In this document: positions 1 to 64,000 of the stretch, piece after piece
How positions within the stretch are numbered: position 1 is the first letter of the stretch
Layout of the letters: each line of letters begins with the position of its first letter
DNA from: an uncultured bacterium
Lineage (GTDB): Bacteria; Bacteroidota; Bacteroidia; Bacteroidales; CAIWKO01
DNA length: 64,000 nt
Assembly: GCA_903862465.1 (NCBI GenBank)
Contig: CAIOYH010000163.1
Location: 7,289 to 71,288 of the forward strand
Direction of reading: 5' to 3'
Position numbers and translations under genes: made by a program
Notes under the pieces: model-generated
The model's input: the letters and a program-made list of their open reading frames with translations, nothing else
Told to the model about the DNA's origin: nothing
The model's database searches: none

Positions 1-2
1 AT

Positions 3-536
3 TCCGCCACTTGGAATCATCTAAGTTCGGGGGCTTATTGCATCATTGATAACACCACCGAAACCTCTCAAAACTATCACGGAAGGATGTTTGGTTATTT
101 ATATAATTGGTTTGCGGTGAATGATGCCCGCAACATTGCGCCTATAGGTTGGCATGTGCCAAGTGATGTGGAATGGATTACTTTGGAAGAAACTTTAGGT
201 ATGAATCCGAGTGAATCAAACAAGGTGAATTGGCGCGGGACCAACGAGGGCAACAAACTGAAAATTGATGGCGGCTCAAAAGGTTGGAACACCTCATCAG
301 ACATTTACGCTATATGGGGAACCAATGACAGCGGGTTTACGGCTTTGGGCGGCGGATGTTGCATGTATAATGGGGTTTGGGGAAATCCTGCCACGTTTGC
401 AACAGGTTTTTGGTGGACATCTTCACCCGAAAAAGATAAAGCTTTTTATAGATATTTGGATTATAACGAAGCAAAAGTGTTTCGATATTACGGGCAAAAA
501 ACCTACGGATTCAGTATCCGTTTGGTGAAAGATTAA
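3..536 (+). CDS. 5'-truncated protein (runs off the window start) ending in a FISUMP domain (Fibrobacter succinogenes major paralogous domain-like)
   Basis: The frame stays open from base 3, upstream of the listed Met (..GAYCIIDNTTETSQNYHGRMFGYLYNW). Motifs YLYNWFAV, APIGWHVPSDVEW, GFTALGGG, FWWTSS and GFSIRLVKD match my memory of FISUMP. A hairpin terminator follows. Confidence 0.75.
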   Translation, partial: SATWNHLSSGAYCIIDNTTETSQNYHGRMFGYLYNWFAVNDARNIAPIGWHVPSDVEWITLEETLGMNPSESNKVNWRGTNEGNKLKIDGGSKGWNTSSDIYAIWGTNDSGFTALGGGCCMYNGVWGNPATFATGFWWTSSPEKDKAFYRYLDYNEAKVFRYYGQKTYGFSIRLVKD

Positions 537-560
537 GCTATCAATCCTACATACAATTGA

Positions 561-590
561 GGCTTACGGATGGGTTCGTAAGCCTTTTTT
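561..590 (+). terminator. Rho-independent terminator
   Basis: Perfect 8-bp stem ggcttacg / cgtaagcc with an 8-nt loop, followed by T6. Confidence 0.8.
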
Positions 591-747
591 ATGTTGAGGT
601 GTGACATCTGTTTCGGGGATGTTAGTGCAGCGGGTAGTAATCTTTTTTAGGACTTACTGTTAGCAAGCTATCGTTTTTTTTTGTGCGTTAGATAGCGCAG
701 GTTACATGGATGAGTCCATTTATTTCCGATTTTGAATTCATGTTTTT

Positions 748-996
748 TAAGATTATATCGATATCTTTTAAGATTATATCGACATCTTTTAAGATTATAT
801 CGTCATCCTTTAAGAAGATATCGACATCTTTTAAGATTTCATCGACATCCATTAAGAAGATATCGACATCCTCTAAGATTATATCTACATCCTCTAAGAA
901 GATATCGACATCTTTTAAGATTATATCGACATCCTCTAAGAAGATATCGACATCTCTTAAGATTTCATTGACATCATCATAAAAGATAAGGACATC
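748..996. repeat. 21-bp tandem array #1, 11 full units plus a degenerate 12th (consensus TAAGATTATATCGACATCTTT)
   Basis: Unit starts counted at 748, 769, 790, ... 958, exactly 21 bp apart. Units alternate between AAGATTATATCG and AAGAAGATATCG variants. Confidence 0.95.
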
Positions 997-1356
997 AGGG
1001 AAAAATGTGGGGATGTAAGTTGGTTTATATGGCAGTTATTGAGCATTATATAAGATTGGGCAAGGTGATATAAAAAATTCATCCTTACGTAAAAAAGGAT
1101 GGCATGATGTTTTTTGTTTTAGAAATAGGAATAGAAGGACACAAGCGACAATGGAACAGGAACTGCAGGATGAATCGAAATTGTATCCATAAAAAGGAGA
1201 TGATTTTTTTAGTATATCTATGAACCTAGGGTGAGTTTTTAGAGCTTCACCAAAGCATGTATGGCTTAAGTTGCTTCAATATTAAGCCATACTGTCGCCA
1301 ATATTAAATCTCTATTAAATATAGCAGCTAGCAAATTTAGTGTGTTCAAAACATAG

Positions 1357-1364
1357 TACTTTTG
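1357..1364 (+). promoter_or_regulatory. Candidate Bacteroidota -7 promoter box (TAnnTTTG)
   Basis: tacttttg lies 59 bp upstream of ATG 1423. The same box recurs upstream of other genes in this window. Confidence 0.45.
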
Positions 1365-1422
1365 CATTTCTAATTATTTGGAAGGATTTGAATATAAAAA
1401 TTCTTTTATAAAAACTCTGAAA

Positions 1423-4053
1423 ATGAAAATTTTGATTAAAACGTTTCGCAGCACTAAATATGGAGTTGCATTTTTCTTACTCTTGTTATGTGTGATGCAA
1501 AGGAACCAAGTTTATGGTCAAGGGCAGTTTGTGCAAGTGGAAAGTATATTGGTAGATGCGTGTAGCAGTCCTGAAGGGGAGAACGAAATGGTGGGCATCC
1601 GAGTGGAAAGTGTTGCGGTGAATGTAGCTGATATTCGCGTGGATGGAGCTTTAAACGGGGGCGCATGGCAAACGAGTAAATGGCCCAATACGAGTAATTC
1701 CTTTTTGGGATGGATAGTGCCCGGCTCAGCAGATTATACCACAGCGGTATCGAAAGTGGCTCAAATTAATGCGGCTATGACTAATTGCGGGAAATTAATC
1801 ATGCCCACAGGAGGCACCAACAATCAAGGATTGATTCCGGCAGGAAAACATGCCATCATTATCACTAGCACTGCTTTTGCTCCTTTTGCCAACAATTTCA
1901 CGAACTTAGCAGATACTTTATATGTGATTTTTCAGATTGCAGGAAACACCTCAGGGCATTTTGCCAATTACACCTCCGGCACCGGATTGAGAGCACTGCG
2001 TTTGCATCAAATTTCAACAGGAACCAATGAGGATGCTACCTACGATAAAGCTTTATTGATAGACCAATCGGGAAATCACACCGCACAAGATGGCGCCGGA
2101 GTTCGATTTACGGATGCCGGTTTGGCTACCTATTATAATATAGGCTGTGTGGCACCTTTTATACCCTTGAATCCTGCGTGGACATCCCCTGCCACTTCCT
2201 GTCAATTCGTGTCTCCTTTGAGCTTGACTACGCTATTGAGTGGTTTTTCCACTCTGGGAGGAACATGGTCGGGAACAGGGGTAAGCGGCACTATGTTTAA
2301 TCCGAATGGCATAGCAGGAAGTTATGCCATAACCTATAGTGTGGGAACTGCACCTTGCAATTTAACCGAAACACATAACATAGTAGTTGCTTTTTCGTCT
2401 ATACCGTCTTGGACAGCCCCCGCGCCTTTATGCCAATCTGCCACACCGATTGATTTGGCTACCTTATTGGGAGGTTTATCCACATCAGGAGGAACGTGGA
2501 CCGGAATAAGCGTTAGCGGAACCATCTTTAGCCCTGCGGGATTGAATGGAAATATCAATATTACCTATTCTGTAGGCACTTCACCTTGTAATGCTACAGA
2601 AAGTCATTCGATACAAGTGGTAGCAAGTGCTATCCCAACATGGACAGCACCGGCACCTTTATGCCAATCTGCTACGCCCATTAATTTGAATACTTTATTG
2701 GGAGGTTCATCCACTTCGGGAGGAACATGGACAGGAACAGGCGTAAGCGGAACCACCTTTAGCCCTGCGGGATTGAATGGAAATATCACTGTTACCTATT
2801 CTGTTGGCACTTCACCCTGTAATGCTACAGAAAGTCATACGATACAAGTTATATCGACTGCTATCCCTACATGGACAGCCCCCGCACCTTTATGCCAATC
2901 TGCTACGCCGATTGATTTGAATACCTTATTAGGAGGTTTGTCCACATCAGGAGGAACATGGACCGGAACAGGGGTTAGCGGAACCATCTTTAGCCCTGCG
3001 GGATTGAATGGAAATATCAATGTTACCTATTCTGTAGGCACTTCACCTTGTAATGCTACAGAAAGTCATACGATTCAAATATTGCCTGATATGAATGCAG
3101 CTTGGACAGCTCCTGCGAATTCGATGTGTAATGACGCTGCGGCTATCAATTTGTCCTCACTCGTCACAGGCAATGCAGGAGGGACATGGAGTGGACAAGG
3201 GGTTAGTGGTACACAATTTAATCCTACAGGATTGAGCGGAGCCATAGCAGTCACGTATTCGGTTTCGGGTGCAAATGCTTGTCCTGATACCGTTACACAT
3301 ATCATTACCGTGATTCCCAAACCCAATGCTTCGTGGACTATTCCTCCCATGATTTGTACCAATCAAAGCACCTTCGATTTGAATACAGTTGTTACAGGGT
3401 CTATAGGTGGAACTTGGAGCGGAGTAGGTGTTAATTCCAATATTTTAGATCTTAGCAGTGTTGGTGCTTCGCTTATGGTTACTTATACAGTAAACAATGG
3501 AGGCTGCTCGGATTCGCAAAGTGGGTTATTGCATTTTTCGGTCTTCACTGCCGATTTTTCACTAAATACCTATTCGGGAATAGCGCCCTTAAATGTTTAT
3601 ACCACCAACTTATGCCAAAATGCTACATCCTATAATTGGAATTTTGGGAATGGAGAAACATCAACAGCTATTGAGCCATCAACAACTTATCTTTATGGCG
3701 GCACCTATAATGTTTGGTTGGTAGCAACCTCTGCACAAGGTTGTGTTGATTCGGTTCATAAAGTAGTGGTTATTGAAGAGTCGGGTGATTTTATACCCAA
3801 TGTGTTTACTCCTAATGGAGATGGATTGAACGAAACCTTTTATCCCGTGATTTCAAAAGTTGTTGATAGCTTTAATATGATTGTTTACAATCGTTGGGGC
3901 AACAAACTTTATGATAGCGATAGTCAATTGGATAAATGGGACGGAACCTACCAAGGTAAGTTTGTGCCGACAGGTGTGTATTTTTATGTGATAGCATATA
4001 AATTTAATCACAAAGCTATTCGCCATAATGGTACCATTACGGTGATATACTAA
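1423..4053 (+). CDS. Large secreted adhesin-like protein with a T9SS type-B (gliding-motility CHU_C-like) C-terminal sorting domain
   Basis: ATG 1423 gives the signal peptide MKILIKTFRSTKYGVAFFLLLLCVMQRNQVYGQ; the track ORF starts at the upstream TTG 1378. It has six ~77-aa Cys-containing Ig-like repeats (WTAPAPLCQSATPIDL..GGTWTG.GVSG..F.P.GL.G...TYSVG..C) and a PKD-like domain (YNWNFGNGETS..GGTYNVWLVA). The C-terminus reads IPNVFTPNGDGLNETF...WDGTY.G..VPTGVYFYVI..GTITVIY. Confidence 0.9.
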   Translation: MKILIKTFRSTKYGVAFFLLLLCVMQRNQVYGQGQFVQVESILVDACSSPEGENEMVGIRVESVAVNVADIRVDGALNGGAWQTSKWPNTSNSFLGWIVPGSADYTTAVSKVAQINAAMTNCGKLIMPTGGTNNQGLIPAGKHAIIITSTAFAPFANNFTNLADTLYVIFQIAGNTSGHFANYTSGTGLRALRLHQISTGTNEDATYDKALLIDQSGNHTAQDGAGVRFTDAGLATYYNIGCVAPFIPLNPAWTSPATSCQFVSPLSLTTLLSGFSTLGGTWSGTGVSGTMFNPNGIAGSYAITYSVGTAPCNLTETHNIVVAFSSIPSWTAPAPLCQSATPIDLATLLGGLSTSGGTWTGISVSGTIFSPAGLNGNINITYSVGTSPCNATESHSIQVVASAIPTWTAPAPLCQSATPINLNTLLGGSSTSGGTWTGTGVSGTTFSPAGLNGNITVTYSVGTSPCNATESHTIQVISTAIPTWTAPAPLCQSATPIDLNTLLGGLSTSGGTWTGTGVSGTIFSPAGLNGNINVTYSVGTSPCNATESHTIQILPDMNAAWTAPANSMCNDAAAINLSSLVTGNAGGTWSGQGVSGTQFNPTGLSGAIAVTYSVSGANACPDTVTHIITVIPKPNASWTIPPMICTNQSTFDLNTVVTGSIGGTWSGVGVNSNILDLSSVGASLMVTYTVNNGGCSDSQSGLLHFSVFTADFSLNTYSGIAPLNVYTTNLCQNATSYNWNFGNGETSTAIEPSTTYLYGGTYNVWLVATSAQGCVDSVHKVVVIEESGDFIPNVFTPNGDGLNETFYPVISKVVDSFNMIVYNRWGNKLYDSDSQLDKWDGTYQGKFVPTGVYFYVIAYKFNHKAIRHNGTITVIY
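2401..3093 (+). repeat. Three near-identical in-frame 231-bp tandem repeats inside the adhesin gene (more divergent copies span about 2170-3555)
   Basis: Repeat starts at 2401, 2632 and 2863 (231 bp apart). The encoded 77-aa units differ at only a few residues. The repeats also create the recurring antisense ORFs at 2334-2558, 2604-2789 and 2835-3020. Confidence 0.9.
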
Positions 4054-4347
4054 TCGAGAGTCCGAGAAATTTCTTTTTCATTACAATATTTCAAAAACTA
4101 TTTATTTCATAGAAGAAATAAATAGAAAGCCCTAGACAGCCAAGTTTTGTTGGATGAATTCGGCAATGTGTAATTAGCGTTAATTTTTTAGGTCAAAACG
4201 CCTAACACAAAGTTTACAAACACCCCTAAAACTTAATACGATTTAACCCTTAGGTAAAAAAATGATAACTTTAGCTTATTATTCAAACGATTTTCTCGAA
4301 GTAATTTTGCACCACAATAAATTTTGTAAAAACTAAAAAAGAAAAAA

Positions 4348-6171
4348 ATGAAAAGAACAAGACTTTCGAATGTAATTTCGGCTGTGGTTATTGCAGTGAT
4401 TTCAATAACATCGAGCTTCGGACAGGTTAGTGACCTGAACAATGGCTCAGAATGCGGATGTCCTTCCGTTAGTTCACGTCAAGAAGTGGATTTAGCTACA
4501 TTAGCCGTAACGTTGAGTGCTGATCAATCAGAAATTCAAACCAACACCACGCTAACCTGTGACAAAATTTACACTATTGATAAAAAAATCTTTGTAGGTT
4601 ATGGTATTACCTTGACCATTCAACCCGGTACTGTTATTAAAGGTAAATTCACCAACGACCCCGTGAAAGCTTCCTGTTTGATAGTGGAAAGAGGTGGAAA
4701 AATTATTGCAGATGGCAAACCCAATTGCAAAATTATCATGACCGGCTATGCCGATCCTTTGGATGGTTCTTATTCAGTGACCAACGTAGGTGATTGGGGT
4801 GGATTGGTTATTTGCGGATTCGCAACCAACAATCTTCAATATCCTATTAATTATGGTTCAGGAAAAAAAGGCGCTAAATGGACCGGAGTTGGTTACATAG
4901 AGGGTGCTGACAACACAGTGAAAACCCTTTGGGGCGCAGGCGACACCATCACTACTGTTTGTGGACAAGCTGCCAACATCGTTACCACATTCAATGACAA
5001 TGACAATTCAGGTATCTTACGTTATGTATCCGTACGTCATGCGGGAGCTTTAATTGGTGGAAACACTGCAGGAAACGAAATCAATGGTATATCTTTATAT
5101 TCTATTGGTCGTGGCACCAAAATTGATTATGTCGAAACCGTAGCTGCTGCTGATGACAATATGGAATTATTTGGTGGAACAGTTGATTTAAAACATTGCT
5201 CTGTATTATATGGTGATGATGATTTCTTTGATTATGATTTAGGTTGGACAGGCAGAATGCAATTTTGCTTTGGCATGGCAGGCGACAGTTTGACAGGATT
5301 ACACTCCACCGACAATGGTTTTGAAGCTGACGCTGATGACAATGGTAGCAGCACTACTTTTGATCGTTCGCATCCTCAAATTTACAACACCACTTTAGTT
5401 GGCAATGGTCATATCATCCCAACTGCTGACAACACAGGTGCTGCTGCTATTCAAGCAAAAGAATTGACCGAAGGTACATTTGTAAATAACGTTTTCGTTA
5501 ACTTCCGTTCTGGGTTACATGTTTCAACAGCACGTTCTACCACCGGTAACGGTAAAGGCGGCGATGCTTATGACAATTGGTCAGACAACACTACTGCTTA
5601 TGTTAACCCTACTTATCCTACAGGTTCAGGTTATGGTGCTACTCAAAATGCAAAATTCCACTCTTTAGTTGTAAAAAACAACACCTTCGTACATTGTAAT
5701 TTAAAGAACATTGCTACTCCAAACGGAATTACCTATTGGATTACCAAAGGAACTATGACCACTTCAGGAACACCTTATGTATATAAAGATGCTACACCTG
5801 CTTCTGCTGCTGATACTTTACAATTTTATAATGATGGCAATCGTCACCCTGCTTCAGTACCTGGTATTGACTATAACTGGGCATGGAATTCAGGTCACAC
5901 TGATTTCACAGCTAACAAATATTATGCTGTTCCTTCAAGCAATTTAACTTCAACAATGAGTCCTCCAAACGATGGTTTCTTTGATGTTGTTAGCTACAGA
6001 GGCGCTTTTGATGCTACACGTTCAAGTTGGTTATCAACTGACAATGGATTCATGTTACCTGTTGCAAGCAAATTGCAAAATGGCAACCCAACCGATTTGA
6101 ACAATGATGGTATCACTGACATCAACGATTTCAGTATATTCATTGGTAAATTCAACCAATTAGACCAATAA
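4348..6171 (+). CDS. Secreted protein of unknown function (possibly beta-helix-like) with a C-terminal dockerin-like Ca-loop repeat
   Basis: Signal peptide MKRTRLSNVISAVVIAVISITSSFGQ. Conserved-looking block IDYVETVAAADDNMELFGGTVDLKHCSVLYGDDDFFDYDLGW. The C-terminus DLNNDGITDINDFSIFIGKFNQ resembles one dockerin/EF-hand segment. Confidence 0.8.
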   Translation: MKRTRLSNVISAVVIAVISITSSFGQVSDLNNGSECGCPSVSSRQEVDLATLAVTLSADQSEIQTNTTLTCDKIYTIDKKIFVGYGITLTIQPGTVIKGKFTNDPVKASCLIVERGGKIIADGKPNCKIIMTGYADPLDGSYSVTNVGDWGGLVICGFATNNLQYPINYGSGKKGAKWTGVGYIEGADNTVKTLWGAGDTITTVCGQAANIVTTFNDNDNSGILRYVSVRHAGALIGGNTAGNEINGISLYSIGRGTKIDYVETVAAADDNMELFGGTVDLKHCSVLYGDDDFFDYDLGWTGRMQFCFGMAGDSLTGLHSTDNGFEADADDNGSSTTFDRSHPQIYNTTLVGNGHIIPTADNTGAAAIQAKELTEGTFVNNVFVNFRSGLHVSTARSTTGNGKGGDAYDNWSDNTTAYVNPTYPTGSGYGATQNAKFHSLVVKNNTFVHCNLKNIATPNGITYWITKGTMTTSGTPYVYKDATPASAADTLQFYNDGNRHPASVPGIDYNWAWNSGHTDFTANKYYAVPSSNLTSTMSPPNDGFFDVVSYRGAFDATRSSWLSTDNGFMLPVASKLQNGNPTDLNNDGITDINDFSIFIGKFNQLDQ

Positions 6172-6198
6172 GAAATAACATTTAAAAACATATTTGTT

Positions 6199-9100
6199 AT
6201 GAAAAAAATACTCTTAGGCGTAAGCCTTATTGTCCTAGCTATGTTTGGCAAAGCCCAAAATGGCTTGGAAAACGTTACAGTGGAAAAATACTACATTTCC
6301 AACGCTGCTGACGCGGCAGGAAGTGTCGGTCATGGCACCCTTCCCGTAGGTTCTATCACGTATAGAATTTATGCTGATATGCTCCCCGGTTATAAATTTC
6401 AAATGGCGTATGGTAACGCAAACCATAACCTGATTATGACCACTTCTACTACATTCTATAACAGCACTGATTATGGTCAAACGACTCCAACTAATACAAA
6501 AACCAACGTTGCTAAATGGACCACCATGTTAGATTCATGGTTATCTGTAGGCGGTGCTTGTAATGGAAATTTAGGTATTATGAAATCAGAAGATAATGGT
6601 GTGAACAATGTTGTGAACGCTCAAGGATTGTTAGCCAACACGGCTGCTTTGATGGGAATTCCTTTGACAACCCAAGATGGACTGATTGCAGGCACACCTG
6701 AATCTGTTACTTTTGTTGGTTTCACCACTCAAGCTGATGTTTTTGGTGATGGTACAGCTAATGGAAGTTCATTTACTTTGAACAACCAAGCTTGGTCATC
6801 CTTAAACGGATCAACAGGCGCCACAGCTAACAACAGAGTTTTGATTGCTCAAATTACTACTGATGGTGTTTTTCATTATGAATTAAACATTCAAATTGGA
6901 ACCCCAACAGGCGGCGTTGAAGTGTATGTTTCAAGTAGCCCACAAACTCCTAACGGAAATGGTCAAAATGAAATAACGATTCCTTCTTTAACAGGAACTC
7001 TTAACGTAGCTCCATCGGTAAGCATTACTGCTCCAACCAATAACACCCATTCAATCACCGGTGATGTTGTTGCTATCAATGCAACGGCTGCTGATGCTGA
7101 TGGCACTGTTACTCAAGTTGAATTCTTTGTGGATGGCGTTTCTAAAGGAATTGATAACACAGCTCCTTATACTGTTAATTATACAGGCGTAACAGGCACA
7201 CATACGTTGACAGCCGTGGCTACCGACAATGATGGTTTGACCAAAACTTCAGATCCTATCACACTTATCGTTGCTCCTAACCAAGCTCCAACCATAAGCA
7301 TCACATCACCATCAAATGGTGCTAACTTCATCACAGGTGCTGTTGTTGCTATTGCTGCTACGGCTGCTGATGCTGACGGAACAGTTACTTCTGTTGAGTT
7401 TTTTGTTGACGGTGCTTCTATAGGCGTTGATAACACAGCTCCTTATACAGCAAATTACACAAGCATTTTAGGACCTCATACCTTAACAGCTAAAGCTACT
7501 GACGATCGTAGTGCTCAAACCACTTCATCAACAATATCCATTAGTGTGTTGAACAATGTTCCTCCAACCGTTAGCTTAACAGCTCCATCAAATGGTTCAT
7601 CTGTTACAGCTCCTACCGCAGTAACTATCAATGCTACCGCTGCTGATGCTGATGGCTCTGTTACCAAAGTAGAATTCTACGTAAATGGTACTTTAATAGG
7701 TGAAGATCTAAGCGCTCCTTATTCTTTTGTTTGGACAAGCGTTGTTGGCACAGCCAATATCACCGCAAAAGCTACTGACAATGGTGGTGCATTCACCACA
7801 TCTTCTACCGTTACTATCTCTGTTTTAGATCCATTTGCTTTACCTTACAAAGTGGGTTCGGTTAGCAGTTCATGTGCCGCATCAACATTCACCCTGCCTT
7901 TCATCGCTGTGGATTCTGTTCACAACGTAATTGGTTATGACTTGGTTTTAAATTATAACATCAATAAAATAACTCCAACCGGCATCGTTACCAAAGTTGG
8001 TGATTTAGTAAATGCTAATTACTTTGATATTACCAAATATATCAACCCTGTTGCAGGAACTATCAACATCACTTTATCTTTAAATGGTAGTGCTCCCGTA
8101 GGAACTTATTTTCATGGCGTGGGTAACTTGTTTACGATAAGCTTTAATAAAGCAGGTGGTTTCAACAATGTTGATACCGCTACCGTTAGCGTTACAGGAT
8201 TACAAGAAAGTTATATTACAGGTGTTTCTACTAAATTAGCGGAATCAGGAAAATATATTTCTTACAAAGATAATATCTTCAATGGTACCTTGCAATTTTG
8301 GAATGCTTACGATCCTATCCAATATAATGTTGCCAATCCAAATCAATATTTGATTACCAATATTTATGGAACAAATGGTGCATGCGTTGCTTCTCCAACA
8401 GCAGTTCAACCTAACACATCAGGTGTTTTCAACTATGACATCAACAATGGTCAATTTATCTCCATTAAAAGAGACATTTTACCTACTGTTGATATGATGT
8501 CGGTTTTGAATGCAGGTACGGATGTTTTTCTTGCTAAAAAAGTAGTTACTTCAAATCCAACTTTCATTCCTAACGTATATCAAATGATTGCTATGGATGT
8601 TAACATGGATGGCGTTGTTAGTGCCGGCGATGTTTCTCAATTAAGCCAAAGAATTGTATTGGCAATTCCTGAATTCAAACAAGCTTGGAATTATAGTGTT
8701 GGTGGTGTTTCGGATGGTCGCCCTTCCAAAGATTGGGAATTCGTGGATTTAACCACAGTGACCAACAATGCTGCTTATCAAATTTCAACTACCTATCCTG
8801 CCAATGATGGCGTTGGATTCTCCAAATCACATGTGCCTTCAGTTGCTTTCTGTTTGGAGCCTCCCGTGTTAGATTACAACACATGTCCACAAATCACCAA
8901 CGAAACCTACGAAGGTATCTTATTGGGAGATGTTGACGGAAGTTATAAAAACATTGCTGCTGATGGTCTGTTGAAAGAAGGCTTACAATTGGCAACCGAC
9001 ACCGTTATGTTTGATTTGGCTCATGCCATTTATTCCGGTGGTGATGTTAGTGTGCCTGTTTCTATGATTACCAACACTGTTGTTAATGGTATAGATTTCG

Positions 9101-9627
9101 CAACAAAATATAATGAAAACATGTTGACTTACGATTCTACTTTTGACCAAACCGGTTACTTAGATGCGTATTCTTATTTCAACACAAACGACAGAACTAT
9201 CCGTTTCTCGGCTACAAATATCTCAGGTGGAAACATCCAAGCCGGTGTAACTTTAGTGTTAGTTCGTTTCCATAATTTAGATGGAACTATGGTTCCTGCT
9301 TACTTAGATTCAGTTAGAGCTTACATCAATGGTAGCCCTGCTATCATCAAATTGACTTCGCCTACAGTAGGTATAGCAACCAACAAAGCTGAACGCAACG
9401 TTACTGTTTATCCAAATCCAACGACTAATATTTTGAATGTGATTGTTTCTGAAGATTCAAAATTGGAAATGCTTGATTTGAATGGCAAAGTGGTTGTTGC
9501 TGAAACCAATGTGAATGCAAAACAACATCAAGTGATTGATGTTACTTCTCTCGCCAATGGCGTATATATGCTAAAAGTGTATAACGACAAGTATGTGAAA
9601 ATGCAAAAAGTTGTTATTAATAGATAA
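6199..9627 (+). CDS. Scaffoldin-like surface protein: three Ig-like repeats, two cohesin-like modules, an internal dockerin-like loop and a T9SS type-A sorting domain
   Basis: Signal peptide MKKILLGVSLIVLAMFGKAQ. Three ~91-aa Ig-like repeats (ITAP.N......G..V.I.ATAADADGTVT.VEFFVDG...G.DNTAPY) lie at about 7018-7840. The cohesin-like segments are STFTLPFIAVDSVHNVIGYDLVLNYNINKITPTG..GTINITLS..GNLFTISFNK (about 7840-8230) and GGDVSVPVSMITNTVVNGIDFATKYNENMLTYDS (about 8998-9360). DVNMDGVVSAGDVSQLSQRIV is at about 8587-8660. The C-terminus reads VTVYPNPTTNILNV...GVYMLKVYNDKYVKMQKVVINR. Confidence 0.85.
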   Translation: MKKILLGVSLIVLAMFGKAQNGLENVTVEKYYISNAADAAGSVGHGTLPVGSITYRIYADMLPGYKFQMAYGNANHNLIMTTSTTFYNSTDYGQTTPTNTKTNVAKWTTMLDSWLSVGGACNGNLGIMKSEDNGVNNVVNAQGLLANTAALMGIPLTTQDGLIAGTPESVTFVGFTTQADVFGDGTANGSSFTLNNQAWSSLNGSTGATANNRVLIAQITTDGVFHYELNIQIGTPTGGVEVYVSSSPQTPNGNGQNEITIPSLTGTLNVAPSVSITAPTNNTHSITGDVVAINATAADADGTVTQVEFFVDGVSKGIDNTAPYTVNYTGVTGTHTLTAVATDNDGLTKTSDPITLIVAPNQAPTISITSPSNGANFITGAVVAIAATAADADGTVTSVEFFVDGASIGVDNTAPYTANYTSILGPHTLTAKATDDRSAQTTSSTISISVLNNVPPTVSLTAPSNGSSVTAPTAVTINATAADADGSVTKVEFYVNGTLIGEDLSAPYSFVWTSVVGTANITAKATDNGGAFTTSSTVTISVLDPFALPYKVGSVSSSCAASTFTLPFIAVDSVHNVIGYDLVLNYNINKITPTGIVTKVGDLVNANYFDITKYINPVAGTINITLSLNGSAPVGTYFHGVGNLFTISFNKAGGFNNVDTATVSVTGLQESYITGVSTKLAESGKYISYKDNIFNGTLQFWNAYDPIQYNVANPNQYLITNIYGTNGACVASPTAVQPNTSGVFNYDINNGQFISIKRDILPTVDMMSVLNAGTDVFLAKKVVTSNPTFIPNVYQMIAMDVNMDGVVSAGDVSQLSQRIVLAIPEFKQAWNYSVGGVSDGRPSKDWEFVDLTTVTNNAAYQISTTYPANDGVGFSKSHVPSVAFCLEPPVLDYNTCPQITNETYEGILLGDVDGSYKNIAADGLLKEGLQLATDTVMFDLAHAIYSGGDVSVPVSMITNTVVNGIDFATKYNENMLTYDSTFDQTGYLDAYSYFNTNDRTIRFSATNISGGNIQAGVTLVLVRFHNLDGTMVPAYLDSVRAYINGSPAIIKLTSPTVGIATNKAERNVTVYPNPTTNILNVIVSEDSKLEMLDLNGKVVVAETNVNAKQHQVIDVTSLANGVYMLKVYNDKYVKMQKVVINR

Positions 9628-9651
9628 CATGGTTAGTGAATAATGAAAAAA

Positions 9652-9679
9652 AGCTCCGACATTTGTTGGGGCTTTTTTT
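9652..9679 (+). terminator. Rho-independent terminator
   Basis: agctcc ... ggggct 6-bp stem (one G-U pair) followed by T7, 25 bp after the stop at 9627. Confidence 0.6.
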
Positions 9680-9729
9680 ATTTCGTTTTAGTTCTTATTT
9701 TAGTTCATTGTTGTCCGATTCAATATCCT

Positions 9730-9880
9730 TTTTTTATACTGTCGTACCTACGTCACTTTTACGTTTCCTTTAATCGTTTGTTCTACCATACTGTCGTACC
9801 TACGGTACTTTTTGAAGCCTTGTTAGAGGCGGCATTATGGTAGAAAAATATACGTAAAGAAAATCAAGCCCCGATAGGGG
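9730..9880. repeat. Cluster of short REP-like hairpin elements
   Basis: atactgtcgtacctacg occurs twice, 53 bp apart. The second copy contains the hairpin gtacc-tac-ggtac. The hairpin gcccc-gata-ggggc follows at about 9869. Confidence 0.6.
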
Positions 9881-10003
9881 CGACATTATAAAAGTATTTG
9901 CCATTAGGTGTTTTAAAAGGGCTCTTCCTTTTTTACAGAACAACGGTGATTTTATTTGTACAAACTCAAGGATTCGAGGTTATGACATTAGGCAGGACGG
10001 CTG

Positions 10004-10684
10004 TTACGCTTCAAATTTATAGCCAACGCCTTTCACGGTTTTGATGTTGTCGATTTTTAGTTTCTCGCGCACCTTGCGTACATGCACATCCATGGTTCTT
10101 TCGCTCGAAAGGGTCTGTCCCCAAATGGTAGAAAATATTTCGTGGCGGGTGAACACTTTGTTTACTTTGGATACCAATAGCCACAACAATTCAAATTCTT
10201 TTCGTGGCAGTATGATTTCCTCATCATTATGAACCACCATATATTTTTCTTTATAGATAACGATATCGCCCACAATTTTCTTATCGAAGGTGTCTTCAAA
10301 ATAACTGAAACGTCGCAACAAAGCCTTCACCCTACGGATAAGCAAACGGGGGTTGATAGGTTTCACGATATAATCATCAGCCCCTGCATCAAATCCTGCA
10401 ATTTGCGAAAAGTCTTCGCCGCGAGCCGTCAGAAACACAATGATAGATTTGTTTAATGCCGAAATTGTTTTGATTTCTTTGCAGGTCTCTATGCCGTCCA
10501 ATCCGGGCATCATCACATCTAAAATGATGAGATGAGGTTTGATTTCTTCAGCAATCCGCAAGGCTTCTTCACCATTTCCGACTCTTAAAACGGTATATTT
10601 TTCTTTTGTCAGAATAGCTTCGAGCATATCAAGCACATCCGCTTCATCGTCCACCAAGAGTATTTTATAATCTTTATTTTTCAT
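10004..10684 (-). CDS. OmpR/PhoB-family response regulator (receiver plus winged-helix), orphan with no adjacent kinase
   Basis: ATG at 10684 gives MKNKDYKILLVDDEADVLD; the track start is an upstream TTG. Receiver motifs are DVMMPGLDG, LTARGE and KP. The C-terminal winged helix reads TMDVHVRKVREKL..VKGVGYKFEA. Confidence 0.9.
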   Translation of the reverse strand: MKNKDYKILLVDDEADVLDMLEAILTKEKYTVLRVGNGEEALRIAEEIKPHLIILDVMMPGLDGIETCKEIKTISALNKSIIVFLTARGEDFSQIAGFDAGADDYIVKPINPRLLIRRVKALLRRFSYFEDTFDKKIVGDIVIYKEKYMVVHNDEEIILPRKEFELLWLLVSKVNKVFTRHEIFSTIWGQTLSSERTMDVHVRKVREKLKIDNIKTVKGVGYKFEA

Positions 10685-10910
10685 TTCAAAAAGTAATAAA
10701 GACAAAAATATATATAATATCTAGACAATAAACAACTATAAAAGAACTTAATGAAAGATTAATGTACACTTAATGTAAAGGTAACATTGGCAATCTAAAA
10801 TTGATATTGTTGCAAGGATTTTAAAGAAGATAAACGATAGCAATAAATCACCGTCCAAACGCCAAAACCTTCTTGGTTTTTGTTTCTTTCAGCCAAGGAC
10901 GCATCAAAAC

Positions 10911-11264
10911 TCAACAAATTTCGGGAATACAACTGCCCACTTGTAATAACCATGTGGCTATAATGGGCAATATGAAATGGGTTGAAGGTTTGGGTTTCGG
11001 AGGTAGCTCTACCAAAAGAAGCAAATCGCCGCAGTGCATAAATTCGCCCGGCGATATTTGGAGCGTATTGGCTATAATCATCATCGTATCGAATTGGATG
11101 TTCATTTTTCCATGCTCTATCAAACTCAAATTCGAGCGAGGAATGCCCGAAAGCTCGCTAAAATGCTCTTGTGTGTACTTTTTATCACATCTTAGCTCAT
11201 AGAATCTGTTTCCATAAGCTATACTTTGCGTCGGAAACAGAATTGGTTTGCCGTTTCTTTCCAT
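10911..11264 (-). CDS. XRE-family helix-turn-helix transcriptional regulator (C-terminal part uncertain, possible frameshift)
   Basis: HTH_3-like core YELRCDKKYTQEHFSELSGIPRSNLSLIEHGKMNIQFDTMMIIANTLQISPGEF. The tail after PGEF looks unlike protein sequence, and another frame stays open down to 10795. Confidence 0.6.
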   Translation of the reverse strand: MERNGKPILFPTQSIAYGNRFYELRCDKKYTQEHFSELSGIPRSNLSLIEHGKMNIQFDTMMIIANTLQISPGEFMHCGDLLLLVELPPKPKPSTHFILPIIATWLLQVGSCIPEIC

Positions 11265-11486
11265 AATATGAATTTTAATTTAAAATGTTGCATATAAACA
11301 ACAAAGATTTTTGTTTTTGAATGAATATTATATATATTTTTGCAGGGTCAAAATTAGAAAAAATCTTTGAACTAAAAACGACATAAATAAAATTATTTTT
11401 GTTCTTTGAAACCCGTGTAAAAACACATTAAAGGTATGTGGCTTTCGCCTAAAATATTAGACGAAAAAGGCAACATAAATTGCATA

Positions 11487-11820
11487 TTAGGCTTCGGCAA
11501 GCAACTTAGGGGCTTCGGAGAGAGACTCAGAGGCTACTTCGAACGACTTAGTGGCTGTGGAGAGCGAATTAGAAGCTTCGGAGAGCGAATTAGCGACTGT
11601 GGCGAACGACTTAGCTGCTAAGGATAGAGAATTAGCGACTGCATCGAACGACTTAAAGGCTTAGGCGAGAGAATTAGCGACTGCGGCGAGAGAATAAGAG
11701 GCTGAGGAGAGAGAATCAGAGGCTGCGGCGAACGACTTAGGGGCTTCGGAGGGAGAATCAGAGGCTTCGGAGAGCGAATTAGAGGCTTCGGAGAGCGAAT
11801 TAGGGGAAGAATTGCCCTCC
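11487..11820. repeat. 21-bp tandem array #2, 16 units (consensus TTAGAGGCTTCGGAGAGCGAA)
   Basis: Unit starts at 11506, 11527, ... 11800, 21 bp apart; the first unit is 19 bp. Two interleaved unit subtypes end in GAGAGCGAA or CGAACGAC. Confidence 0.95.
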
Positions 11821-11933
11821 GAAATGAAACCGCCTCATAATGAAGCAATTTAATGTAGATAAAAGTGGGTTTATACGCAAAATGGAATTATCAATTAAAT
11901 AAAATAAATGTTTCACTAAAAAACCTAATTATT

Positions 11934-12548
11934 ATGAACACAATTAAATACAGTTATTCAAAACTAGCCCAAGGCACTTTTCTCGAAAAACTTGGCTTTA
12001 TTATTTTTTCATGTACCGACAACGTCAACTTCCCCACATTGGTCGTAACTGTTGCTCTTATTATTGCCAAAAAAGAAGCATACGAAGAGCAATTAGACAA
12101 GTCGAAAGCGGGAGATCATCAAGCCACCACCTTGGCTCGGAAATACAGAAAAGAATTGGAGTTGATGTTGAAAAAGAATGGAATCTACATCAATTTTACT
12201 GCCGATGGAGACATAACAAAGTTAATTTCTAGCGGTTATGATTTGGCTAAAATTCCGGTAAGAACACCTCGTCCGGAAATAGAAATATTGCCATCGTCGC
12301 AACGCGGTGTAGCAAAAGTTATCATTCAAAAAGGTGAAAAGGATGTTGCTTATCAAGTGGAAACACATGCCGACCCCATTCCACCTTTGCCTGCCGACCA
12401 ACGTTGGCAACGGCAACCTATGTGTACAAGACATTATCAATCCATTTCGGGGATTCCTGTTGACACAAATATGTGGTTACGCTATTATACGGTTTCTCCT
12501 GATGGCGAAATCGGACCAAAAGGACCCTTTAAATTCAAAATTTTATAA
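11934..12548 (+). CDS. Hypothetical protein: helical N-terminal part plus Fn3/Ig-like C-terminal domain (paralog of 49772..50434)
   Basis: ATG 11934 (MNTIKYSYSKL); the track start is the upstream GTG 11865. It shares an architecture with 49772..50434: ..SSGYDLAK / ..RNGYGVGK, then a Pro-containing linker, then beta-rich G.VAK.I..K..K.Y.V. Confidence 0.65.
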   Translation: MNTIKYSYSKLAQGTFLEKLGFIIFSCTDNVNFPTLVVTVALIIAKKEAYEEQLDKSKAGDHQATTLARKYRKELELMLKKNGIYINFTADGDITKLISSGYDLAKIPVRTPRPEIEILPSSQRGVAKVIIQKGEKDVAYQVETHADPIPPLPADQRWQRQPMCTRHYQSISGIPVDTNMWLRYYTVSPDGEIGPKGPFKFKIL

Positions 12549-12641
12549 GGGGGATTTGGAAGTTTTCCTTTAGGGGAAATTGTGGATTCATCAGGAAAAC
12601 ATAAAATGGTATCTTGATGATGAAAGATAAAACTATGAAAA

Positions 12642-12669
12642 AGCTTGCTCGAAAGGGTGAGCTTTTTTT
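12642..12669 (+). terminator. Candidate rho-independent terminator
   Basis: agcttgctc-GAAA-gggtgagct stem (9 bp including G-U pairs) with a GAAA tetraloop, then T7. Confidence 0.55.
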
Positions 12670-12785
12670 ATGGTTACATTGTTGGATGGTTCTATTGTTG
12701 TTGGTTTAGTAAAGGTGTTGTGGTTAGCACTTGTTTTTTTTGGCGTGTTGACTTTAACCTATAAAATTAATGGGTATGTTCAAAA

Positions 12786-13412
12786 TTACTGCACCGCATC
12801 AAACAATGCCACTATGGTGGAGATAATAAATTCAATTCCGATAGCAATGACAATGAACCCCACGATACGCGAAAGCGCATTGATACCCGATTCGCCAAGG
12901 TTTTTTACAATAATTCGGGAAACCAACAACACCACAAAAGTGATGAGCGAAACCAAAACGACAGAAGATAAAAGCAACATCACATCGGTCAAACGTTCAT
13001 ACTGTTGACGATACGTTATGAGCATGGAAATAGCCCCCGGACCTGCAAGCATCGGTATGGCTAAGGGTGTTAAGGAAACTTCTTGCCGAGTTAAGGCGTC
13101 TTGTTTCACTTCTTCTTTAATTCCTTTATGTTTCATGATGGAGCCTGTCAGCAAAGCAAAGCCCGAAGAGGCTATAATCAAGCCGCCCGTAATTTTTAAT
13201 GCGTTCAGACTGATGCCGAAAAAAGAAAGAATATAATTGCCCGCGAAAAAAGAAATAAGCAGTATCACTAACATATTAATGGAGGTCCGCAAGGCGATAG
13301 AACGGATTTGTTGTTGCGATTTGTTCCCGGTCAATCCGACGAAAATAGGAACTGTAGCTAACGGATTGATTACCGAGATTAAGGCTACGAGGCTTGTTAA
13401 AAAGTAATTCAT
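12786..13412 (-). CDS. MarC family (UPF0056) integral membrane protein
   Basis: ATG 13412 gives MNYFLTSLVALISVINPLATVPIFVGLT, the typical MarC N-terminus. The protein is polytopic and hydrophobic throughout. Confidence 0.8.
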   Translation of the reverse strand: MNYFLTSLVALISVINPLATVPIFVGLTGNKSQQQIRSIALRTSINMLVILLISFFAGNYILSFFGISLNALKITGGLIIASSGFALLTGSIMKHKGIKEEVKQDALTRQEVSLTPLAIPMLAGPGAISMLITYRQQYERLTDVMLLLSSVVLVSLITFVVLLVSRIIVKNLGESGINALSRIVGFIVIAIGIEFIISTIVALFDAVQ

Positions 13413-13751
13413 TTTTTTTGCAAAAGTACGCTTAGTGACACTCCTGCATATCAACCTATCATTAAATTTTTTGATGCAGTATTAAATTATGTGGTGCTCA
13501 AGTTTAAGATTTACAAACAGTAAATTCAAAGAGTAAGTGAAAGGAATATCCATTTCCACTATTCATTTCCAAAAATTATTGTCCTTCCTACCAACATTTT
13601 TGGTCATAATAAATTTAAAAACAACCCATGCATTTTAAGATGTTGTTTTCTCATTTCAATGCTAATAGTAAGCTGTTTTGGCTGTGGAAAAATACACATT
13701 AAGTTAACGATTTTATATTGCTGAGTTAACTTTCGGAATTTTTTGTAGCAG

Positions 13752-13759
13752 TACTTTTG
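13752..13759 (+). promoter_or_regulatory. Candidate -7 promoter box (TAnnTTTG) within the 13-mer gtacttttgttgc
   Basis: tacttttg lies 72 bp upstream of ATG 13831. The identical 13-mer gtacttttgttgc is also found at 35867-35879. Confidence 0.45.
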
Positions 13760-13830
13760 TTGCGCGATTTTTATCGCAAAAAAAGAGAGACTCACAAACA
13801 AAAAATCAGTTCATAAATTAAAAAAAAGAC

Positions 13831-16800
13831 ATGAAAAAGAATCTATTTGCATTCGTTTTATTGGTAACACTTTTTAGTGTTGCGAAATCATTCGGACAAA
13901 CCAACACACGGTTTAACGATGGTTATCTCACTGTTTACAAAGCCACCTCGGCTTCTGCACTAGCCAACACAGGAACCGCCATTGTGGCTGAAGAATACAA
14001 CACCACCACAACTACACAAGCGGCTCCCAATTATAGTGTTGCCATTCCAACAGCCACGGGAAACAAGCTTGTTGTTTCGGGCACTGCCACATCTTCGGGA
14101 GGCATGACGCGTTCCGAAAATGGCAGATATTTATTGATGCCGGGCTACAATGGTTTGATAGGCGATGCCAATTCCACCTTTACCACCAATGGCGCAGTCA
14201 GAACGATAAATGGAACCGGAACTGTGGGCGCAGGAATTGCGGCAAATGGTTTACTTTGGCTGTCCGCTAGTAATAATTTAAGAGGAGCTACAAGCGATGA
14301 TGGCACCAATTATTGGATTTCGGGCAATGGAGTTGGCATACAAACTTCCACAACAGGAAACCCAATAACCACAATTACAACAACTTCAACCAACAATCGC
14401 GATGTAGTCATTTATAATGGACAATTGTATTTTACTACCGGTGCCGGTTCGCAAGGAATTTATAGTGTTTCAACAGGGAAACCTATCACAATCGGACAAG
14501 TTTCAACCCGATTGTTTACTCCTTTAAATACCGATACCTATGCTTTTTCAATCAGCCCCGATGCCACTACCTTATATTATGTGGCTTCCACCGGAGGCGG
14601 CATTTATCGTTGCACCTATAACGGAACTACTTGGACCACCGGAACGCAAATCGTTAGCGGCGCGGGCTACACCGGCATTGCTGTGGATTGGTCGAATTAT
14701 GCTTTTAGTGCTGCGGCTGCCAATGGAGCTAGAATTTTTGCTTCCAATCCTTCCACTATCATTGCTGCAAACGACAACGGAACGGCGGTTACTACTACCA
14801 CAATTTTAAGAACCGAGCCTGCTCCAACCATGAATGCATTTCGACAAATTGCATTTTCGCCCATCAAACAAACCATTACCCTCGGTGCAAATACGCCAAA
14901 CGCTTCCAATTTGAGTCCTTCCACAAACAATAATGTTTTATTCCAATTCAATTTGAATGCCAATGAAGGAAATGCTACACTGAAAAAATTAATTCTAAAT
15001 CAATCGGGAACCGCCACCATAGGTACAGGTAATGACATCAGCAATTTTAAACTTATTGATGATGCTAATAACAATGGTATAGCCGATCCTGCCGAACTTG
15101 CTTCCCCTTTGGCTACAGGCACTGTCGCTTCTTCAAATATTACATTCAGTTCTATTGTTCTTTCATCCTATATAACTGAAGGTACAAGCAAAAACTTTAT
15201 TATGGTGGGAGATGTTTCAGCCTCTGCGCCTAATGGAGCAACTTTTGTTCCAAGTATTGTTTCCAACAAAACATTAAACGGAAACAATTATACCACCAAT
15301 GCAGTCAATGCGGGAAATAGTTGGGTAACGATTGGTGCAACACCACCAACAGGCAACACATTGACTATTGCAAGCTGCACAGCACTGAGTATTACATCTC
15401 AAGCTGTAAGTCCAACGGCAGTTTGCGAAGGCAGCGGCACAGCAAAAATCTATACACATCTGATCGGCACAGCACCTTTCACCTATCAATGGAAAGAGAA
15501 CAATGTTCCGATTTCCAATAATGCTACTTACAGTGGAGCTACCTCTGATACGCTGAAAATTACGAATCCAAGTCTGTCATTAAATGGGAATACCTATAAA
15601 TGTGTTGTTTCAAATTGTGCGGGAACAGATTCCACCAACAATCTTGCAACCTTGACTGTTATTGCAGCTCCAAGCCAACCCACCGCAAGCGCCACAGGGC
15701 AACCTACGTGTTCTGTTGCCACAGGAGCCATTACGGTTACTGCACCTACGGGAGTTGGAATCACCTACAGCATTGATGGAACAACATACACCAACACCAC
15801 GGGCATTTTCAATGATGTAGCTGCAGGAAATTATTATGTTACGGTTAAGAATTCTGACAACTGTCCTTCACCTCAATCACCTCAGATAACCATCAATGCC
15901 CAACCGCAGACACCTGCCGCTCCAACAGTTAGTGTAACCGAACCTACATGTTCTTCTGCAAATGGAAATGTAGCCGTAACATCAACCACAACAGGCTTGA
16001 CCTTTAGTAACGATGGCGTAAACTATGCAGGGTATGCTTCACCATTTGTTTATGCAGCGAATGCCACCTATAGTATTACGGCTCAAAACACAAATGGATG
16101 TATCTCTTCGGCAGCTATCGGAACCTTAGCAGCTCAACCACAAACTCCATCTGCTCCGTCAGTAAGTGTAACACAACCAACCTGTGCATCTTCAAATGGA
16201 ACAGTAGCCATAACATCTTCCACAACGGGATTAACGTTCAGTACTGATAGTACAAACTATGCCGCATATACTTCCCCATTTGTGGTTGCTGCCAATGCCG
16301 CCTATAGCATCAAAGCAAGGAATGCAAGCGGATGTATATCCACCGCAGTTGCAGGAACCATGGGTGCTCAACCACAAACTCCTGCTGTTCCTTCAGTAAG
16401 CCTAACCCAACCAACTTGTTCATCTGCTACAGGAACCATAGCGATAACATCTTCTACAATAGGATTAACTTTTACTACCGATAGTGCGAATTTTGCTGCA
16501 TACGTTGCCCCATTTACCTTTGCAGCCAATGCAGCCTATAGTATCATGGCAAGAAATGCTGATGGATGTGTTTCAACAGCTACAACAGGCACAATGAATG
16601 CTCAACCGCAAACACCTGCTTCGCCTTCCGTAAGCCTTACCCAACCTACTTGTTCATCTGCCACCGGATCGGTAGCGATAACTTCTACCACAACGGGATT
16701 AACTTTCAGCACGGATGGTATTAACTATGAAGTGTATGCTTCACCTTTTGTTGTTTCATCCGGTGCAGCCTACAGCATCACGGCAAGAAATGCCGATGGA

Positions 16801-18036
16801 TGTACCTCATTGGCAACCGTAGGAACCATGGGAGTTCAACCCTCTACACCCAATACTCCTTCAGTAAACGTAACGCCACCTACTTGTTCATCTGCCACCG
16901 GAACTGTAGCGATAACTTCTTCCACCACAGGATTAACTTTCAGCACCGATGGAACAAACTACGCAGCATACAGTTCTCCGTATGTTGTTGCTGCCAATGC
17001 AGCCTATAGCATCACTGCGAGAAATGGCAACGGATGTGTATCAACAGCCGTAACGGGAACCATGGGTGCTCAACCACAGACTCCTGCAGCTCCAACGGTA
17101 AGTGTTACCCAACCTACCTTTGTTTCTGCCACCGGATTTGTTACTATAACATCTTCCACCACCGATTTAACCTTCAGCACGAATGGAATCAACTATGCTG
17201 CTTATGTTGCTCCTTACGAATTTGCTGCAAGTGCAGCGTATAGCATCACTGCAAGAAATCTTGCCGGATGTGTATCTGTTGCAACCACAGGCACCCTGAA
17301 TGCGCAACCTCAAAACCAAACTCCTCCATCGGTTAGTATTACGTCTCCGGCAAATGCCTCCGTGTTTGATGTTTCGGATACCATTCATATAGTTGTTGAT
17401 GCTGTGGCTAATGGTGGAAATATTGTTCATGTTGATTTTTTAATGGGTGATGTTTCTATAGGAACAGACTCTATTGCTCCTTATACCAAGAATATTATTA
17501 CGACGCCGGGAGTACATACCCTAAAGGCGATAGCTTATGACAATCATCTATTGTCAGATACGTCTGTAGCGGTAAACATTGTTGCAAACAATATAAAACA
17601 TCCGGTTGTCACGATTAATGCTCCAATTAATATCTATTTATTATACCTTGACGGAGATTCTATAACGGTTTCGACAAGCACATTTGGTGCTGCAGGCATT
17701 GCCTTCTTGGAATTCTTTATTGATAATGTTTCATTTGGCACAGACAATACGTTTCCGTATGCTAAAAAATTCTTGGGCGACTTCGGCTCTCATGCCATAA
17801 CTGCAAAAGTACATGATTTATTAGGTGGAGTATATACTTCTCCTGCGGCTAATTTATTTGTGAAGTTTAAACCATCCGATTTCAACAATGATGCAGTGAT
17901 TGATATTAATGATTATTCAATGTTTGTTGGTAGCTTTGGACAATCATGCAATTGTATGCAGGATTTAAACAGAGATGGCGTGGTAAATATAAACGACTTC
18001 TCCATATTTGTTGGCACTTTCGGTCAACATCATTAA
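13831..18036 (+). CDS. Giant secreted multi-repeat protein ending in a two-segment dockerin-like module
   Basis: Signal peptide MKKNLFAFVLLVTLFSVAKSFGQ. The ~520-aa N-terminal module is paralogous to that of 18316..22992. An Ig I-set-like domain (FTYQWKENNVPISNN..YKCVVSNCAG) follows. Then come seven ~78-aa repeats (PQTP..P.VS.TQPTCSS..G.VAITSSTTGLTFS.DG.NY..Y..PF...A.AAYSI.ARN..GC.S), two Ig-like domains, and the C-terminus DFNNDAVIDINDYSMFVGSFGQ..DLNRDGVVNINDFSIFVGTFGQ. Confidence 0.9.
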   Translation: MKKNLFAFVLLVTLFSVAKSFGQTNTRFNDGYLTVYKATSASALANTGTAIVAEEYNTTTTTQAAPNYSVAIPTATGNKLVVSGTATSSGGMTRSENGRYLLMPGYNGLIGDANSTFTTNGAVRTINGTGTVGAGIAANGLLWLSASNNLRGATSDDGTNYWISGNGVGIQTSTTGNPITTITTTSTNNRDVVIYNGQLYFTTGAGSQGIYSVSTGKPITIGQVSTRLFTPLNTDTYAFSISPDATTLYYVASTGGGIYRCTYNGTTWTTGTQIVSGAGYTGIAVDWSNYAFSAAAANGARIFASNPSTIIAANDNGTAVTTTTILRTEPAPTMNAFRQIAFSPIKQTITLGANTPNASNLSPSTNNNVLFQFNLNANEGNATLKKLILNQSGTATIGTGNDISNFKLIDDANNNGIADPAELASPLATGTVASSNITFSSIVLSSYITEGTSKNFIMVGDVSASAPNGATFVPSIVSNKTLNGNNYTTNAVNAGNSWVTIGATPPTGNTLTIASCTALSITSQAVSPTAVCEGSGTAKIYTHLIGTAPFTYQWKENNVPISNNATYSGATSDTLKITNPSLSLNGNTYKCVVSNCAGTDSTNNLATLTVIAAPSQPTASATGQPTCSVATGAITVTAPTGVGITYSIDGTTYTNTTGIFNDVAAGNYYVTVKNSDNCPSPQSPQITINAQPQTPAAPTVSVTEPTCSSANGNVAVTSTTTGLTFSNDGVNYAGYASPFVYAANATYSITAQNTNGCISSAAIGTLAAQPQTPSAPSVSVTQPTCASSNGTVAITSSTTGLTFSTDSTNYAAYTSPFVVAANAAYSIKARNASGCISTAVAGTMGAQPQTPAVPSVSLTQPTCSSATGTIAITSSTIGLTFTTDSANFAAYVAPFTFAANAAYSIMARNADGCVSTATTGTMNAQPQTPASPSVSLTQPTCSSATGSVAITSTTTGLTFSTDGINYEVYASPFVVSSGAAYSITARNADGCTSLATVGTMGVQPSTPNTPSVNVTPPTCSSATGTVAITSSTTGLTFSTDGTNYAAYSSPYVVAANAAYSITARNGNGCVSTAVTGTMGAQPQTPAAPTVSVTQPTFVSATGFVTITSSTTDLTFSTNGINYAAYVAPYEFAASAAYSITARNLAGCVSVATTGTLNAQPQNQTPPSVSITSPANASVFDVSDTIHIVVDAVANGGNIVHVDFLMGDVSIGTDSIAPYTKNIITTPGVHTLKAIAYDNHLLSDTSVAVNIVANNIKHPVVTINAPINIYLLYLDGDSITVSTSTFGAAGIAFLEFFIDNVSFGTDNTFPYAKKFLGDFGSHAITAKVHDLLGGVYTSPAANLFVKFKPSDFNNDAVIDINDYSMFVGSFGQSCNCMQDLNRDGVVNINDFSIFVGTFGQHH
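15904..17307 (+). repeat. Six in-frame 234-bp tandem repeats inside the gene (a more divergent unit precedes them from about 15670)
   Basis: PQTP-encoding unit starts at 15904, 16138, 16372, 16606, 16840 and 17074, each 234 bp apart. Confidence 0.9.
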
Positions 18037-18060
18037 GCTAAACGCAAAAAACCAATAAAA

Positions 18061-18088
18061 AAGCCCAAACAAGTGTTTGGGCTTTTTT
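18061..18088 (+). terminator. Rho-independent terminator
   Basis: aagcccaaaca / tgtttgggctt stem followed by a T-run, 25 bp after the stop at 18036. Confidence 0.8.
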
Positions 18089-18256
18089 ATTTTGTGTATT
18101 TTAAGTCACACCAATGGCTAGTAGTTTTATCATTGGTTTTTAGTTCCGATGGATAATCTAACAATCACTGTTTCAATTTAGAAATAATGCTTAGAACTTA
18201 ACGCTAACCTAATGATTATATAATACTACGGTCATCTTTAAAACTTATCCTATCTG

Positions 18257-18264
18257 TAATTTTG
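18257..18264 (+). promoter_or_regulatory. Candidate -7 promoter box (TAnnTTTG)
   Basis: taattttg lies 52 bp upstream of ATG 18316. Confidence 0.4.
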
Positions 18265-18315
18265 CAAACAATATTCTTTACACAAAAATGACTAATTAAT
18301 TGAAACAAAAAAAAC

Positions 18316-21300
18316 ATGAAAAAACACCTATTAACTCTATTATTGCTTGCTACATCTGCTTGCATGATCACATCACAAGGACAAACTACCACTCGATTTA
18401 ATGATGGTTACCTCACTGTATTTAAAGTAACTTCGGCTTCCCCATTAACCAATACAGGAACAGCAATCGTGGCTGAAGAATATAGTACGACGACTCCCGC
18501 ACAAACTGCACCCAATTACAGTGTTGCCATACCAACAGTCACAGGGAACAAACTTGTTGTTTCGGGCTCAGCAACGGCTGCCGGAGGCGTATCACGCTCA
18601 GAAAACGGTAGATATTTACTCATGCCGGGTTATAATGGTTTGATTGGCGATGCCAATACTACTTTTACCACCAATGCTGCCATCCGAACCATTAATGGAA
18701 TGGGCACCGTGGGAGCAGGAATTTCGGCAAATGGCATACTTTGGCTTGCCGGAAATAATAATGTTAGAGGTGCCGCTAGTGATGATGGCACCAATTATTG
18801 GATTTCGGGCAATGGAGTAGGAATTCAAACTTCAACAACAGGCAACCCCATAACCACGGTTACAACCACCTCGACCAACAATCGTGATGTTACCATTTAT
18901 AATGGACAATTGTATCTAACTACCGGTTCTTCTTCGCAAGGAATTTATAGTATTGGAATAGGGAAACCTATCACAAGCGGAACCACTTCAACCCGATTGT
19001 TTGCGCCCACAAATACCGATACCTATGCTTTTTCAATCAGCCCCGATGGCGCTACTATATATTATGTTTCCTCCACCGCAGGAGGTATTTATCGTAGCAC
19101 CTTTAATGGAACCGTTTGGACCACCGGAACTCAAATCGTTAGCGGAGTTGGTTACACAGGCATAGCTGTTGATTGGACAAACTATACATTTAGCTCTACG
19201 GCTGCAAACGGCGCTCGAATCTTCGCTTCCAATCCTTCCACCATTATTGCTGCAAACGATAATGGAACAACAGTGGCAACCACCATGATTTTAAGAACGG
19301 AACCGGCTCCAACCATGAATGCATTTCGTCAGTTAGCTTTTTCCCCTTCAAAGCAAACCATTAGCTTAGGTGCTAACACTCCTTTGGCAAGCACAGTTTC
19401 TACGGCATCAAACGATGTAGTGTTATTCCAATTCAATTTAAGTGCAGATGAAGGAAATGCAACATTAAAAAAATTAATAATAAATCAACAAGGAACTGCA
19501 ACGCTTGGTGCAGGAAATGATATAAGCAATTTTAAACTTATTGAAGATGCTAATGATAACGGTATTGCTGATCCTAACGAGCTTTCTGCTGCTCTTGCAA
19601 TTGGTAATGTATTGAGTTCTTCCATCACGTTCAGTTCCTTAATTCTTTCGTCATATATCAATGAAGGTACAAGCAGAAACTTTATTATCACAGGTGATGT
19701 TTCTCCCATGGCAAGCAATAATGCTACTTTCATTCCAAGCATAGTTTCTAACAAGACATTAAACGGAATCAATTACACAACCAACGCAATCAATGCCGGA
19801 AATAGTTGGATAACGATAGGAGCAACGCCACCAACCGGCAATCCTATTACAATTTCGGCTTGTTCACCTGTTATTGTTTCAACACAACCCATAAGTCCGG
19901 CTTCTATATGTGCAGGTTCAGCCACGGCACTCTTTTATACTTCTGTTAGCGGCACAGCTCCTTTTACCTATCAATGGGAAGAAAATAATGTTCCCATCTC
20001 CAATAATGGAATCTATAGTGGAACAAATACAGATACTCTTAAAGTTATCAATCCAAGTATATCTTTAAATGGAAAAACATATAGATGTGTTATTTCAAAC
20101 TGTTCAAGTATAAATGCAGATACTACTGATAACACAGCAAGCTTGACTGTGCTTCCTTTAGCCATTCAACCTGTACCATTTTCAGACAGTTCTGCTACCG
20201 TAGTAGCCGGACAAACTAGTGTTGTTTACACCGTGCCAAATGATGTATCGGTATTAACCTATCAATGGAGTTATAGCGGAACAGGAGCAACAATCAATGG
20301 AATCGGAAACTCTATAACAATGAGTTTTTCTACTATAGCAACCTCCGGGACATTAAGCGTAGTGGCAATAGATTACTGTGGAAGTAGCCTTGCTCGCACG
20401 TTGAATATAACAGTAAATCCATTGCCGGGCTTGATGCGTATTACTGAATATATGTATCAAGGCGCAGGTTCAGGTGGTGCAGGCGAGTTTGTTGAATTTA
20501 CAAATGTTGGCGGAACTAGTGTTGATATGATGGGATGGAGTTTTGATGATAATACTGAACTTGCGGGTTCGCAAAGTTTAAGTGCTTTTGGTGTGGTTCA
20601 GCCCGGCGAATCCGTAATTTTGACCGAAATACCTGCTGCAACATTTCGCACGAATTGGAATTTATGTCCTCAAGTAAAAATAATAGGAGGTTGCACCAAT
20701 AACTTAGGTCGCGAAGATGAAATAAATCTGTATAATGCTTCAAATAACTTGGTTGACAGACTGACTTATGGCGACCAAACCTATTCACCGGGAAGTATCA
20801 GAACAACCACCAAAAGCGGATGGACAAATGCTGCCGGATTAGGAGCAAACACCATCATCAATTGGACCTTATCTTTGAATGCTGATGCAGAAGCTTCTTA
20901 TGCGTCTTCTCTTGGTGAAATTGGTAGCCCCGGCAAAAGCACCCGTGCAATTGTCAGTTTCAATCCTTGCAATGTTCCAAATGGAACACCAACCATTGTG
21001 ATGGATGTGGCTACCACCACAAACTATCTTGATGCGGGTATAACAACAGCACCTGTAGGCTCTTTTGGAATTAGTGGCGTTATCAACGATCCCACCGACC
21101 CTGCCACCATTTTAGGCATTGATTTTACTATCAATGACGATGTAACACCCGTTGCAAACCTTACAGTAACAACATCAAGCAGCAATACAGCCGTAGTCCC
21201 GAATGCAAATATTATTATGACAGGCAACAATGCATCTAGAAATATCAAAATTACTCCCGCAAGTGTTGGATATTCCAATATTACCATTACCGTTAGTGAT

Positions 21301-22992
21301 GGCACTTTGAGTTCATCTTTTGTAATCAACTATGCAGCTTCATTAGCATCCACAACTCCTACTTCTACTTTTTGGCATACAGGCATGTCGGATGCATCGG
21401 ATGCTGTTGCCATAGATGATAATTATTATATGTTGGGCGATGATGAAATGAATATCATCAATGTCTATTCCCGTTCGAATTCAGGTTTGCAATTTGCCTC
21501 ATTTGAATATACCTCATATTTAGCCTTGCCCGACCCTTCCAAGCCCGAAGTTGATTTGGAAGCAGGCACAAAAAGCCCTACAAATTCAAATAAAGTGTAT
21601 TGGCTTGGTTCTATGAGTAACGGCAAAGCTCCTTTTGATAATAAACCCAACAGAAATCGTATCTTTGCTACCAATTTTACGGGCACCGGAGCCGCAACGA
21701 ATTTTTCTTTTGCAGGATATTATGGTGATTTAAGAAACAATCTAATTGCTTGGGGTGATGCTCATGGCTACAACTTTACCGCAAGTGCGGCAGCAGGGGT
21801 TGATTCAAAAACAGATTATGGTTTTTCTGCCGAAGCATTAGCTTTTGCTCCTGACCACACTACTTTATATATTGGTTTAAGAGCGCCCCTTGTTCCTGTA
21901 TCTAACAGAACAAAGGCTGTTATTGCTCCTATCACAAATTTCGAATCATGGTTCAACAATGGCTCACCTTTGGGCAATCCAACATTTGGTGCACCTCTTG
22001 AAATTGATTTGGGAGGAAGAAGTTTCCGCGATTTAATAGTACTTTCAAATGGCACTTATATTATTGTTGCAGGTAATTGTGCAAGTACGCCCATGACAAG
22101 TGCACTTTTCAAATGGACAGGCAATGCAAGCGATGCACCTATTTTGTTAAGCTCATCTGCCGATGGAATTTTAAATATGGAAGGTGCCATGCAAGTCAAT
22201 ACAGGTGGAAATCTTTCGATGTCGAAATTGCAAGTTATTTGTGATGGTGGCGATGAAATTTTGTATAATGATGGTTCTGCGGCTAAAGATTTAGCGAATA
22301 TAAATCTTCGCAAATTCCGTTCAGATAATTTAAGTTCTTTAGATTTATGTATGCCCAAATCAGGAGATACTACTGCTGTGGCTTGTACTAATTTTTCGTG
22401 GTACGGGACTAATTATAGCACCTCACAAACACCTACGCATGTGTTTACTACCCTTTCGGGTTGCGACTCTACTGTTACACTTCACTTGACTATAAATACT
22501 TCGCCTGCATTGCCCGTGATAACTCAAAATGGTTCGGTTTTAAGTTCCACTCTTGCTTCAAGTTATCAATGGTATTATAATGGCACCATCATCAATGGCG
22601 CCACTTCTTCCACCTATACAACTTCAGCGAATGGCTCTTATTTTGTTGTTGTTACCAATGCAAGCGGATGCGAAGCTACCTCTAATGCTTTTGATGTGCT
22701 CACAACAAGTGTGGAAGCGTCTACCTTTGAGAATGCAATTGTAGCATATCCAAATCCGTTTTCAGGCAATACATCTATCAATCTGACTTTAGCAAACAAA
22801 TCAAAAGTGAGCGTTGAAGTGATTTCGCTTTTAGGCGAACATATTCAAACCCTTGTGAATTCTGATTTAGATGCAGGGAAACATACTTTCGATTTTGATG
22901 CAAAACAATTGGGTTATTCCTCTGGAGTTTATTTTGTAAAATTATCTATCAACGATAAAATAATCACTAAAAAGATAATTCAAACAAACTAA
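18316..22992 (+). CDS. Giant surface protein: shared N-terminal module, Ig-like domains, lamin-tail domain (LTD), DUF3616/phytase-like region, T9SS type-A sorting domain
   Basis: Signal peptide MKKHLLTLLLLATSACMITSQGQ. The first ~520 aa are collinear with 13831..18036. The LTD-like segment reads MRITEYMYQGAGSGGAGEFVEFTNVGGTSVDMMGWSFDD. DDNYYMLGDDEMNIINVYSR...WLGSMSNGK resembles the DUF3616/esterase-like phytase fold. The C-terminus reads VAYPNPFSGNTSINL...GVYFVKLSINDKIITKKIIQTN. Confidence 0.9.
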   Translation: MKKHLLTLLLLATSACMITSQGQTTTRFNDGYLTVFKVTSASPLTNTGTAIVAEEYSTTTPAQTAPNYSVAIPTVTGNKLVVSGSATAAGGVSRSENGRYLLMPGYNGLIGDANTTFTTNAAIRTINGMGTVGAGISANGILWLAGNNNVRGAASDDGTNYWISGNGVGIQTSTTGNPITTVTTTSTNNRDVTIYNGQLYLTTGSSSQGIYSIGIGKPITSGTTSTRLFAPTNTDTYAFSISPDGATIYYVSSTAGGIYRSTFNGTVWTTGTQIVSGVGYTGIAVDWTNYTFSSTAANGARIFASNPSTIIAANDNGTTVATTMILRTEPAPTMNAFRQLAFSPSKQTISLGANTPLASTVSTASNDVVLFQFNLSADEGNATLKKLIINQQGTATLGAGNDISNFKLIEDANDNGIADPNELSAALAIGNVLSSSITFSSLILSSYINEGTSRNFIITGDVSPMASNNATFIPSIVSNKTLNGINYTTNAINAGNSWITIGATPPTGNPITISACSPVIVSTQPISPASICAGSATALFYTSVSGTAPFTYQWEENNVPISNNGIYSGTNTDTLKVINPSISLNGKTYRCVISNCSSINADTTDNTASLTVLPLAIQPVPFSDSSATVVAGQTSVVYTVPNDVSVLTYQWSYSGTGATINGIGNSITMSFSTIATSGTLSVVAIDYCGSSLARTLNITVNPLPGLMRITEYMYQGAGSGGAGEFVEFTNVGGTSVDMMGWSFDDNTELAGSQSLSAFGVVQPGESVILTEIPAATFRTNWNLCPQVKIIGGCTNNLGREDEINLYNASNNLVDRLTYGDQTYSPGSIRTTTKSGWTNAAGLGANTIINWTLSLNADAEASYASSLGEIGSPGKSTRAIVSFNPCNVPNGTPTIVMDVATTTNYLDAGITTAPVGSFGISGVINDPTDPATILGIDFTINDDVTPVANLTVTTSSSNTAVVPNANIIMTGNNASRNIKITPASVGYSNITITVSDGTLSSSFVINYAASLASTTPTSTFWHTGMSDASDAVAIDDNYYMLGDDEMNIINVYSRSNSGLQFASFEYTSYLALPDPSKPEVDLEAGTKSPTNSNKVYWLGSMSNGKAPFDNKPNRNRIFATNFTGTGAATNFSFAGYYGDLRNNLIAWGDAHGYNFTASAAAGVDSKTDYGFSAEALAFAPDHTTLYIGLRAPLVPVSNRTKAVIAPITNFESWFNNGSPLGNPTFGAPLEIDLGGRSFRDLIVLSNGTYIIVAGNCASTPMTSALFKWTGNASDAPILLSSSADGILNMEGAMQVNTGGNLSMSKLQVICDGGDEILYNDGSAAKDLANINLRKFRSDNLSSLDLCMPKSGDTTAVACTNFSWYGTNYSTSQTPTHVFTTLSGCDSTVTLHLTINTSPALPVITQNGSVLSSTLASSYQWYYNGTIINGATSSTYTTSANGSYFVVVTNASGCEATSNAFDVLTTSVEASTFENAIVAYPNPFSGNTSINLTLANKSKVSVEVISLLGEHIQTLVNSDLDAGKHTFDFDAKQLGYSSGVYFVKLSINDKIITKKIIQTN

Positions 22993-23031
22993 ACCAAAGC
23001 CTTGTCTGTAAACGAAATCAAATAAATAATC

Positions 23032-23433
23032 ATGAAAATAGTTACGAGGAATCAATTGAAATTTGCCGGAGTACTTTTCCTATTGTCTGTTGCTTACCAA
23101 TATGGATTAAACATTATTCATAATTATAATGAGTTGCGTTTCGTTTTGGCTTTTCAAATTTTTTATTTTGGTTCTATATTCTTTTTCGTGTGGTTATTTG
23201 GCAGAAAAGAAAACGTTTCAATTTCTCTTTTAGATTTAAGTTTCAAGTATCATATTATAACCTATGCTATTTGCAATAGTATCGCTGAGCTTTGGTTTCA
23301 TTATAATCTTCAATCGAACTGTGAAAACATAAGTTATGTTCACTTAGGTGGTTTGTATTGGGGTTTAGGATTATTGGTTCATTTTTTTCTATTCAATATA
23401 TTTTCAAAGAATATTGAATTGGGTTTTGAATAA
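23032..23433 (+). CDS. Small polytopic membrane protein, unknown function
   Basis: A 133-aa ORF with about four hydrophobic segments, 40 bp after the preceding gene on the same strand. I recognised no motif. Confidence 0.5.
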   Translation: MKIVTRNQLKFAGVLFLLSVAYQYGLNIIHNYNELRFVLAFQIFYFGSIFFFVWLFGRKENVSISLLDLSFKYHIITYAICNSIAELWFHYNLQSNCENISYVHLGGLYWGLGLLVHFFLFNIFSKNIELGFE

Positions 23434-23584
23434 ATAAAGAAGTTTCAATTCATGTTGGGATGCAAGTTTTCACAGTTGGCATTAATAAACAAAAATGCAT
23501 ATATAGATCAGGAAGTTCAACACCTGTTTAAATTTCACAAAATTATCATAGGGAAAGTTTTCTGATCTTCAATAAATAAAAAAA

Positions 23585-23603
23585 GGCTTGACAATGTCAA
23601 GCC
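23585..23603. terminator. Bidirectional rho-independent terminator between convergent genes
   Basis: ggcttgac-aat-gtcaagcc perfect 8-bp stem, flanked by an A-run on the left and a T-run on the right. Confidence 0.8.
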
Positions 23604-23630
23604 TTTTTTTTAGTAGTAGATATTCATTTA

Positions 23631-24947
23631 TTATTGCTTGATAATCTTGAAGGTTTTGTAATTGTTTATCTTAATGAAATAGATACCTTTGCTCAAAGTT
23701 TCCATTCCAATTGTAATTAATTCGTCGCTTGAAGTTACAGTTTTTAAAGTTTGTCCACATACATTGATCAGGTTAATGCTTATGGTTTCATGCGTGTTGT
23801 TTTGGACATTAACAAGGTTTTGAGTTGGGTTAGGATAGATGGAGATTTGATTTGCTATATCATTTGATGCCACAGCAGCAATCGTTTCTGTTTGATATCC
23901 ACAATAAATAGGGTTAGTCCAAGAGATGCTACTGTTCCCCGATAACAATTCAATACGATAGAATGCTCTTTGATAGGGAGTGTCGGTAAATTCTATCGTT
24001 GGATTTGAAGAAGAAATAGCAAGGGGTTGACTAAAGAGCGGTATGCCATTTTTAATCACTTTTACACTTAAATTTGAGCCACTGCCAACCAAATTAACGC
24101 GGAAAGTTACGGCAGAATTGGTGTCGGCAATGGCATCTCCCATCATATAATTAAAGGTATTATTCCCATGTATATCTGCAAAGAACTCACAACGAGGATC
24201 AGTTGGCGAATTGCTGATACAAACATGCCCGTTTCTTATTCCATCAATAATTCCTTCTCCATTTGGTTCTGCTGAATAAACCCATGTGGAAGGCGAACCT
24301 AAATTTGGATACACAGAAGGAAGCCAATAACTGAGTTTGTGCATATCGCTCCCACCCACGCCTGTAATTCTTTTGCCCGACATCAATAAAGGTTCCCAAA
24401 CGGTGGTAATAACACTATTATTATTGCTCAGCAGGTAAGAAATAGGTCCGTTGAGAATTTCTATACTTGGGAATTCGAAATTGTAGCCAACATCCCAAAG
24501 CAAAGCACCATTTAACGGATGATTGATAGAGAACAAACCTCCTTGCGATTTAACTATGCTCGCTGCTTTAGCAGGTTGTTTCGCTGTGTTGGCAGCAAAT
24601 ATAGAGTCGTAAGGAAATGGGGTGCTGTTCCAAATGCCTGCATGACCAATGTCGGTTGTCCATTCCATACCATAAAGCAAAATCATGTTGTTGCTATGAT
24701 AGGCTGTGTCCGACCACGTGATAGGATTGCCCACATAAGGCGTGTAAGTGTTGTCGTGGTCGGTAATCACATAAAAGTTGAATCCTTTGCTTTCGGCATT
24801 AGCAATAACGCTCGATACAGGCGATTCACCATCGCTGTAGGTGCTGTGGGAATGTAAGTCACCTTTATACCAACTCCCTGTTTGCGAAAAGCAAACGTTG
24901 GCGGTGATGACAATTACTGTCAAAATTGAAAATAATTTTTTCTTCAT
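23631..24947 (-). CDS. Secreted PHP-family (CehA/McbA-like) metallo-phosphoesterase with a T9SS type-A sorting domain
   Basis: Signal peptide MKKKLFSILTVIVITANVCFSQ. PHP motifs are GDLHSHSTYSDG, VITDHD, GMEW, INHP and GGSDMH. The C-terminus reads ISIYPNPTQNLVNV...GIYFIKINNYKTFKIIKQ. Confidence 0.8.
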   Translation of the reverse strand: MKKKLFSILTVIVITANVCFSQTGSWYKGDLHSHSTYSDGESPVSSVIANAESKGFNFYVITDHDNTYTPYVGNPITWSDTAYHSNNMILLYGMEWTTDIGHAGIWNSTPFPYDSIFAANTAKQPAKAASIVKSQGGLFSINHPLNGALLWDVGYNFEFPSIEILNGPISYLLSNNNSVITTVWEPLLMSGKRITGVGGSDMHKLSYWLPSVYPNLGSPSTWVYSAEPNGEGIIDGIRNGHVCISNSPTDPRCEFFADIHGNNTFNYMMGDAIADTNSAVTFRVNLVGSGSNLSVKVIKNGIPLFSQPLAISSSNPTIEFTDTPYQRAFYRIELLSGNSSISWTNPIYCGYQTETIAAVASNDIANQISIYPNPTQNLVNVQNNTHETISINLINVCGQTLKTVTSSDELITIGMETLSKGIYFIKINNYKTFKIIKQ

Positions 24948-25277
24948 AGTGCTTAAAATTTTTAGTTAATTAATGGCATCAAAATTAGCACTTCAACTTC
25001 ACGTACATATTTTGTTTATATCATCAAATCATCAAATAATTGTTGAGTATCGGAACTTTGACCTAACATTCGTTGTGTCTCTATTTCTTTAGATAGACAT
25101 TAACCGTTTAGAAGAGCAATTTTGTTTCGAGAATTATGAGAAAAAAAATAGATACGACGTAATAATACTGTGGATTAAAACATGAAATCAAAAAAACTTA
25201 TCCAAAAGAGTCGCTTTTCTCCTCAAAACTTAATGTAAACTTAAACTTTTCGTAATATTCAATAGCTCAGTAATATT

Positions 25278-25285
25278 TACTTTTG
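25278..25285 (+). promoter_or_regulatory. Candidate -7 promoter box (TAnnTTTG)
   Basis: tacttttg lies 45 bp upstream of the ppk1 start at 25330. Confidence 0.4.
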
Positions 25286-25329
25286 GCTTTTCGAATGGAG
25301 AAAAAAATTGTACGCTAAGTTATAAAGAA

Positions 25330-27406
25330 TTGAATAAAAAAGAAAAATCGGAATTACTAAATAGAGAAGTTAGTTGGCTGTATTTCAATGGTAGGGTGTT
25401 GCAAGAAGCAGCAGACTCACGAAATCCATTGATAGAGCGACTTAGATTTCTTGGCATTTTTTCGAACAATAGAGACGAGTTTTTTCGTGTGCGTGTGGCT
25501 ACCTTGACGCGTTTGTTGAAAATACAGCAAACGCAGGAAGCAGGTTTGGCAGATCCCCGAAAAGTGTTAGACCAAATTGACGAAATTGTTAGTATCGAGG
25601 AAAAAGAATTTATGAAGACATATCATCAAATTCTTGAAGAGATGGCTTCTAAGAATTTGTTTATCATAAATGAAACGGAACTTTCTGCCGAGCAAGGCGT
25701 TTATCTGAAAAAATATTTTTTGGAAACCATTCGCCCCTGTCTTTTTCCGATAATGATTAGCAATTTGAAAGATATTTCGACCCTGCGCGACAGGTCAATA
25801 TATTTGGCGGTGAGTTTGCGCAGGAAAAGCAGGTTGATGAAGGAAGAATATGCGCTGATTGAGTTGCCCACCAAAACTATTTCGAGGTTTTGTATTTTGC
25901 CCACCGAGGGCGATAAAAAATTTGTGATTCTATTGGACGATATCGTGCGTTATTGTTTGTCGGATATATTTTCTGTTTTCGGGTGGGATGCTTTTAGCGC
26001 CTATACGGTGAAAATTACCTTGGATGCTGAGATTGATATTGATACCGATGTGTCGAAAAGCTTTTTGGAAACCATGACCGAAAGCCTGAAACAACGAAAG
26101 AAAGGAAATCCGGTGCGGTTTGTTTATGACAAAGACATGCCAATCGCGCTGTTAAAAACCTTAACCAAGCTGTTGAAGATTCGTAAAGAAGATCCCATCA
26201 GAGGTGGTGGCAGGTATCATAATTTTAAAGATTTTATGCACTTTCCCAATTTGGATCATCCCGAATTGGAGTATCCTCCTTTGCCTCCTTTGCGCCATAA
26301 AGATTTGCCACCCAACAGAAGCATACTTGCTGCGATTCGAAAAAAGGACATCATGCTGCATTATCCGTATCAATCTTTTCAAATCATCATTGATATGTTG
26401 CGCGAAGCTTCTATTGACCCCAAAGTGCGCTCCATAAAAATGACTATTTATCGCGCAGCAAAAAATTCTGATGTGATTAATGCCTTGCTGAATGCTGCCC
26501 GAAATGATAAGAAAGTTACAGTTTTCATGGAGCTGCAAGCACGATTTGATGAGCAAGCAAATATCTTTTGGACAGAACTTTTGCAGGAAGAAGGGGTGCG
26601 TGTCATACAAGGAATTCCCGGATTTAAGGTGCATAGCAAATTGATTTTGATTCGAAGCAAAGAGAATGAAAAAAACATCTTTTATGCCAACATCGGTACG
26701 GGGAATTTTAATGAAGATACGGCGCGTGTTTATGCCGATGATAGTTTGTTGACCTCCGACTCAAAGATTACTGCCGATGTGGCGAATGCCTTTAATCAAA
26801 TGGAAGCCAACTATCGTCCCATTAAATATAAATCTTTAGTGTTGGCGCCGTTCATGATGCGTAATACTTTCATGAAAATGATTTCGCATGAAATTCGAAA
26901 TGCAAAAGCCAATAAACCGGCATGGATTCTGATAAAATTAAACAATTTGGTTGACGAAACCATCATCCAAAAACTGTATAAAGCGAGTCAAGCAGGCGTG
27001 AAAAATCAATCTTATTGTCAGAGGTATTTGTGTGCTGAAACCCGGTGTGAAAGGTTTGAGCGATAATATAGAAGCCATTAGCATTGTTGACCGATTTTTG
27101 GAACACTCCCGTGTGCTTGTGTTTTGCAATGCAGGCAATCCTCACTATTTTATCACATCGGCTGATTGGATGATACGCAATTTCGACAACCGTATTGAGG
27201 TGGCGTGCCCCATTTATGACACGGATTTGCAAAAAGAACTCATGACGATGCTCCAAATTCAAATGGCTGATAATGTTAAAGCGCGAGATTTGAGCAGTAA
27301 AAAAATCAATGCGTATGCCAAATCATCAAAACGAATCATACACTCCCAATTAGAAATTTATAATTATTTTAAAACATCTCTTGAATCAGCAGAAACAGAA
27401 TCCTAA
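25330..27406 (+). pseudogene. ppk1: Polyphosphate kinase 1, frame broken by one extra A in the A5 run at 27001-27005 (fragments 25330..27066 and 27032..27406); probably a homopolymer sequencing error
   Basis: N-terminus LLNREVSWLYFNGRVLQEA, plus the PLD-like C-terminal domains. Deleting one A restores ..[44 protein letters not shown].., which matches my memory of the conserved PPK1 sequence. The restored length is 691 aa. The apparent start is a TTG, with no in-frame ATG nearby. Confidence 0.9.
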
Positions 27407-27448
27407 TTCATTTTAAGCTGCTACGATTAGAATTTATACGTAAAAACA

Positions 27449-27940
27449 ATGAAAACAATTTATATTATACGACACGGAAAATCGGCACACGACAATATTT
27501 ACGTTTCTGACCACAACCGTGCTTTGTTGCTCAAAGGCGAAGAGCGCACAAGATTAATCGCTGAATATATTAAGAAAAACAACTTCCCGTGTCAACTCAT
27601 TATCAGCAGTAGTGCCGTCAGAGCTGTCCACACGGCTCGCATCATTACGACTGCGTTTCCGCCTTTAGACTACGAAATTGTGGTGGAGCCACGCTTGTAT
27701 AACGCCTCGGCTTCAGAATATTTAGATATTTTGCTCGAATTGGACGATAGCATTTCTCAAGTTGCTTTAGTGGGCCACAATCCTGCTATCACCGAGTTTG
27801 CCAACAATTTCTTGAAAGAAAAATTAGAAAAAATGATTACGTCCGCCGTGGTTTGTATCGAAATCAATGCCGACAAATGGTCAGAAATACCTATTTCACC
27901 TTACGATAAAAAATTTATAATCACCTTTAAAATGTTATAG
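27449..27940 (+). CDS. SixA-like histidine phosphatase superfamily protein (phosphohistidine phosphatase-like)
   Basis: MKTIYIIRHGKSAHD (RHG catalytic motif) and VGHNPAITEF. At about 160 aa it is SixA-sized. Confidence 0.75.
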   Translation: MKTIYIIRHGKSAHDNIYVSDHNRALLLKGEERTRLIAEYIKKNNFPCQLIISSSAVRAVHTARIITTAFPPLDYEIVVEPRLYNASASEYLDILLELDDSISQVALVGHNPAITEFANNFLKEKLEKMITSAVVCIEINADKWSEIPISPYDKKFIITFKML

Positions 27941-27941
27941 T

Positions 27942-28844
27942 ATGTTATTTGCCTCTATTGATATCGGAACAAACGCTGTTCGTTTGTTATTTTCAAATGT
28001 TTATCTTCGCGATGAACAAATTTATGCTGAAAAAGCTTCCATCATACGCATCCCGATACGTTTGGGCGAAGATGTTTTTTCTATAAACTATATTTCTGAA
28101 GAGAAAATAGACCTTTTATTAAAAACCATGCGTGCCTTTAAACTGTTGATGGATGTTTACCGACCTCTTTCCTACATAGCCTGCGCCACTGCTGCCATGC
28201 GTGAAGCTTCCAATAGCGATGAGGTGGTCAGAAGAATTAAAGAAGAAGTGGGTATTGACATCAAGGTGATTAGCGGCAAGGAAGAAGCCGACATCGTTAC
28301 GGCAAGCAATCATGTGGTTTTGAAAGAGCCATTTAAGTACAAAATGTATGTGGATGTGGGCGGCGGAAGCACCGAAATTTCGCTTTTAAATCATCAAGGG
28401 CTTGTAGCATCAAAATCGTTTAAAATCGGAACCATTCGCTATTTAAAAAATAAAATAGATGAAAAGGAATGGGCAAAGATGCAAGATTGGTTGCTTGAAT
28501 TTAAAAAGGACTTTGGCAAGATTTATTTGGTGGGTTCGGGCGGCAACATCAACAAAATAACCAAAATGTATGGCAACAGAGATGCTTTTATGATTGAAAA
28601 GGAAGAGTTGATGAAAGCCTATGAGCAATTGAGCAAATTGACTTTAGCCGACCGCATCGAAATGTTGGGTTTGCGTCCCGATAGAGCCGATGTTATTGTG
28701 CCTGCGGCTATTATATTTATCAAAATAATGACTTGGATACGGACAGAAGTTGTGTATGTGCCTAAAATCGGATTGGCAGATGGATTGATTTATAAAGGTT
28801 ACTACGAATATCTTAAAAATAGTCCGGTTGAAAAATTCTTTTAA
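27942..28844 (+). CDS. ppx: Ppx/GppA-family exopolyphosphatase
   Basis: MLFASIDIGTNAVRLLF, ATAAMREASN and VDVGGGSTEISL are ASKHA/Ppx-GppA motifs. The start lies 1 nt after the preceding stop. Confidence 0.85.
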   Translation: MLFASIDIGTNAVRLLFSNVYLRDEQIYAEKASIIRIPIRLGEDVFSINYISEEKIDLLLKTMRAFKLLMDVYRPLSYIACATAAMREASNSDEVVRRIKEEVGIDIKVISGKEEADIVTASNHVVLKEPFKYKMYVDVGGGSTEISLLNHQGLVASKSFKIGTIRYLKNKIDEKEWAKMQDWLLEFKKDFGKIYLVGSGGNINKITKMYGNRDAFMIEKEELMKAYEQLSKLTLADRIEMLGLRPDRADVIVPAAIIFIKIMTWIRTEVVYVPKIGLADGLIYKGYYEYLKNSPVEKFF

Positions 28845-29088
28845 TGGCACCACATGGATTCACAGCTATTCTACAGCCGTGTGTAAACGAGATATGTTCG
28901 GTATCAACTCCGAAACGCATGTCATCGTGCGTGCTCAATTCATCATCAGCTACGATGCGCCTTGGATTGGACAATATCGAACACCGTGAATGTATCCTAT
29001 TGGCGGATTTCGTTCCTATTACATTAGATGTACAAAAACGAATATACGGAACGGCGAAAAACACATCGAAGGTAGCTAAAAGCATGCC

Positions 29089-29352
29089 GGCTACGCCTAG
29101 GACCACAATGGCGACGCCCAGGACCACAATAGCGACGCCCAGGACCACAATGGCGACGCCCAGGACCACAATGGCGACGCCCAGGACCACAATGGCTACG
29201 CCTAGGACCACAATGGCGACGCCTAGGACCACAATGGCGACGCCCAGGACCACAATGGCGACACCCAGGACCACAATGGCGACACCTAGGACCACAATGG
29301 CTACGCCTAGGACCACAATTGTTACGCCTAGGACAACAATTGCTTTAGCTAG
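29089..29352. repeat. 21-bp tandem array #3, 12 near-identical units plus a partial unit (consensus GGCGACGCCCAGGACCACAAT)
   Basis: Unit starts at 29089, 29110, ... 29320, exactly 21 bp apart, with only 1-3 substitutions per unit. The array is visibly more GC-rich than its flanks and sits between convergent genes. Confidence 0.95.
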
Positions 29353-29515
29353 TATGGTTTTGACGACCTCCGATAAAATCTTGTCAACTTTGAATCAATT
29401 GTTTATGCAATTGTGATTTATCACTTTTCTTGTTATAAAGTCGAAGAGAATGAATTGGAATATAATCTGAAAGAACTATATATCTGAAGATTTATTCAAC
29501 TTTCGGTATTCCATA

Positions 29516-31159
29516 TTATGTATCCCATTTACGCATTCTATCATACAAAATAATCCCTTCGTATTTATCAAGCAAGATAGATTCGGAGTGTAAAGTGTCG
29601 CAATGAATTTCGTTGGTAGAATAGATTTTCTTAAACTCGGTAGCTTCGGGCAAATCTATACGGCGTTGTTTGGGTTTGAAATTGATGAGAATTAAATATT
29701 TTTGATTTTCAAATTGACGAAAATATCCCAACACGCCATCCCTTCCTTTGATGAAAGGAATCCAATCTCCCTTATGCAATGCAGGATTTTCATTGCGCAA
29801 AGCGATTAAAAATTTATAATGATTCAAGATGGAATAATGAAGTTCTTCTAAGGTTTTCACGCAGCGGTGTCGCCATTTGGTGTCAATCGGAAGCCAAGGT
29901 TTGACAGTAGAAAATCCACCGAAATCATCATCGTCCCATTGCATAGGCGTGCGGCATTTGTCTCTGCCGCTATAAAGGGGCCAAATCTTTTTGCCCAAAG
30001 GGTCTTTCAGTTCGTTTTTCGGAATCCGCACATTGCCCATGCCAATTTCTTCGCCATAATAAATAAAAGGCGTTCCTTTTACGGTGAATTGAAACAAAGC
30101 GATGAGTTTTGCCACGTCGTGTTTGTTGCGTCGAAACCACAAACGATTGTAGTTGCGCCCCAAATCATGATTGGAAAACACATGAGTAGCCCATTCAATT
30201 TTATCGGCATTGTTGTTCCATTTTTTGAGATATTTGTAGTAAACCCGAGCGTTGAATGGGCGAAACACCAACGAAAAATCGAATGCCAAATGCAAGCGTC
30301 TTTTGTTTTTGTTGATATATTTCATCACTGTTTTAGGCTTTCCGGGCGGCAACACATAAATTTCGCCTATGCTGATGCGGTTGGGATACGTGTCCAAATG
30401 TTTTCTCAAACGTTCCACAACCTTGAAAGCCCCTTTTCGATTTCTGTTATAAATATGCTTTTGAAACCATGGGAGAAAGGCAAACACGGGGTTTGAGCGC
30501 AATTGCTTATCCTTCACTATCATGTTTATCACATCCAAGCGAAAGCCATCCACGCCCTTTTGGAGCCAAAAATCTATAATCGCAAAAAATTCGTCAGCCA
30601 TTTCTTTGCAGCGCCAATTCAAATCGGGTTGTTCTTTCAAAAAAGAGTGCATGTAATAGCTTTGCGTGGTTTCATCAAACTGCCATGCACTGCCGCCGAA
30701 AGCATTTTTCCAATTGTTTACAGGTTTCTTTTTAAGCCCGTCAGACCATAGATACCAATCTCGTTTCGGGTTTTCGCGTGATGATTTCGATTCCAAAAAC
30801 CATGGGTGTTGGTTAGAGGTATGATTCATCACCAAATCCATTATCACGTGAATATCGCGCTGATAACACGCATGCAATAACTGATTGAAATCGTCCATCG
30901 TTCCATAAATAGGATCAATTTCATAATAATCGCTTATGTCATATCCAAAATCTTTTTGCGGCGATTTATAGATGGGCGAAAGCCAAATGGCGTTCACTCC
31001 TAAATCTTTAATGTAATCAAGTTTGCGAATAATGCCCTGCAAATCGCCCAACCCATCGTGATTCGAATCATAAAAACTCATGGGGTAAATGTGGTAAACA
31101 ACCCCGTGTTTCCACCACACATGCTCCGAATCTTCCGCTTTAGTCGGGGAAATGAACAT
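29516..31159 (-). CDS. GH13 alpha-glucosidase / oligo-1,6-glucosidase-like glycoside hydrolase
   Basis: WWKHGVVYHIYPMSFYDSNHDGLGDLQGI..LDYIKDLGVNAIWLSPIYKSPQKDFGYDISDY, DLVMNHTS, GFRLDV and GEIY are GH13 conserved regions. The start overlaps the upstream gene by 20 nt. Confidence 0.9.
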   Translation of the reverse strand: MFISPTKAEDSEHVWWKHGVVYHIYPMSFYDSNHDGLGDLQGIIRKLDYIKDLGVNAIWLSPIYKSPQKDFGYDISDYYEIDPIYGTMDDFNQLLHACYQRDIHVIMDLVMNHTSNQHPWFLESKSSRENPKRDWYLWSDGLKKKPVNNWKNAFGGSAWQFDETTQSYYMHSFLKEQPDLNWRCKEMADEFFAIIDFWLQKGVDGFRLDVINMIVKDKQLRSNPVFAFLPWFQKHIYNRNRKGAFKVVERLRKHLDTYPNRISIGEIYVLPPGKPKTVMKYINKNKRRLHLAFDFSLVFRPFNARVYYKYLKKWNNNADKIEWATHVFSNHDLGRNYNRLWFRRNKHDVAKLIALFQFTVKGTPFIYYGEEIGMGNVRIPKNELKDPLGKKIWPLYSGRDKCRTPMQWDDDDFGGFSTVKPWLPIDTKWRHRCVKTLEELHYSILNHYKFLIALRNENPALHKGDWIPFIKGRDGVLGYFRQFENQKYLILINFKPKQRRIDLPEATEFKKIYSTNEIHCDTLHSESILLDKYEGIILYDRMRKWDT

Positions 31160-33803
31160 CGTTCATCAGTTTGTGTAAAATCCTATCGGAAGTATAATCT
31201 TTAGCTCTCAGTAGCGCCTTTTCTTTAAACTCAGCTCTATGATTCTCATCGCTGAAAAAGAAGGTAACGCGGTCAATCATTTCCTTTAGGTTGTTGACTA
31301 AAAATCCCGTTTCATTGTCCAATATAATATCTTTCGGACCTTTCGTTTTGTAAGAAACCACAGGCAGCCCACAGCTCAATGCTTCCAACACCACACAACT
31401 GAAGGTGTCGAACTTAGAAGGCAACAACAACAAATCGGCTGAGGAATATATCTCGGGCAATTGTTCATGATTCACCCATCCCATGAAAACAGCATCAGGC
31501 AAAGCTTCTTTCAACTCCGCTTCAGCAGGACCGGTTCCTGCTATCACCACCTTAATGTCTTTGAACTTATCTTTGATGGAACGATACACATCCACCAATT
31601 CAAAAACGCCTTTTTCATTGCTGATGCGTCCGGCAAAAAGCAAGACAGGTTCATTGTTTTTTAGACCGAAAAGTTCTTCTTTTTTACTTACAGAGGGAAC
31701 AAAAAAGTTGTCAACCCAATGTGCGGTCAAATGCACTTTTTCAGGAGCAATTTCCATGTTTCTTCCTGTCAGCCATTTTTCTTGGTCGGTGTTCAACACA
31801 AAAACTTGGTCGTAAGCGCGATAATAAGCGCGTAACATTCTGCGGAAACGGTCCAAGTTCGACCGTTCTAAGTTCAGCACTTTTCTGCCAAACATTATCC
31901 AATCCGTATGAATAAAGAAATTTGTTTCCACCGTAAAAGCATGCTTCAAATACAATGCCGCCAAACCCATTGCTCCTTCCGTAGAACACATCACGCGGTC
32001 ATATTCATTCCGTTGAAATATTTGATGAATCTCTAAAAAATTTGGGATATTAAAATTCTGATTCACATACATAGGCAGTGTGAACTCCAACAAAGGCTTC
32101 ACCACAATCAAATGGTCGTCCGCTTGAATCGTATTGCTGCAAACGATAATATCTATAGGTAGATTTCTGCTTTTGATTTCTCTATGTAATGTTTGCAAAA
32201 ACATCGAAACCCCATTCTTGTCGTCGTAGGTATCCGTGAGCCATAACATTCTCTTAGGATGTTTGAACTTGTCAAGCTTCTCAGCAAACTGATTCAGCAA
32301 AACACGATTGTTATACAACACTTTTGCGCTTGTGTAATGTGCTGCCAAAATCAAACCGGAAGCCAAAAACGGAAACGACAATCCATCTAAAAAACCTTGT
32401 ATGTCGAGTTGCTTCTTTTTTCCTTTCTTTTTATCGTTTTTGCCCAACAACACTCTTAAGTCACTTGGTATTTCTAATTTCTGTAGGATGGTATTAAAAT
32501 CAATACTTTTAAATTCGTCCGTATCCGTCAAATCTTTTAGTTTCTTATCCAAACGACCATAGAGTAATTCCACAAGATTGGTATGAATAGCATTGATGGC
32601 ATTCTGATATGATTGTATATTTTCACCTTTTCTATCATGATGAGCACTTGCAATTTTGATAGCTTCATCAAAAACGGGTTTATAGCCTTTCGAAATAAAC
32701 AAACGTTTCATTTTGTTGGGTTGTTTGCCCAAAATACTTTTGTGAAACAGTTCGATAAACTTCATCGTAACTTTATGATGTTGCAATTCCGAAAAAGCAT
32801 TAGAGATGATGAAAGCTAAAAACTTATCGGTGTTTGTCCCTTTGTGCAGCAATATTCGCAGCAGACCTGAATCCTTTTTGTTTAAACCAATTTGGCATAC
32901 ATAATCCAACAGCGCAATCGTAAGCTTCTCCGAATTGTTGTGCGAACCATAAGGCACCATTTTTCCTGCCCTGAGTGCCTCTAAAGCTAACTCCGATGGC
33001 GTATTATGTTTCAAGCGTTCGCTTAAATTTGGGATATGTAAATACGTTCCTGTTTGTCCGGCAAACAAACCAATATGACTATCGGATCCTCCCGACATAG
33101 ATTTCTGATAGGGATTGTTACTATATTTTAGTACATCCACTTTATGCTTTAAAGCGTATTCCACTATCACTTTTGGCGTCAAATGCTCAATCCATTCTTT
33201 CGTGAGCATGTTTTGCCAAGAATCACGTTGACCATTAAATATCTCAAAGCGGTCGAAAACTACCGATAATTTCTCAAAAAACTCAATCGGTGGGATACTT
33301 GACGAATAATAGTAGAGCGGATGTGCCCATATAGTTGGGATATCATTCTGAAAAGCGTATTCCAAAAACTGATACAGATTTCGTCTTATTTTATTTAAAA
33401 CCTTTTCTTGTTCTTGATTAAAACCAAAAGTCAATACATGAATTCCAATATTGAAGTCGGGCACCGTACAAGTGAACTCAGCCCCCACCAAAACATCTAT
33501 TCCTTTTTCTTGCAACGAAAAACAGGAACGGGCATTGTTGTGATTGGTGATGGTGATTGCATCCGCGTTGTTTTCTTTCAACATACGGATTAAATCTTCT
33601 GTTTCCAACCACGTTTCAGGGACTTTTAATATTCTCCCCAAAATTTCATCGGGCACATCGCTATTCAAATCATGGCAATGTAAATCTATTTTTAATAAAT
33701 CTTTTGTGGGATATCTTTTGTCTTGCACGGTTTGAAACTCCGCTAACGATTGAATGATCTGCGATTGCAGATTGATAGTGCTTATGGGTAGTGATTTTTT
33801 CAT
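31140..33803 (-). CDS. Fusion protein: N-terminal PHP phosphoesterase domain, central unknown region, C-terminal GT4 (GT-B) glycosyltransferase
   Basis: PHP motifs are DLHCHD, ITNHNN, GAEF, IHVL, WAHP and GGSDSH. The GT4 region reads LLFAGRISNEKGV..VIAGTGP....LLLLPSKFDTFSCVVLEALSCGLPVV..K.GP.DII. Confidence 0.8.
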   Translation of the reverse strand: MKKSLPISTINLQSQIIQSLAEFQTVQDKRYPTKDLLKIDLHCHDLNSDVPDEILGRILKVPETWLETEDLIRMLKENNADAITITNHNNARSCFSLQEKGIDVLVGAEFTCTVPDFNIGIHVLTFGFNQEQEKVLNKIRRNLYQFLEYAFQNDIPTIWAHPLYYYSSSIPPIEFFEKLSVVFDRFEIFNGQRDSWQNMLTKEWIEHLTPKVIVEYALKHKVDVLKYSNNPYQKSMSGGSDSHIGLFAGQTGTYLHIPNLSERLKHNTPSELALEALRAGKMVPYGSHNNSEKLTIALLDYVCQIGLNKKDSGLLRILLHKGTNTDKFLAFIISNAFSELQHHKVTMKFIELFHKSILGKQPNKMKRLFISKGYKPVFDEAIKIASAHHDRKGENIQSYQNAINAIHTNLVELLYGRLDKKLKDLTDTDEFKSIDFNTILQKLEIPSDLRVLLGKNDKKKGKKKQLDIQGFLDGLSFPFLASGLILAAHYTSAKVLYNNRVLLNQFAEKLDKFKHPKRMLWLTDTYDDKNGVSMFLQTLHREIKSRNLPIDIIVCSNTIQADDHLIVVKPLLEFTLPMYVNQNFNIPNFLEIHQIFQRNEYDRVMCSTEGAMGLAALYLKHAFTVETNFFIHTDWIMFGRKVLNLERSNLDRFRRMLRAYYRAYDQVFVLNTDQEKWLTGRNMEIAPEKVHLTAHWVDNFFVPSVSKKEELFGLKNNEPVLLFAGRISNEKGVFELVDVYRSIKDKFKDIKVVIAGTGPAEAELKEALPDAVFMGWVNHEQLPEIYSSADLLLLPSKFDTFSCVVLEALSCGLPVVSYKTKGPKDIILDNETGFLVNNLKEMIDRVTFFFSDENHRAEFKEKALLRAKDYTSDRILHKLMNDVHFPD

Positions 33804-34023
33804 GGTATTGGATTTGCATCAATTACATCGTTTTGAATGTTCAAAATTTGTAATTGAAATTTGAGAGCAAATGTAAATGAATTCTTTGGAATCAAACAAA
33901 TATTTCTCGCCTTTTTTCATCTAAATGCTATAAACGGAAAAGGGGTTAGTATTTTTGGGGTAAACAGCATTTCTCGTTACTGAAAAAAACGCGAATAAGC
34001 ATTTCAGTTCCTTTTGTAAATAC

Positions 34024-34455
34024 TTAGTTGTTATCAAGTTCTTGTATGAAATTTTGAACGGATTGTTTTATTTGGTCACGAACAACAATGGTCTGTGCTA
34101 TTTTCTCCTGATGTGTTCCTTCAAATTTCGATGGGTCATCAAACGACCAATTTATTATTTTAACCATGCCGGGGAATATCGGACAACTTTCTGCTGTCTT
34201 GGCATCGCAAACGGTGATAACATATTCAAATATTCTTCCTTGTTTGAAAAAATCAAACACATCGTTTACTTGGTTTGATGAAATGTCAATGCCTTCTTGC
34301 AACATGACTTCAACAACAATTGGGTTTAAGTTTCCTGGTTCCAAACCGGCACTCTCCACTTCAAACTGTCCATTGCCATACTCTTTTAAAAAGGCTTCTG
34401 CCATTTGACTTCGTGCCGAATTGTGAACACATAGAAATAATACTTTTGTTTTCAT
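34024..34455 (-). CDS. arsC: Arsenate reductase, LMW-PTP (thioredoxin-coupled) type
   Basis: MKTKVLFLCVHNSARSQMAEAF (CX5R P-loop), plus the downstream Cys pair VCDAKTAESCP and a DP motif. Confidence 0.85.
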   Translation of the reverse strand: MKTKVLFLCVHNSARSQMAEAFLKEYGNGQFEVESAGLEPGNLNPIVVEVMLQEGIDISSNQVNDVFDFFKQGRIFEYVITVCDAKTAESCPIFPGMVKIINWSFDDPSKFEGTHQEKIAQTIVVRDQIKQSVQNFIQELDNN

Positions 34456-34570
34456 ATACTTTTATTTTGATTAATTAATAAAACTGTTTTGATGGAATTG
34501 AGTTATATATGCCTTAATTGAATCTTGGAAATGTTTTATGGCAGACTCATTTTTGCAAACATTAAGGTTC

Positions 34571-34780
34571 TTAATCATTAGAAACCCCCAACAAATCCAA
34601 CATAGTTTCCATAAAATCTGTTTTTGCTATTTCTGCTTTTTCGATACCTTTTTTATAAACCTCACAGGCTTTTTGATATTGACCGGAACTTTGAAACATT
34701 TTGCCAATCTCCAATAAATTATTGAAATAGCTTTCTTGCAACGAAAGCGCTTTTTCTTTTTCTGATAAAATAATATTCAT
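34571..34780 (-). CDS. Small helical protein (69 aa), tandem paralog of 34857..35054
   Basis: LSLQESYFNNLLEIGKMFQSSGQYQKACEVYKKGIEKAE aligns with LTVQESYLENLIKLGLLFENSGQHQKAFDVYKKGLENAE in the neighbour. It looks like a single TPR-like helix hairpin. Confidence 0.55.
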   Translation of the reverse strand: MNIILSEKEKALSLQESYFNNLLEIGKMFQSSGQYQKACEVYKKGIEKAEIAKTDFMETMLDLLGVSND

Positions 34781-34856
34781 AAGTGTTTAATTGTAAAATA
34801 ATTGAAGTATGTATTAAAGAAACAGAAACGGTATTAATCATAGCAAGCTTGAAGCA

Positions 34857-35054
34857 TTAGTCCAACAGACCAAGCATGGTACCTTGTATAGTATTTACAG
34901 CTTTTTCTGCATTTTCAAGTCCTTTTTTATAAACATCAAAAGCTTTTTGATGTTGGCCTGAATTTTCGAATAACAAGCCTAACTTAATTAAATTTTCGAG
35001 ATAACTTTCTTGAACAGTAAGCAGATTTTCAAGCTCAACAAAACCATTTTCCAT
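34857..35054 (-). CDS. Small helical protein (65 aa), tandem paralog of 34571..34780
   Basis: Conserved at the protein level with its neighbour while the DNA has diverged, which argues that it really is coding. Confidence 0.55.
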   Translation of the reverse strand: MENGFVELENLLTVQESYLENLIKLGLLFENSGQHQKAFDVYKKGLENAEKAVNTIQGTMLGLLD

Positions 35055-35495
35055 AAAGAATATATATTATAAATTATGGTTGCAAAAGTAATAGCGCAAT
35101 ATTACTTACATATTAAGGGAATATTATTTCTGTATTAAGAAATGAAAGATAAATAAGACTTGTCAAAAACAATCCCTCTAAATTAGTTCAAACTACAAAA
35201 AGATAAAAATGATTTACAAAAGCCATGAAAATACAATTACCTCGTTATATCCTTTAGGCTATAAATCTTTTTCAAATCATTAGTAAACTGGTTCGACTTA
35301 ATACTTTCAAGGGCTACCTTATAGGAGATTCAGATTTTGCTTGATTGTTGAATTGTTTTCCTACTGTATTCGAATACGTATATTATGTTTACAGACATAA
35401 AAAAGCCAATGTCACAATATAATTATATCTAAATATCTATATAACAAATATATATAATTGTATTGCAACTATTCATGACACTATTTCAACTTAAA

Positions 35496-35767
35496 ATAAT
35501 GCTATATTTGGTAGAGATACCACTATGATTGGTTGAAATAGTGCTATATTAGGTAGGAATAGTGCTATATTTGGTGGGAATAGTGCTATGGCGGCTAGAG
35601 ATAGTGCTATGGCGGCTAGAGATAGTGCTATGACGACTAGAGATAGTGCTATGACGACCAGAGATATCGCTATGCCGGTTAGATATACTGCTATGGAGAG
35701 AAAAATAGTACTATATTTGGTAGAAATAGTGCTATGGCAACTTGAGATAGTGCAATGCCGTGCCGAA
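35496..35767. repeat. 21-bp tandem array #4, 13 units (consensus ATAGTGCTATGGCGGCTAGAG)
   Basis: Unit starts at 35496, 35517, ... 35685, then 35705 (one 20-bp unit), 35726 and 35747. The central units are near-identical and the outer ones degenerate. Confidence 0.95.
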
Positions 35768-35867
35768 ATTTTTAATTCATAGATATGAAATCTAAAAAAT
35801 TTCAACGTGTCATAATTAAATTTACATTATATTTTTTCAAAAATAATTTTCACATGAAAATATTTTG

Positions 35868-35875
35868 TACTTTTG
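35868..35875 (+). promoter_or_regulatory. Candidate -7 promoter box (TAnnTTTG) within the 13-mer gtacttttgttgc
   Basis: tacttttg lies 24 bp upstream of ATG 35899. The 13-mer is identical to 13751-13763. Confidence 0.45.
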
Positions 35876-35898
35876 TTGCAACCAAAAAAAATAATAAT

Positions 35899-36762
35899 AT
35901 GAAAAAAATTCTACTTCTATTATGCTTAGTAATGGCTATAAACATTACTGTTTCAGCCCAAGACTCAATAGTAACCTATAGGTTCAAAGTCAATAAAGAT
36001 AGTTCGCAAACTTGGGGAAATGCTTACAATGTTGACAATATTGTGTTGAGAGATGCAACTTATCATCCTCTTTATGCTTACACATCAGGTGTTGATGGCA
36101 ACTCTCCCTTAGATTATTGCCTTTCTTCCACAGTTTGGACACTTGGACTTGATTCACTAAAAAACTATTACACATCATTTGCAACTACTGCTTATACCAA
36201 TATACTTGTATCGAGCCGGCAGAAATCATCCACAACAGGACCTCGCGATTTTAAGTTGCAATACAAAGTTGGTGCGCCGGGGACATGGGCAGATGTAACT
36301 GGCGGAACAGTTGTTTGTGCCAACGATGCTTGGATTTCGGGAACATTAACCGACATCGCGCTTCCTTTGGATTGCGATAATCAACCTTCGGTCTATTTAC
36401 GTTGGGTGGTAAATACTAACACCTCAGTTGGTTTAGCGACAATTGCTGCTGCTGGCACATCTAGAATTGATAATATTGTTATTAAAGGAACTGCGATGGG
36501 TGTTGGCATCAAAACCAATGATTTGAACCAAAACATTAGTATTTATCCCAATCCATCGAATGGGAATTTCACTATTACGAATGCTTCAGAGAAATCTGTT
36601 TCTATCGAGATTATGGATTTAGTGGGTAAATTGGTATTTCAATCTCAATCGGCTGAAAGATATGTCAAACTTGATTTGGCAGATGTCAATAAAGGCGTTT
36701 ATTTCGTCAGAATCACCGACCAATCGGGCAACAAAGTCGTGAAGAAACTTGTCATAAAATAA
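35899..36762 (+). CDS. Secreted protein of unknown function with a T9SS type-A sorting domain
   Basis: ATG 35899 gives the signal peptide MKKILLLLCLVMAINITVSAQ; the track ORF starts earlier, inside the repeat array. The C-terminus reads ISIYPNPSNGNFTI...GVYFVRITDQSGNKVVKKLVIK. Confidence 0.85.
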   Translation: MKKILLLLCLVMAINITVSAQDSIVTYRFKVNKDSSQTWGNAYNVDNIVLRDATYHPLYAYTSGVDGNSPLDYCLSSTVWTLGLDSLKNYYTSFATTAYTNILVSSRQKSSTTGPRDFKLQYKVGAPGTWADVTGGTVVCANDAWISGTLTDIALPLDCDNQPSVYLRWVVNTNTSVGLATIAAAGTSRIDNIVIKGTAMGVGIKTNDLNQNISIYPNPSNGNFTITNASEKSVSIEIMDLVGKLVFQSQSAERYVKLDLADVNKGVYFVRITDQSGNKVVKKLVIK

Positions 36763-36783
36763 GACGTTTATAAAAGCGTTTAA

Positions 36784-36818
36784 AAGGATGTTTACTCAAA
36801 TAAACATCCTTTTTTTTT
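36784..36818 (+). terminator. Rho-independent terminator
   Basis: Perfect 11-bp stem aaggatgttta / taaacatcctt with a 6-nt loop, followed by a T-run. Confidence 0.85.
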
Positions 36819-36823
36819 AATTT

Positions 36824-38461
36824 ATGCTGATGTTCCGAAAGATTTTTATCGTTGCGCTTTTGTTCCTTCAAAGTATTGCGCTTGTGTATTCTCAGGATAA
36901 TAAGCCCATGCGGATAGAATTGGAGGCAATTTCCAACACCGAGAACTATCATATCATTCCTTTTGGCAGAAAAGGTGTTTTGTTGTTCTATCAAACGCAG
37001 GCATCCTTCACCGACCAAAACACCACTTGGTATTTCTCTTTATATGATGTGAACTTTAAAGAAATTTGGACCAAACAGTTTTCCGAGTCTCGATTTATGA
37101 AGTTGCGCCTTTTTGATAAAGACGAAACCAATCTGTATCTGTTTCTACAAAAAGCAGTCAATAAAAATCAGAAGGATGACTTTTCTATTGTAACTATAAA
37201 CATACAGTCAGGCAGCATCAAAAGCACCAAAGGAATCAACCCCGATCATTCGGATGTCAATTCCTTAGTAGTCTATCATAATATGGCATATTGTTCGGGC
37301 GTCACTGTTCCGTCAAAGGGAGCAGAAATCGGGCAGATATTCTTTTCATTAACCTTGGTGCCTTTGTTTTCGGGAATTACCTTGTTGAAATATCACCCTT
37401 CCTTTTTTACGGTAAACTTGAATGGTGGTGAAATCAAGAGCATCTCCGAAAAGTTGAAAGGGCAAGCCTGGGTTGAGAGCATGGAATCCGATTCCATAAA
37501 AAATGCCATTCTCTTGACCATTAAAAATCATGTAGCTTCTCGCCAAAACTTAATGTATTTGAATCAATACGACCTTAGCGGTAGAAAGATGAGTTCCATA
37601 GAGCTGAATACGCAGGATAGCAAGCGCAAACTGAATACCGCGAAATTGTTAAGCGTGAATGATAGCACCAAACTCGTGCTTGGCACTTATAACAATAAAG
37701 TGAAAGGTTATGGTGCTAATGCCGCCAACAATGCTTTCATGGAGAGTTCTTCGGGCATTTTCTTTACCAAAGTAGTCAGTGGAGAACAAACGAACATAGC
37801 CTTTTATAATTTCTTCAATCTGAAAAGCTTCTATGCCACCTTGACGGATAGAAAAGCATTTCGGGTGAAGAAAATGGAAGTCCGTAAGAAATCCAAAGGC
37901 AAAGAAATTTCTCTCAACTATTCTTTGCTGTTGCACGATATTATTGTCAAAGATAATCAATTCATCTTTATTGCGGAAGCTTATTTTTCCGAATATCATA
38001 ACGTGTCTTACACTACATACGATGCCTACGGCAGACCTACCACATCTTCCTACTCCGTTTTTGATGGATATAGATACACCAATGCCCTCATTGCATGTTT
38101 TGATAGCGAAGGGAAATTGTTATGGGATAATTCTGTGGAGATATCCAATATCTTGTCGAAGAAGCTTGACAATAGGGTGGAGACTTTGTTTGATGGTGAT
38201 GATATTATTCTCACCTATAGCAGTGATGGCGAGATTGCCTCCAAGGTGATTCGCGGCAATGAAGTTATTGAGAACACTAACGTAACTCCAATTCAAACCA
38301 ACTTCACGAACGATAAAGTGCTGTCCGATTATAACAGCGACATGGAATATTGGTATGATAATTATTTTATTTCTTATGGATATCAGAGGATAAAAAACAC
38401 GAGTGTGGATAACAAATCGAAGCGAACGGTTTTTTATTTCAACAAAATAGTTTTTAACTAA
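36824..38461 (+). CDS. Hypothetical exported protein, unknown function
   Basis: N-terminal signal MLMFRKIFIVALLFLQSIALVYSQ. A 545-aa beta-rich sequence with no motif I recognise. Confidence 0.7.
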   Translation: MLMFRKIFIVALLFLQSIALVYSQDNKPMRIELEAISNTENYHIIPFGRKGVLLFYQTQASFTDQNTTWYFSLYDVNFKEIWTKQFSESRFMKLRLFDKDETNLYLFLQKAVNKNQKDDFSIVTINIQSGSIKSTKGINPDHSDVNSLVVYHNMAYCSGVTVPSKGAEIGQIFFSLTLVPLFSGITLLKYHPSFFTVNLNGGEIKSISEKLKGQAWVESMESDSIKNAILLTIKNHVASRQNLMYLNQYDLSGRKMSSIELNTQDSKRKLNTAKLLSVNDSTKLVLGTYNNKVKGYGANAANNAFMESSSGIFFTKVVSGEQTNIAFYNFFNLKSFYATLTDRKAFRVKKMEVRKKSKGKEISLNYSLLLHDIIVKDNQFIFIAEAYFSEYHNVSYTTYDAYGRPTTSSYSVFDGYRYTNALIACFDSEGKLLWDNSVEISNILSKKLDNRVETLFDGDDIILTYSSDGEIASKVIRGNEVIENTNVTPIQTNFTNDKVLSDYNSDMEYWYDNYFISYGYQRIKNTSVDNKSKRTVFYFNKIVFN

Positions 38462-38462
38462 T

Positions 38463-39896
38463 TTACTTCTTTTCTTTTTTGTTTTCCCCGGGATGAAGTA
38501 TTTCGTCCAAAACCGCTTCAATATTTCCACTTGGGAGTACGGCAGGGCATTGAATATATTTGCCATCAGCACCTATCAACACAAAAGAAGGGTAGGAATA
38601 TACCCCGAATTTTTCTAACAAGTCATAATCATTATTGAAATGTAGAAATGTCCATTTATATTTTCTGTCACGAGCTAAATATGCCATATTAATATTCTCC
38701 CGATCAACTGAAATGCTAATAAACTCGACATCATCATGATACTTCTCGTACAGTTTTTTTATCAACTCCATTTCGTCATTACAGTCAACGCACCAACTAG
38801 CATAAAAATTCAAATATACTATCTTGCCCTTATAACTACTTAATTTAACCAAACTGTCGTTTGTATTACTTAAAGCGAAATCAGGTGCTGCAAATCCTTT
38901 GTCAAAATGCGTATATTGCCAAATCATATTTCTAGCAATGAGTTTATGCGTATCAAATTTGCTTGTGTTCGACAATTGCTTAAGAACTTCAAGAATAGCT
39001 TTCTTGTTGAAATTTGAAGAGGCAAACAATACATCCAATGTCTTCAGAAAAACAATCTCCCGAAGCTTTTCATTTTTCAACAAAGTATCCTTCCCTAAAA
39101 CATCCAGAGCCTCAGCGCAACTTCGATTTGTGTTTACAGGGACCATCAAATCGCTTAAATTAACTTGAAGTGTCAAGTCTTCAAAATAATTATCAAAGAG
39201 ATTGCTTAGAAAAGTCATATACTCAACGTTATCATACAATATGGGCTTCTGATAAATATAATCAATCAGTAACTTCCGATTATCATTATAATTGGTTAGC
39301 AATTTCAGTGATGCCAAACGATATTTCAAATAAGCATTAAAGAAGTCATTATTAGCTAACGCGAAGGTGTCCTTCATGGCAAGTAAAAAAGTATCCAATT
39401 TGTAAAGGATTCTTTGTGTTTTCATCCAAAATATATTGTCTTTGACGAAACGATTGTAATTAATATTGAGCCTTTGTATAAGCTTATTCAAATCGTTTTT
39501 ATCAGCGGTCAAAACTTTAATGTAACACGTCAAGGGGTTGAGGTTGTAATTTATTCTATCAATCTTCTGATTGAAAATTAAGTTTTTTATTTCGATAAAA
39601 AGGTTTTGATTAGGTTCAATATAAAGCTCACCAGTGTAATATTCTATATGAATTATTGCGAGAGTTGTTGATGGGATTTTACATGTAAGCTCAAAGTTTC
39701 CGGCTGAATCTATCACAGTTTTAGCTAGTAGTTGTTCAGTAAACGTCAAATTGTCCGCATAAGATTTTATCGTGATAGTTTTGCCGCCTGCTTCCTTTGC
39801 TATACCTTTTATTATAACAGTCTGCCCAATAGCATTACTAAAAAACAATACCAATAAAAATAGCCTGAGATAAACAAGAAATGAATGAAACTTCAT
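38463..39896 (-). CDS. TlpA-like thiol:disulfide oxidoreductase (thioredoxin fold) with a long N-terminal domain
   Basis: APDFALSNTNDSLVKLSSYKGKIVYLNFYASWCVDCNDEM contains the WCxxC thioredoxin motif. An N-terminal signal/anchor is present. Confidence 0.8.
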   Translation of the reverse strand: MKFHSFLVYLRLFLLVLFFSNAIGQTVIIKGIAKEAGGKTITIKSYADNLTFTEQLLAKTVIDSAGNFELTCKIPSTTLAIIHIEYYTGELYIEPNQNLFIEIKNLIFNQKIDRINYNLNPLTCYIKVLTADKNDLNKLIQRLNINYNRFVKDNIFWMKTQRILYKLDTFLLAMKDTFALANNDFFNAYLKYRLASLKLLTNYNDNRKLLIDYIYQKPILYDNVEYMTFLSNLFDNYFEDLTLQVNLSDLMVPVNTNRSCAEALDVLGKDTLLKNEKLREIVFLKTLDVLFASSNFNKKAILEVLKQLSNTSKFDTHKLIARNMIWQYTHFDKGFAAPDFALSNTNDSLVKLSSYKGKIVYLNFYASWCVDCNDEMELIKKLYEKYHDDVEFISISVDRENINMAYLARDRKYKWTFLHFNNDYDLLEKFGVYSYPSFVLIGADGKYIQCPAVLPSGNIEAVLDEILHPGENKKEKK

Positions 39897-39942
39897 AATA
39901 AGTTTATTAGATAACGCCTATTCGCTATATTTTATTTTACGA

Positions 39943-40401
39943 TTAAATTTTGATACGCTCAGGTATAAACTGTCTAATACCCCCCCCATTTCTGTAAATG
40001 TCACGAACCACTGATGAATTCAATGCATTATATTCTGGCAAAGCTAGTAAAAAGACAGTCTCAATTTCCGAATAGATTTGTTTATTCATCTGACCGATAC
40101 CTCTCTCGAATTCAAAATCGGCGGACGTTCGCAATCCTCTTAGAATATAGGTCGAATGCTTGAAACGACAATAGTCTATCGTTAGCCCAACGTAAGAATC
40201 AATTTCAATCTGAGGATAATCTGAAAAAACCTCCATAAGCCATTGAATCCTTTGTTCCAATGAAAAAAGATATTTCTTTTCAGAGTTCACACCTACCGCC
40301 ACTATTATAGTATCGAACAAACCTAAACTCCGAAGAATGACCGATTCATGACCTTTCGTTATTGGGTCAAATGAACCCGGGAAAACTGCAATACGTTTCA
40401 T
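39943..40401 (-). CDS. coaD: Phosphopantetheine adenylyltransferase
   Basis: MKRIAVFPGSFDPITKGHESVI (T/HxGH nucleotidyltransferase motif) and ..ILRGLRTSADFEFE.. are typical of CoaD, as is the ~150-aa length. Confidence 0.9.
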   Translation of the reverse strand: MKRIAVFPGSFDPITKGHESVILRSLGLFDTIIVAVGVNSEKKYLFSLEQRIQWLMEVFSDYPQIEIDSYVGLTIDYCRFKHSTYILRGLRTSADFEFERGIGQMNKQIYSEIETVFLLALPEYNALNSSVVRDIYRNGGGIRQFIPERIKI

Positions 40402-40565
40402 AAAATTATATTTTAGGCAAAACTACAAAATGTTTTTTACAAATAGCACGTCTTTTAATTCTTTTGAAAAAACAAGATTACATCTAGTCATCTTTAAATG
40501 GAGCGAAATAGGTGTTTTGCCATTTTATTATAATCTCTAAAGATTGTCAAACAATGGATAAAAAA

Positions 40566-40593
40566 ATAGGATTTAGTATTAGCTAAATCCTAT
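40566..40593. terminator. Hairpin terminator downstream of 40626..41156 (minus strand)
   Basis: ataggatttag / ctaaatcctat 11-bp stem flanked by an A-run and a T-run. Confidence 0.6.
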
Positions 40594-40625
40594 TTTTCAA
40601 AAACAATAAAAATGTTGTATTCTTA

Positions 40626-41156
40626 TCAAGGAGCTTGCGTAAGTGCTGGATTTTTTGTAGATACACTTTCTGAACCTTGGTTTTGAGCAGTTGTTACACC
40701 GTGAATTAAAATCGGAACCATAACAGATTGTGTTACTTCGTTTGAAGCATAAGAAACCGTAAGTGGTGTGGACTTTTTATCAGCTTTAAAGTATAAACAC
40801 GTATGATAATCTCCTGATGGAATAGGTTTGTTATGATAGCGTTGAACAATCACGATTTGTGATTCGCCTGGAGCCAAAGTCACTTTGCGGGGAAAGATTT
40901 TTAAATATAAATCAGCGGATTCATTTCCTGCATCAGTTTTATCTACAGGGATGTAACTGCCATCTTCTGCGAGTTTGTATTGAACAAAAGATATAGAATA
41001 AACCACTGTATCTTTTTCCGTATTCACTAAATTGAGTTCTTCTTTTTGTTTGGTATCATCGAACTCAATTCTTGGGGTAGTCGTTGTGCTTTGAGCCCAT
41101 AACCTGAGGCTAGGACCTGACACAAGAACTAATAATATTAAAAAGAATCGTTTCAT
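40626..41156 (-). CDS. Small secreted protein, unknown function (possibly an Ig/PapD-like beta-sandwich)
   Basis: Signal peptide MKRFFLILLVLVSGPSLRLWAQ. The beta-rich segment VTLAPGESQIVIVQRY is reminiscent of chaperone/usher-type folds, but only weakly. Confidence 0.6.
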   Translation of the reverse strand: MKRFFLILLVLVSGPSLRLWAQSTTTTPRIEFDDTKQKEELNLVNTEKDTVVYSISFVQYKLAEDGSYIPVDKTDAGNESADLYLKIFPRKVTLAPGESQIVIVQRYHNKPIPSGDYHTCLYFKADKKSTPLTVSYASNEVTQSVMVPILIHGVTTAQNQGSESVSTKNPALTQAP

Positions 41157-41271
41157 AATGTTGTTTATTTTGGATTGTTTTTGAAATTATCTGCCAAATT
41201 CATTTCAGCTTCTTTCGCCAACAAAAATTTCTACTTTTATAAATACAAAAGTACTACAAGGCGGAAAAATA

Positions 41272-41349
41272 TCGTGTAGGACAATTCCTAAATTCGTGTA
41301 GGACATGTCTGATTTTAGAGTAGGTATAATCCTACACGCTTGTAGGACG
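41272..41349. promoter_or_regulatory. Cluster of four GTAGGAC-core motifs (two 12-bp direct repeats, one inverted copy, one further direct copy) upstream of 40626..41156
   Basis: tcgtgtaggaca occurs at 41272-41283 and again at 41294-41305 (22-bp spacing). gtagg-tataat-cctac forms a hairpin at about 41319-41337. gtaggac recurs at 41342-41348. Confidence 0.5.
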
Positions 41350-41565
41350 CCATAATTTAGTATGCAGGTATTCAGGGTTCTGATTTTTTTTAGTATGTTT
41401 GCTTGATAAGAGCAAAAGTGAGGGTGAGAATAAATAGTGATAAAAAATGAAAAGCGGTGGTAGAAAATAATAAATTAGTTTGAAGAATTCTTATAAAAAT
41501 TTAGAAAGGGAAAGTATAAATGAAAAGGTGTTGGAGGGATCTTTGAGATTCTAAAAATTGTCCAT

Positions 41566-43086
41566 CTACACGTTTTCCGTTGGTAACAAATTCAACTTGA
41601 TTGGACAGTTTACACAATTATAATCAAAGTTGGACTGCATTTTTTTCTGTCGCACGTGTGTGAAAGCATCATTAAAGAAAACGTCATAAAGTGAAGTGTT
41701 TTCGTTGAGTATTCCCATGGAGTTGTTATAATAGGAGCAGGGCAAAATTTTCTGTTGATCAACGATCATAATTTCATTAAAAGGGCGCAAACAAGATGCC
41801 TCCAATAAAAATCCGAAATCCTTATCCTCTCCTTTGGCATAAAACGTTTCTTTGGATTCAATGATTTCCTCATCTTGATTATCAGCCTTCACATTTCTAA
41901 AATCTGACAAATCCATGTTCACAATTCCATCAGACACATATACTTCTTCCGTTTCAAAAGGTTCAGGCAAGCGCACATCTAAATTATATTTTCGCGATTC
42001 ATCCACTATCAATTGCCTAAAATAGTTGTATTTTGCTTTATTATTGCTAAGCATTTCCTCGTGTTCACTAAAATAGATATTGCCCACCACGTGTCTAAAG
42101 TCAATTATACCAACCCCCAATTCAGCACACATCACGACAAAGGCAACTGCTTCCTCGATATTTGAATTCATCAACACAAAATCCATAAATAGTAAGGGAA
42201 ATGTTCGTTTAAATCGTTTTTTCAAATCGCGCAATGCCATTATATTGCTTAATATCAAATCATAATTGGCTCCCGCACGAATCTTCTCTAAAGTTTGTTT
42301 CTTCACACTGTCAAAGGATAATATTACGTGCGAACAGTTGTTTTCAATGATAATTTTCCTCGCCTTGGAATTTAGCAACATGCCATTGGTACACAACCCT
42401 ATCTCCATGTGTGGATAATTCTGATGCAACATGCGCATAATATCGTCAAAATGCTTCGACATCAGCGGCTCAAATCCGCAGGAAAGCATGATGTGTTTCA
42501 CATAAGGTGCAATATCATGCAAATAATGCTGCAATTCCTCGGCAGTAATAGCTTTTGTGGGTTGCGAATAAATTTCCTGCTCCTTGTAATGACACATGAT
42601 GCATTTCAAGTTGCACTTATTGGTGATATCCATCCGAACAGTAAGCCAAGGATGCGTCTTCAATGTCTGCTTAAACTTCTGCTCAAGTAAAGATTGAGTA
42701 GCAATAGTTTCATGTTTTTCATCATCCACCTCAATTTCTCTAATCTCCGATGGATTGAGGTCTAACATTAGTGGGATTTTTTTTGATATGCCATCAGATA
42801 ATTCCACCACAACCTCTAATTCCAAGCCTCCACGCAAATCAATTGCTTCCTTTTCGGCTATGATGCGAAATCCGCTATGATTATTATCCGAAAACCCCTT
42901 AAAATGTTGTGCCACATCTGCCCTCAACAAACCGTAATCGAAATGATAGCCTGCTGAATCTGCGTTGACAACTCGTATATTTATAATTTTATGAAAACAC
43001 AACAGCCATCCCTCAATTTGATTCGACTGTAGCACATTATCCGCTTTGGCAGGAAAATCAATGCAATATAGGAAGTTGATTATCAT
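41566..43086 (-). CDS. Radical SAM enzyme with a SPASM/twitch-like C-terminal Cys cluster and an extra ~150-aa N-terminal domain
   Basis: ITNKCNLKCIMCHY is the CX3CX2C motif. C-terminal cysteines occur in CLRPFNEIMI..ILPCSYY and NCVNCPIK. The N-terminal IEGWLL..RADVAQHF segment resembles domains seen on polysaccharide-modifying enzymes. Confidence 0.8.
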   Translation of the reverse strand: MIINFLYCIDFPAKADNVLQSNQIEGWLLCFHKIINIRVVNADSAGYHFDYGLLRADVAQHFKGFSDNNHSGFRIIAEKEAIDLRGGLELEVVVELSDGISKKIPLMLDLNPSEIREIEVDDEKHETIATQSLLEQKFKQTLKTHPWLTVRMDITNKCNLKCIMCHYKEQEIYSQPTKAITAEELQHYLHDIAPYVKHIMLSCGFEPLMSKHFDDIMRMLHQNYPHMEIGLCTNGMLLNSKARKIIIENNCSHVILSFDSVKKQTLEKIRAGANYDLILSNIMALRDLKKRFKRTFPLLFMDFVLMNSNIEEAVAFVVMCAELGVGIIDFRHVVGNIYFSEHEEMLSNNKAKYNYFRQLIVDESRKYNLDVRLPEPFETEEVYVSDGIVNMDLSDFRNVKADNQDEEIIESKETFYAKGEDKDFGFLLEASCLRPFNEIMIVDQQKILPCSYYNNSMGILNENTSLYDVFFNDAFTHVRQKKMQSNFDYNCVNCPIKLNLLPTENV

Positions 43087-43098
43087 AAAAAGCCTATC

Positions 43099-45249
43099 TT
43101 ATTTTAATCCGAAATTATGTACACCTAACGAAAGATTCGGATTATAACATGGGTCGTTCTCCACATAGTTTTTCCATTTCTTTCTAAAAAGATTCACTTC
43201 TTTGACGTGTTTTTTATAGGATTCGCTTGTACTGTGTGGATGTCCACGCGACATAGATTCGTAGTGATACAACTCACAATGGGGGACATATAAGTTGCGA
43301 TAGCCCGCTTCAAGCACCTTCAAACAAAAATCCACATCATTATACTCTGTGCCAAAACTTTCGTCAAAGCCACCTACTTCATCAAAAACTTTTGTACGCA
43401 CCATAAAACAAGCACCGGTAACAGCAGAATAGGTGTTCAATATGTTTACATAATTAAAATAACCCGGACCCTCACGGTCTTCGCCAACCAAGACATGACC
43501 TGCTGCGCCTCCAAGCCCAATAATCACCCCTGCATGTTGAATCGTATCATTGTCATATAAAAGCTTAGCTCCTACCACGCCCACTTCTTTCCGTTGCGCA
43601 TGTTCCATCATCGCTTCTAGCCAATCAGGAGTAATCACTTCCGTGTCATTATTCAGCAAAAGCAAGAATTCGCCCGTTGCATGTTTTCTTCCTAAATTAA
43701 TCAAACGAGAAAAATTGAATGCTTCTTTGTCTTGAATACATTTAAAAGAAATAGCATTCTGTTTTGTGTATTGTTTCACTAAATGAAAGAATTCCTTTTG
43801 GTCGCTGTTATTATCAATCAAAATGATTTCAAAATTTCGATAGGTTGATTTCTTTTCAATGGATCTTAAACACTTCTTTAATAGCTCTGCTTGGTTTTTG
43901 GAAGGAATAATGATGCTCACCTTAGCGTTTCTATTCACCAATCCGAAACGAATACTATACCCCCTGAAACTATCTAAGAAATCGACCGTAGCTTCCATGC
44001 CGCGACGTCTCATGGCTTCGGTGAGTGCCATCTGAGCTGCTCGATATGCATAAGGCTTCACAGCTTCGCTCATGGCGGCACTTTCGCTGTGGATGCGCCA
44101 ATGATACAGCACTTCAGGGATATGAATCACATTATTATAGATTTCTGTGTAGCGTAAAATCAAATCATAATCCTGACTGCCTTCATAGCCCACGCGCCAT
44201 CCACCAACATCACGAAGTTGTGCAGTTTTGAATACACACACATGACCAAGATAGTTTCTAGAAAGCAAGTTGTCAGGACACCAATCCGGTTTGAAATGTG
44301 GGTCGGAATGCAATCCCCATTCATCAATTTTATCCTCGTCAGAATAAATCAAGTCAGCGCCGCCTTTTCTGTTGATAGCTTTGGCTATTTCATAGAGCGC
44401 ATCTTCGCGCAGAATATCATCATGATCCATCAACACAGCATATTCACCTGTTGCTAATTCGAGTGCAGAGTTTGATGCGCGTGAGATATGTCCGTTTTGT
44501 TCTCGATACACCACTTTGATGCGTTGATCTGCTTTGCAATATCTTTCAAGGGTTTCTCTGATTTCAACGTCCGTAGAATTATCATCAGCAATACATATTT
44601 CCCAATACTCATAAATCTGACCAATAATCGAATCTAATGCTTTTGTAAACAAATCAATTCGAGGATTATACACAGGCATCACAATGCTAAACAAAGGGCG
44701 TTGATTGAAGCTATTGATACTTCTTTTGTGTTGTTTGATGATTTCTTTGTTCAACCTTTTTCGCATCAGATATTGCGAATAGTGAGCCGTCGTGGCAAGA
44801 TAATTTCCCACCACTTCAATGATCACCACCTTACGAGTTTCGAACATAAGATATAGCGTACGAAACACTTTGGTCAGAAACAAGCGAAAAATGCGTCCGC
44901 CGCGTTTGAAGATATATTGAAATAAAATAGTAAAGAAGTTTCGCTTCTTTCCTTTATTTACATTTGATCGGAGTCTGCTAAGATACAAATAGAAAAACTT
45001 TCGGAGTTTTACTAAGGTGCTGTTTTCGAGTATAGCCAATTGTTGAATCAACTTGTCCATGCTTCGCAAAGCCGTGTCAAGCTGTTTGTTCAATTCCTCT
45101 ATCTCTCTTGATGCTCGCTTAAACTGTTTTTTCCAATAATGTGGGTCGCCTTCATCTCCCAAATCAGATGAATCAACGGATTCATTCAGTTTTAGTTTAT
45201 CCTTTTCACGGTCTTTTTTACCCTGCATATTATATTCGCTTCGCATCAT
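43099..45249 (-). CDS. Dual-domain GT2 glycosyltransferase with an N-terminal coiled-coil region
   Basis: It has two GT2 cores. The first is FSIVMPVYNPRIDLFTKALDSIIGQIYEYWEICIADDNSTD...DHDD. The second is VSIIIPSKNQAELLKKCLRSIEKKSTYRNFEIILIDNNSD...NNDTE. The N-terminus is charged and heptad-like. Confidence 0.85.
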   Translation of the reverse strand: MMRSEYNMQGKKDREKDKLKLNESVDSSDLGDEGDPHYWKKQFKRASREIEELNKQLDTALRSMDKLIQQLAILENSTLVKLRKFFYLYLSRLRSNVNKGKKRNFFTILFQYIFKRGGRIFRLFLTKVFRTLYLMFETRKVVIIEVVGNYLATTAHYSQYLMRKRLNKEIIKQHKRSINSFNQRPLFSIVMPVYNPRIDLFTKALDSIIGQIYEYWEICIADDNSTDVEIRETLERYCKADQRIKVVYREQNGHISRASNSALELATGEYAVLMDHDDILREDALYEIAKAINRKGGADLIYSDEDKIDEWGLHSDPHFKPDWCPDNLLSRNYLGHVCVFKTAQLRDVGGWRVGYEGSQDYDLILRYTEIYNNVIHIPEVLYHWRIHSESAAMSEAVKPYAYRAAQMALTEAMRRRGMEATVDFLDSFRGYSIRFGLVNRNAKVSIIIPSKNQAELLKKCLRSIEKKSTYRNFEIILIDNNSDQKEFFHLVKQYTKQNAISFKCIQDKEAFNFSRLINLGRKHATGEFLLLLNNDTEVITPDWLEAMMEHAQRKEVGVVGAKLLYDNDTIQHAGVIIGLGGAAGHVLVGEDREGPGYFNYVNILNTYSAVTGACFMVRTKVFDEVGGFDESFGTEYNDVDFCLKVLEAGYRNLYVPHCELYHYESMSRGHPHSTSESYKKHVKEVNLFRKKWKNYVENDPCYNPNLSLGVHNFGLK

Positions 45250-45463
45250 GTAAATGCAAAAATACTAAATTTATAGAAAGTAGAAGATTAATGTACAACA
45301 AAAAAATGTTAATCAAGGTTAACGGGAGTTCTATAAATTGCTTTTTCATCGTTGGACTTTAATTTTTAAAATGCTCATTTACCTTAGTAAACTCCGCTTT
45401 TAAAAATCTTGTCCGCCTCGAAAAATCTAATTTATAGAATCCCTCTTGCGTCTTGTTATCTTC

Positions 45464-45500
45464 AAAAAAAAGGATAAGTACATTGCAGTTGTATTCATCC
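45464..45500 (-). terminator. Candidate rho-independent terminator of ilvE
   Basis: On the minus strand, ggatgaatac..gtacttatcc forms an imperfect 10-bp stem followed by T8. Confidence 0.5.
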
Positions 45501-45544
45501 TTTTGCAAATGATATTTGTCTTTTATACAAAGACATCCGAAAAA

Positions 45545-46564
45545 CTACTCAATCACATGTGTCCACCCAAACGTATCAGGCTCATCACCATATTGTATGG
45601 CACGCAAACGATTGTATAATTTCGTGGAAACCGGACCTGCATTACCATCAGGGCAATATTCATATACGGCTCCTGTGTCACGATCTTGTATCTTTTTGAT
45701 AGGCGAAATAACGGCAGCAGTGCCGCATGCACCCACTTCGTCGAAATCGGCTAATTCTCCGACAGCTATGGAACGCAACTCAACCTTCATGCCCATATCT
45801 TCAGCCAAAGCACGCAGACTCATGTTGGTGATTGATGGCAGAATAGATTTTGATTGTGGTGTGATGTAACTATTTCCTTTTATGGCAAAGAAATTGGCGG
45901 GACCCGCTTCATCAATAAATTTTTTTTCATGGGCATCTAAAAAGATAGCAGTGGCATAGCCTTCTTTGTGTGCACGTTGTCCTGCAATCAAACTTGCCGC
46001 ATAATTGCCACCCACTTTGATATGTCCTGTTCCCAAAGGAGCAGCGCGATCAAAATCTCGAATAATTTGCACATTCACCGGTTTGAATCCTTCTTTGAAA
46101 TATGGACCAACGGGGGTAACAAAAATCATAAATAAGTATTCATCAGCAGGCTGCACACCTACTTTGGGTCCTGAACCTATCAACAAAGGTCGAATATACA
46201 ACGAAGAACCGGTGTCTTGGGGTGGTACGTAACCTATGTTAAGGTTCACCACAAGTTCCATGGCTTCTTTGAATAATTCAGTAGGAACGGGTTGCATCAT
46301 AATACCTTCTGCCGACCTGTTGAGGCGTTTGGCGTTTTCTTCCCAACGAAAAACGCGAATTTTATCATCTTTACATCTGAAAGCTTTCAATCCCTCAAAA
46401 GCCTCTTGTCCATAGTGCAAACACGTGGCTGCCATGTGGATGTTAACGGTTTCGGACGAGGATACTTCTAGTTTGCCCCATTGTCCATTGCGCCAATAGC
46501 AGCGCACATTATAATCGGTTTTTTGATAACCGAACGGAAGATTTTTCCAATCAATATTTGACAT
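45545..46564 (-). CDS. ilvE: Branched-chain amino acid aminotransferase (class IV)
   Basis: 339 aa. HYGQEAFEGLKAFR, RPLLIG and GNYAASL are typical of long-form IlvE. Confidence 0.9.
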   Translation of the reverse strand: MSNIDWKNLPFGYQKTDYNVRCYWRNGQWGKLEVSSSETVNIHMAATCLHYGQEAFEGLKAFRCKDDKIRVFRWEENAKRLNRSAEGIMMQPVPTELFKEAMELVVNLNIGYVPPQDTGSSLYIRPLLIGSGPKVGVQPADEYLFMIFVTPVGPYFKEGFKPVNVQIIRDFDRAAPLGTGHIKVGGNYAASLIAGQRAHKEGYATAIFLDAHEKKFIDEAGPANFFAIKGNSYITPQSKSILPSITNMSLRALAEDMGMKVELRSIAVGELADFDEVGACGTAAVISPIKKIQDRDTGAVYEYCPDGNAGPVSTKLYNRLRAIQYGDEPDTFGWTHVIE

Positions 46565-46690
46565 AATTATTGCTCTCTCTTTAGTGAATAAAAACGGGCA
46601 AATTTATACATATATTCAATACAAAAAGTAATCTGTATGAAATTTTTTTATAGGAATTTCAATTGCATTGATTTTCTTATTCTTATACAT

Positions 46691-46715
46691 AAAAAAAGAC
46701 GGGTTTTAGCCCGCC
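46691..46715 (-). terminator. Candidate rho-independent terminator of the Fe-S protein gene
   Basis: On the minus strand, ggcggg-ctaaaa-cccgtc (6-bp stem with one G-U pair) is followed by T7. Confidence 0.55.
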
Positions 46716-46748
46716 TTTCTAGTGATTTGTTTGCGTTTTATTACGAAT

Positions 46749-47613
46749 TTATACCCATTCTTCTTGAAGAATTTTACCACTTATGCCGATGACAACCGCT
46801 TTGATGGGCACTTTGCGTGTAGCTTTCTGCATAGCAGCTTTTGTCATTTGTAGAATACCTCCGCAGCAGGGGACTTCCATCATCAATACCGTGAGGGTAT
46901 TCACATTGGCATCGTCAATCATTGCAGTGATTTTTTTCTACATAGACTTCCATGTTTGAATCCAATTTCGGACACGCGATAACCAAGGATTTCCCTTTCA
47001 GGAATTCGTTGTGGAAATTGCCATACGAAAAAGCGACGCAATCGGCTGCTACAACCACATCCGCATTGCGAAAGTAGGGAGCATTCGGATTGACCAAATG
47101 CAATTGTATGGGCCATTGGCGCAATTGTGAATCAACCACGGCATTGTTAGCTGTTGCTGTTGAAGTTTCTTCTTGCCTCATGTCCATCATTTTTGAACCC
47201 GGGCAACCACCATGATGGTGTTCATTTTGATTGTTGTGTGTTTCCATTTTAAACTCATTTATAATTTCTGAATAAATATTTTGTTCTGACAAATAGGTAA
47301 TCGCTTCTTTCACGTATCCCAACTCGTTGTGTTCGCGCAGATGGCGCAAATGAGCCAAAACAGTGAGCTTTCCTTCTTTTGAAATCCGTTCGATAACTTT
47401 CAATTCACTGTAAGGTTCAGCTTCACGTTCCTCTAATATAATAGCTCCTTCGGGACAATCGCCTATGCAGGCGCCCAAGCCGTCGCAAAACAGTTCGCTG
47501 ATTAGGCGAGCTTTGTTGTCAATAATTTGAAGTGCGCCTTCGTGACATCCCATGACACAAAGCCCACATCCCGTACATTTTTCTTCGTCAATTTTAATAA
47601 TTGTTCGCTTCAT
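46749..47613 (-). pseudogene. 4Fe-4S dicluster-domain protein, frame broken by one extra base in the T7 run at 46931-46937 (A7 on the coding strand); probably a homopolymer sequencing error
   Basis: ATG 47613 gives MKRTIIKIDEEKCTGCGLCVMGCHEGAL..CDGLGACIGDCPEGAI, two CxxCxxCxxxC(P)-type ferredoxin cluster motifs. Removing one A extends ..VYVEK into ITAMIDDANVNTLTVLMMEVPCCGGILQMTKAAMQKATRKVPIKAVVIGISGKILQEEWV*. That adds 63 stop-free codons ending at 46749. Confidence 0.8.
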
Positions 47614-47883
47614 TTTTGTTGTAATTTTAAATAGGTAATCAAGTACCCAAAGGTATATATAAATACGGACATAGAGCACATATAGTATTCGTATTTCGTT
47701 CTAAATTATAAATAACTAAAAAACAGCTATCAGCAATATTAATTTATAAGCATTTTGTTGAAAAGAAGGTGGATTTTGATGAAATTCCTGCTTGAATTCT
47801 GTCAAAAAAACATCATATTTGGAAAGATAGCGGAAAAAAGCTTGCAAAATCGTGTCTGTTTTCACGATTTCAAACTGCAGCAA

Positions 47884-48297
47884 TCATGCAGTTGGGGTGA
47901 TGTAATCGCTCAGTTTTTGAGAGGCAAAATAATCGTGAAGTTCGGTGGTCACCTTGTGAACAATTCCATTCATCAAACATTTATCCATAGGGCAAACTTG
48001 ATTTTCAAAAGGACAATCATTTAAGGACATTTCTCCTTCAATTAACTCATATATATTCAAGAGTGTGATTTCATGGGCAGGTTTGCCCAACACAAAACCC
48101 CCCGACGAACCACGAGTGGATATAACATAATTGTTTTTCACCAAACGTTGCATGACTTTGGCAATATGATTTTTTGATGCACCCGTCAACTCGGACAGCG
48201 TTTTGACGTTTGTATTATTTCTTTGTGATTTTGCAATGATTACCATAACATGAATCGCAATAGACGCTGCTTCGGAAATACCTACGATACGAGCCAT
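47884..48297 (-). CDS. Rrf2-family transcriptional regulator
   Basis: MARIVGISEAASIAIHVMVIIAK...ELTGASKNHIAKVMQRLVKNNYVISTRGSSGGFVL is an Rrf2 wHTH. Three C-terminal Cys residues (CPFENQVCPMDKC) could bind an Fe-S cluster. Confidence 0.85.
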   Translation of the reverse strand: MARIVGISEAASIAIHVMVIIAKSQRNNTNVKTLSELTGASKNHIAKVMQRLVKNNYVISTRGSSGGFVLGKPAHEITLLNIYELIEGEMSLNDCPFENQVCPMDKCLMNGIVHKVTTELHDYFASQKLSDYITPTA

Positions 48298-48450
48298 AAG
48301 GAATAGTTTTTGTTATATATAATATATGGTGTGTTTGTTTTCATACTAGAGGATGCCGATGCGCATGATATTTGACATCAAAGATATAGACTTCTGTAAA
48401 GTAAAAGTCAAGCTTGAGGAAGCAGAGGACAAAGGGCGCATAGGGTTATT

Positions 48451-49371
48451 TTATTTTTCGCAATTGGTTTGATAATATTTTTTGGCAGCTTTGTCGCCCA
48501 AGGCGGCGGCTTTGCTGATGTCTTCGCAGGATTCATGTTTGCGTCCTGCGTTGAGTTTGGCGATGCCACGATTGAAATAGGCATCAGAACTTTGTGGTTG
48601 CAGGGTAATCACCACGGTGTAGTCGGCTATGGCAGCATCAAATTCGTTCATTTCGTTATGAATAAATGCCCGATTGTAGTATGCATCTGCGTAGTTGGCA
48701 TCAAAATGTATGGCTTTGGTGTAGTCCTGCATGGCGCGGTCGGGTTGGCTGATCAAATCATAATCGAATGCCCGATTGAAATAAGCTTTCGCCTGCGTGG
48801 AATCTAAAGAAATCACGGCAGTGTAAATCTTTATCGCCATATCATATTCTTCCATTTGGTCATAGAGACTTGCCAACGCCATGCGTCCGGCTATGTTGGT
48901 GGGATAGGTAGCAATAAATTTGCCGAAATCTTTCAGCGCTAGGGAGTCGAGCCCTTCCCTTTGATAGATAAGCCCCCGTTGATAGAAAGCCGTGGCAAAG
49001 TCGGGCTTGACGGCTAGGGCGGCATCAAAATCGAGCAGCGCACTTTTGTCTTTTTCCATGCGCGCATACACCAAACCGCGATTGAGCAAAGCATTGATAT
49101 CTTTGGGATTCAGCGACAAGACTTTGGTGTAGTCCGCAATGGCATTTTGGTCTTGATTCAATTTTTCGTAAGAGATGGCGCGATTGAAATAGGCATCGGC
49201 ATAGTCGGCTTTGAGGGCTATCACTTGGGTGTAGTCGCTCACCGCACCCGCAAAGTCGTTGCTTTGGTATTTGGTGAAAGCACTAACAAACAGGGCGTCC
49301 ACTGTTTGGCTATATGTTTTTGAGCTTATCAAAAATAATATAATGACTAATAATAGGTGTGAGCGTTTCAT
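48451..49371 (-). CDS. Secreted tetratricopeptide-repeat protein
   Basis: ATG 49371 gives MKRSHLLLVIILFLISSKTYSQ. Multiple A.DY...I.L.P..A.AYFNRG TPR units. The C-terminal cap is CEDISKAAALGDKAAKKYYQTNC. Confidence 0.85.
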   Translation of the reverse strand: MKRSHLLLVIILFLISSKTYSQTVDALFVSAFTKYQSNDFAGAVSDYTQVIALKADYADAYFNRAISYEKLNQDQNAIADYTKVLSLNPKDINALLNRGLVYARMEKDKSALLDFDAALAVKPDFATAFYQRGLIYQREGLDSLALKDFGKFIATYPTNIAGRMALASLYDQMEEYDMAIKIYTAVISLDSTQAKAYFNRAFDYDLISQPDRAMQDYTKAIHFDANYADAYYNRAFIHNEMNEFDAAIADYTVVITLQPQSSDAYFNRGIAKLNAGRKHESCEDISKAAALGDKAAKKYYQTNCEK

Positions 49372-49771
49372 TTGAAATAATTTCGGCAAAGTTACTATAG
49401 ATTTTTAAATAGGCAATCAAATACCTATTTATTTTTTTAATTGTTTTTTGGAGGGGGAATGGGGAAGCGATTAGGCATTGAGGATTAGGGGGATTAAGGG
49501 TCATATAATAGAGAGATGTGTAGCAAAAAACGAAATTTACAGTAAATAAATATGTTACGTTTTTGATGTTGCAGTATATTATCAAAAAAGTTGATTTATT
49601 ATGTGAATAAAATGTTTTTATTGTAATAAGAAAAGATGACAAAAAATTCATATAAACCGATAAATATCAGTGACATTAGCGTACTTGGATTGATATAATT
49701 TGTAATTTTGCCATTGTTATAAGCAATAAAATAAGTAATTCAATTTTATAAACATTTAAAACCATAAAATC

Positions 49772-50434
49772 ATGACAGATATTAATACAGATATCTCAGT
49801 TGCTGCAGTGCAATTAGTTTCAAAGAGACCGGTGCATGTTGCAGACAACATTACAATTTTTAGTACTACTTTAGATAAATTGGAAAGCAGCGGCGACAAT
49901 CTTGTTAAGCCTGCTGACATGATTATTTATCGTGGTAACGTCACCACCTTAAGCACCTGTCAAGATGATATGAGAGGTGGTGCTGACGATAAAAAACCCA
50001 AGAGAGACAAAGCTTATAGCGTATGTTTTGGCGACAACCGGACGAATATGCTTAAAGTTGAAGGAGCCTTGATTGGCATACCTAACCCTATGGATAAGGA
50101 AGCCCTAATCTTGAGAAATGGTTATGGAGTGGGAAAAGAACATGGTCCGATATCCAATCCGGATATTAGCATAAAAAATAAGAAAAACCAACCGGGCACT
50201 GTTGTTGCTAAAATAAAAAGCCCTAGCAAGACCAAATCGTATTCTGTTGATTGGCAAAGCAGCACAGATAATGGTGAGACATGGACACCCCATAATTCTA
50301 CTCCTGTTTGTAAACGGGAACTAAAAAACATGCCTTTAGCTTCACAACTGATAGTGCGCGCTAGAATTACGATTGGAAGCAACGACCCTGAAGGTTGGAA
50401 AGTTTCTAGTACTTTAGTAGTAGGAGCAGTATAG
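49772..50434 (+). CDS. Hypothetical protein with an Fn3/Ig-like C-terminal domain (paralog of 11934..12548)
   Basis: Same layout as 11934..12548: helical N-terminal half, RNGYGVGK, then PGTVVAKIKSPSKTKSYSVDWQSSTDNGETW.. No signal peptide. Confidence 0.65.
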   Translation: MTDINTDISVAAVQLVSKRPVHVADNITIFSTTLDKLESSGDNLVKPADMIIYRGNVTTLSTCQDDMRGGADDKKPKRDKAYSVCFGDNRTNMLKVEGALIGIPNPMDKEALILRNGYGVGKEHGPISNPDISIKNKKNQPGTVVAKIKSPSKTKSYSVDWQSSTDNGETWTPHNSTPVCKRELKNMPLASQLIVRARITIGSNDPEGWKVSSTLVVGAV

Positions 50435-50522
50435 CAGCTTCATCGCTCTGTTTAACTTCTTAGATATAATTGTGGTAGGTGTTTCATAACGCGAAACACT
50501 TTCTTCCAATTATGGAAGAGCC

Positions 50523-50669
50523 GATTCCGTTCATGACGGGGAAGATTCCATTCGTGACGGAGCAGATTCCGTTCATGACGGGGAAGATTCCGTTCATGAC
50601 GGAGCAGATTCCATTAACGACGGAGCTGATTCCATCAACGACGGAGCTGATTCCATTCGTGACGGAGTA
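50523..50669. repeat. 21-bp tandem array #5, 7 units (consensus GATTCCGTTCATGACGGRGMA)
   Basis: Unit starts at 50523, 50544, ... 50649, 21 bp apart. Each unit contains the dyad ccgt-N5-acgg. Confidence 0.95.
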
Positions 50670-50897
50670 TCCTCAAAATATCTAGCAGCAATAGTTGATT
50701 TATTTATAGCGATATGATTAAAAATATGTATCTTTGTGGGGGATTTGTATCAGCAAATAATATATTAATTGATTCGGAAATATTTTTAACTACTTCAATT
50801 AAATAATTTGAAGTGGATCATAAAGATGATTTTGAATAAAAAGTTGGTGTTGCTGTTATTGAATCTCTTCAATATTATAAACTAAAAATAAATTATT

Positions 50898-51611
50898 ATG
50901 AAAGACAAATCAACGTATTTAGTAATTGTCGTATTCCTTATTTTATCCACTATTAGTTCAACGATATTTAGCCAAGTTTCTCCAAAAGAAAAAAGTACAA
51001 ATAAAAAAGTTCAGCAAGTGTCAAATAAGGCTATTCAAACTGATAGTACAAGAAATAATCACTCTAACAGTCAACCTATTGTAAAAGGAAAAACAACTCA
51101 TATTGCGAAAGCCGGAAAATATCTTAAATTCCCGGTTGATTCAAGATTTTTAGCCATGTGGAATAAATTTGGAGGGCTTAACGGGTTTCTAGGCAGTCCG
51201 ACAGGCAAAACTGATGGAAATTGCCAATACTTCGAATATGGAGTTATGGAAGTTTCACCCAACATTGGGAAAGATGTCGTGCTTATACTATATAATACAC
51301 CATGCGATGTGGTATTTTTGTGGGGATCCACTACTCCCTATAATTATGATAGATGGATTGTAAGATGGTGGAAAGATGCTAATCCGAGTAATAGTCATCA
51401 AGAGGACGTGCCAAATCATAGTGACCGTATGAATGGGACATTTACAACCTCAAGAGGATTTACAGACTATTCTATAATATCTTTTATTGTTGAAGGAGTT
51501 GATTTATCCCTTGAGGGAAGTAATGCGAAACAAGGATGGTCATCACAAATAAGTATCTCTACAAAGAAATTTAGAGATAAACCGGTTCAATGTGATGAAA
51601 AGCCTTTTTAG
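50898..51611 (+). CDS. Hypothetical secreted protein
   Basis: Signal MKDKSTYLVIVVFLILSTISSTIFSQ. WNKFGGLNGFLGSPTG resembles an LGFP-type repeat. Otherwise I do not recognise it. Confidence 0.65.
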   Translation: MKDKSTYLVIVVFLILSTISSTIFSQVSPKEKSTNKKVQQVSNKAIQTDSTRNNHSNSQPIVKGKTTHIAKAGKYLKFPVDSRFLAMWNKFGGLNGFLGSPTGKTDGNCQYFEYGVMEVSPNIGKDVVLILYNTPCDVVFLWGSTTPYNYDRWIVRWWKDANPSNSHQEDVPNHSDRMNGTFTTSRGFTDYSIISFIVEGVDLSLEGSNAKQGWSSQISISTKKFRDKPVQCDEKPF

Positions 51612-51660
51612 CAGCATTGAGATCTGTCCTTTCAATTCACCCCATCATCCATGACGGTCA

Positions 51661-52578
51661 TCAAATCCCCGCCCCATCTTCGAACACTTTCAGGCTATCT
51701 TTATTTTGAAGCACCTTAGAGTTGGGCGCAAGGTTGTCGGTCACCCAAATATTGCCTCCTATCACGGAATTCTCCCCTATGGTGATGCGCCCGAGGATGG
51801 TGGCATTCGCATAAACAATCACATTATCTTCTAAAATAGGATGGCGGGGAATATTCTTCATAGGATTGCCATGTTCGTCCATTGGAAAACTCTTCGCACC
51901 CAAGGTAACGCCCTGATACAAGCGAACATTTTTGCCAATAACGCTAGTTTCGCCAATCACCACCCCGGTGCCATGGTCAATAAAAAACTGTTCGCCGATG
52001 CTCGCGCCGGGATGTATGTCAATGCCCGTCTTTGAATGAGAGATTTCGGTCAGCATACGCGGAATCAACTCTATGCCAATCTTTAGACATTGATGCGCTA
52101 TGCGATAATACGTTAGGGCAACAATGCTCGGATAGCATAAGATGGTTTCTTCATGATTTTTAGCCGCCGGATCGCCATTGAAAGCAGCAATCACATCCGT
52201 TGACAAAAGATGTTTGATGGTGGGAAGCTGCTCAATAAACTGTTTTGCCATCAGTTCGGCTTTTTTCTCACAGGTGCTGCATTCCGAAATAGTGTTGCTA
52301 CACGAAAAGCAAAAACCCCTCTTAATCTGTTCCTCTAACAGCTTTTGAATCACTTCCAATTTATGGCTCACATAGCTCTTAAAAGTATGCTGATGCTGCT
52401 CATAATGCCCATAAAATCCAATAAAAAGAATTTCTTTTAGCGCATCAACAATAGTATTTAATGTATCTATGGAAGGTAGCGGAGAGTTAAAGTTGGTGTT
52501 GTGATACAATACCTTATATTTACTGTTATTGCACAAATCATCCGCAATAGCATCATAAAACATGGATTCATTTTCCAT
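51661..52578 (-). CDS. cysE: Serine O-acetyltransferase (long form)
   Basis: DPAA....E....YP...A...YR.AH and the hexapeptide region GIDIHPGASIGEQFFIDHGTGVVIGETSVIGKNVRLYQGVTLG. It lies 5 nt downstream of cysK. Confidence 0.9.
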   Translation of the reverse strand: MENESMFYDAIADDLCNNSKYKVLYHNTNFNSPLPSIDTLNTIVDALKEILFIGFYGHYEQHQHTFKSYVSHKLEVIQKLLEEQIKRGFCFSCSNTISECSTCEKKAELMAKQFIEQLPTIKHLLSTDVIAAFNGDPAAKNHEETILCYPSIVALTYYRIAHQCLKIGIELIPRMLTEISHSKTGIDIHPGASIGEQFFIDHGTGVVIGETSVIGKNVRLYQGVTLGAKSFPMDEHGNPMKNIPRHPILEDNVIVYANATILGRITIGENSVIGGNIWVTDNLAPNSKVLQNKDSLKVFEDGAGI

Positions 52579-52583
52579 GCCGT

Positions 52584-53512
52584 TTACAGATTGAAGTTAT
52601 ACAAGTCGGTGCTCAGATAGCGCTCTGCCGTATCGGGCAAAATCACCACGATTAACTTTCCTTTGTTTTCTATTTTATATGCTTCTTGAATGGCTGCCCA
52701 TGCCGCGGCTCCTGATGAGATGCCACAGAGGATGCCTTCTTCTTTTATCAATCGGCGAGCGGTTTGATGGCATCGTCGTTGCTCACTTGCGTGATACGAT
52801 CAATAATGGCATTGTTCAATATATCAGGCACAAAGCCTGCGCCAATACCTTGTATTTTATGAGGAGACGGTGCGCCACCCGACAGAACAGGGGAAGCTGA
52901 TGGCTCCACAGCAATGCTTATCAGTTGTGGTTTGCGACTTTTTATCACCTCCGATATACCTGTGATTGAACCACCTGTTCCCACGCCCGAAACAAGAATG
53001 TCAATATTTCCATCGGTATCTCTCCAAATTTCTTCGGCAGTAGTTTGTCTATGAATCTCAGGGTTGGCAGCGTTTTTGAACTGTTGTGGCATGTAAGAAT
53101 CGGGAGTGGCTGCCACCAATTCTTCAGCTTTCGCAATGGCACCTTTCATGCCTTTGGGAGCTTCGGTCAACACGATTTCTGCGCCAAAACCTTTTAAAAT
53201 ATTTCTGCGTTCCACGCTCATACTTTCGGGCATGGTCAATATCAAACGATAACCTTTCACAGCACAGGTAAACGCCAAAGCAATACCTGTGTTGCCGCTT
53301 GTAGGTTCAATAATGGTGGTTTGTTTCGTTATCAAACCTTTTTTTTCGGCATCTTCTATCATTGCCCAACCGATTCTATCTTTCACGGAAGAAGCAGGAT
53401 TGAAGAATTCGAGCTTCGCAACCACTGTTGCATGAGCGTCTTGTGTAACGCGATTCAAACGAACCATGGGTGTGTTTCCGATTAGTTCGCCTATATGATT
53501 TGCAATTTTCAT
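52584..53512 (-). pseudogene. cysK: Cysteine synthase A (O-acetylserine sulfhydrylase), frame broken by a missing base near the TTT run at 52763-52765; probably a homopolymer sequencing error
   Basis: [33 protein letters not shown] and [10 protein letters not shown]. Adding one A after ..DDAIK restores [55 protein letters not shown].., ending at stop 52584-52586. The restored length is 309 aa. Confidence 0.9.
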
Positions 53513-53632
53513 AGTATTAGTTTTTATATTATAATTACAAAGGTAATACTATTTTGAATAAATATAAATAAGATTAAGAAAATTTAACATGGGGATGCGA
53601 TAGAGATAGGAAGAATTATGCCCTCAAACTTC

Positions 53633-55624
53633 TTATTTACAAATCTCTTTCATAGCATCAGCAGGTACAGGATAACCTAAATTGCCTGCTTGTTTGATAT
53701 CCATACAAGCCGAATCAGCTATGCCTAAGAAATATCTTGCCAAACCACGACTATAGATAGCTTGGGCATAGTCGGGTTTCAGGGTGATGGCTTTGTTATA
53801 GTCCATAAGAGCATCTTTGTATTTTTTTTGATTGTAGGAAACAACCCCTCGGTTAAAGTAGGCTAAATGATAATTAGGGTCCAACGAAATAACTTTATTG
53901 AAGTCGAGCAAAGCTTTGTCGTAGTTTTGTGCATATAAATAGATGTCGCCACGGTTGATATAAGCTTCTAAATAGTAGGGGTCTAACGCAATAACTTTGC
54001 TATAGTCACTCAGGGCTTTGTCACTTTCTTTTAGGTCCATAAAAGTGTTGCCACGATTATAATACGCATTGATGTAGTTGGTGTCCATTTCAATGGCTTT
54101 GGTGTAATCATCAATGGCAAGATTGTATTTTTTATCTTTTTTAAAAAGTGCTGCTCTGTTATTGTATGCCATGACGTATGAAGGATTCAATTCAATTGCT
54201 TTTGTATAATCTTTTAATGCCTGATCATGATTTTCTGCCATTTCTAGTACAACTGCTCGGTTATAATACGGTCTAGCTTTATGTGGAGATTTCAAAACCA
54301 CATCATTCCATAACGTCACTCTATCTTTCCAAACGGCGTTTCTTGCAAATGTTAAATACGAATTGGAAACTACGATGATGGCAAAAATAGCGATAGCAAC
54401 GTATTTGAATTTTTTCCAAAGTAAAATGTAAAGCCCTGAAGTAATGATAAGAAAAAACCCAAAGGATGGCAAATAGGTGCGATGTTCGAACATCACATCC
54501 TGCAAAGGAATGATACTCGATTCAATGGATATGGTGATAAAAAACCAAAAGAATCCAAAGGAAAGTATTCTGTATTTTTTAAAGGATAGAATCCCAACTG
54601 CAATTAACGCCAAAAGAAACAACAAACTAAGGATGGTCCTTATCTCGAAGAAATGATAGGCGATGGGGAAATCATGATCTAAGTTTTGATTGATGGGTAG
54701 AAACAAAAGTTGGATATATTTCAGGATAACGCCAAACTCTGTGAAAAGATAATTCAATGAAGTTAGGCTATAGGTATAGCCATTCGAAGGAGGTATGGGT
54801 TTAAAGATGCTAAAGGAGAAATTGAAAAGAACGAAGACGATAAAACCTATCAATGCTGTTATGGATAATAAAAGACGATAATCTTTTAAATTTATATGTA
54901 GTTTTTTTGTTTGCAGAAAAAATATCTCGAGCAAAATAATCACAAACGGCAGTGTGAATGCATTTTCCTTGCTGAGCATGGCAGCTACTGCCGAAAGAAT
55001 AGAACCCGCTAAGAGGAAGTATTTATTTTTTTTGTTGAAAGTTGGTATTCGGAATTTCAGATACAAAGCAACGGAAATTAAATAAAACATGGCTGCCATA
55101 GATGCCATCCTTTGAACGATATAAGTAACACTTTGGGTTGCCAAGGGATGGGAAACGAACAATAAAGCCGCTATCAGCGCTATTTCTTTTTTATGTTTGA
55201 TGATAGGATTGTTGGCTAAGGTGGGGCTCGAAAATAGTTGTAAGGTGAGCCACCAAACCAAACACGCATTGATAAGATGAATAATGAGATTGACCAAATG
55301 ATAATACCACACATCCAATTGGTTGAAATGATAATTTATGGCGAAAGACAATACGCCCAAAGGGCGCATAGGATAAAAATTCCACCAAGCATGCACATCC
55401 GACAAATTCCGAATGCTTGTGTTGTTCATGATGTTTTGCAAATCGTCCAATTCAAAAGGGCAGTTAAAAGAGTTGGAATAAATAAGAATCCCCAATACGG
55501 TAATGACCGCTAATCCAAGCAAATTAAAATAGTTATTTGCATTCGAAAGCTTTTTGGATTTCTGAAATTGTTTAGTCGCTTGAATTCTAATATTTGTATC
55601 TTTTTTCCCTTTTGTTTTTCCCAT
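53633..55624 (-). CDS. Polytopic membrane protein with C-terminal TPR repeats (TMTC/GT-C O-glycosyltransferase-like architecture)
   Basis: About 11 hydrophobic segments follow FNCPFELDDLQNIMNNTSIRNL (a DUF1736/TMTC-like start). Then come more than six TPR units and the C-terminal cap CMDIKQAGNLGYPVPADAMKEIC. Confidence 0.7.
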   Translation of the reverse strand: MGKTKGKKDTNIRIQATKQFQKSKKLSNANNYFNLLGLAVITVLGILIYSNSFNCPFELDDLQNIMNNTSIRNLSDVHAWWNFYPMRPLGVLSFAINYHFNQLDVWYYHLVNLIIHLINACLVWWLTLQLFSSPTLANNPIIKHKKEIALIAALLFVSHPLATQSVTYIVQRMASMAAMFYLISVALYLKFRIPTFNKKNKYFLLAGSILSAVAAMLSKENAFTLPFVIILLEIFFLQTKKLHINLKDYRLLLSITALIGFIVFVLFNFSFSIFKPIPPSNGYTYSLTSLNYLFTEFGVILKYIQLLFLPINQNLDHDFPIAYHFFEIRTILSLLFLLALIAVGILSFKKYRILSFGFFWFFITISIESSIIPLQDVMFEHRTYLPSFGFFLIITSGLYILLWKKFKYVAIAIFAIIVVSNSYLTFARNAVWKDRVTLWNDVVLKSPHKARPYYNRAVVLEMAENHDQALKDYTKAIELNPSYVMAYNNRAALFKKDKKYNLAIDDYTKAIEMDTNYINAYYNRGNTFMDLKESDKALSDYSKVIALDPYYLEAYINRGDIYLYAQNYDKALLDFNKVISLDPNYHLAYFNRGVVSYNQKKYKDALMDYNKAITLKPDYAQAIYSRGLARYFLGIADSACMDIKQAGNLGYPVPADAMKEICK

Positions 55625-55840
55625 AGTAAGTTTGTTTACTTAAGTTGTTTGCAATGCAAAATTACGATTTTTTTATTTATTGCACCATAATTTTATAAGA
55701 GCGCATAAAAAATTTTTACGCATTTTTTTATTGAAAAATAATTTATGTAAAAAATTTTAGTTACTTTAGCAGACTGATTTCACCTCACAAATCTATTATA
55801 TAAGCTTAGTTCCTAAATCTATTTTAAAAAACAAACAGTT

Positions 55841-56608
55841 ATGAAAAAAACATTTATTACGCTTGCTCTTATTTTGGTTTCTGCCACGGCAATCTTTGCC
55901 CAAAAATCAGCTTACTTCGGTTCTGCCACTTTTGTGACCGAAGAGGGAGAAAATTTTACGCTTTATATCAATAACGCAATTCAAAATGCAAAACCTGCAC
56001 CCAGTGTGAAAGTGGAAGCACTTGCAGATGCATTCATTGGAGTGAAGATTGTTTTTGAAAACACAGCCATCCCAGAAATAAAAAAAACCATCATGCGTGG
56101 CGGGATTGATTGTTTCTTTTCCATTCAAAAGAACAAAAAAGGAGAATATGTAGTGAAAACAAAAAGTTGTGTGGGCGCTTTCGCCAATGCGCAAACCACC
56201 ACGACAACAACAGCACCAACAAGTCCGCAGGAAGCTGCAGGAATAACCACCACCACGCAATCAACTGCGGCACCTTCAGGTCCCATCAAAGCCACCATCA
56301 CCGACAATATGATTTCGATAGGCGATGCACGCAGATTTTGGTTTCACAAAGGTAGAACACCCGGAAATATGCCGCAGCCTATCATAAAAATGACACAGCC
56401 CGAAGGTGCAAAAGTGACTATCACCTATGATGATAACAGCGAAACCTATTCTTCTGAAATCCCATTTGTTTATGAAGTGAAAGACTATAACAACAACAAT
56501 TCATATTTCAAGGTAACCGTAGATGAAGGAAACGGCAAAGTGTGGTATTTCCGTTTACAGAATGGCACCAGCTACCAAATCACCATTGATACCAACGCTT
56601 TCGATTAA
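55841..56608 (+). CDS. Hypothetical secreted protein with a Thr/Ala-rich linker
   Basis: Signal MKKTFITLALILVSATAIFAQ. Two globular halves are joined by AQTTTTTTAPTSPQEAAGITTTTQSTAAPSGP. Confidence 0.65.
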   Translation: MKKTFITLALILVSATAIFAQKSAYFGSATFVTEEGENFTLYINNAIQNAKPAPSVKVEALADAFIGVKIVFENTAIPEIKKTIMRGGIDCFFSIQKNKKGEYVVKTKSCVGAFANAQTTTTTTAPTSPQEAAGITTTTQSTAAPSGPIKATITDNMISIGDARRFWFHKGRTPGNMPQPIIKMTQPEGAKVTITYDDNSETYSSEIPFVYEVKDYNNNNSYFKVTVDEGNGKVWYFRLQNGTSYQITIDTNAFD

Positions 56609-56700
56609 GTCCTTGTTGAAGCAAAACATGTTGTCTAATTCAAAATGCTGACCACAATAAACACCCCATGAAATCCATTATAATCTATTAATTATAAAAA

Positions 56701-58791
56701 ATGAAGTCTATAAAAAACATAACGCTGACATTACTTCTTTTTGTTTGCATCTCGAGCCTGAATGCGCAAATCTTCGACCCCGTGAAGTGGTCATTTTCGT
56801 CAAAGAAAATCTCGGAGACTGAAGCAGAAATCTATTTCACGGCAAAGATTGACAAAGGATGGCATTTGTATTCGCAACATATTCCGGAAAACGGTCCCAT
56901 TCCGACCACCTTTACCATAGAGAAAAACAAAAACTATCAACTGACAGGCAAAATTCTCGAACCGAAACCCATCGTAGAAAACGATCCGAATTTTGATATG
57001 GTATTGAAATTCTTTGCCACGAAGGCTGTTTTCACACAGAAAATAAAGCTGTTGACCGACAAAGATTTCTCCATCAAAGGAAGTTTGAATTTCATGTGTT
57101 GCAATGATGTGAGTTGTTTGCCTCCAAAGGATGTGCCTTTTACCATTAAAATTGACAATAGCACGGGTAGCGTTGAATCCACAAAAACATCCGACTCCCT
57201 TGCCGCCGACACCGGCGCAAAGAAGGTCAATGCGACCGTGATTACACCTAAAAAAGATTCCATTTCCGCAGAAAGTATCGCAACCGATACATCCGACTTT
57301 GACAAGATGGGTTTGTGGGGTTTATTCTTTTTTGCCTTCTTGGCAGGCTTGACTGCTCTGGTCACTCCGTGTGTTTTCCCAATGATACCCATGACGGTTT
57401 CCTTTTTTATGCACGAAGGCGAATCGCGCGGAAAATCTATCTTCAAAGCCTTGGTTTTCGGATTTTCAATCATCTTAATATATACGTTGATAGGGACAGT
57501 AGTTGCCGTTACTTTGGGCGTTAACTTTGCAAACTTCTTGAGTACGCATTGGTTTCCCAATATATTCTTCTTTCTTATTTTTGTGGTGTTTGCTGCTTCC
57601 TTTTTTGGGATGTTCGAAATCACCATGCCGAGTTGGGCAATAAACAAAGCCGATAAACAAGTGGATAAAGGCGGCATATTAGGTTCGTTTTTCATGGCAT
57701 TCACCTTGGTGTTGGTTTCTTTTTCCTGCACGGGTCCTGTGGTGAGTTATATATTGGTGAAATCAGCAAGCGGACAAGTGCTCGAGCCTATCATTGGCAT
57801 GTTGGGCTTTTCAATTGCCTTTGCGTTGCCCTTCACCTTGTTTGCATTTTTCCCTTCGTGGTTAAATCGTCTGCCGAAATCGGGTGGTTGGCTCAATGCG
57901 GTGAAAGTGGTGCTTGGTTTTTTGGAGTTGGCTTTAGGTTTGAAATTCCTGAGCATCGCCGACCAAACCTATCATTGGGGCATCCTCGATCGCGAAGTAT
58001 ATTTGGCACTTTGGATAGTAATATTCACCTTGATGGGATTCTATTTGTTGGGAAAGATAAAATTTGTGCACGACAGCGAAGTGAAACATGTGGGCGTTGG
58101 GCGATTAGCCTTAGTCATCATCACCTTTTCTTTTGTAATCTATATGATACCCGGAATGTTTGGCGCACCTTTAAAGGTGTTGTCGGGCTATATTCCACCA
58201 CAACAATCCTTAGATTTTGATATCAATAAAATCGTTCGCGAAAACTCCACAGCCAACACTATCGCCACCGAAGTGTGCGAAGAATCCAAATACAGTGATT
58301 TCTTAGATTTGCCTCATGGATTGAAAGGCTATTTTGATTTTGAGCAAGGCGTTGCCTGTGCTCGCAGTCAGAATAAACCTGTTTTTATTGATTTCACAGG
58401 GCATGGTTGCGTCAATTGTCGCGAAATGGAAGCCAATGTTTGGTCAGACCCCAAAGTGTTGAATATCCTCAGAAAGGACTATGTAATCATCACCTTATAC
58501 GTAGATGATAAAAAGGAATTGCCTAAAGAAGAATGGGTGCTCTCGAAATATGATGGCGGATTGAAGAAGACCTTGGGCGCCAAGTTTGCTGATTTTCAGG
58601 CGTACTTTTTTAATGCAAATGCGCAGCCTTTTTATGTTTTGTTAGATCCTTTTGTTGAGTTGAAAGATAAATCTGTTGTGGATAAGGCAAAATTGACCAA
58701 CACCAAAGCCTATGATTTGAATGTGGAACATTTTGTAAACTTCCTGAAAGCAGGTTCCGAAGAATTCAGCCGACGTCATCCCGCTCAATAA
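56701..58791 (+). CDS. dsbD: DsbD-family thiol:disulfide interchange protein (N-terminal periplasmic domain, CcdA-like TM core, C-terminal thioredoxin)
   Basis: TM core LTALVTPCVFPMIPMTVSFF and SFSCTGPVV. The C-terminal thioredoxin reads DFTGHGCVNCREME. The N-terminal domain has a FMCCNDVSCLPP Cys cluster. Confidence 0.85.
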   Translation: MKSIKNITLTLLLFVCISSLNAQIFDPVKWSFSSKKISETEAEIYFTAKIDKGWHLYSQHIPENGPIPTTFTIEKNKNYQLTGKILEPKPIVENDPNFDMVLKFFATKAVFTQKIKLLTDKDFSIKGSLNFMCCNDVSCLPPKDVPFTIKIDNSTGSVESTKTSDSLAADTGAKKVNATVITPKKDSISAESIATDTSDFDKMGLWGLFFFAFLAGLTALVTPCVFPMIPMTVSFFMHEGESRGKSIFKALVFGFSIILIYTLIGTVVAVTLGVNFANFLSTHWFPNIFFFLIFVVFAASFFGMFEITMPSWAINKADKQVDKGGILGSFFMAFTLVLVSFSCTGPVVSYILVKSASGQVLEPIIGMLGFSIAFALPFTLFAFFPSWLNRLPKSGGWLNAVKVVLGFLELALGLKFLSIADQTYHWGILDREVYLALWIVIFTLMGFYLLGKIKFVHDSEVKHVGVGRLALVIITFSFVIYMIPGMFGAPLKVLSGYIPPQQSLDFDINKIVRENSTANTIATEVCEESKYSDFLDLPHGLKGYFDFEQGVACARSQNKPVFIDFTGHGCVNCREMEANVWSDPKVLNILRKDYVIITLYVDDKKELPKEEWVLSKYDGGLKKTLGAKFADFQAYFFNANAQPFYVLLDPFVELKDKSVVDKAKLTNTKAYDLNVEHFVNFLKAGSEEFSRRHPAQ

Positions 58792-59132
58792 AGCTCTTTC
58801 ATTGGATCCCAAAATACAGCATCGAAGTTCTGTATTTGGTCGTCTTCTATTTTTATGCCTTCGCTTTCTAACAGTTCTTGCATCAAATTGCTGCCGCCAA
58901 AATGATGCTTGCCACTGAGCAAACCTGTTCGGTTCACGACCCGATGCGCCGGAACTTGAAGTTTCTGTGAGTGCGAACTGTTCATTGCCCATCCTACCAT
59001 ACGTGCCGAGCCTTTTGTGCCCAAATATTCAGCAATGGCACCATACGAAGTCACCCGTCCGTAAGGAATCAAACGTGCAACAGCATACACCTTTGCAAAG
59101 AAAGAGTCTTCGTTTTCAGAATTTGCTTTCAC
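58785..59132 (-). CDS. Alkyltransferase-like protein (MGMT DNA-binding domain lacking the catalytic Cys)
   Basis: VYAVARLIPYGRVTSYGAIAEYLG..ARMVGWAM........VPAHRVVN. PAHRV stands where active MGMTs have PCHRV. Confidence 0.75.
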   Translation of the reverse strand: MKANSENEDSFFAKVYAVARLIPYGRVTSYGAIAEYLGTKGSARMVGWAMNSSHSQKLQVPAHRVVNRTGLLSGKHHFGGSNLMQELLESEGIKIEDDQIQNFDAVFWDPMKELY

Positions 59133-59133
59133 T

Positions 59134-59802
59134 TTAAACGTGTAAGGAAAAGTTCAGATAACAGATAGGGTGTCCTTCAGCCCGAAAGATAGATTCGTAA
59201 TGCGTTTGAATCTGCGTCAACTCATTATCAATTCCCGAATGGTACAAATCATGCGTTTCGAAATGCAGCAGATGTCCGTTTTCTTGAATAGTTTCCAAAG
59301 TGAAATCAAAGAAAGGAGCGTTGTCTGTTTTCAGATGGATGAGGGCATTCGGTTTTAGGATATTTTTGTAGCGCATCAAGAAACGTTGACAGGTCAGTCT
59401 TTTGTTGGTGCGCGGTTTCTGTGGCTGCGGGTCGGGAAAGGTTATCCAAATCTCACTGACTTCCTCTTTAGCAAAAAACTGCTCAATTTGACCGATATGT
59501 GTTCGCAAGAAACCAACATTCGTGCGGTTTTCTTCCATGGCTGTTTTGGCTCCACGCCACATGCGAGCGCCTTTGATATCTATGCCGATATAATTCTGCT
59601 GCGGGTTGTTGCGTGCCAAACCTACGGTATATTCACCTTTGCCGCAACCCAATTCCAAGATGATGGGATGATTATTTTTAAAGAAATCCTGACTCCATTT
59701 GCCTTTCAGAGCATAGTCTTCGATATAATGGTAAGCGGGAGGTTGAACGAAATTAGGAAAAGCTGCAGTTTCTGCAAATCGTTGAAGTTTATGTTTTGCC
59801 AC
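59134..59802 (-). CDS. trmB: tRNA (guanine-N7)-methyltransferase
   Basis: ILELGCGKGEYTVGLARNNPQQNYIGIDIKG and ..ITFPDPQPQK... are TrmB signatures. Confidence 0.85.
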   Translation of the reverse strand: MAKHKLQRFAETAAFPNFVQPPAYHYIEDYALKGKWSQDFFKNNHPIILELGCGKGEYTVGLARNNPQQNYIGIDIKGARMWRGAKTAMEENRTNVGFLRTHIGQIEQFFAKEEVSEIWITFPDPQPQKPRTNKRLTCQRFLMRYKNILKPNALIHLKTDNAPFFDFTLETIQENGHLLHFETHDLYHSGIDNELTQIQTHYESIFRAEGHPICYLNFSLHV

Positions 59803-59814
59803 AAATATTTAGGA

Positions 59815-60876
59815 TTACATTTTTAACAACCACGCATTGGGGTTCTCATCGTGTTGCACCGAGCTCAAACCCGAACGTGCCGATTCTTCCGAATCGAAAC
59901 AATCAATAAATACTTTATACAGTCCGCCTTCAGCAGGTTCAATGATGTTGGCATTCGTGAAGCCCTTTGCTATCAATTTGCTTTTATAGTTTTCTGCCAA
60001 GTCTTTATTCTTGTTGCAACTGCCAATAATATAAAATTTACAGCCCGAAATGCTTGGAGTAGGAGGGGCGGAGGTTTCTTCTGTGGTAGTCGCCACTTCT
60101 GCGGTTTTTGCCTCTTCCACAAAGATAGGATAGGCAGTGGTGTCTAATTTTGTTGCCAAGCTACCCAAGGAATCATAAGGCGTTTGCCATGTGTAGGAAG
60201 CATCGAATTCCTTTTCGGGAGCCGTGATGTTGGCGGCAGTTTCTTTGGTGGACTTGGTGGAGAACACATCCAAAACCGTAGAATAATTGGTGGAAACATC
60301 TTCTATCAAACCAATATGAAAAAATCCCCAAACAAAAATGGCAGCAGCAGGCACGGAGATGATCGCAATTTTAGCAAAGGTGTTCTTCGCTTTGCGTTCC
60401 GAGCGGAACACTTTCTTTTCGACCAAGGCTCTTTCGATACGCTGCTCAATACCTTCGCGACGAATGGCAGGCGACACAAACTCCGTCAATCCATACGAAC
60501 TCAACAGATAGTTCACATTGCCATCCGATTCAAATTGATAGTTGTTATAATCATCCAACAAAATAACGCCCACCTTTTCGACAAACACTTTTTTATCGTT
60601 CAACAAAGCAGCTTGGCTTTCTTCCACAAAAGCGGCTATCTTTTCAGTAGCTTGGTTGTAGGGGATTTTTTCGCGTTGCGCAATATGATTCGCCAACAAA
60701 CCATCATTATGTTTCAGGCTTGCATTAAAAATAATCTCTTTAGCGGGCGGCGAAAAGCTATTCACCACGGGATGTATCTTCGCAGGCACATGGTTGGCAA
60801 TGAAACCTCCAAAGCCCGGAACAATCACACAATCGTTGCGCAGCAGGAGTTCGCTTATATATTGAAGTACTTGCAT
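59815..60876 (-). CDS. HU-CCDC81-like N-terminal domain / SPOR C-terminal domain protein
   Basis: The N-terminus CVIVPGFGGFIANHVPAKIHP is followed by one TM segment. The C-terminus KFYIIGSCNKNKDLAENYKSKLIAKGFTNANIIEPAEGGLYKVFI is a SPOR-like peptidoglycan-binding fold. Confidence 0.7.
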   Translation of the reverse strand: MQVLQYISELLLRNDCVIVPGFGGFIANHVPAKIHPVVNSFSPPAKEIIFNASLKHNDGLLANHIAQREKIPYNQATEKIAAFVEESQAALLNDKKVFVEKVGVILLDDYNNYQFESDGNVNYLLSSYGLTEFVSPAIRREGIEQRIERALVEKKVFRSERKAKNTFAKIAIISVPAAAIFVWGFFHIGLIEDVSTNYSTVLDVFSTKSTKETAANITAPEKEFDASYTWQTPYDSLGSLATKLDTTAYPIFVEEAKTAEVATTTEETSAPPTPSISGCKFYIIGSCNKNKDLAENYKSKLIAKGFTNANIIEPAEGGLYKVFIDCFDSEESARSGLSSVQHDENPNAWLLKM

Positions 60877-60927
60877 AATATCAGTTAGAGTCGGCTTTTT
60901 TCAAAGTGTAAAATTACATAAAAATAG

Positions 60928-61674
60928 TTAATCCTGTACATTAAATTTCATTAAATCTTCGGGCACATCAACACTATGACTTTCGAACGAAGTTTCCTTC
61001 ACAAAAATCGCATATCCATTTTCGAGCCATCTGAGTTGTTCAAGCGATTCGGCACGTTCAAGACTTCCCGCAGGCAATTGCGTGATTTCTTTCAGGGTGT
61101 TGGTGCGATACGCATAAATTCCAATGTGTTTGTAGTACGTATGAAACTGCAACCAGGTTTCACGAATTGTATCTCTTTGGTAAGGAATCGCCGTGCGCGA
61201 AAAATAAATAGCTCTGTTTGAACTATCTTTGATTACTTTTATGATGTTCGCACTGAATAATTCTTCCACATCGGTCAAAGCTTTCACCAAGGTGGCTATA
61301 TGTATCTGCGGATTCTCGAAGCTCCCCGCCAACAAATCTATCTGTTCGGGATTGATGTAGGGCTCATCGCCTTGGATGTTGATAGCTACATCATAGTGTT
61401 GATCATCCTCAGCCAACATCGCCACAATCTCATGACATCTATCCGTTCCCGTTGGATGTTTATCCGAGGTCATCAGCGCTTTGCCTCCGAAGGACAACAC
61501 ATGTTTGAGTATCCTCTTATCATCCGAAGCCACTATCACATCGGCTAAACGCGTCGCTTTTTTCGCTTGTTCATACACGCGTTGTATCATCGTTTTGCCA
61601 TGAATCTCCACCAAGGGTTTCCCCGGAAAACGCGACGAAGCATAACGTGCAGGTATGATACCGATGATATTCAT
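60928..61674 (-). CDS. kdsB: 3-deoxy-manno-octulosonate cytidylyltransferase (CMP-KDO synthetase)
   Basis: MNIIGIIPARYASSRFPGKPL..I.GK.MIQ.VYE and ..NIQGDEP.. are KdsB motifs; 248 aa. Confidence 0.9.
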   Translation of the reverse strand: MNIIGIIPARYASSRFPGKPLVEIHGKTMIQRVYEQAKKATRLADVIVASDDKRILKHVLSFGGKALMTSDKHPTGTDRCHEIVAMLAEDDQHYDVAINIQGDEPYINPEQIDLLAGSFENPQIHIATLVKALTDVEELFSANIIKVIKDSSNRAIYFSRTAIPYQRDTIRETWLQFHTYYKHIGIYAYRTNTLKEITQLPAGSLERAESLEQLRWLENGYAIFVKETSFESHSVDVPEDLMKFNVQD

Positions 61675-61684
61675 TCAGTAGGAA

Positions 61685-62302
61685 TTATTTAAACAATCCG
61701 AAAAGTTCGGCATTGATATTTTCTATAAACTGCTCCAAATCGCTCGAGTTGCTCGCAAAATCTTTATCATCCACATCCACTATCAACAGTTTGCCGCTCT
61801 CGTAAGTCGAAATCCATGCCTCATAACGTTCGTTCAAACGCGTCAGATAATCTATGCGGATAGAGTTTTCATACTCCCTGCCGCGTTTCTGAATTTGGCG
61901 CACCAAGGTGGGCACTTCGGCTCTCAGATACACCAACAAATCCGGCGGTTTGATAAACGAGTTCATCAAATCAAACAAGGATTTATAATTGTCGAAATCG
62001 CGCGTAGTCATCAGTCCCATCGCATGTAGGTTGGGTGCAAAGATATGCGCATCTTCATAAATCGTGCGGTCTTGAATCACCGTTTTCCCGCTTTCGCGTA
62101 TGTTGATGATTTGACGAAAACGACTGTTCAGAAAATAGATCTGCAAATTGAACGACCAACGCTGCATATCCTCATAAAAACTGTTCAAATACGGATTGGT
62201 TTCCACGTCTTCATAATGTGGTTCCCAATTGAAATGCTTGGCTAAGATGCCTGTCAGGGTGGTTTTCCCCGAGCCGATGTTACCTGCTATTGCTATGTGC
62301 AT
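61685..62302 (-). CDS. Deoxynucleoside kinase family protein
   Basis: MHIAIAGNIGSGKTTL P-loop, then NPYL..FY.D..RW.F.LQ.YFL..R and DR...ED..IFA. These are dNK/dGK-dAK family motifs. Confidence 0.85.
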   Translation of the reverse strand: MHIAIAGNIGSGKTTLTGILAKHFNWEPHYEDVETNPYLNSFYEDMQRWSFNLQIYFLNSRFRQIINIRESGKTVIQDRTIYEDAHIFAPNLHAMGLMTTRDFDNYKSLFDLMNSFIKPPDLLVYLRAEVPTLVRQIQKRGREYENSIRIDYLTRLNERYEAWISTYESGKLLIVDVDDKDFASNSSDLEQFIENINAELFGLFK

Positions 62303-62387
62303 ATTTCGATGATTTACTTTTTTACAAAAATAAGATTTTTAAATGAAACTCCCCTGTAGTTTAACACAAAATCTTTCTTTTTCCCCA

Positions 62388-63512
62388 TTATTTACAATAT
62401 TGCTTCAGTTTCGCTTCCGCAAATTTGCTGCCCAACTCCGCCGCTTTTTTCCAATCGGCGCAGGCTCCGGGGAGGTCTTTCGCCGTATATTTCACATCCG
62501 CACGTTTCGTGTAGGCGCTCACATAGCTCGGATTTAGCTCTATCGCTTTCGTGAAATCCTCCAACGCCCCCGCCGTTTTACCCCCTTGTTCCTTACACAA
62601 AGCACGATTGAAATACGCTTTCGAATCTCCCGAATGCTTCAACAAAAATATCGTGTAGTCGCTCTCCGCATCCTCAAATTTCTTCATCTCATAACGCGTC
62701 AAACCTCTATTGTAATACGCATCCACATAATCTTTTTGTTTCGTGATAACCGTCGTGTAATCCGCCTCGGCGCTCACAAAATCCTTCATTTCAAACTCCG
62801 TGAACGCTTTGTTGTAATAGCTTTCCACATACGAAGGTTTAATCGCTATGGCGCTATCATAATCCTGCAACGCCTCCTTATATTTCTTCAGATGACTCTG
62901 CGCCATCCCGCGGCTGATATACGCGCGATAGTCCTTCGGCGCATTTTCAATCACGCGGTTGAAATCCCCTATCGCATCCTCATAATTACCCAAAATGCCA
63001 TACGCCATCCCGCGGTTATAATACGCATCATTATAATTCTTTTTCAGCGCTATCGCGTGCGTATAATCATCCACGGCGCCCGCATTGTCCTTCGCCAAAT
63101 ACTTAAGATAGCCCCTCGTGAAATACGCCCGTTCATTTTTGTTCGACAGGCGGATGGCGGTGTCGCAATCTGCCAACGCTTCCCTGTTTTTGTTCAGGTT
63201 CGTATAGGTGATGCCGCGGTTCGTATAAAACTCCGTCTCCTTATTGTTAAACTCTATCGCCGTATTGAAAAATTTCAGCGCCTCGCCGAAGTTCCCGATG
63301 GCATTATACGACAAAGCCTTGTAGAAATACGCATCCGCGAAATCCTTTTTCTGCCCTATCGTCTTGTCGAAATCCAGAATCGCATCCACAAAATACCCAT
63401 TTTTATACTTATCCAAACCCATCTTGAAACTCTCCATATAGGTTTGCCCCCAAGCGCTCCCCGTCATCAATCCCCACAACACAGCAAGGAAAATCGTTTT
63501 TTTCAACCGCAT
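62388..63512 (-). CDS. Secreted tetratricopeptide-repeat protein
   Basis: ATG 63512 gives MRLKKTIFLAVLWGLMTGSAWGQ. About nine TPR units (A..DY..AI...P.Y..AYYNRG). The C-terminal cap is CADWKKAAELGSKFAEAKLKQYC. Confidence 0.85.
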   Translation of the reverse strand: MRLKKTIFLAVLWGLMTGSAWGQTYMESFKMGLDKYKNGYFVDAILDFDKTIGQKKDFADAYFYKALSYNAIGNFGEALKFFNTAIEFNNKETEFYTNRGITYTNLNKNREALADCDTAIRLSNKNERAYFTRGYLKYLAKDNAGAVDDYTHAIALKKNYNDAYYNRGMAYGILGNYEDAIGDFNRVIENAPKDYRAYISRGMAQSHLKKYKEALQDYDSAIAIKPSYVESYYNKAFTEFEMKDFVSAEADYTTVITKQKDYVDAYYNRGLTRYEMKKFEDAESDYTIFLLKHSGDSKAYFNRALCKEQGGKTAGALEDFTKAIELNPSYVSAYTKRADVKYTAKDLPGACADWKKAAELGSKFAEAKLKQYCK

Positions 63513-63576
63513 AAATATTTTTTTGGCAAAGATAAACAACCTTGGGGAGATATACGACGTTTTCTTATGCTAAATC

Positions 63577-63792
63577 CCAAATACCAAGAACCAAATTCCA
63601 AATTCCAAAACCCAAATACCAAAACCCAAATACCAAATACCAAAAATTAAAACCCGCCCCCATATTCGTAACCTGTCCCGTACATGAAATGTCGGGATTC
63701 GCCCATTCGTAACCTGTCCCGTACATGAAATGTCGGGGTTCGTAGAGTGCAATCCTTGGAATTTGGATCTTGGATCTTGGAACTTGGATCTT
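63577..63792. repeat. Composite repeat: 10 tandem heptamers (CCAARNN), two 33-bp direct repeats, then about 5.5 heptamers in inverted orientation
   Basis: The left arm at 63577-63646 is 70 bp, exactly 10 units. DR1 at 63664-63696 and DR2 at 63705-63737 both read attcgtaacctgtcccgtacatgaaatgtcggg. The right arm at 63754-63792 is (TGGAWYT)n, the complement of the left-arm heptamer. Confidence 0.85.
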
Positions 63793-64000
63793 AAAAATTT
63801 GGGCGCCCCCCTATCGGGTCAGGCTGTCCGCTCATAGTCCTCGGGGCTGAATAACGCCCCTGTGGGCTATCCGCTCCCATCCTTGGCGCGCGTGCCAACG
63901 GGCTATCTTTTGGACTTTTAATCAACTATACCATTCATCCCCCCAATAATTTCCATGCCATGTAGGGGCAGAAAATCTTCTGCACCGATTGCCTTTTGCC

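Follow-up and report, generated by a model that had tools for sequence, protein, structure and literature searches.

The window, a stretch of 64,000 nucleotides, carries on its minus strand a cassette of two genes preceded by a candidate promoter, with the following features.

33868..33896, minus strand: candidate Bacteroidota-type promoter, read by eye (TTTG, 17 nt, TACATTTG), ~65 nt 5' of the ATG
31140..33803, minus strand: 887-residue protein of three modules, PHP + helical domain + GT4 (ORF, translation)
32940..33698, minus strand: PHP metallophosphoesterase domain, TrpH/RNase-AM-like, residues ~36-288 (invariant ligands, Foldseek, NCBIfam)
32259..32936, minus strand: basic, all-helical conserved domain, residues ~290-515 (two models, invariant residues)
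31143..32255, minus strand: GT4 glycosyltransferase domain, GT-B fold, residues 517-887 (Pfam, Foldseek, invariant residues)
31140..31159, minus strand: 20-nt overlap of the GT4-gene stop codon and the GH13 ATG (direct sequence reading)
29516..31159, minus strand: 547-residue cytoplasmic GH13 alpha-glucosidase of predicted oligo-1,6-glucosidase/GH13_23 type (Pfam, solved relatives, motifs)

ORF calls and translation bear out the two reading frames of the initial annotation and their 20-nt overlap, the GH13 ATG lying at 31159-31157 and the TAA of the 887-residue ORF at 31142-31140; the overlap presupposes this ATG, and an in-frame GTG at ~31120 would leave a short gap instead. At homologous loci the two genes overlap by 26 nt (L006) or 23 nt (L007), as judged by first-ATG ORF calls, or are separated by 5 nt (L010), 73 nt (L008) or 111 nt (L014). 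The candidate promoter was read against the Bacteroides consensus, which we take to be TTTG/TAnnTTTG; a sigma-70 scan for a promoter gave scores no better than shuffled sequence. Both proteins are cytoplasmic, having neither a signal peptide nor a clear transmembrane segment. The AlphaFold model of the 887-residue chain (pLDDT 84.3) has a pTM of 0.84, which suggests that its domains are fixed relative to one another.

The fusion did not arise by misassembly: each of the 120 homologues listed aligns over 96% or more of the protein. Bacteroidota alone has more than 1,200 full-length homologues, a sister clade whose proteins have ~800 residues is represented in Coriobacteriia, Spirochaetia, Lentisphaerota and Marinimicrobia, among other groups, and the same PHP-to-GT4 order is found in at least 469 clusters at 50% identity from many phyla. 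The PHP ligands and the GT4 catalytic residues are invariant in 120 of 120 proteins of clade A and 118 of 119 of clade B (238/239), and both catalytic centres are intact and under strong purifying selection in two deep clades. PHP-GT4 is a real, widespread and uncharacterised family of bifunctional enzymes; a literature search found no characterised member.

In the predicted model, the N-terminal region has the PHP (beta/alpha)7-barrel fold. Foldseek aligns it with the PHP domain of RNase AM (7ug9, E=4.5e-5, probability 1.0) and with 9etk, 3o0f and 2yb1 (BAD_1165 and Cv1693 among them; probability 1.0, E up to 0.02), and profile comparison with the PDB gives remote matches to 3e0f (E=0.011) and 9etk (E=0.039). 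TrpH/YciV (RNase AM) and the COG0613 pAp phosphatases (Cv1693, BAD_1165) are its best structural and profile matches, alike in fold and in the motif pattern DLHxH, TxH, E, H, AHP, GSDxH. The present domain differs from them in its fusion to GT4, in a loop, particular to the PHP-GT4 family, that follows HxH and has low pLDDT (residues 48-63), and in sequence, with only 10-16% identity to the nucleotide-directed PHP structures and Foldseek TM-scores of 0.37-0.52. The metal ligands H42, H44, H88, E109, H122, H161, D241 and H243 are invariant. The initial annotation was slightly generous in crediting the domain with all the metal-binding motifs: of nine canonical positions for ligands, eight can be recognised, the ninth being uncertain with Asp49 or Glu63 as candidates. 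Family models score low, with Pfam PHP (PF02811) at 16-17 bits on the 887-residue protein (cut-off 26.4) and only sub-threshold matches in 8 of 13 relatives, and with the CehA/McbA metallohydrolase domain, the sole NCBIfam model matching the PHP region, at 19.9 bits over residues 38-281 (E=4e-4; cut-off 80). We nevertheless accept the PHP domain because of the invariant ligands, the Foldseek matches and the sister-clade protein P0191, which passes the Pfam thresholds for both PHP (26.7 bits) and PHP_C (25.5 versus 21.3).

The GT4 assignment stands on family HMMs above their curated cut-offs, with Glycos_transf_1 at E=3.4e-34 and Glyco_transf_4 at E=1.1e-9, and with 118.3 bits for PF00534 (cut-off 26.4), 102.8 for PF13692 and 39 for PF13439 (cut-off 28.5). 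The modelled domain has a GT-B fold of two Rossmann-like domains, for which Foldseek places MshA, BshA, GlgM, PimB' and SPS at E ~1e-17 to 1e-15 with target-normalised TM-scores of 0.72-0.81. The signature residues (GRxxxxKG, (E/D)x7E and the N-domain histidine), namely H632, R726, K731, D799 and E807, are invariant in all 239 close homologues, and the domain is intact and predicted to be retaining. Against solved structures, the family GT4 profile scores highest with the SPS Tll1590 (105 bits), followed by BshA (101/93) and MshA (88), then Pyrococcus GlgA (82), GlgM (79), PimB' (75) and PglA (62). In accordance with the initial annotation, the domain does not fall with lipid- or LPS-type transferases, as PimB' and PglA stand below SPS, BshA and MshA; the gaps are small by this profile, with archaeal glycogen synthase and GlgM trailing closely. 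None of the curated NCBIfam models reaches its cut-off on the GT4 protein. The best 25 of 44 NCBIfam matches include no SPS family model, Tll1590 is matched by profile only, and the identity to solved SPS, MshA and BshA is ~15-18%.

By Foldseek, the closest structures are the mycothiol and bacillithiol enzymes MshA and BshA (3c4q, 2.3e-17; 6n1x; 5d00), with which the His-Thr, GRxxxxKG and (D/E)x7E motifs are shared. In the MshA alignment the pair H632-T633 is conserved, and a cluster of arginines specific to clade A (R652, R654, R655 and R658) aligns with R154/R155 of MshA, of which R154 is presumably a phosphate ligand of inositol-phosphate; we treat this as a lead only. The product of MshA is a glycoside-phosphate awaiting a phosphatase still to be identified. 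However, the equivalog cut-offs are missed by far (BshA, 77.5 versus 273.7; MshA, 46.3 versus 462.5), and the neighbourhood holds no bshB/bshC or mshB/C/D, the partner being a GH13 alpha-glucosidase instead.

Like the present protein, two-domain SPS (GT4 plus SPP-like HAD) and fused TPS/TPP (GT20 plus HAD) join a glycosyltransferase to a phosphatase-type domain in one polypeptide. Their phosphatase module is a C-terminal HAD domain, whereas here it is an N-terminal, trinuclear-metal PHP domain, separated from GT4 by an additional helical domain of 225 residues. SPS has inactive SPP-like domains in some lineages, and similarly the PHP domain is degenerate in rare members of the PHP-GT4 family, which keep the GT4 residues. 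The initial annotation overlooked such fused SPS in pairing the known GT4 sugar-phosphate synthases with a stand-alone HAD phosphatase. Saci_1249 of Sulfolobus acidocaldarius, a GT4 trehalose-6-phosphate synthase outside the classical GT20 family, is a single-domain protein of 444 residues with a separate HAD-type phosphatase, found only in archaeal TACK lineages (PMC7688234). By description, it has GT4 in common with the present protein and yields a disaccharide phosphate (PMC7688234).

We tentatively favour a self-contained cytoplasmic pathway that would make and recycle a small alpha-glucoside through a phosphorylated intermediate. The retaining C-terminal GT4 domain would take a hexose (probably glucose, with UDP- or ADP-glucose as the donor) and attach it to an acceptor that is small, anionic and probably phosphorylated. 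The N-terminal PHP domain with its three metals would then strip the phosphate off the glycoside-phosphate, rendering synthesis irreversible, in the role that HAD phosphatases have in making sucrose, trehalose, glucosylglycerol and mannosylfructose. The helical domain would keep both catalytic modules in one compact body, and the co-transcribed GH13_23-type disaccharide alpha-glucosidase would hydrolyse the product on mobilisation. Sucrose- or trehalose-like disaccharides are our leading guesses for this product. The phosphorylated acceptor and compatible-solute product of the initial annotation were overstated, as the evidence identifies neither, and a freshwater Bacteroidota source lineage has no obvious need of osmoprotection, which argues against that role.

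RNase AM/TrpH and the pAp phosphatase Cv1693 are the nearest PHP relatives, and their substrates are nucleotides and not sugar phosphates. GT4 might instead be a one-step glycoside synthase acting on a non-phosphorylated acceptor, like BshA or TreT, with a PHP domain that either is regulatory or cleaves a nucleotide, be it the NDP set free in the transfer or another one such as pAp, which would relieve product inhibition and leave the sugar product as it is. The matches to RNase AM (7ug9, 9etk), BAD_1165 and Cv1693, the last solved with AMP and phosphate, together with the profile match to 3e0f, point this way, as do the high rank of BshA, with its non-phosphorylated acceptor, and the intact GT4 of the degenerate-PHP lineages. 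We consider this unlikely, since the nucleotide-directed likeness is remote, the eight ligands are kept almost without exception, as befits a chemical step that is essential, and a bacterial GT4 with a fused NDPase is not known to us.

The initial annotation's unknown linker of ~250 residues has indeed no homologue detected in the PDB, in Pfam or against CHAD, but it is not a loose linker. It is a conserved all-helical domain of ~225 residues, with helices spanning 290 to 510 in both models and many invariant residues (the motif FLDGLSFPFLAS among them). Its pI of 9.64 and its conserved hydrophobic helix, whose peak hydropathy of 1.55 is below the typical transmembrane threshold, would suit a membrane-directed enzyme in which PHP takes a phosphate or phospho-head group off a phospholipid or phosphatidate, leaving diacylglycerol, and GT4 then makes a glycolipid, a single-polypeptide analogue of the PlcP-Agt pair of phosphate starvation. 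Weak NCBIfam matches of the PHP-GT4 protein take in glycolipid synthases, phosphate-related genes recur nearby (window, L014, L017, L018), and an MMPL transporter follows the gene in L023. Such lipid remodelling seems quite improbable to us, in that a clear transmembrane segment is lacking, lipid-type GT4s score under the soluble small-molecule GT4s, polyphosphate genes lie near PHP-GT4 at only 3 of ~19 distinct loci, and the tightly coupled cytoplasmic, disaccharide-type GH13 is left with no role. PlcP, moreover, is a calcineurin-type phosphoesterase and not a PHP enzyme, and its partner in the pair is a diacylglycerol glycosyltransferase associated with the membrane. The protein is not itself a member of the PlcP-Agt pair, by the type of its phosphoesterase and the want of a transmembrane segment; it is the mode of action that could be similar.

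The 547-residue partner matches Pfam Alpha-amylase (PF00128) with E=1.6e-130 and 436.8 bits, and misses all NCBIfam equivalog cut-offs. The solved structures that match it best are Halomonas HaG (3wy1, 5e-122), Xanthomonas XgtA (6aav) and QsGH13 (7voh), which we take to be disaccharide-specific alpha-glucosidases; from these and the CAZy assignments that we presume for them, we infer subfamily GH13_23. The alignment is nearly full-length, and the motifs QPDLN, GFRLDVINM (D209), GEIY (E266) and FSNHD keep the nucleophile, acid/base and stabiliser positions. GH13_23-type alpha-glucosidases usually go together with genes for sugar uptake, whereas this one is coupled to a biosynthetic GT4. L004-L008, L010 and L014 have a GH13 orthologue immediately downstream. 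Among the ten distinct Bacteroidota lineages that could be judged, six have it as the next gene, down to 58% identity and with overlaps or gaps of at most 111 nt, while all other flanking genes vary. The proposed hydrolase or transglycosylase partner is the sole conserved neighbour in those six lineages, but it is missing from about half of the homologous loci, being not adjacent in L001/L009, L002, L003 and L012, nor in any of six clade-B loci examined.

A further reading is alpha-glucan-type synthesis, in which GT4 would act like an archaeal or actinobacterial glycogen synthase or like GlgM (maltose-1-phosphate synthase), GH13 would trim or transglycosylate, and PHP would remove a priming or terminal phosphate. 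Pyrococcus GlgA and GlgM are among the profile matches, NCBIfam glgA_Coryne matches the PHP-GT4 protein at E=1.5e-18 (under its cut-off), L020 has a GT5 glycogen synthase three genes away, and HaG, XgtA and their like in GH13_23 presumably make good transglucosylases. We regard this as very unlikely: the GH13 protein resembles exo-acting disaccharide alpha-glucosidases and not a branching enzyme, GlgE or amylomaltase, no glgB, glgC or glgP is linked in clade-A loci, and the glucan synthases are outscored by SPS, BshA and MshA.

The synthase/phosphatase in one polypeptide is favoured because both active sites are invariant and the order of fusion is fixed, because SPS, BshA and MshA, all with small-molecule acceptors and two of them with phospho- or carboxy-acceptors, lead the GT4 ranking, and because a GT4 trehalose-6-phosphate synthase provides a precedent (PMC7688234). 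The degenerate-PHP members mirror SPS with its inactive SPP-like domain, H632-T633 and, as a lead, the clade-A arginine cluster align with MshA sites, both proteins are cytoplasmic, and the conserved GH13 neighbour is nearest to disaccharide-type enzymes, all of which adds to this preference. Against it count the nucleotide-directed closest PHP structures, the small GT4 margins with no curated model at its cut-off, the many loci (clade B included) without GH13, and a cassette neighbourhood with no linked donor-sugar gene or transporter.

PHP-GT4 could be an unrecognised, widespread class of single-polypeptide glycoside synthases in which PHP, and not HAD, dephosphorylates the glycoside-phosphate, a generalisation that we put forward with considerable doubt. 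If true, disaccharide or compatible-solute synthesis would have gained its first sugar-phosphate phosphatase of the PHP type, and the class would account for an alpha-glucoside, possibly new, in many FCB-group bacteria, spirochaetes and Coriobacteriia and would imply dedicated hydrolase partners that differ between lineages, GH13 in Bacteroidota and an unannotated family of 772 residues in Fibrobacterota.

We note that ppk1, a sixA-like gene and ppx adjoin the cassette in the window. The cassette is followed by ppx and ppk in L014, and the gene by a CHAD-PPX operon in L018; in L017, a UDP-glucose dehydrogenase gene lies directly upstream and an alkaline phosphatase gene nearby.

The two genes of the cassette are arranged in tandem on the minus strand, at precisely the positions given in the initial annotation:

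31140..33803, minus strand, PHP-GT4 gene (887-aa ORF)
29516..31159, minus strand, GH13 alpha-glucosidase gene (547-aa ORF)

The pair forms a self-contained two-gene unit of 4.3 kb. The previously described stop/start overlap of 20 nt is reproduced when read from the sequence, extending from the GH13 ATG (31159–31157) to the end of the PHP-GT4 TAA (31142–31140); it hinges on the choice of start codon, since use of an alternative in-frame GTG about 39 nt past the ATG would abolish it. Among the homologous loci compared, first-ATG ORF calls also give an overlap in L006 (26 nt) and L007 (23 nt), and the two genes are separated by 5, 73 and 111 nt in L010, L008 and L014, respectively. A riboswitch search with Rfam returned no match at E ≤ 1 across 29000–36000. 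Upstream of the cassette, on the same strand, lies an LMW-phosphatase/ArsC-like gene (34024–34455, minus), separated from it by a 220-nt gap with a candidate promoter. This gene scores 113 bits with an arsenate reductase model, under the cut-off of that model, and is kept at this place only in the closest relatives (L004–L006).

The 887-aa protein is a bona fide GT4 glycosyltransferase and belongs structurally to the PHP superfamily. The GT4 domain (residues 517–887) is unambiguous in Pfam (Glycos_transf_1, 3.4e-34; Glyco_transf_4, 1.1e-9). Although the Pfam PHP model stays sub-threshold (16 bits against a cut-off of 26.4), the PHP domain (residues ~36–288) is established by the agreement of three independent results. 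First, in an alignment of 31 homologues, residues H42, H44, H88, E109, H122, H161, D241 and H243 are invariant, with the ligand motifs DLHCHD, ITNHNN, GAEF, GIHVL, WAHP and GGSDSH. Of the nine canonical ligand positions, eight can be recognised; the initial annotation, which had credited the domain with all metal-binding motifs, is correct as to the domain and to these eight positions, the ninth not being among them. Second, Foldseek pairs the N-terminal model with the PHP domain of RNase AM (7ug9; E=4.5e-5, probability 1.0). Third, distant fusion proteins clear the Pfam cut-offs for PHP and PHP_C. In sequence searches of the PDB with the N-terminal domain, neither the single sequence nor a clade-A profile (clade A comprising the long homologues, clade B the shorter sister clade) finds a match, and the sole query giving any, a profile from both clades, gives marginal ones. 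The other Foldseek matches are V. cholerae RNase AM, the PolC PHP domain, BAD_1165 and the pAp phosphatase Cv1693. These nearest relatives suggest an alternative in which the PHP domain is nucleotide-directed (NDP or pAp) or regulatory, which we regard as rather unlikely.

The full chain, compact in architecture, is modelled by AlphaFold with a pLDDT of 84.3 and a pTM of 0.84 (pLDDT 78.7 for residues 1–515). The region between the two catalytic domains (~290–515), initially described as a linker, is real; it is a well-conserved, all-helical, basic domain (pI 9.6), no mere linker, for which Pfam and PDB searches return nothing. Its identification as a polyphosphate-binding CHAD domain is rejected (hhalign probability 0.06%). 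Membrane anchoring is likewise rejected: there is no clear transmembrane segment, because the highest 19-residue hydropathy (1.55, residues 470–488) equals that of a buried GT4 core strand. A signal peptide is absent from both the PHP-GT4 and the GH13 proteins, which are cytoplasmic. A role in defence, an idea raised by a weak Pfam ‘GT4-conflict’ match, is rejected, as the PHP-GT4 protein has no PADLOC match.

The fusion is real and widespread. A word-indexed search returns 1,205 relatives, the best 120 of which are all 863–940 aa long with query coverage of at least 96%, the named ones being Bacteroidota; full-length homologues are so numerous that an assembly chimera is excluded. An exhaustive HMMER search of 1.84 billion cluster representatives with residues 1–515 gives 746 matches at E ≤ 1e-3 (469 at E ≤ 1e-10), which split into two architectures. 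Clade A (~880–920 aa), matched over the whole N-terminal half, reaches beyond Bacteroidota to Fibrobacterota and to Gamma- and Deltaproteobacteria MAGs. Clade B (~780–830 aa), matched in the PHP domain alone (30–36% identity), is shorter in the middle region that precedes GT4, and occurs in Coriobacteriia, Spirochaetia, KSB1, Chitinivibrionales, Marinimicrobia, Lentisphaerota and Latescibacterota. Altogether, PHP-GT4 is found in hundreds of sequence clusters; these span no fewer than eight phyla, whose bacteria are mostly uncultured and often anaerobic.

All 120 clade-A proteins and 118 of 119 clade-B proteins retain the eight PHP ligands, and all 239 homologues of both clades retain the GT4 residues H632, R726, K731, D799 and E807. 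Four rare, divergent proteins of clade-A architecture (P0161, P0164, P0174 and P0225) have lost most PHP metal ligands and kept all GT4 catalytic residues; their degenerate PHP domain is reminiscent of the inactive phosphatase-like domains carried by some SPS enzymes. On a short metagenome contig (L022:186–1732), PHP (303 aa) and middle-plus-GT4 are two ORFs 51 nt apart, which reflects either a true gene split or an artefact of sequencing. Judged from residue conservation, together with the degenerate members and this split, both activities are probably under selection, with the glycosyltransferase as the likely core function.

No curated family model claims the GT4 domain, and the 887-aa protein falls outside SPS, BshA, MshA and all other curated families. 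The top structural matches of the domain are MshA, BshA, GlgM, PimB' and SPS, all at ~15–18% identity. When a both-clade GT4 profile is scored against solved proteins, SPS Tll1590 ranks first (105 bits, with the longest coverage), followed by BshA (101 and 93 bits), MshA (88 bits), SdgB (84 bits), archaeal GlgA (82 bits), GlgM (79 bits), PimB' (75 bits), and PglA and WlaC (~62 bits); that the domain is itself a glucan-type synthase seems very improbable. This ranking points to small molecules as acceptors, in many cases anionic or phosphorylated, rather than lipid-linked ones, though by modest margins. In the MshA alignment, a His-Thr pair is conserved in the PHP-GT4 family, and an arginine cluster found in clade A only (R652, R654, R655 and R658) coincides with MshA R154/R155. 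We take MshA R154 to be a phosphate ligand of inositol-phosphate, and treat the coincidence as a lead only.

The GH13 protein is a complete, cytoplasmic enzyme (Pfam 1.6e-130). Among solved proteins, it is closest to Halomonas HaG, Xanthomonas XgtA and QsGH13, and next to oligo-1,6-glucosidases and sucrose isomerases. It scores below all NCBIfam equivalog cut-offs, including those of TreC, TreS and MalZ. The HaG-type (GH13_23) enzymes are disaccharide-specific alpha-glucosidases and transglucosylases. A GH13 orthologue (48–97% identity) lies directly downstream of PHP-GT4 in 6 of 13 distinct clade-A lineages from genomes, three contigs ending too early to judge: the window (with the near-identical bins L004 and L005), L006, L007, L008, L010 and L014. 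In L001/L009, L002, L003 and L012, GH13 does not adjoin the PHP-GT4 gene. Because every further flanking gene differs among the GH13-bearing loci (response regulators, Omp28, signal peptidase, RsgA, Band 7), the conserved unit is the two-gene cassette. Most clade-B genes stand alone, in contexts that vary.

Two PHP-GT4 genes of clade-A type have an overlapping upstream gene in place of GH13: a 772-aa gene in a Fibrobacterota genome (L023:5686–8004, overlap 4 nt) and a 398-aa gene on a Deltaproteobacteria contig (L024:6833–8029, overlap 29 nt). Their products have no match in Pfam or PDB searches and no detectable relationship to each other. More than 1,000 homologues of the 772-aa protein exist, every one annotated hypothetical; the best PDB match of the family profile is the GH63 protein TTHA0978, via a ‘WfRDsaF’ motif, at a non-significant E=0.28. 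The 772-aa protein may be another dedicated glycosidase partner.

Our preferred reading, held tentatively, is that the GT4 domain would move a hexose from an NDP-sugar onto a small acceptor that bears a phosphate, the PHP domain would cleave the phosphate off the glycosylated product, and the GH13 enzyme would break down the free alpha-glucoside on demand. GT4 enzymes making disaccharide phosphates other than that of sucrose include the Sulfolobus GT4 trehalose-6-phosphate synthase (PMC7688234). The synthase/phosphatase proposal of the initial annotation is partly supported by the intact active sites, a GT4 profile topped by SPS and the GH13 pairing; we infer the donor, the product and the phosphorylation of the intermediate. 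The protein would work like the SPS/SPP and TPS/TPP fusions, but with a PHP instead of a HAD phosphatase and with an additional helical domain. The standard way to make sucrose, trehalose, glucosylglycerol and mannosylglycerate is by fused synthase/phosphatase enzymes, whose phosphatases are, to our knowledge, all HAD. Literature searches turned up no account of a PHP-GT or PHP-GT4 fusion. If the reading is right, the PHP-based version would be a new enzymatic solution to this scheme, a large family annotated merely as ‘glycosyltransferase’ would gain a testable function, and an intracellular glycoside new to science could be uncovered in abundant freshwater and sediment Bacteroidota.

Recurring phosphate-related neighbours hint at a different role, a phosphate-starvation lipid-remodelling enzyme analogous to PlcP-Agt. 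In the window, ppk1, a sixA-like gene and ppx (25330–28844, plus) are convergent to the cassette, as they are in L014 (15496–18534; 59% identity); in L018 (10457–13125), the clade-B gene is immediately followed by a CHAD-PPX operon, alkaline phosphatase and UDP-glucose dehydrogenase genes occur in L017, and MMPL in L023. However, the membrane anchor is missing and the GH13 partner speaks against such a role, which we consider improbable. Polyphosphate genes stand beside PHP-GT4 in 3 of ~19 distinct loci, a frequency that suggests an excess over chance expectation, though post hoc; with so few loci, a polyphosphate linkage was dropped as an explanation.

The window ppk1 (25330–27406, plus) is split by a frameshift into an ORF (25330–27066) with the N, middle and C1 domains and C2 positions 1–58, and an overlapping ORF (27032–27406) with C2 positions 67–165. 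In L004, whose PPK is ~98% identical, ppk1 is a single intact 690-aa ORF, and a homopolymer run near 27000 has one A fewer (AAAA versus AAAAA in the window). Either a sequencing error or recent pseudogenisation accounts for the split.

Proteins neighbouring the cassette carry T9SS sorting domains; together with near-identical bins from lake metagenomes, these identify the window as part of a freshwater Bacteroidota chromosome. A second PHP-domain protein of 438 aa (23631–24947, minus), unrelated to PHP-GT4, bears a T9SS sorting domain at its C-terminus and so is presumably secreted. Very large T9SS cargo proteins (891–1558 aa) with Big_7, PKD, LTD, CHU_C and Por_Secre_tail domains form a cluster at 1378–22992, and at 41566–45249 (minus) a 716-aa protein with two GT2 domains is encoded directly upstream of a 506-aa radical-SAM protein on the same strand.

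Follow-up and report, generated by a model that had tools for sequence, protein, structure and literature searches.

A 13-unit array of 21-bp direct repeats upstream of a T9SS cargo gene promoter, one of a class of period-21 arrays in a clade of freshwater Bacteroidales

Promoter-proximal tandem repeats of variable length are exemplified by the 7-bp repeats before hmw1A and hmw2A of H. influenzae, and direct repeats of 17-22 bp, set about two helical turns apart and bound by protein, make up plasmid and phage iterons and centromere-like arrays. AGAT repeats lie in the leader of uspA2 of M. catarrhalis, according to work cited in PMC4679880, and TAACTGA heptamer direct repeats are abundant and intergenic in Beggiatoaceae, Cyanobacteria and a few Bacteroidetes (PMC4679880). 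Regulators of the LytTR family bind direct repeats of 9-10 bp placed 11-13 bp apart, a period of 21-22 bp, and the repeats have little sequence conservation across systems (PMC2766830, PMC6193735); the known operators are pairs lying 4-11 bp from the -35 (PMC6193735). The literature that we searched has nothing on tandem repeats of 21 bp, be it in Bacteroidetes or in the vicinity of T9SS genes, and does not describe arrays of the kind reported here, the closest published systems being LytTR operators, the promoter repeats of pathogens and the TAACTGA heptamers (PMC4679880).

We found that, in the window (the whole 64-kb stretch of DNA that was analysed), the promoter of a T9SS cargo gene is preceded by an array of 21-bp units (Table 1). 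A preliminary description of this DNA had reported 13 such units upstream of the promoter, and three methods bear this out: a scan for the core resolves 13 head-to-tail units, Tandem Repeats Finder run on the window returns a period of 21 with 11.6 copies (35494-35736), and an in-register repeat search recovers nine copies at 21-nt spacing. Units 1-10 run from 35495 and three further units occupy 35704-35766, with unit 10 shortened to 20 nt by the loss of one nucleotide at about 35703. Seven copies of the 10-mer ATAGTGCTAT are present in the window, every one within the array, compared to an expectation of 0.11 from shuffled sequence (0 of 100 shuffles reach seven). As had been described, the central units are almost identical and the edges decay: units 5-8 read GATAGTGCTATG[G/A]CG[G/A]C[T/C]AGA, and the edge units are degraded. 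Type I units (AATAGTGCTATATTTGGTAGA) stand at the left end of the array and as unit 11, and type II units (GATAGTGCTATGRCGRCYAGA) form its centre. The TAnnTTTG box and the ATG named earlier are both found in the sequence, and the sorting domain of the product upholds its assignment as T9SS-secreted. The -7 box lies 101 nt from the end of the last unit and 121 nt from the last core. The array is genuine, does not code for protein and belongs to the 5' regulatory region of the cargo gene, where, as at contingency loci, a tandem repeat stands next to a promoter.

Table 1. Positions of the arrays, genes and promoter elements discussed in the text (window coordinates unless a locus is named)
Feature	Position	Strand	Remarks
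Sibling array (array 1), 11 units, 42-bp super-period	745-975	+	Unrelated unit; 380 nt before the adhesin -7 box
CHU_C adhesin gene	1423-4053		GTACTTTTG box at 1356
Sibling array, 15 units	11489-11803	+	130 nt upstream of a 204-aa gene (11934-12548)
Period-21 array, 12 units, 93% identical	29089-29340	.	Between convergent genes
Leader, left of array	35427-35494	+	ATCTAAATATCTATATAACAAATAnATATAAT and following sequence; from left-flank alignment of window, L002, L058 and L036
Array, 13 x 21 bp	35495-35766	+	Conserved block AGA-R-ATAGTGCTAT-R and 6-nt spacer
Array-promoter spacer	35767-35867	+	About 85-90% identity across window, L002 and L058
-7 promoter box TACTTTTG (TAnnTTTG)	35868-35875	+	Generic Bacteroidetes type
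T9SS cargo gene, 287 aa	35899-36762	+	C-terminal Por_Secre_tail sorting domain, E 2.6e-18
Sibling array, 7 units	50518-50667	+	84 nt after a 220-aa gene (49772-50434); 62 nt before a TATCTTTG box
Period-21 array	63591-63655		Only array with a 7-nt sub-period
Longer cargo gene type	L058 1312-2367; L211 3074-4135; L212 8866-9924

Compared to the described systems, the locus is alike in some respects and distinct in others. As at hmw1A/hmw2A and uspA2, an array precedes a gene for a surface or secreted protein and varies in copy number from one strain or lineage to another, but the units there are 1-7 nt long and slip frequently enough for phase variation within a culture, whereas the unit here is 21 bp and the differences in length that we observed lie between lineages only, or between samples in the case of a sibling array. 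Iterons and centromere-like repeats have a period like that of the arrays here, which however occur many to a chromosome and have no rep or par gene or origin context. The TAACTGA repeats are likewise lineage-restricted, abundant, intergenic and mostly 5' of genes, but they consist of one 7-nt sequence across loci, placed a few nt before start codons (PMC4679880), whereas the arrays here have a period of 21 nt and a unit peculiar to each locus, and the array at 35495 lies upstream of the promoter.

The preliminary description had also drawn a parallel between this locus and array 1. The layout is indeed the same in that array 1 (745-975) is followed by a GTACTTTTG box (1356) and an adhesin gene (1423), although the gap there is about 380 nt. 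The box, however, is no signature common to both arrays, because it is a generic Bacteroidetes -7 element: TAnnTTTG occurs within 150 nt upstream of 24 of the 40 genes in the window, and the box also stands before three genes that have no array. Nor is a shared logic particular to T9SS cargo supported; period-21 arrays of the clade also flank genes for FN3-like proteins of 204-255 aa and a gene for a DNA methyltransferase.

We then compared 55 units from four related arrays, those of the window and of the loci L002, L058 and L036. No unit departs from ATA at positions 2-4 or from AT at positions 10-11; positions 8, 9 and 20 hardly vary, and positions 1 and 12 are two-state. The consensus units of the four arrays differ only at positions 13 and 15-18, all inside the 6-nt block 13-18, and by our own hypergeometric arithmetic the chance that five differing positions all fall in one such block is 6/20349, or about 3e-4. 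The spacers are uniform inside each array and different among arrays while the core is fixed, leaving a constrained block of 15 nt, AGA-R-ATAGTGCTAT-R, with the near-palindrome ATAG-NN-CTAT at its centre. Since all consensus differences lie in the 6-nt spacer, the constraint acts on nucleotides, and because the core stays fixed while the spacers diverge, we infer purifying selection on a motif of about 15 nt. Twenty-one base pairs amount to two helical turns, which places the sites on one face of the DNA, and the pattern is the one that a putative protein-binding site repeated every two helical turns would be expected to produce.

This constraint bears directly on a coding reading of the array, in which the units would encode a short peptide of heptad repeats, [N/D]-S-A-M-x-x-R if read on the + strand and I-A-L-S-L-A-A if read on the - strand; we regard this as most improbable. 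An open + frame spans the entire array in L002, where it gives 85 aa from an ATG, in L036, where it gives 172 aa from an ATG, and in L058; gene callers predict such ORFs at sibling arrays, and the variable block 13-18 corresponds to codons 5-6 of that frame. However, four of the six frames of the unit are without stops, so that long ORFs arise automatically, and by our own estimate about four of six open frames are expected by chance for any 21-mer of such base composition. We rejected the heptad-peptide gene on three counts. First, conservation of the ORF is lacking: the window's [N/D]SAMxxR frame is stopped by a TAA just ahead of the array and again by a TGA in unit 2 and is shifted by a 1-nt deletion, L058 has no start codon upstream of its array, and none of the frames stays intact behind a start codon across the four related arrays. 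Second, codon periodicity is absent, with entropies of 5.5/4.8/4.5 by codon position. Third, synonymous sites are invariant where freedom would be expected of a gene, with a T in 54 of the 55 units at position 9 (the four-fold degenerate third base of GCT) and a single base in all 55 at position 3 (the third base of the [G/A]AT codon), whereas the common unit variants are all non-synonymous (N/D, S/R, R/G, A/T).

Orthologues of the cargo protein are found in freshwater Bacteroidales MAGs (L001, L002, L003 and L210) at 59-75% identity, and L002, with 75% protein identity, has the same leader, units (8-9 copies), spacer and promoter. A metagenome scan of 241 million records for two cores 21 bp apart recovered L058 and L036; many further matches to the 21-spaced core were unrelated coding heptads (N-S-A/T-I) of other organisms and were set aside. 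L058 has 15 units, a spacer and promoter as in the window, and a downstream 545-aa gene 91% identical to the window's. L036 has 19-20 units and a conserved leader but an unrelated right flank, with neither promoter nor cargo gene after the array, which adjoins an FN3-like gene and a CHASE-PAS kinase gene. The related arrays thus differ by whole units (8-9, 13, 15 and 19-20), the kind of difference that the preliminary description had suggested looking for at orthologous loci. The leader ATCTAAATATCTATATAACAAATAnATATAAT is kept beside all four arrays of the family, including L036 at its unrelated locus. In the window, L002 and L058 alike, the last core stands exactly 121 nt from the -7 box; L058 keeps this distance via two 1-nt indels that cancel, and both the conserved spacer and the exact distance hold in L058 despite a different cargo gene body.

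In the more distant relatives L001, L003, L210, L211 and L212 there is no array at the same locus, and the gene order is dnaK, cargo gene, 545-aa gene, the cargo gene following dnaK after 80-190 nt. Because these relatives have the same cargo gene without the array, the array would be dispensable for expression. Upstream of the leader all four array loci differ, and the leader side is a break in gene order. Taken with the array-less relatives, this break indicates a derived insertion, and array and leader were inserted upstream of the cargo promoter in one sub-lineage.

An insertion of this kind raises the question of a modular mobile or duplicative element, like pneumococcal BOX, in which a conserved leader and variable units are copied between intergenic sites. 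The same leader and array do occur both at the cargo locus and at L036, which are unrelated loci, and every copy lies at a gene-order break on its leader side. Yet these are the only two loci found in the 241 million metagenome records, the core occurs nowhere else in the 64-kb window, and we saw neither terminal inverted repeats nor target duplications nor a transposase, which makes such an element quite improbable. A phage or plasmid origin was rejected: no viral relatives turned up, neither the 204-aa protein family nor the LytTR protein discussed below has relatives in viral contigs, and the viral-contig scan gave three isolated single matches for the 21-spaced core pattern of the array at 35495 and only chance single matches for a 15-base pattern of array 1. 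A REP-like hairpin, CTACCGATATTTyrTCCCTwCGGGA, is found near arrays in L036 (2450-2580) and L058 (2940-2990), with none in the window.

Two alternative cargo gene bodies occur at the locus, one of 284-287 aa (window, L001, L002, L003 and L210) and one of 351-353 aa (L058, L211 and L212). What the two types share is limited to the C-terminal sorting domain and, at the other end, the promoter and start region; their alternation suggests cassette replacement by recombination.

We also considered whether the array might act as RNA. In such a case a + strand transcript, arising from the TATATTTG boxes of type I units or from an upstream promoter, would contain AUAGUGCUAU cores that pair or bind protein and affect stability, termination or translation; we consider this improbable. 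The + strand of the array folds with a z of -4.6 compared to shuffles and -2.5 compared to column-permuted arrays (L002 -3.5), and the - strand has no excess folding, a strand asymmetry attributable to a core that as RNA can pair with itself only by way of G.U pairs. TAnnTTTG boxes in the + direction are present in type I units (three in the window, three in L002 and one in L058), and the TAACTGA heptamer repeats in 5' leaders offer a published analogue (PMC4679880). At the sibling array 11489-11803, the only + strand -7-like boxes of the 204-aa gene lie upstream of the array, with none between array and gene, and because these nearest boxes precede it that array may be transcribed as a 5' leader. 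However, at the array under study a strong proximal promoter (35868) lies downstream, and the internal boxes are without a -33 TTTG at the right distance. Moreover, Rfam 15 gives no match over the array even at E<=1, covariation is absent, and a common L036 variant, ATAGGGCTAT, breaks the self-pairing. Nor is the excess structure common to other arrays, with the A2/L218 family less structured than the null. A universal RNA structure was accordingly rejected, as the + strand excess is confined to the family of the array at 35495 and other arrays have none or have it on the opposite strand.

In all, the clade has at least 17 period-21 arrays, the one at 35495 among them, with units that are mostly unrelated. 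Besides it the window contains the five others of Table 1, and the relatives L001-L004 contribute five more; across the window and these relatives (122 kb) the tandem repeats are dominated by period 21 and by 42 and 63, which are multiples of it, while 258 kb of more distant Bacteroidota (L005-L024) contain no period-21 array. Fifteen of 16 arrays are intergenic between divergent or co-directional genes, i.e. on the 5' side of a gene. Two possible links among the arrays were sought and rejected: no leader or flank is common to arrays with different units among the window arrays compared, and no 7-nt sub-period exists within the 21-bp units except at 63591-63655. The array at 29089-29340, with entropies of 3.8/0/0.4 by codon position, varies at one codon position and may be a coding heptad, either ATPRTTM in ORF 28844-29416 (+) or IVVLGVA (-). 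In L004 a 10-unit array (8930-9190) is bordered on both sides by its own unit in inverted orientation, forming perfect palindromes at the edges, and at L211 6874-7045 units of 20 and 21 bp alternate in a 41-bp super-period, the sole departure from an exact 21-bp period.

Arrays of this class persist beside homologous genes while their units change. All homologues of the 204-aa protein with DNA on file have a period-21 array upstream, at protein identities of 25-91%. L218 (91% identity) has the unit family seen at 11489-11803, with 13.7 units compared to 15 in the window; L214/L215 (44%) have the unit ACAAAGAATCTCTTCAAAGTG in 13 copies with a 63-bp super-period; and L003 (25%, E 9e-15) has the unit CTTTTTGATTCACCAAGGAAC in an array at 1689-1869, so that unit sequence turns over completely among these loci. 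A homologue of the 220-aa protein (44% identity) has a period-21 array 76 nt downstream, with a unit 62% identical in register to the window's by our own consensus count. The promoter after the 220-aa-gene array is conserved, but it drives a gene for a 751-aa DNA methyltransferase at one locus and a gene for a 237-aa secreted protein at the other, and the pattern of array, promoter and variable gene therefore recurs. Length change by whole units is seen here between samples, as L222 has 13.7 and L221 has 11.6 units, exactly two units apart with flanks otherwise identical, and a different sibling array is identical in two samples of one strain (L219). The 204-aa protein is predicted to be a three-helix bundle plus FN3 (pLDDT 68, with all top fold matches FN3), and the 204-, 220- and 255-aa proteins give only weak collinear matches to one another in hhalign (E 5e-4 to 0.03, probability at most 33%).

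These patterns of gain, loss and retention must be weighed for a neutral or selfish minisatellite, a lineage prone to 21-bp intergenic tandem duplications in which the array is tolerated and has no role. Rapid gain and loss are as such a process predicts: the array is absent at the locus in L001, L003, L210, L211 and L212, and L001 has an array after coaD where the window has none. Copy number varies, unit sequences are unrelated among arrays, the L036 copy has no downstream gene, and a homogeneous centre with decayed edges can be the product of unequal exchange alone. However, an invariant core with a diverging spacer is unexpected under neutral concerted evolution, the promoter spacing of 121 nt is exact even across compensating indels, arrays are kept beside homologous genes down to 25-44% protein identity, and 15 of 16 arrays lie on the 5' side of genes. 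We therefore hold a functionless minisatellite to be a serious rival to a binding platform, though a doubtful one.

Evidence for a possible binding protein comes from the neighbourhood of other arrays. Stand-alone LytTR genes, scoring above the Pfam curated cut-off, flank three array families (L004, L218 and L221-223), in a sample that is biased because the loci were fetched for carrying array-adjacent genes. In L221-223 the order is LytTR gene, 216-aa gene, array (L221 3118-4622 and L222 2690-4236), in L004 it is LytTR gene, 255-aa gene, array (7686-9159), and in L218 (3-997) and the contig carrying P0071 it is LytTR gene, array, 204-aa gene. The searched literature contains no account of this module, in which a LytTR gene, an FN3-like gene and an array recur together. 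For the family of the array at 35495 itself, no LytTR or other regulator gene lies next to the array in the window, L002, L058 or L036, and tblastn with two LytTR queries found none in the 64-kb window. To our knowledge, no DNA-binding family other than LytTR has a site geometry that explains why the period is fixed at 21 bp while the unit is arbitrary.

The array at 35495 has the repeat geometry of LytTR sites, with a period of 21, a 10-nt core in a 15-nt block and a variable spacer. Like the arrays here, the operators of AgrA, ComE, SilA and HdrR/BrsR are direct repeats of 21-22-bp period upstream of promoters, and their motif differs between systems as the array units do. The differences are also clear. 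Those operators have two (rarely three) copies abutting the -35, whereas arrays in this clade have 7-20; the array at 35495, with 13 copies 121 nt from the -7 box, is not placed as a LytTR operator is, and we found no relation to a -33 TTTG. Its core is near-palindromic and in this resembles the site of a symmetric dimer more than a LytTR half-site. In LytTR Regulatory Systems the partner gene encodes a membrane inhibitor, whereas the partner here is predicted to be a soluble protein of three helices plus FN3.

On the combined evidence we tentatively read the array as a putative expanded direct-repeat binding platform that tunes the promoter. It would be a non-coding minisatellite of a multiplied protein-binding direct repeat, in which the 15-nt block AGA-R-ATAGTGCTAT-R is the candidate site, followed by a freely drifting 6-nt spacer, with every site on one side of the helix. 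The gene for its regulator would lie elsewhere in the genome, and this regulator, for which a LytTR-type protein or another direct-repeat binder would be the best candidate, may coat the array and modulate the downstream promoter; copy number would then set the strength of the effect, and slippage of units could give heritable tuning of expression. Two-copy operators of LytTR type (a 9-10 bp repeat plus an 11-13 bp spacer) may have been the seeds that slippage expanded, and if so, such seeding would account for the 21-bp period shared by arrays of unrelated sequence. Whole-unit length change, the fixed 121 nt, the constraint on the core and the 5' position all fit a cis-acting element. The earlier idea of a length-variable cis-regulatory element is thus supported in part, but not its T9SS framing or its shared box. 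Counting against a platform are the L036 copy, which has neither promoter nor cargo gene, and the relatives that have the same gene family and no array.

Intrinsic curvature was considered as a cause of the 21-bp period that would not depend on sequence, and was rejected, as a wedge model with approximate parameters predicts 5-6 degrees per type II unit, below the shuffled mean, and only one of the 13 units tested exceeds its shuffles.

Extended to the clade, the binding-platform reading would describe an operator class of about one array per 10 kb, with its own core in each family, persisting over long evolutionary times next to one gene family as units turn over, changing in length by whole units inside populations and including the LytTR/FN3/array module, from which the array at 35495 would have been recruited for copy-number-tunable transcription. 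We put this broader statement forward as doubtful. If the arrays are expanded operators, they link the fixed geometry of a 21-bp direct-repeat site with minisatellite instability, and copy number would tune how many regulator molecules occupy the site; if they are neutral, they amount to only a mutational quirk specific to the lineage. The arrays would also make variable-number markers for strain tracking in uncultured freshwater Bacteroidales. Short-read assemblies seem to break at period-21 arrays, as public contigs of P0071-P0079 with array-adjacent genes are often only 1-2 kb long and end at or near arrays; the arrays would then account for the breaks in metagenome assemblies of the clade at these loci.

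Other repeats in the window are of different kinds. Repeats of 231 bp and 234 bp (2410-3078 and 15897-17180) are coding domain repeats in T9SS adhesins and are unrelated to the 21-bp arrays. At 63572-63792, upstream of a gene on the - strand (62388-63512), heptamer arrays (AAATACC x10 and CTTGGAT x5) flank two 41-bp units (63664-63742), and heptamer arrays are also present in L210 and L214. Separately from the repeats, the polyphosphate kinase gene looks split, as ORF 25330-27066 stops in C-terminal domain 2 and the overlapping ORF 27032-27406 continues it, and the gene (25330-27406) may be frameshifted or a pseudogene.

Follow-up and report, generated by a model that had tools for sequence, protein, structure and literature searches.

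Small basic Fn3-domain proteins of Bacteroidota encoded beside private 21-bp tandem repeat arrays: a candidate two-part module

The array of 21-bp units at 50518..50667 of the window (the whole 64-kb stretch of Bacteroidales DNA that was analyzed) adjoins a gene for a 220-aa protein with a C-terminal Fn3 domain, and the same pairing recurs throughout the protein family: an array lies 47-175 bp away from each of the 15 independent family genes or gene remnants that we surveyed, in spite of protein identities down to approximately 20%. Gene and array make up a conserved, fast-diversifying module, and our best guess is that it is self-contained and two-part, the array being the nucleic-acid partner of the adjoining gene. 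Neither Pfam, NCBIfam, PADLOC, PHROGs and Rfam nor the literature provided a curated family or a paper describing this gene-array pairing, and a literature search on 21-bp repeats in Bacteroidetes returned nothing relevant.

The survey covered 151,262 bases with one representative per locus, comprising three genes of the window plus 12 taken from other genomes or metagenomes, and counted arrays that are at least 84 bp long and whose period is 21 bp or one of its multiples (21, 42, 63, 84, 105). Among the 18 arrays found, 15 are located by family genes, one for each, and the remaining three are over 6 kb away from the nearest family gene; the background is thus about one such array per 50 kb, and the association is not due to chance. 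The sequence-only reading had proposed a functional link between the family and 21-bp arrays, and the co-location expected from it was borne out at all 15 loci examined. The arrays are situated upstream of the gene in 10 loci, where they end 47-175 bp before the family-gene ATG, and downstream in five. All 15 family arrays have a period of 21 with 0% indels and comprise 6-16 units; other long repeats in the surveyed sequence have periods of 10/20/30, 41, 43, 44, and 125 bp, and also include in-frame protein repeats (231, 234 bp). The surveyed loci outside the window are as follows:

L001/L002 (P0002, 44% identity): array downstream of the gene at 76 bp, 11.6 and 13.7 copies
L011 (P0033, 42%): array downstream, at least 7.6 copies, the contig ending within the array
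L006 (P0022): array downstream, degenerate
L007/L008 (P0035): array upstream, 42-bp period, 7.2 and 3.2 copies
L009 (P0037), L013 (P0039), L015 (P0043), and L016 (P0040): arrays upstream, periods from 21 to 105
L019 and L022: arrays upstream, periods 42 and 21/84
L023-25 (P0047) and L026 (P0045): arrays upstream, periods 21/63 and 21/84; subfamily of the 11934..12548 paralog

The window contains five strong 21-bp arrays (745-975, 11489-11803, 29089-29340, 35494-35736, and 50518-50667) with mutually unrelated unit sequences, and every high-scoring non-coding repeat of the window has a 21-bp period. Family genes accompany three of the five arrays; no family remnant was found in the vicinity of the orphan arrays A1 (745-975) and A4 (35494-35736). 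The features of the modules are listed below:

10911..11264, minus strand: XRE-type HTH ORF, 117 aa, read from the translation, divergent from A2
11489..11803, no strand assigned: sister array A2, 15 units of 21 bp with 42/63-bp higher order
11934..12548, plus strand: remote paralog, 204 aa, identified by hhalign and reciprocal HMM
28843..28986, plus strand: truncated third family gene, C-terminal fragment (HMM E=1.2e-9, BLASTP E=5e-9)
29089..29340, no strand assigned: sister array A3, 12 units of 21 bp, 93% match
49739..49753, plus strand: putative promoter-like or start-context motif TTCAATTTTATAAAC, 18 nt before the family-gene ATG
49772..50434, plus strand: family gene, 220 aa, its product having four helices (~23-115) between an N-terminal strand and a C-terminal Fn3 domain
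50479..50519, plus strand: two adjacent hairpins between gene and array, read from the sequence and present in RNA folds
50518..50667, no strand assigned: array A5, the subject of this analysis, 7.1 units of 21 bp, consensus GAGCAGATTCCATTCATGACG
50729..50736, plus strand: exact Bacteroidetes-type -7 box TAtcTTTG by consensus match, 62 bp after the array

A seven-unit array downstream of 49772..50434 had been noticed in the sequence-only reading, and Tandem Repeats Finder confirmed it at 50518..50667 (period 21, 7.1 copies, 82% matches, 0% indels, score 181). The distance from the stop codon of the family gene to the first base of A5 is 83 bp; the earlier boundaries had been 50523-50669, at 90 bp. 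The independent metagenome contig L004, the sole other sample with the exact gene, carries a gene identical to 49772..50434 and an identical array of likewise 7.1 copies, which shows that A5 is not an assembly artefact. The units share the conserved blocks GATTCC and GACGG, separated by approximately 10-11 bp, and form two subtypes, GAGCAG.. and GGGAAG.., in partial alternation. Since the units are contiguous and have no unique spacers, a CRISPR-like reading was rejected. We also rejected an extension of the family gene into the array by read-through or frameshift, as the frame of the gene has eight stops in the array.

Each unit had been described as carrying the inverted repeat ccgt-N5-acgg, so that the array would be a string of phased small dyads, as in dimer binding sites or RNA hairpins; this description was not confirmed for A5. 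The inverted repeat is present in three of the seven units only, and the remaining four have ccat-N5-acgg, which corresponds to an A.C mismatch on the plus strand and a G.U wobble on the minus strand. When the best dyad register of each array was compared with 300 versions with permuted unit columns, A5 was at chance level (mean perfect arm 2.67 versus 2.59 in the null, p=0.43). Dyads rise above the shuffled controls in the sister arrays L019 (p=0.003), L022 (p=0.007), and L016 (p=0.02), and these three drive the combined signal over 15 arrays (p=4e-4). Conservation along the A5 unit recurs with a period of 10.5 bp (42% of the spectral power, uncorrected p=0.01), a signal that is lost under multiple-testing correction for this array alone and is marginal across all arrays (Fisher p=0.07); a conserved core and a variable segment can be distinguished within the units of most arrays. 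A supposed TGA[CA] motif common to units and the pairwise unit similarity are mostly at chance level outside close subfamilies, and the direct repeats flanking the gene-array cassette (15 nt, 93%) are near the chance expectation in AT-rich DNA.

The first of the two hairpins between gene and array (gtgtttc-ataacgc-gaaacac, followed by tttctt) is terminator-like for the family gene, and the second (tcttcca-atta-tggaaga) runs into the first array unit; the pattern scanner did not call them. A hairpin with a T-run also follows the family genes of L002 and L011. RNA folding of the array region yields z=-2.75 on the plus strand and z=-4.18 on the minus strand, much of this signal coming from the two hairpins at 50479-50519 that precede the array. 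The motif TTCAATTTTATAAAC ahead of the family gene is related to gTATTTTATAACCT, which sits 15-36 nt before the ATG of most family genes and could itself be a core promoter; a near-copy of TTCAATTTTATAAAC occurs at 50868-50882, ahead of the next gene.

The 220-aa protein gave an unusable AF2 model from its single sequence (pLDDT 28) and a model of pLDDT 89 from a 17-sequence alignment, in which a strand and four helices are followed by the Fn3 domain with an Asp-box-like SxDxGxTW motif. Structure prediction had been suggested earlier as a way to reveal DNA-binding surfaces, and the outcome was negative: Foldseek matches against PDB and BFVD were confined to the Fn3 half, the PDB sequence profile added Asp-box similarity only, and no DNA-binding fold was recognized by Pfam, the PDB sequence profile or Foldseek. 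The four-helix N-terminal domain has neither a structural nor a profile match. Folds of the Fn3 type usually bind proteins or glycans. Most family members have a basic Fn3 half, its pI being 9.7 in the 220-aa protein and 9.3-11 in 16 out of 17 members. No signal peptide is evident by eye at the N-terminus. Type IX secretion sorting domains occur in the window and mark the organism as a member of Bacteroidota.

Searches of Pfam, NCBIfam, and PADLOC produced no match for the 220-aa protein or for 18 family members, nor was there an informative PHROG match for the former. A word-indexed search of 5.8 billion proteins matched the 220-aa protein with two clusters only, and a full HMMER scan of 1.84 billion representatives retrieved 31 matches, mostly of 202-242 aa. 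The family occurs in several Bacteroidota lineages, its alignments are devoid of any conserved stretch of 7-10 residues, and it has no match in plasmids (tblastn, 72,556), phages or IMG/VR. The downstream 237-aa protein, used as a query in the metagenome scan, found nothing.

The gene 11934..12548 had been named as the only recognizable paralog of 49772..50434 in the window. Profile comparison indicates that it is a genuine remote homolog: BLASTP between the two products is insignificant (E=0.22), but hhalign of the family alignment with the product of 11865..12548 gives 89% probability (E=2.4e-6, 164 columns), the family HMM matches the paralog among the window ORFs at E=1e-5, and the reciprocal subfamily HMM matches 49760..50431 at 4.6e-4. 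The start of the paralog is placed at the ATG at 11934, because its homologs have 204-207 aa. It is not the only one, however, since a BLASTP search with the 220-aa protein and an HMM scan of all window ORFs revealed the third copy at 28843..28986, whose homology begins exactly at the stop codon of the Ppx/GppA gene. As had been observed in the sequence-only reading, the two full-length paralogs adjoin different 21-bp arrays, A2 at 11489..11803, which ends 130 bp before the paralog ATG, and A5; in addition, A3 begins 103 bp past the truncated copy and sits between convergent genes. Thus, two intact modules and one remnant are found inside 64 kb.

Comparison of related loci shows that gene and array diversify together. 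The close relative L011 is 85-90% identical at the nucleotide level to window positions 37694-49439, so that the module resides in chromosomal DNA with synteny over 11.7 kb, and the homology collapses at 49440. Beyond this point, the family protein is 42% identical and the array unit, GAAACCACTTCTTAAGCTTGA, is unrelated; the gene and the array have been exchanged, or have diverged, as one cassette within conserved synteny. In a second case, the A2 locus and L026, where the gene is 91% identical, have arrays that are colinear unit by unit at approximately 80% identity with a single indel of exactly 21 bp, and the two sequences hardly differ over the last ~70 bp ahead of the ATG; the array therefore diverges more rapidly than the DNA around it while the register is kept. 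In general, units are colinear between close members and entirely different between distant ones, with similarity restricted to close subfamilies (15/21 for L007/L009 and 14/21 for L007/L019; the null rarely reaches 13), and arrays have 0% indels at up to 30-38% unit divergence. Copy number varies between samples with identical flanks, as in L001/L002 (11.6 versus 13.7 units) and L007/L008 (7.2 versus 3.2 copies of the 42-bp unit).

The neighbor on the far side of the array is often a small regulator, including LytTR in L001-3 and the P0045 contig and weakly in L007, GerE in L009, and XRE in L013, L015, and the window. Its type differs even beside homologous arrays, with an XRE-type HTH at A2 and LytTR at the orthologous L026 locus, hence the family gene is the invariant partner of the array. 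The genes beyond downstream arrays are unrelated as well (a secreted 237-aa protein versus a methyltransferase). Several loci are adjoined by defence genes for a CBASS cyclase with a 2TM effector, MmeI, AIPR, a Vsr-like nuclease or a type II methyltransferase, and a role of the module in phage defence or in a mobile/selfish element is possible on this account.

We tentatively propose that the array offers a phased series of binding sites to the basic protein encoded next to it and serves as its platform, the two constituting a co-evolving pair; this is the reading we favor, although it falls short of being probable. Each 21-bp unit would represent one binding site, and 21 bp being two turns of B-DNA, all sites would be exposed on the same face of the helix, where a sequence-specific protein might assemble cooperatively along the array. 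The basic Fn3 protein, whose gene is 83 bp from the array, would be the simplest candidate for the binder, and protein and array would change specificity together, in the manner of Rep and iterons or of centromere-binding proteins and their repeats. We infer each of the three steps, namely that the array is bound by something, that the adjacent protein is the binder, and that DNA rather than a transcript is bound.

The platform reading is supported by the association in 15/15 loci, by the constancy of the gene as partner in place of the neighboring regulator, and by the co-diversification of gene and array (L011; L007/L009/L019). It is also in line with the strict 21-bp register lacking off-register indels, the 10.5-bp conservation period in A5 together with the core and variable segments in most arrays, the basic Fn3 half in 16/17 members, and the evidence against coding given below. 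On the other side, no DNA-binding fold was recognized and Fn3 domains usually bind proteins or glycans, the 10.5-bp signal is marginal overall and the dyad of A5 is at chance level, and two to three similar arrays (among them 745-975 and 35494-35736) have no family gene within 6 kb. Moreover, the missing indels are no proof of selection, as unequal crossing-over alone keeps a 21-bp register. A simple autoregulatory operator would not predict the five of 15 loci in which the array is located downstream, past a terminator-like hairpin.

Among the closest known parallels to the module are the iteron and centromere repeats of R6K, RK2, pPS10, F sopC, and R1 parC, which are direct repeats of 17-22 bp or multiples with approximately two-turn phasing, number from several to a dozen, may be located to either side of the gene for their binder, and co-evolve with the protein. 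The module resembles iterons and Rep in having direct 21-bp repeats with two-turn phasing beside a gene. However, it is chromosomal and embedded in conserved synteny, has no match among 72,556 plasmids, occurs as two intact modules and one remnant within 64 kb, and encodes no winged-helix, ribbon-helix-helix or ParB-like domain and no partner ATPase. The absence of a Rep fold and the chromosomal locus set it apart from the iteron/Rep class.

A different arrangement, which we consider unlikely, is that the array is transcribed, possibly processed to 21-nt units, and that this repeat RNA controls the adjacent protein in the way ToxI repeats control ToxN; the module would then be an abortive-infection or addiction system. 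The module is similar to type III toxin-antitoxin (TA) loci (toxIN, cptIN, tenpIN, AbiQ/antiQ) in that a gene for a protein of ~150-220 aa adjoins an array of short tandem repeats, the repeat sequence is particular to each protein, and the loci are chromosomal and often among defence genes. The array lies directly upstream, on the side of the gene, in 10/15 loci. Exact -7 boxes (TAnnTTTG) on the gene strand precede the arrays A2 (-95), L007 (-41), and L013 (-53), and none is present between array and ATG at the upstream-array loci. A terminator-like hairpin at the 3' end of the L007 array would suit a repeat RNA, too. The basic protein, its co-diversification with the repeat, and the defence neighbors listed above fit an RNA partner as well. 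Type III repeats are usually upstream on the same strand, and one published toxIN locus has them downstream of the toxin gene (PMC3401426).

The module nevertheless departs from type III TA systems in most of their published defining features (PMC3401426). The helical domain plus Fn3 of the family protein has no similarity to the ToxN/AbiQ, CptN, and TenpN families, nor is there a PADLOC or Pfam match. The repeats of known families are 31-62 nt long in 1.9-5.6 copies (Blower 2012, Table 2; PMC3401426), in contrast to 21 nt in 7.1 copies in A5 and in 6-16 units elsewhere. As to a terminator separating repeats and gene, the observations differ between loci: of four upstream-array loci, the scanner assigned such a site to L007 only, and array-gene hairpins were seen by eye in L013, L019, and L022 but not in A2 and L016. 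In five loci, including A5 at 83 bp from its gene, the array follows the terminator-like hairpin of the gene itself. No consistent hairpin was found across arrays, the asymmetry of G.U versus A.C pairs points to different strands in different arrays and thus to no consistent transcribed strand, and the window contains neither an Rfam family nor a tRNA.

It is quite improbable that the array is instead a cis-regulatory stack of operator or activator sites for a host or neighboring transcription factor that controls the promoter to its right, in which case the array would not be bound by the family protein and its copy number might tune expression in a contingency-like manner. The positions of many arrays would suit this role, as the 10 upstream arrays lie 47-175 bp before the ATG, just upstream of the conserved promoter-like motif, and the downstream arrays of A5 and L002 are followed, ~50-60 bp further on, by an exact -7 box belonging to the next gene (TAttTTTG in L002, at a distance past the array similar to that of A5). 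LytTR, XRE, and GerE regulator genes flank many arrays, and copy number differs between samples (L001/L002, L007/L008). LytTR regulators of the AgrA, ComE, and PlnC type bind direct repeats with approximately 21-bp spacing, and LytTR genes adjoin the module in L001-L003, on the P0045 contig, and weakly in L007. Yet the known LytTR sites are paired, whereas the arrays are stacks of 7-16, a number unusual for operators, and no LytTR gene is located near A5, with XRE or GerE found at other loci. The regulator family varies between loci even where the arrays are homologous (XRE versus LytTR in P0045), A3 sits between convergent genes with no promoter to serve, and the genes past downstream arrays are unrelated while the upstream family gene is constant. 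The resemblance to VNTR or contingency loci, namely the position of many arrays beside promoters and a copy number that differs between samples in sister arrays (A5 has 7.1 copies in both samples with its gene), is similarly limited by a period fixed at 21 bp over unrelated units and tied to one protein family. An ordinary on/off spacer switch does not apply, since whole 21-bp changes keep both the promoter spacing and the helical phase.

There is also a small chance that the array is a functionless minisatellite inherited with the gene, regenerated by slippage and unequal crossing-over that maintain its period. Unit turnover would account for the fast divergence without off-register indels, the higher-order periods (42, 63, 84, 105) are typical of neutral satellite evolution, copy number is polymorphic in sister arrays, other short repeats of 7-16 bp abound between the genes of these genomes, and A3 persists next to a dead gene fragment. 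Neutral repeats should, however, often have been lost, and arrays are present at 15/15 loci regardless of ~20% protein identity, unit turnover, and location on either side of the gene. In addition, 6-16 units are retained everywhere with conserved cores, and the other short repeats vary in period, whereas the gene-linked ones are always of 21.

Very unlikely is the reading in which the array is a small gene for a heptad-repeat peptide (21 bp being seven codons) that works with the Fn3 protein, which in A5 would be the ORF 50479..50685 (68 aa, GTG start, internal ATG at 50512; MFHNAKHFLPIMEEPIPFMTGKIPFVTEQ...); the evidence speaks against translation of the array. The period is always a multiple of three, 12 of the 15 family arrays, each taken over its entire region, have at least one open frame on the gene strand (13 if the lone terminal stop of L013 is ignored), and some frames resemble a/d heptads (e.g., LKDLTNR/VTNLTIR in L013). 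Gene callers place ORFs on the arrays of L001/L002 (94/108 aa), L016 (108 aa), and L026 (115 aa); these repeat ORFs represent spurious annotation. Across all arrays, period-3 conservation is absent (Fisher p=0.40; k=7 p=0.48 for A5), and its appearance in A3 (p=0.006) and L016 (p=0.04) is unremarkable among 17 tests. Nearly all variation in A3 is synonymous in one frame (14:1), but changes in open frames are overwhelmingly non-synonymous in A2 (1:45) and L013 (1:16), amount to 3:13 and 6:9 (synonymous:non-synonymous) in the open plus-strand frames of A5, and comprise ~5 synonymous and 35 non-synonymous ones between the A2 and L026 arrays when the alignment is counted by hand. In A5, three of the six frames are open, as expected for a stop-free unit, and open frames are divided 17:17 between minus and plus strands. 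A2 has stops in all six frames, also where L026 is open, L009 has stops in all three gene-strand frames, and no open frame is common to the homologous arrays L007, L009, and L019. No start codon, leader or tail is conserved over the arrays, the ORFs starting and stopping at array edges, and the implied peptides are chemically unrelated, several of them with Pro or Gly in each heptad.

Returning to the co-evolving pair of protein and array, it is possible, though rather doubtful, that the family represents a new class of Bacteroidota modules in which a small basic protein and a private 21-nt array, acting as DNA or RNA, form a pair of matched specificity. By analogy, such a module might be a repeat-guided or repeat-neutralized defence or addiction system, comparable to type III TA but built on an unrelated fold, or it might be a DNA-coating system with an Ig-like fold. 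If the link is functional, it would define a compact protein-plus-repeat module undescribed in Pfam, NCBIfam, PADLOC, PHROGs, and Rfam that diversifies as a unit between near-identical genomes. Similarly built systems, such as type III TA, CRISPR, and iterons, have repeatedly yielded new biology and new tools, and if each protein has its own 21-nt partner, the family would provide a natural series of orthogonal protein-nucleic-acid pairs. As a minor observation, metagenome contigs break at the arrays, as in L011 and L025.

A third family gene in the window survives as a fragment beside an array of its own:

28843-28986, + strand, truncated C-terminal fragment of the third family gene, adjoining the array at 29089-29340

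The first homologous position of this fragment coincides exactly with the Ppx/GppA stop codon (gene at 27942-28844), and the array (12 units, 93% identical) is intact next to the dead gene. Two strong arrays in the window stand apart from the family:

745-975, strong 21/42-bp array
35494-35736, strong 21/42-bp array

Neither a family gene nor a remnant of one was found within 6 kb of these two arrays, which either have another partner or are relics. About 130 bp downstream of the second is a -7 box belonging to a gene for a type IX secretion cargo protein, and the 1-kb gap upstream of this array contains two paralogous ORFs of 65-69 aa with the common motif SGQxQKAxxVYKKGxExAE:

34571-34780, - strand, small ORF
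34857-35054, - strand, small ORF

The array at 11489-11803, upstream of the remote family paralog, is flanked by a divergently oriented putative regulator gene, assigned by visual reading of its translation:

10911-11264, - strand, ORF of 117 aa, predicted XRE-type helix-turn-helix protein

In the P0045 contig, where the ortholog of the paralog is 91% identical, a LytTR gene occupies the place of this ORF. The family gene and its downstream neighbour both have the motif TTCAAT(T/A)TTATAAAC 15-18 nt upstream of their ATG start codons:

49739-49753, motif before the family gene
50868-50882, motif before gene 50898..51611

A related motif, gTATTTTATAACCT, is present upstream of most family genes in other loci; the two forms could be a variant type of promoter or else belong to the start context.

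The distant subfamily has a conserved downstream partner gene encoding 223-246 aa with a hydrophobic C-terminus, which is 44-62% identical from locus to locus and has no match in Pfam, NCBIfam, PADLOC or PDB:

L007 3774-4505, partner gene
L009 3841-4581, partner gene
L015 3810-4103, partner gene
L016 3756-4427, partner gene
L019 3001-3693, partner gene

The gap between family and partner genes is occupied by short tandem repeats of 7-8 bp, and one further locus (L018) has the partner gene and lacks the family gene. Downstream of the L009 partner gene is a 125-bp tandem repeat (4573-4889; 2.5 copies, 96% identical) that includes a GC-rich hairpin.

Short intergenic tandem repeats are generally abundant in these genomes, with periods of 7-16, 27 and 30 bp (L001, L009, L015). 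Directly past the paralog's terminator, a 16-bp tandem repeat, ATGGTTACATTGTTGG (12670-12701), is similar to ATGGCTATATTGTTGG (2.9 copies, L001 1606-1652), which another genome carries between genes at an unrelated site. The region 63572-63792 combines clustered 7-bp arrays (AAATACC, 10 copies; CTTGGAT, 5 copies) with a 41-bp repeat of 1.9 copies. The in-frame repeats of 231 bp (2410-3078; 2.9 copies) and 234 bp (15897-17180; 5.5 copies), located inside very large ORFs of 891 and 1401 aa, respectively, look like ordinary domain repeats.
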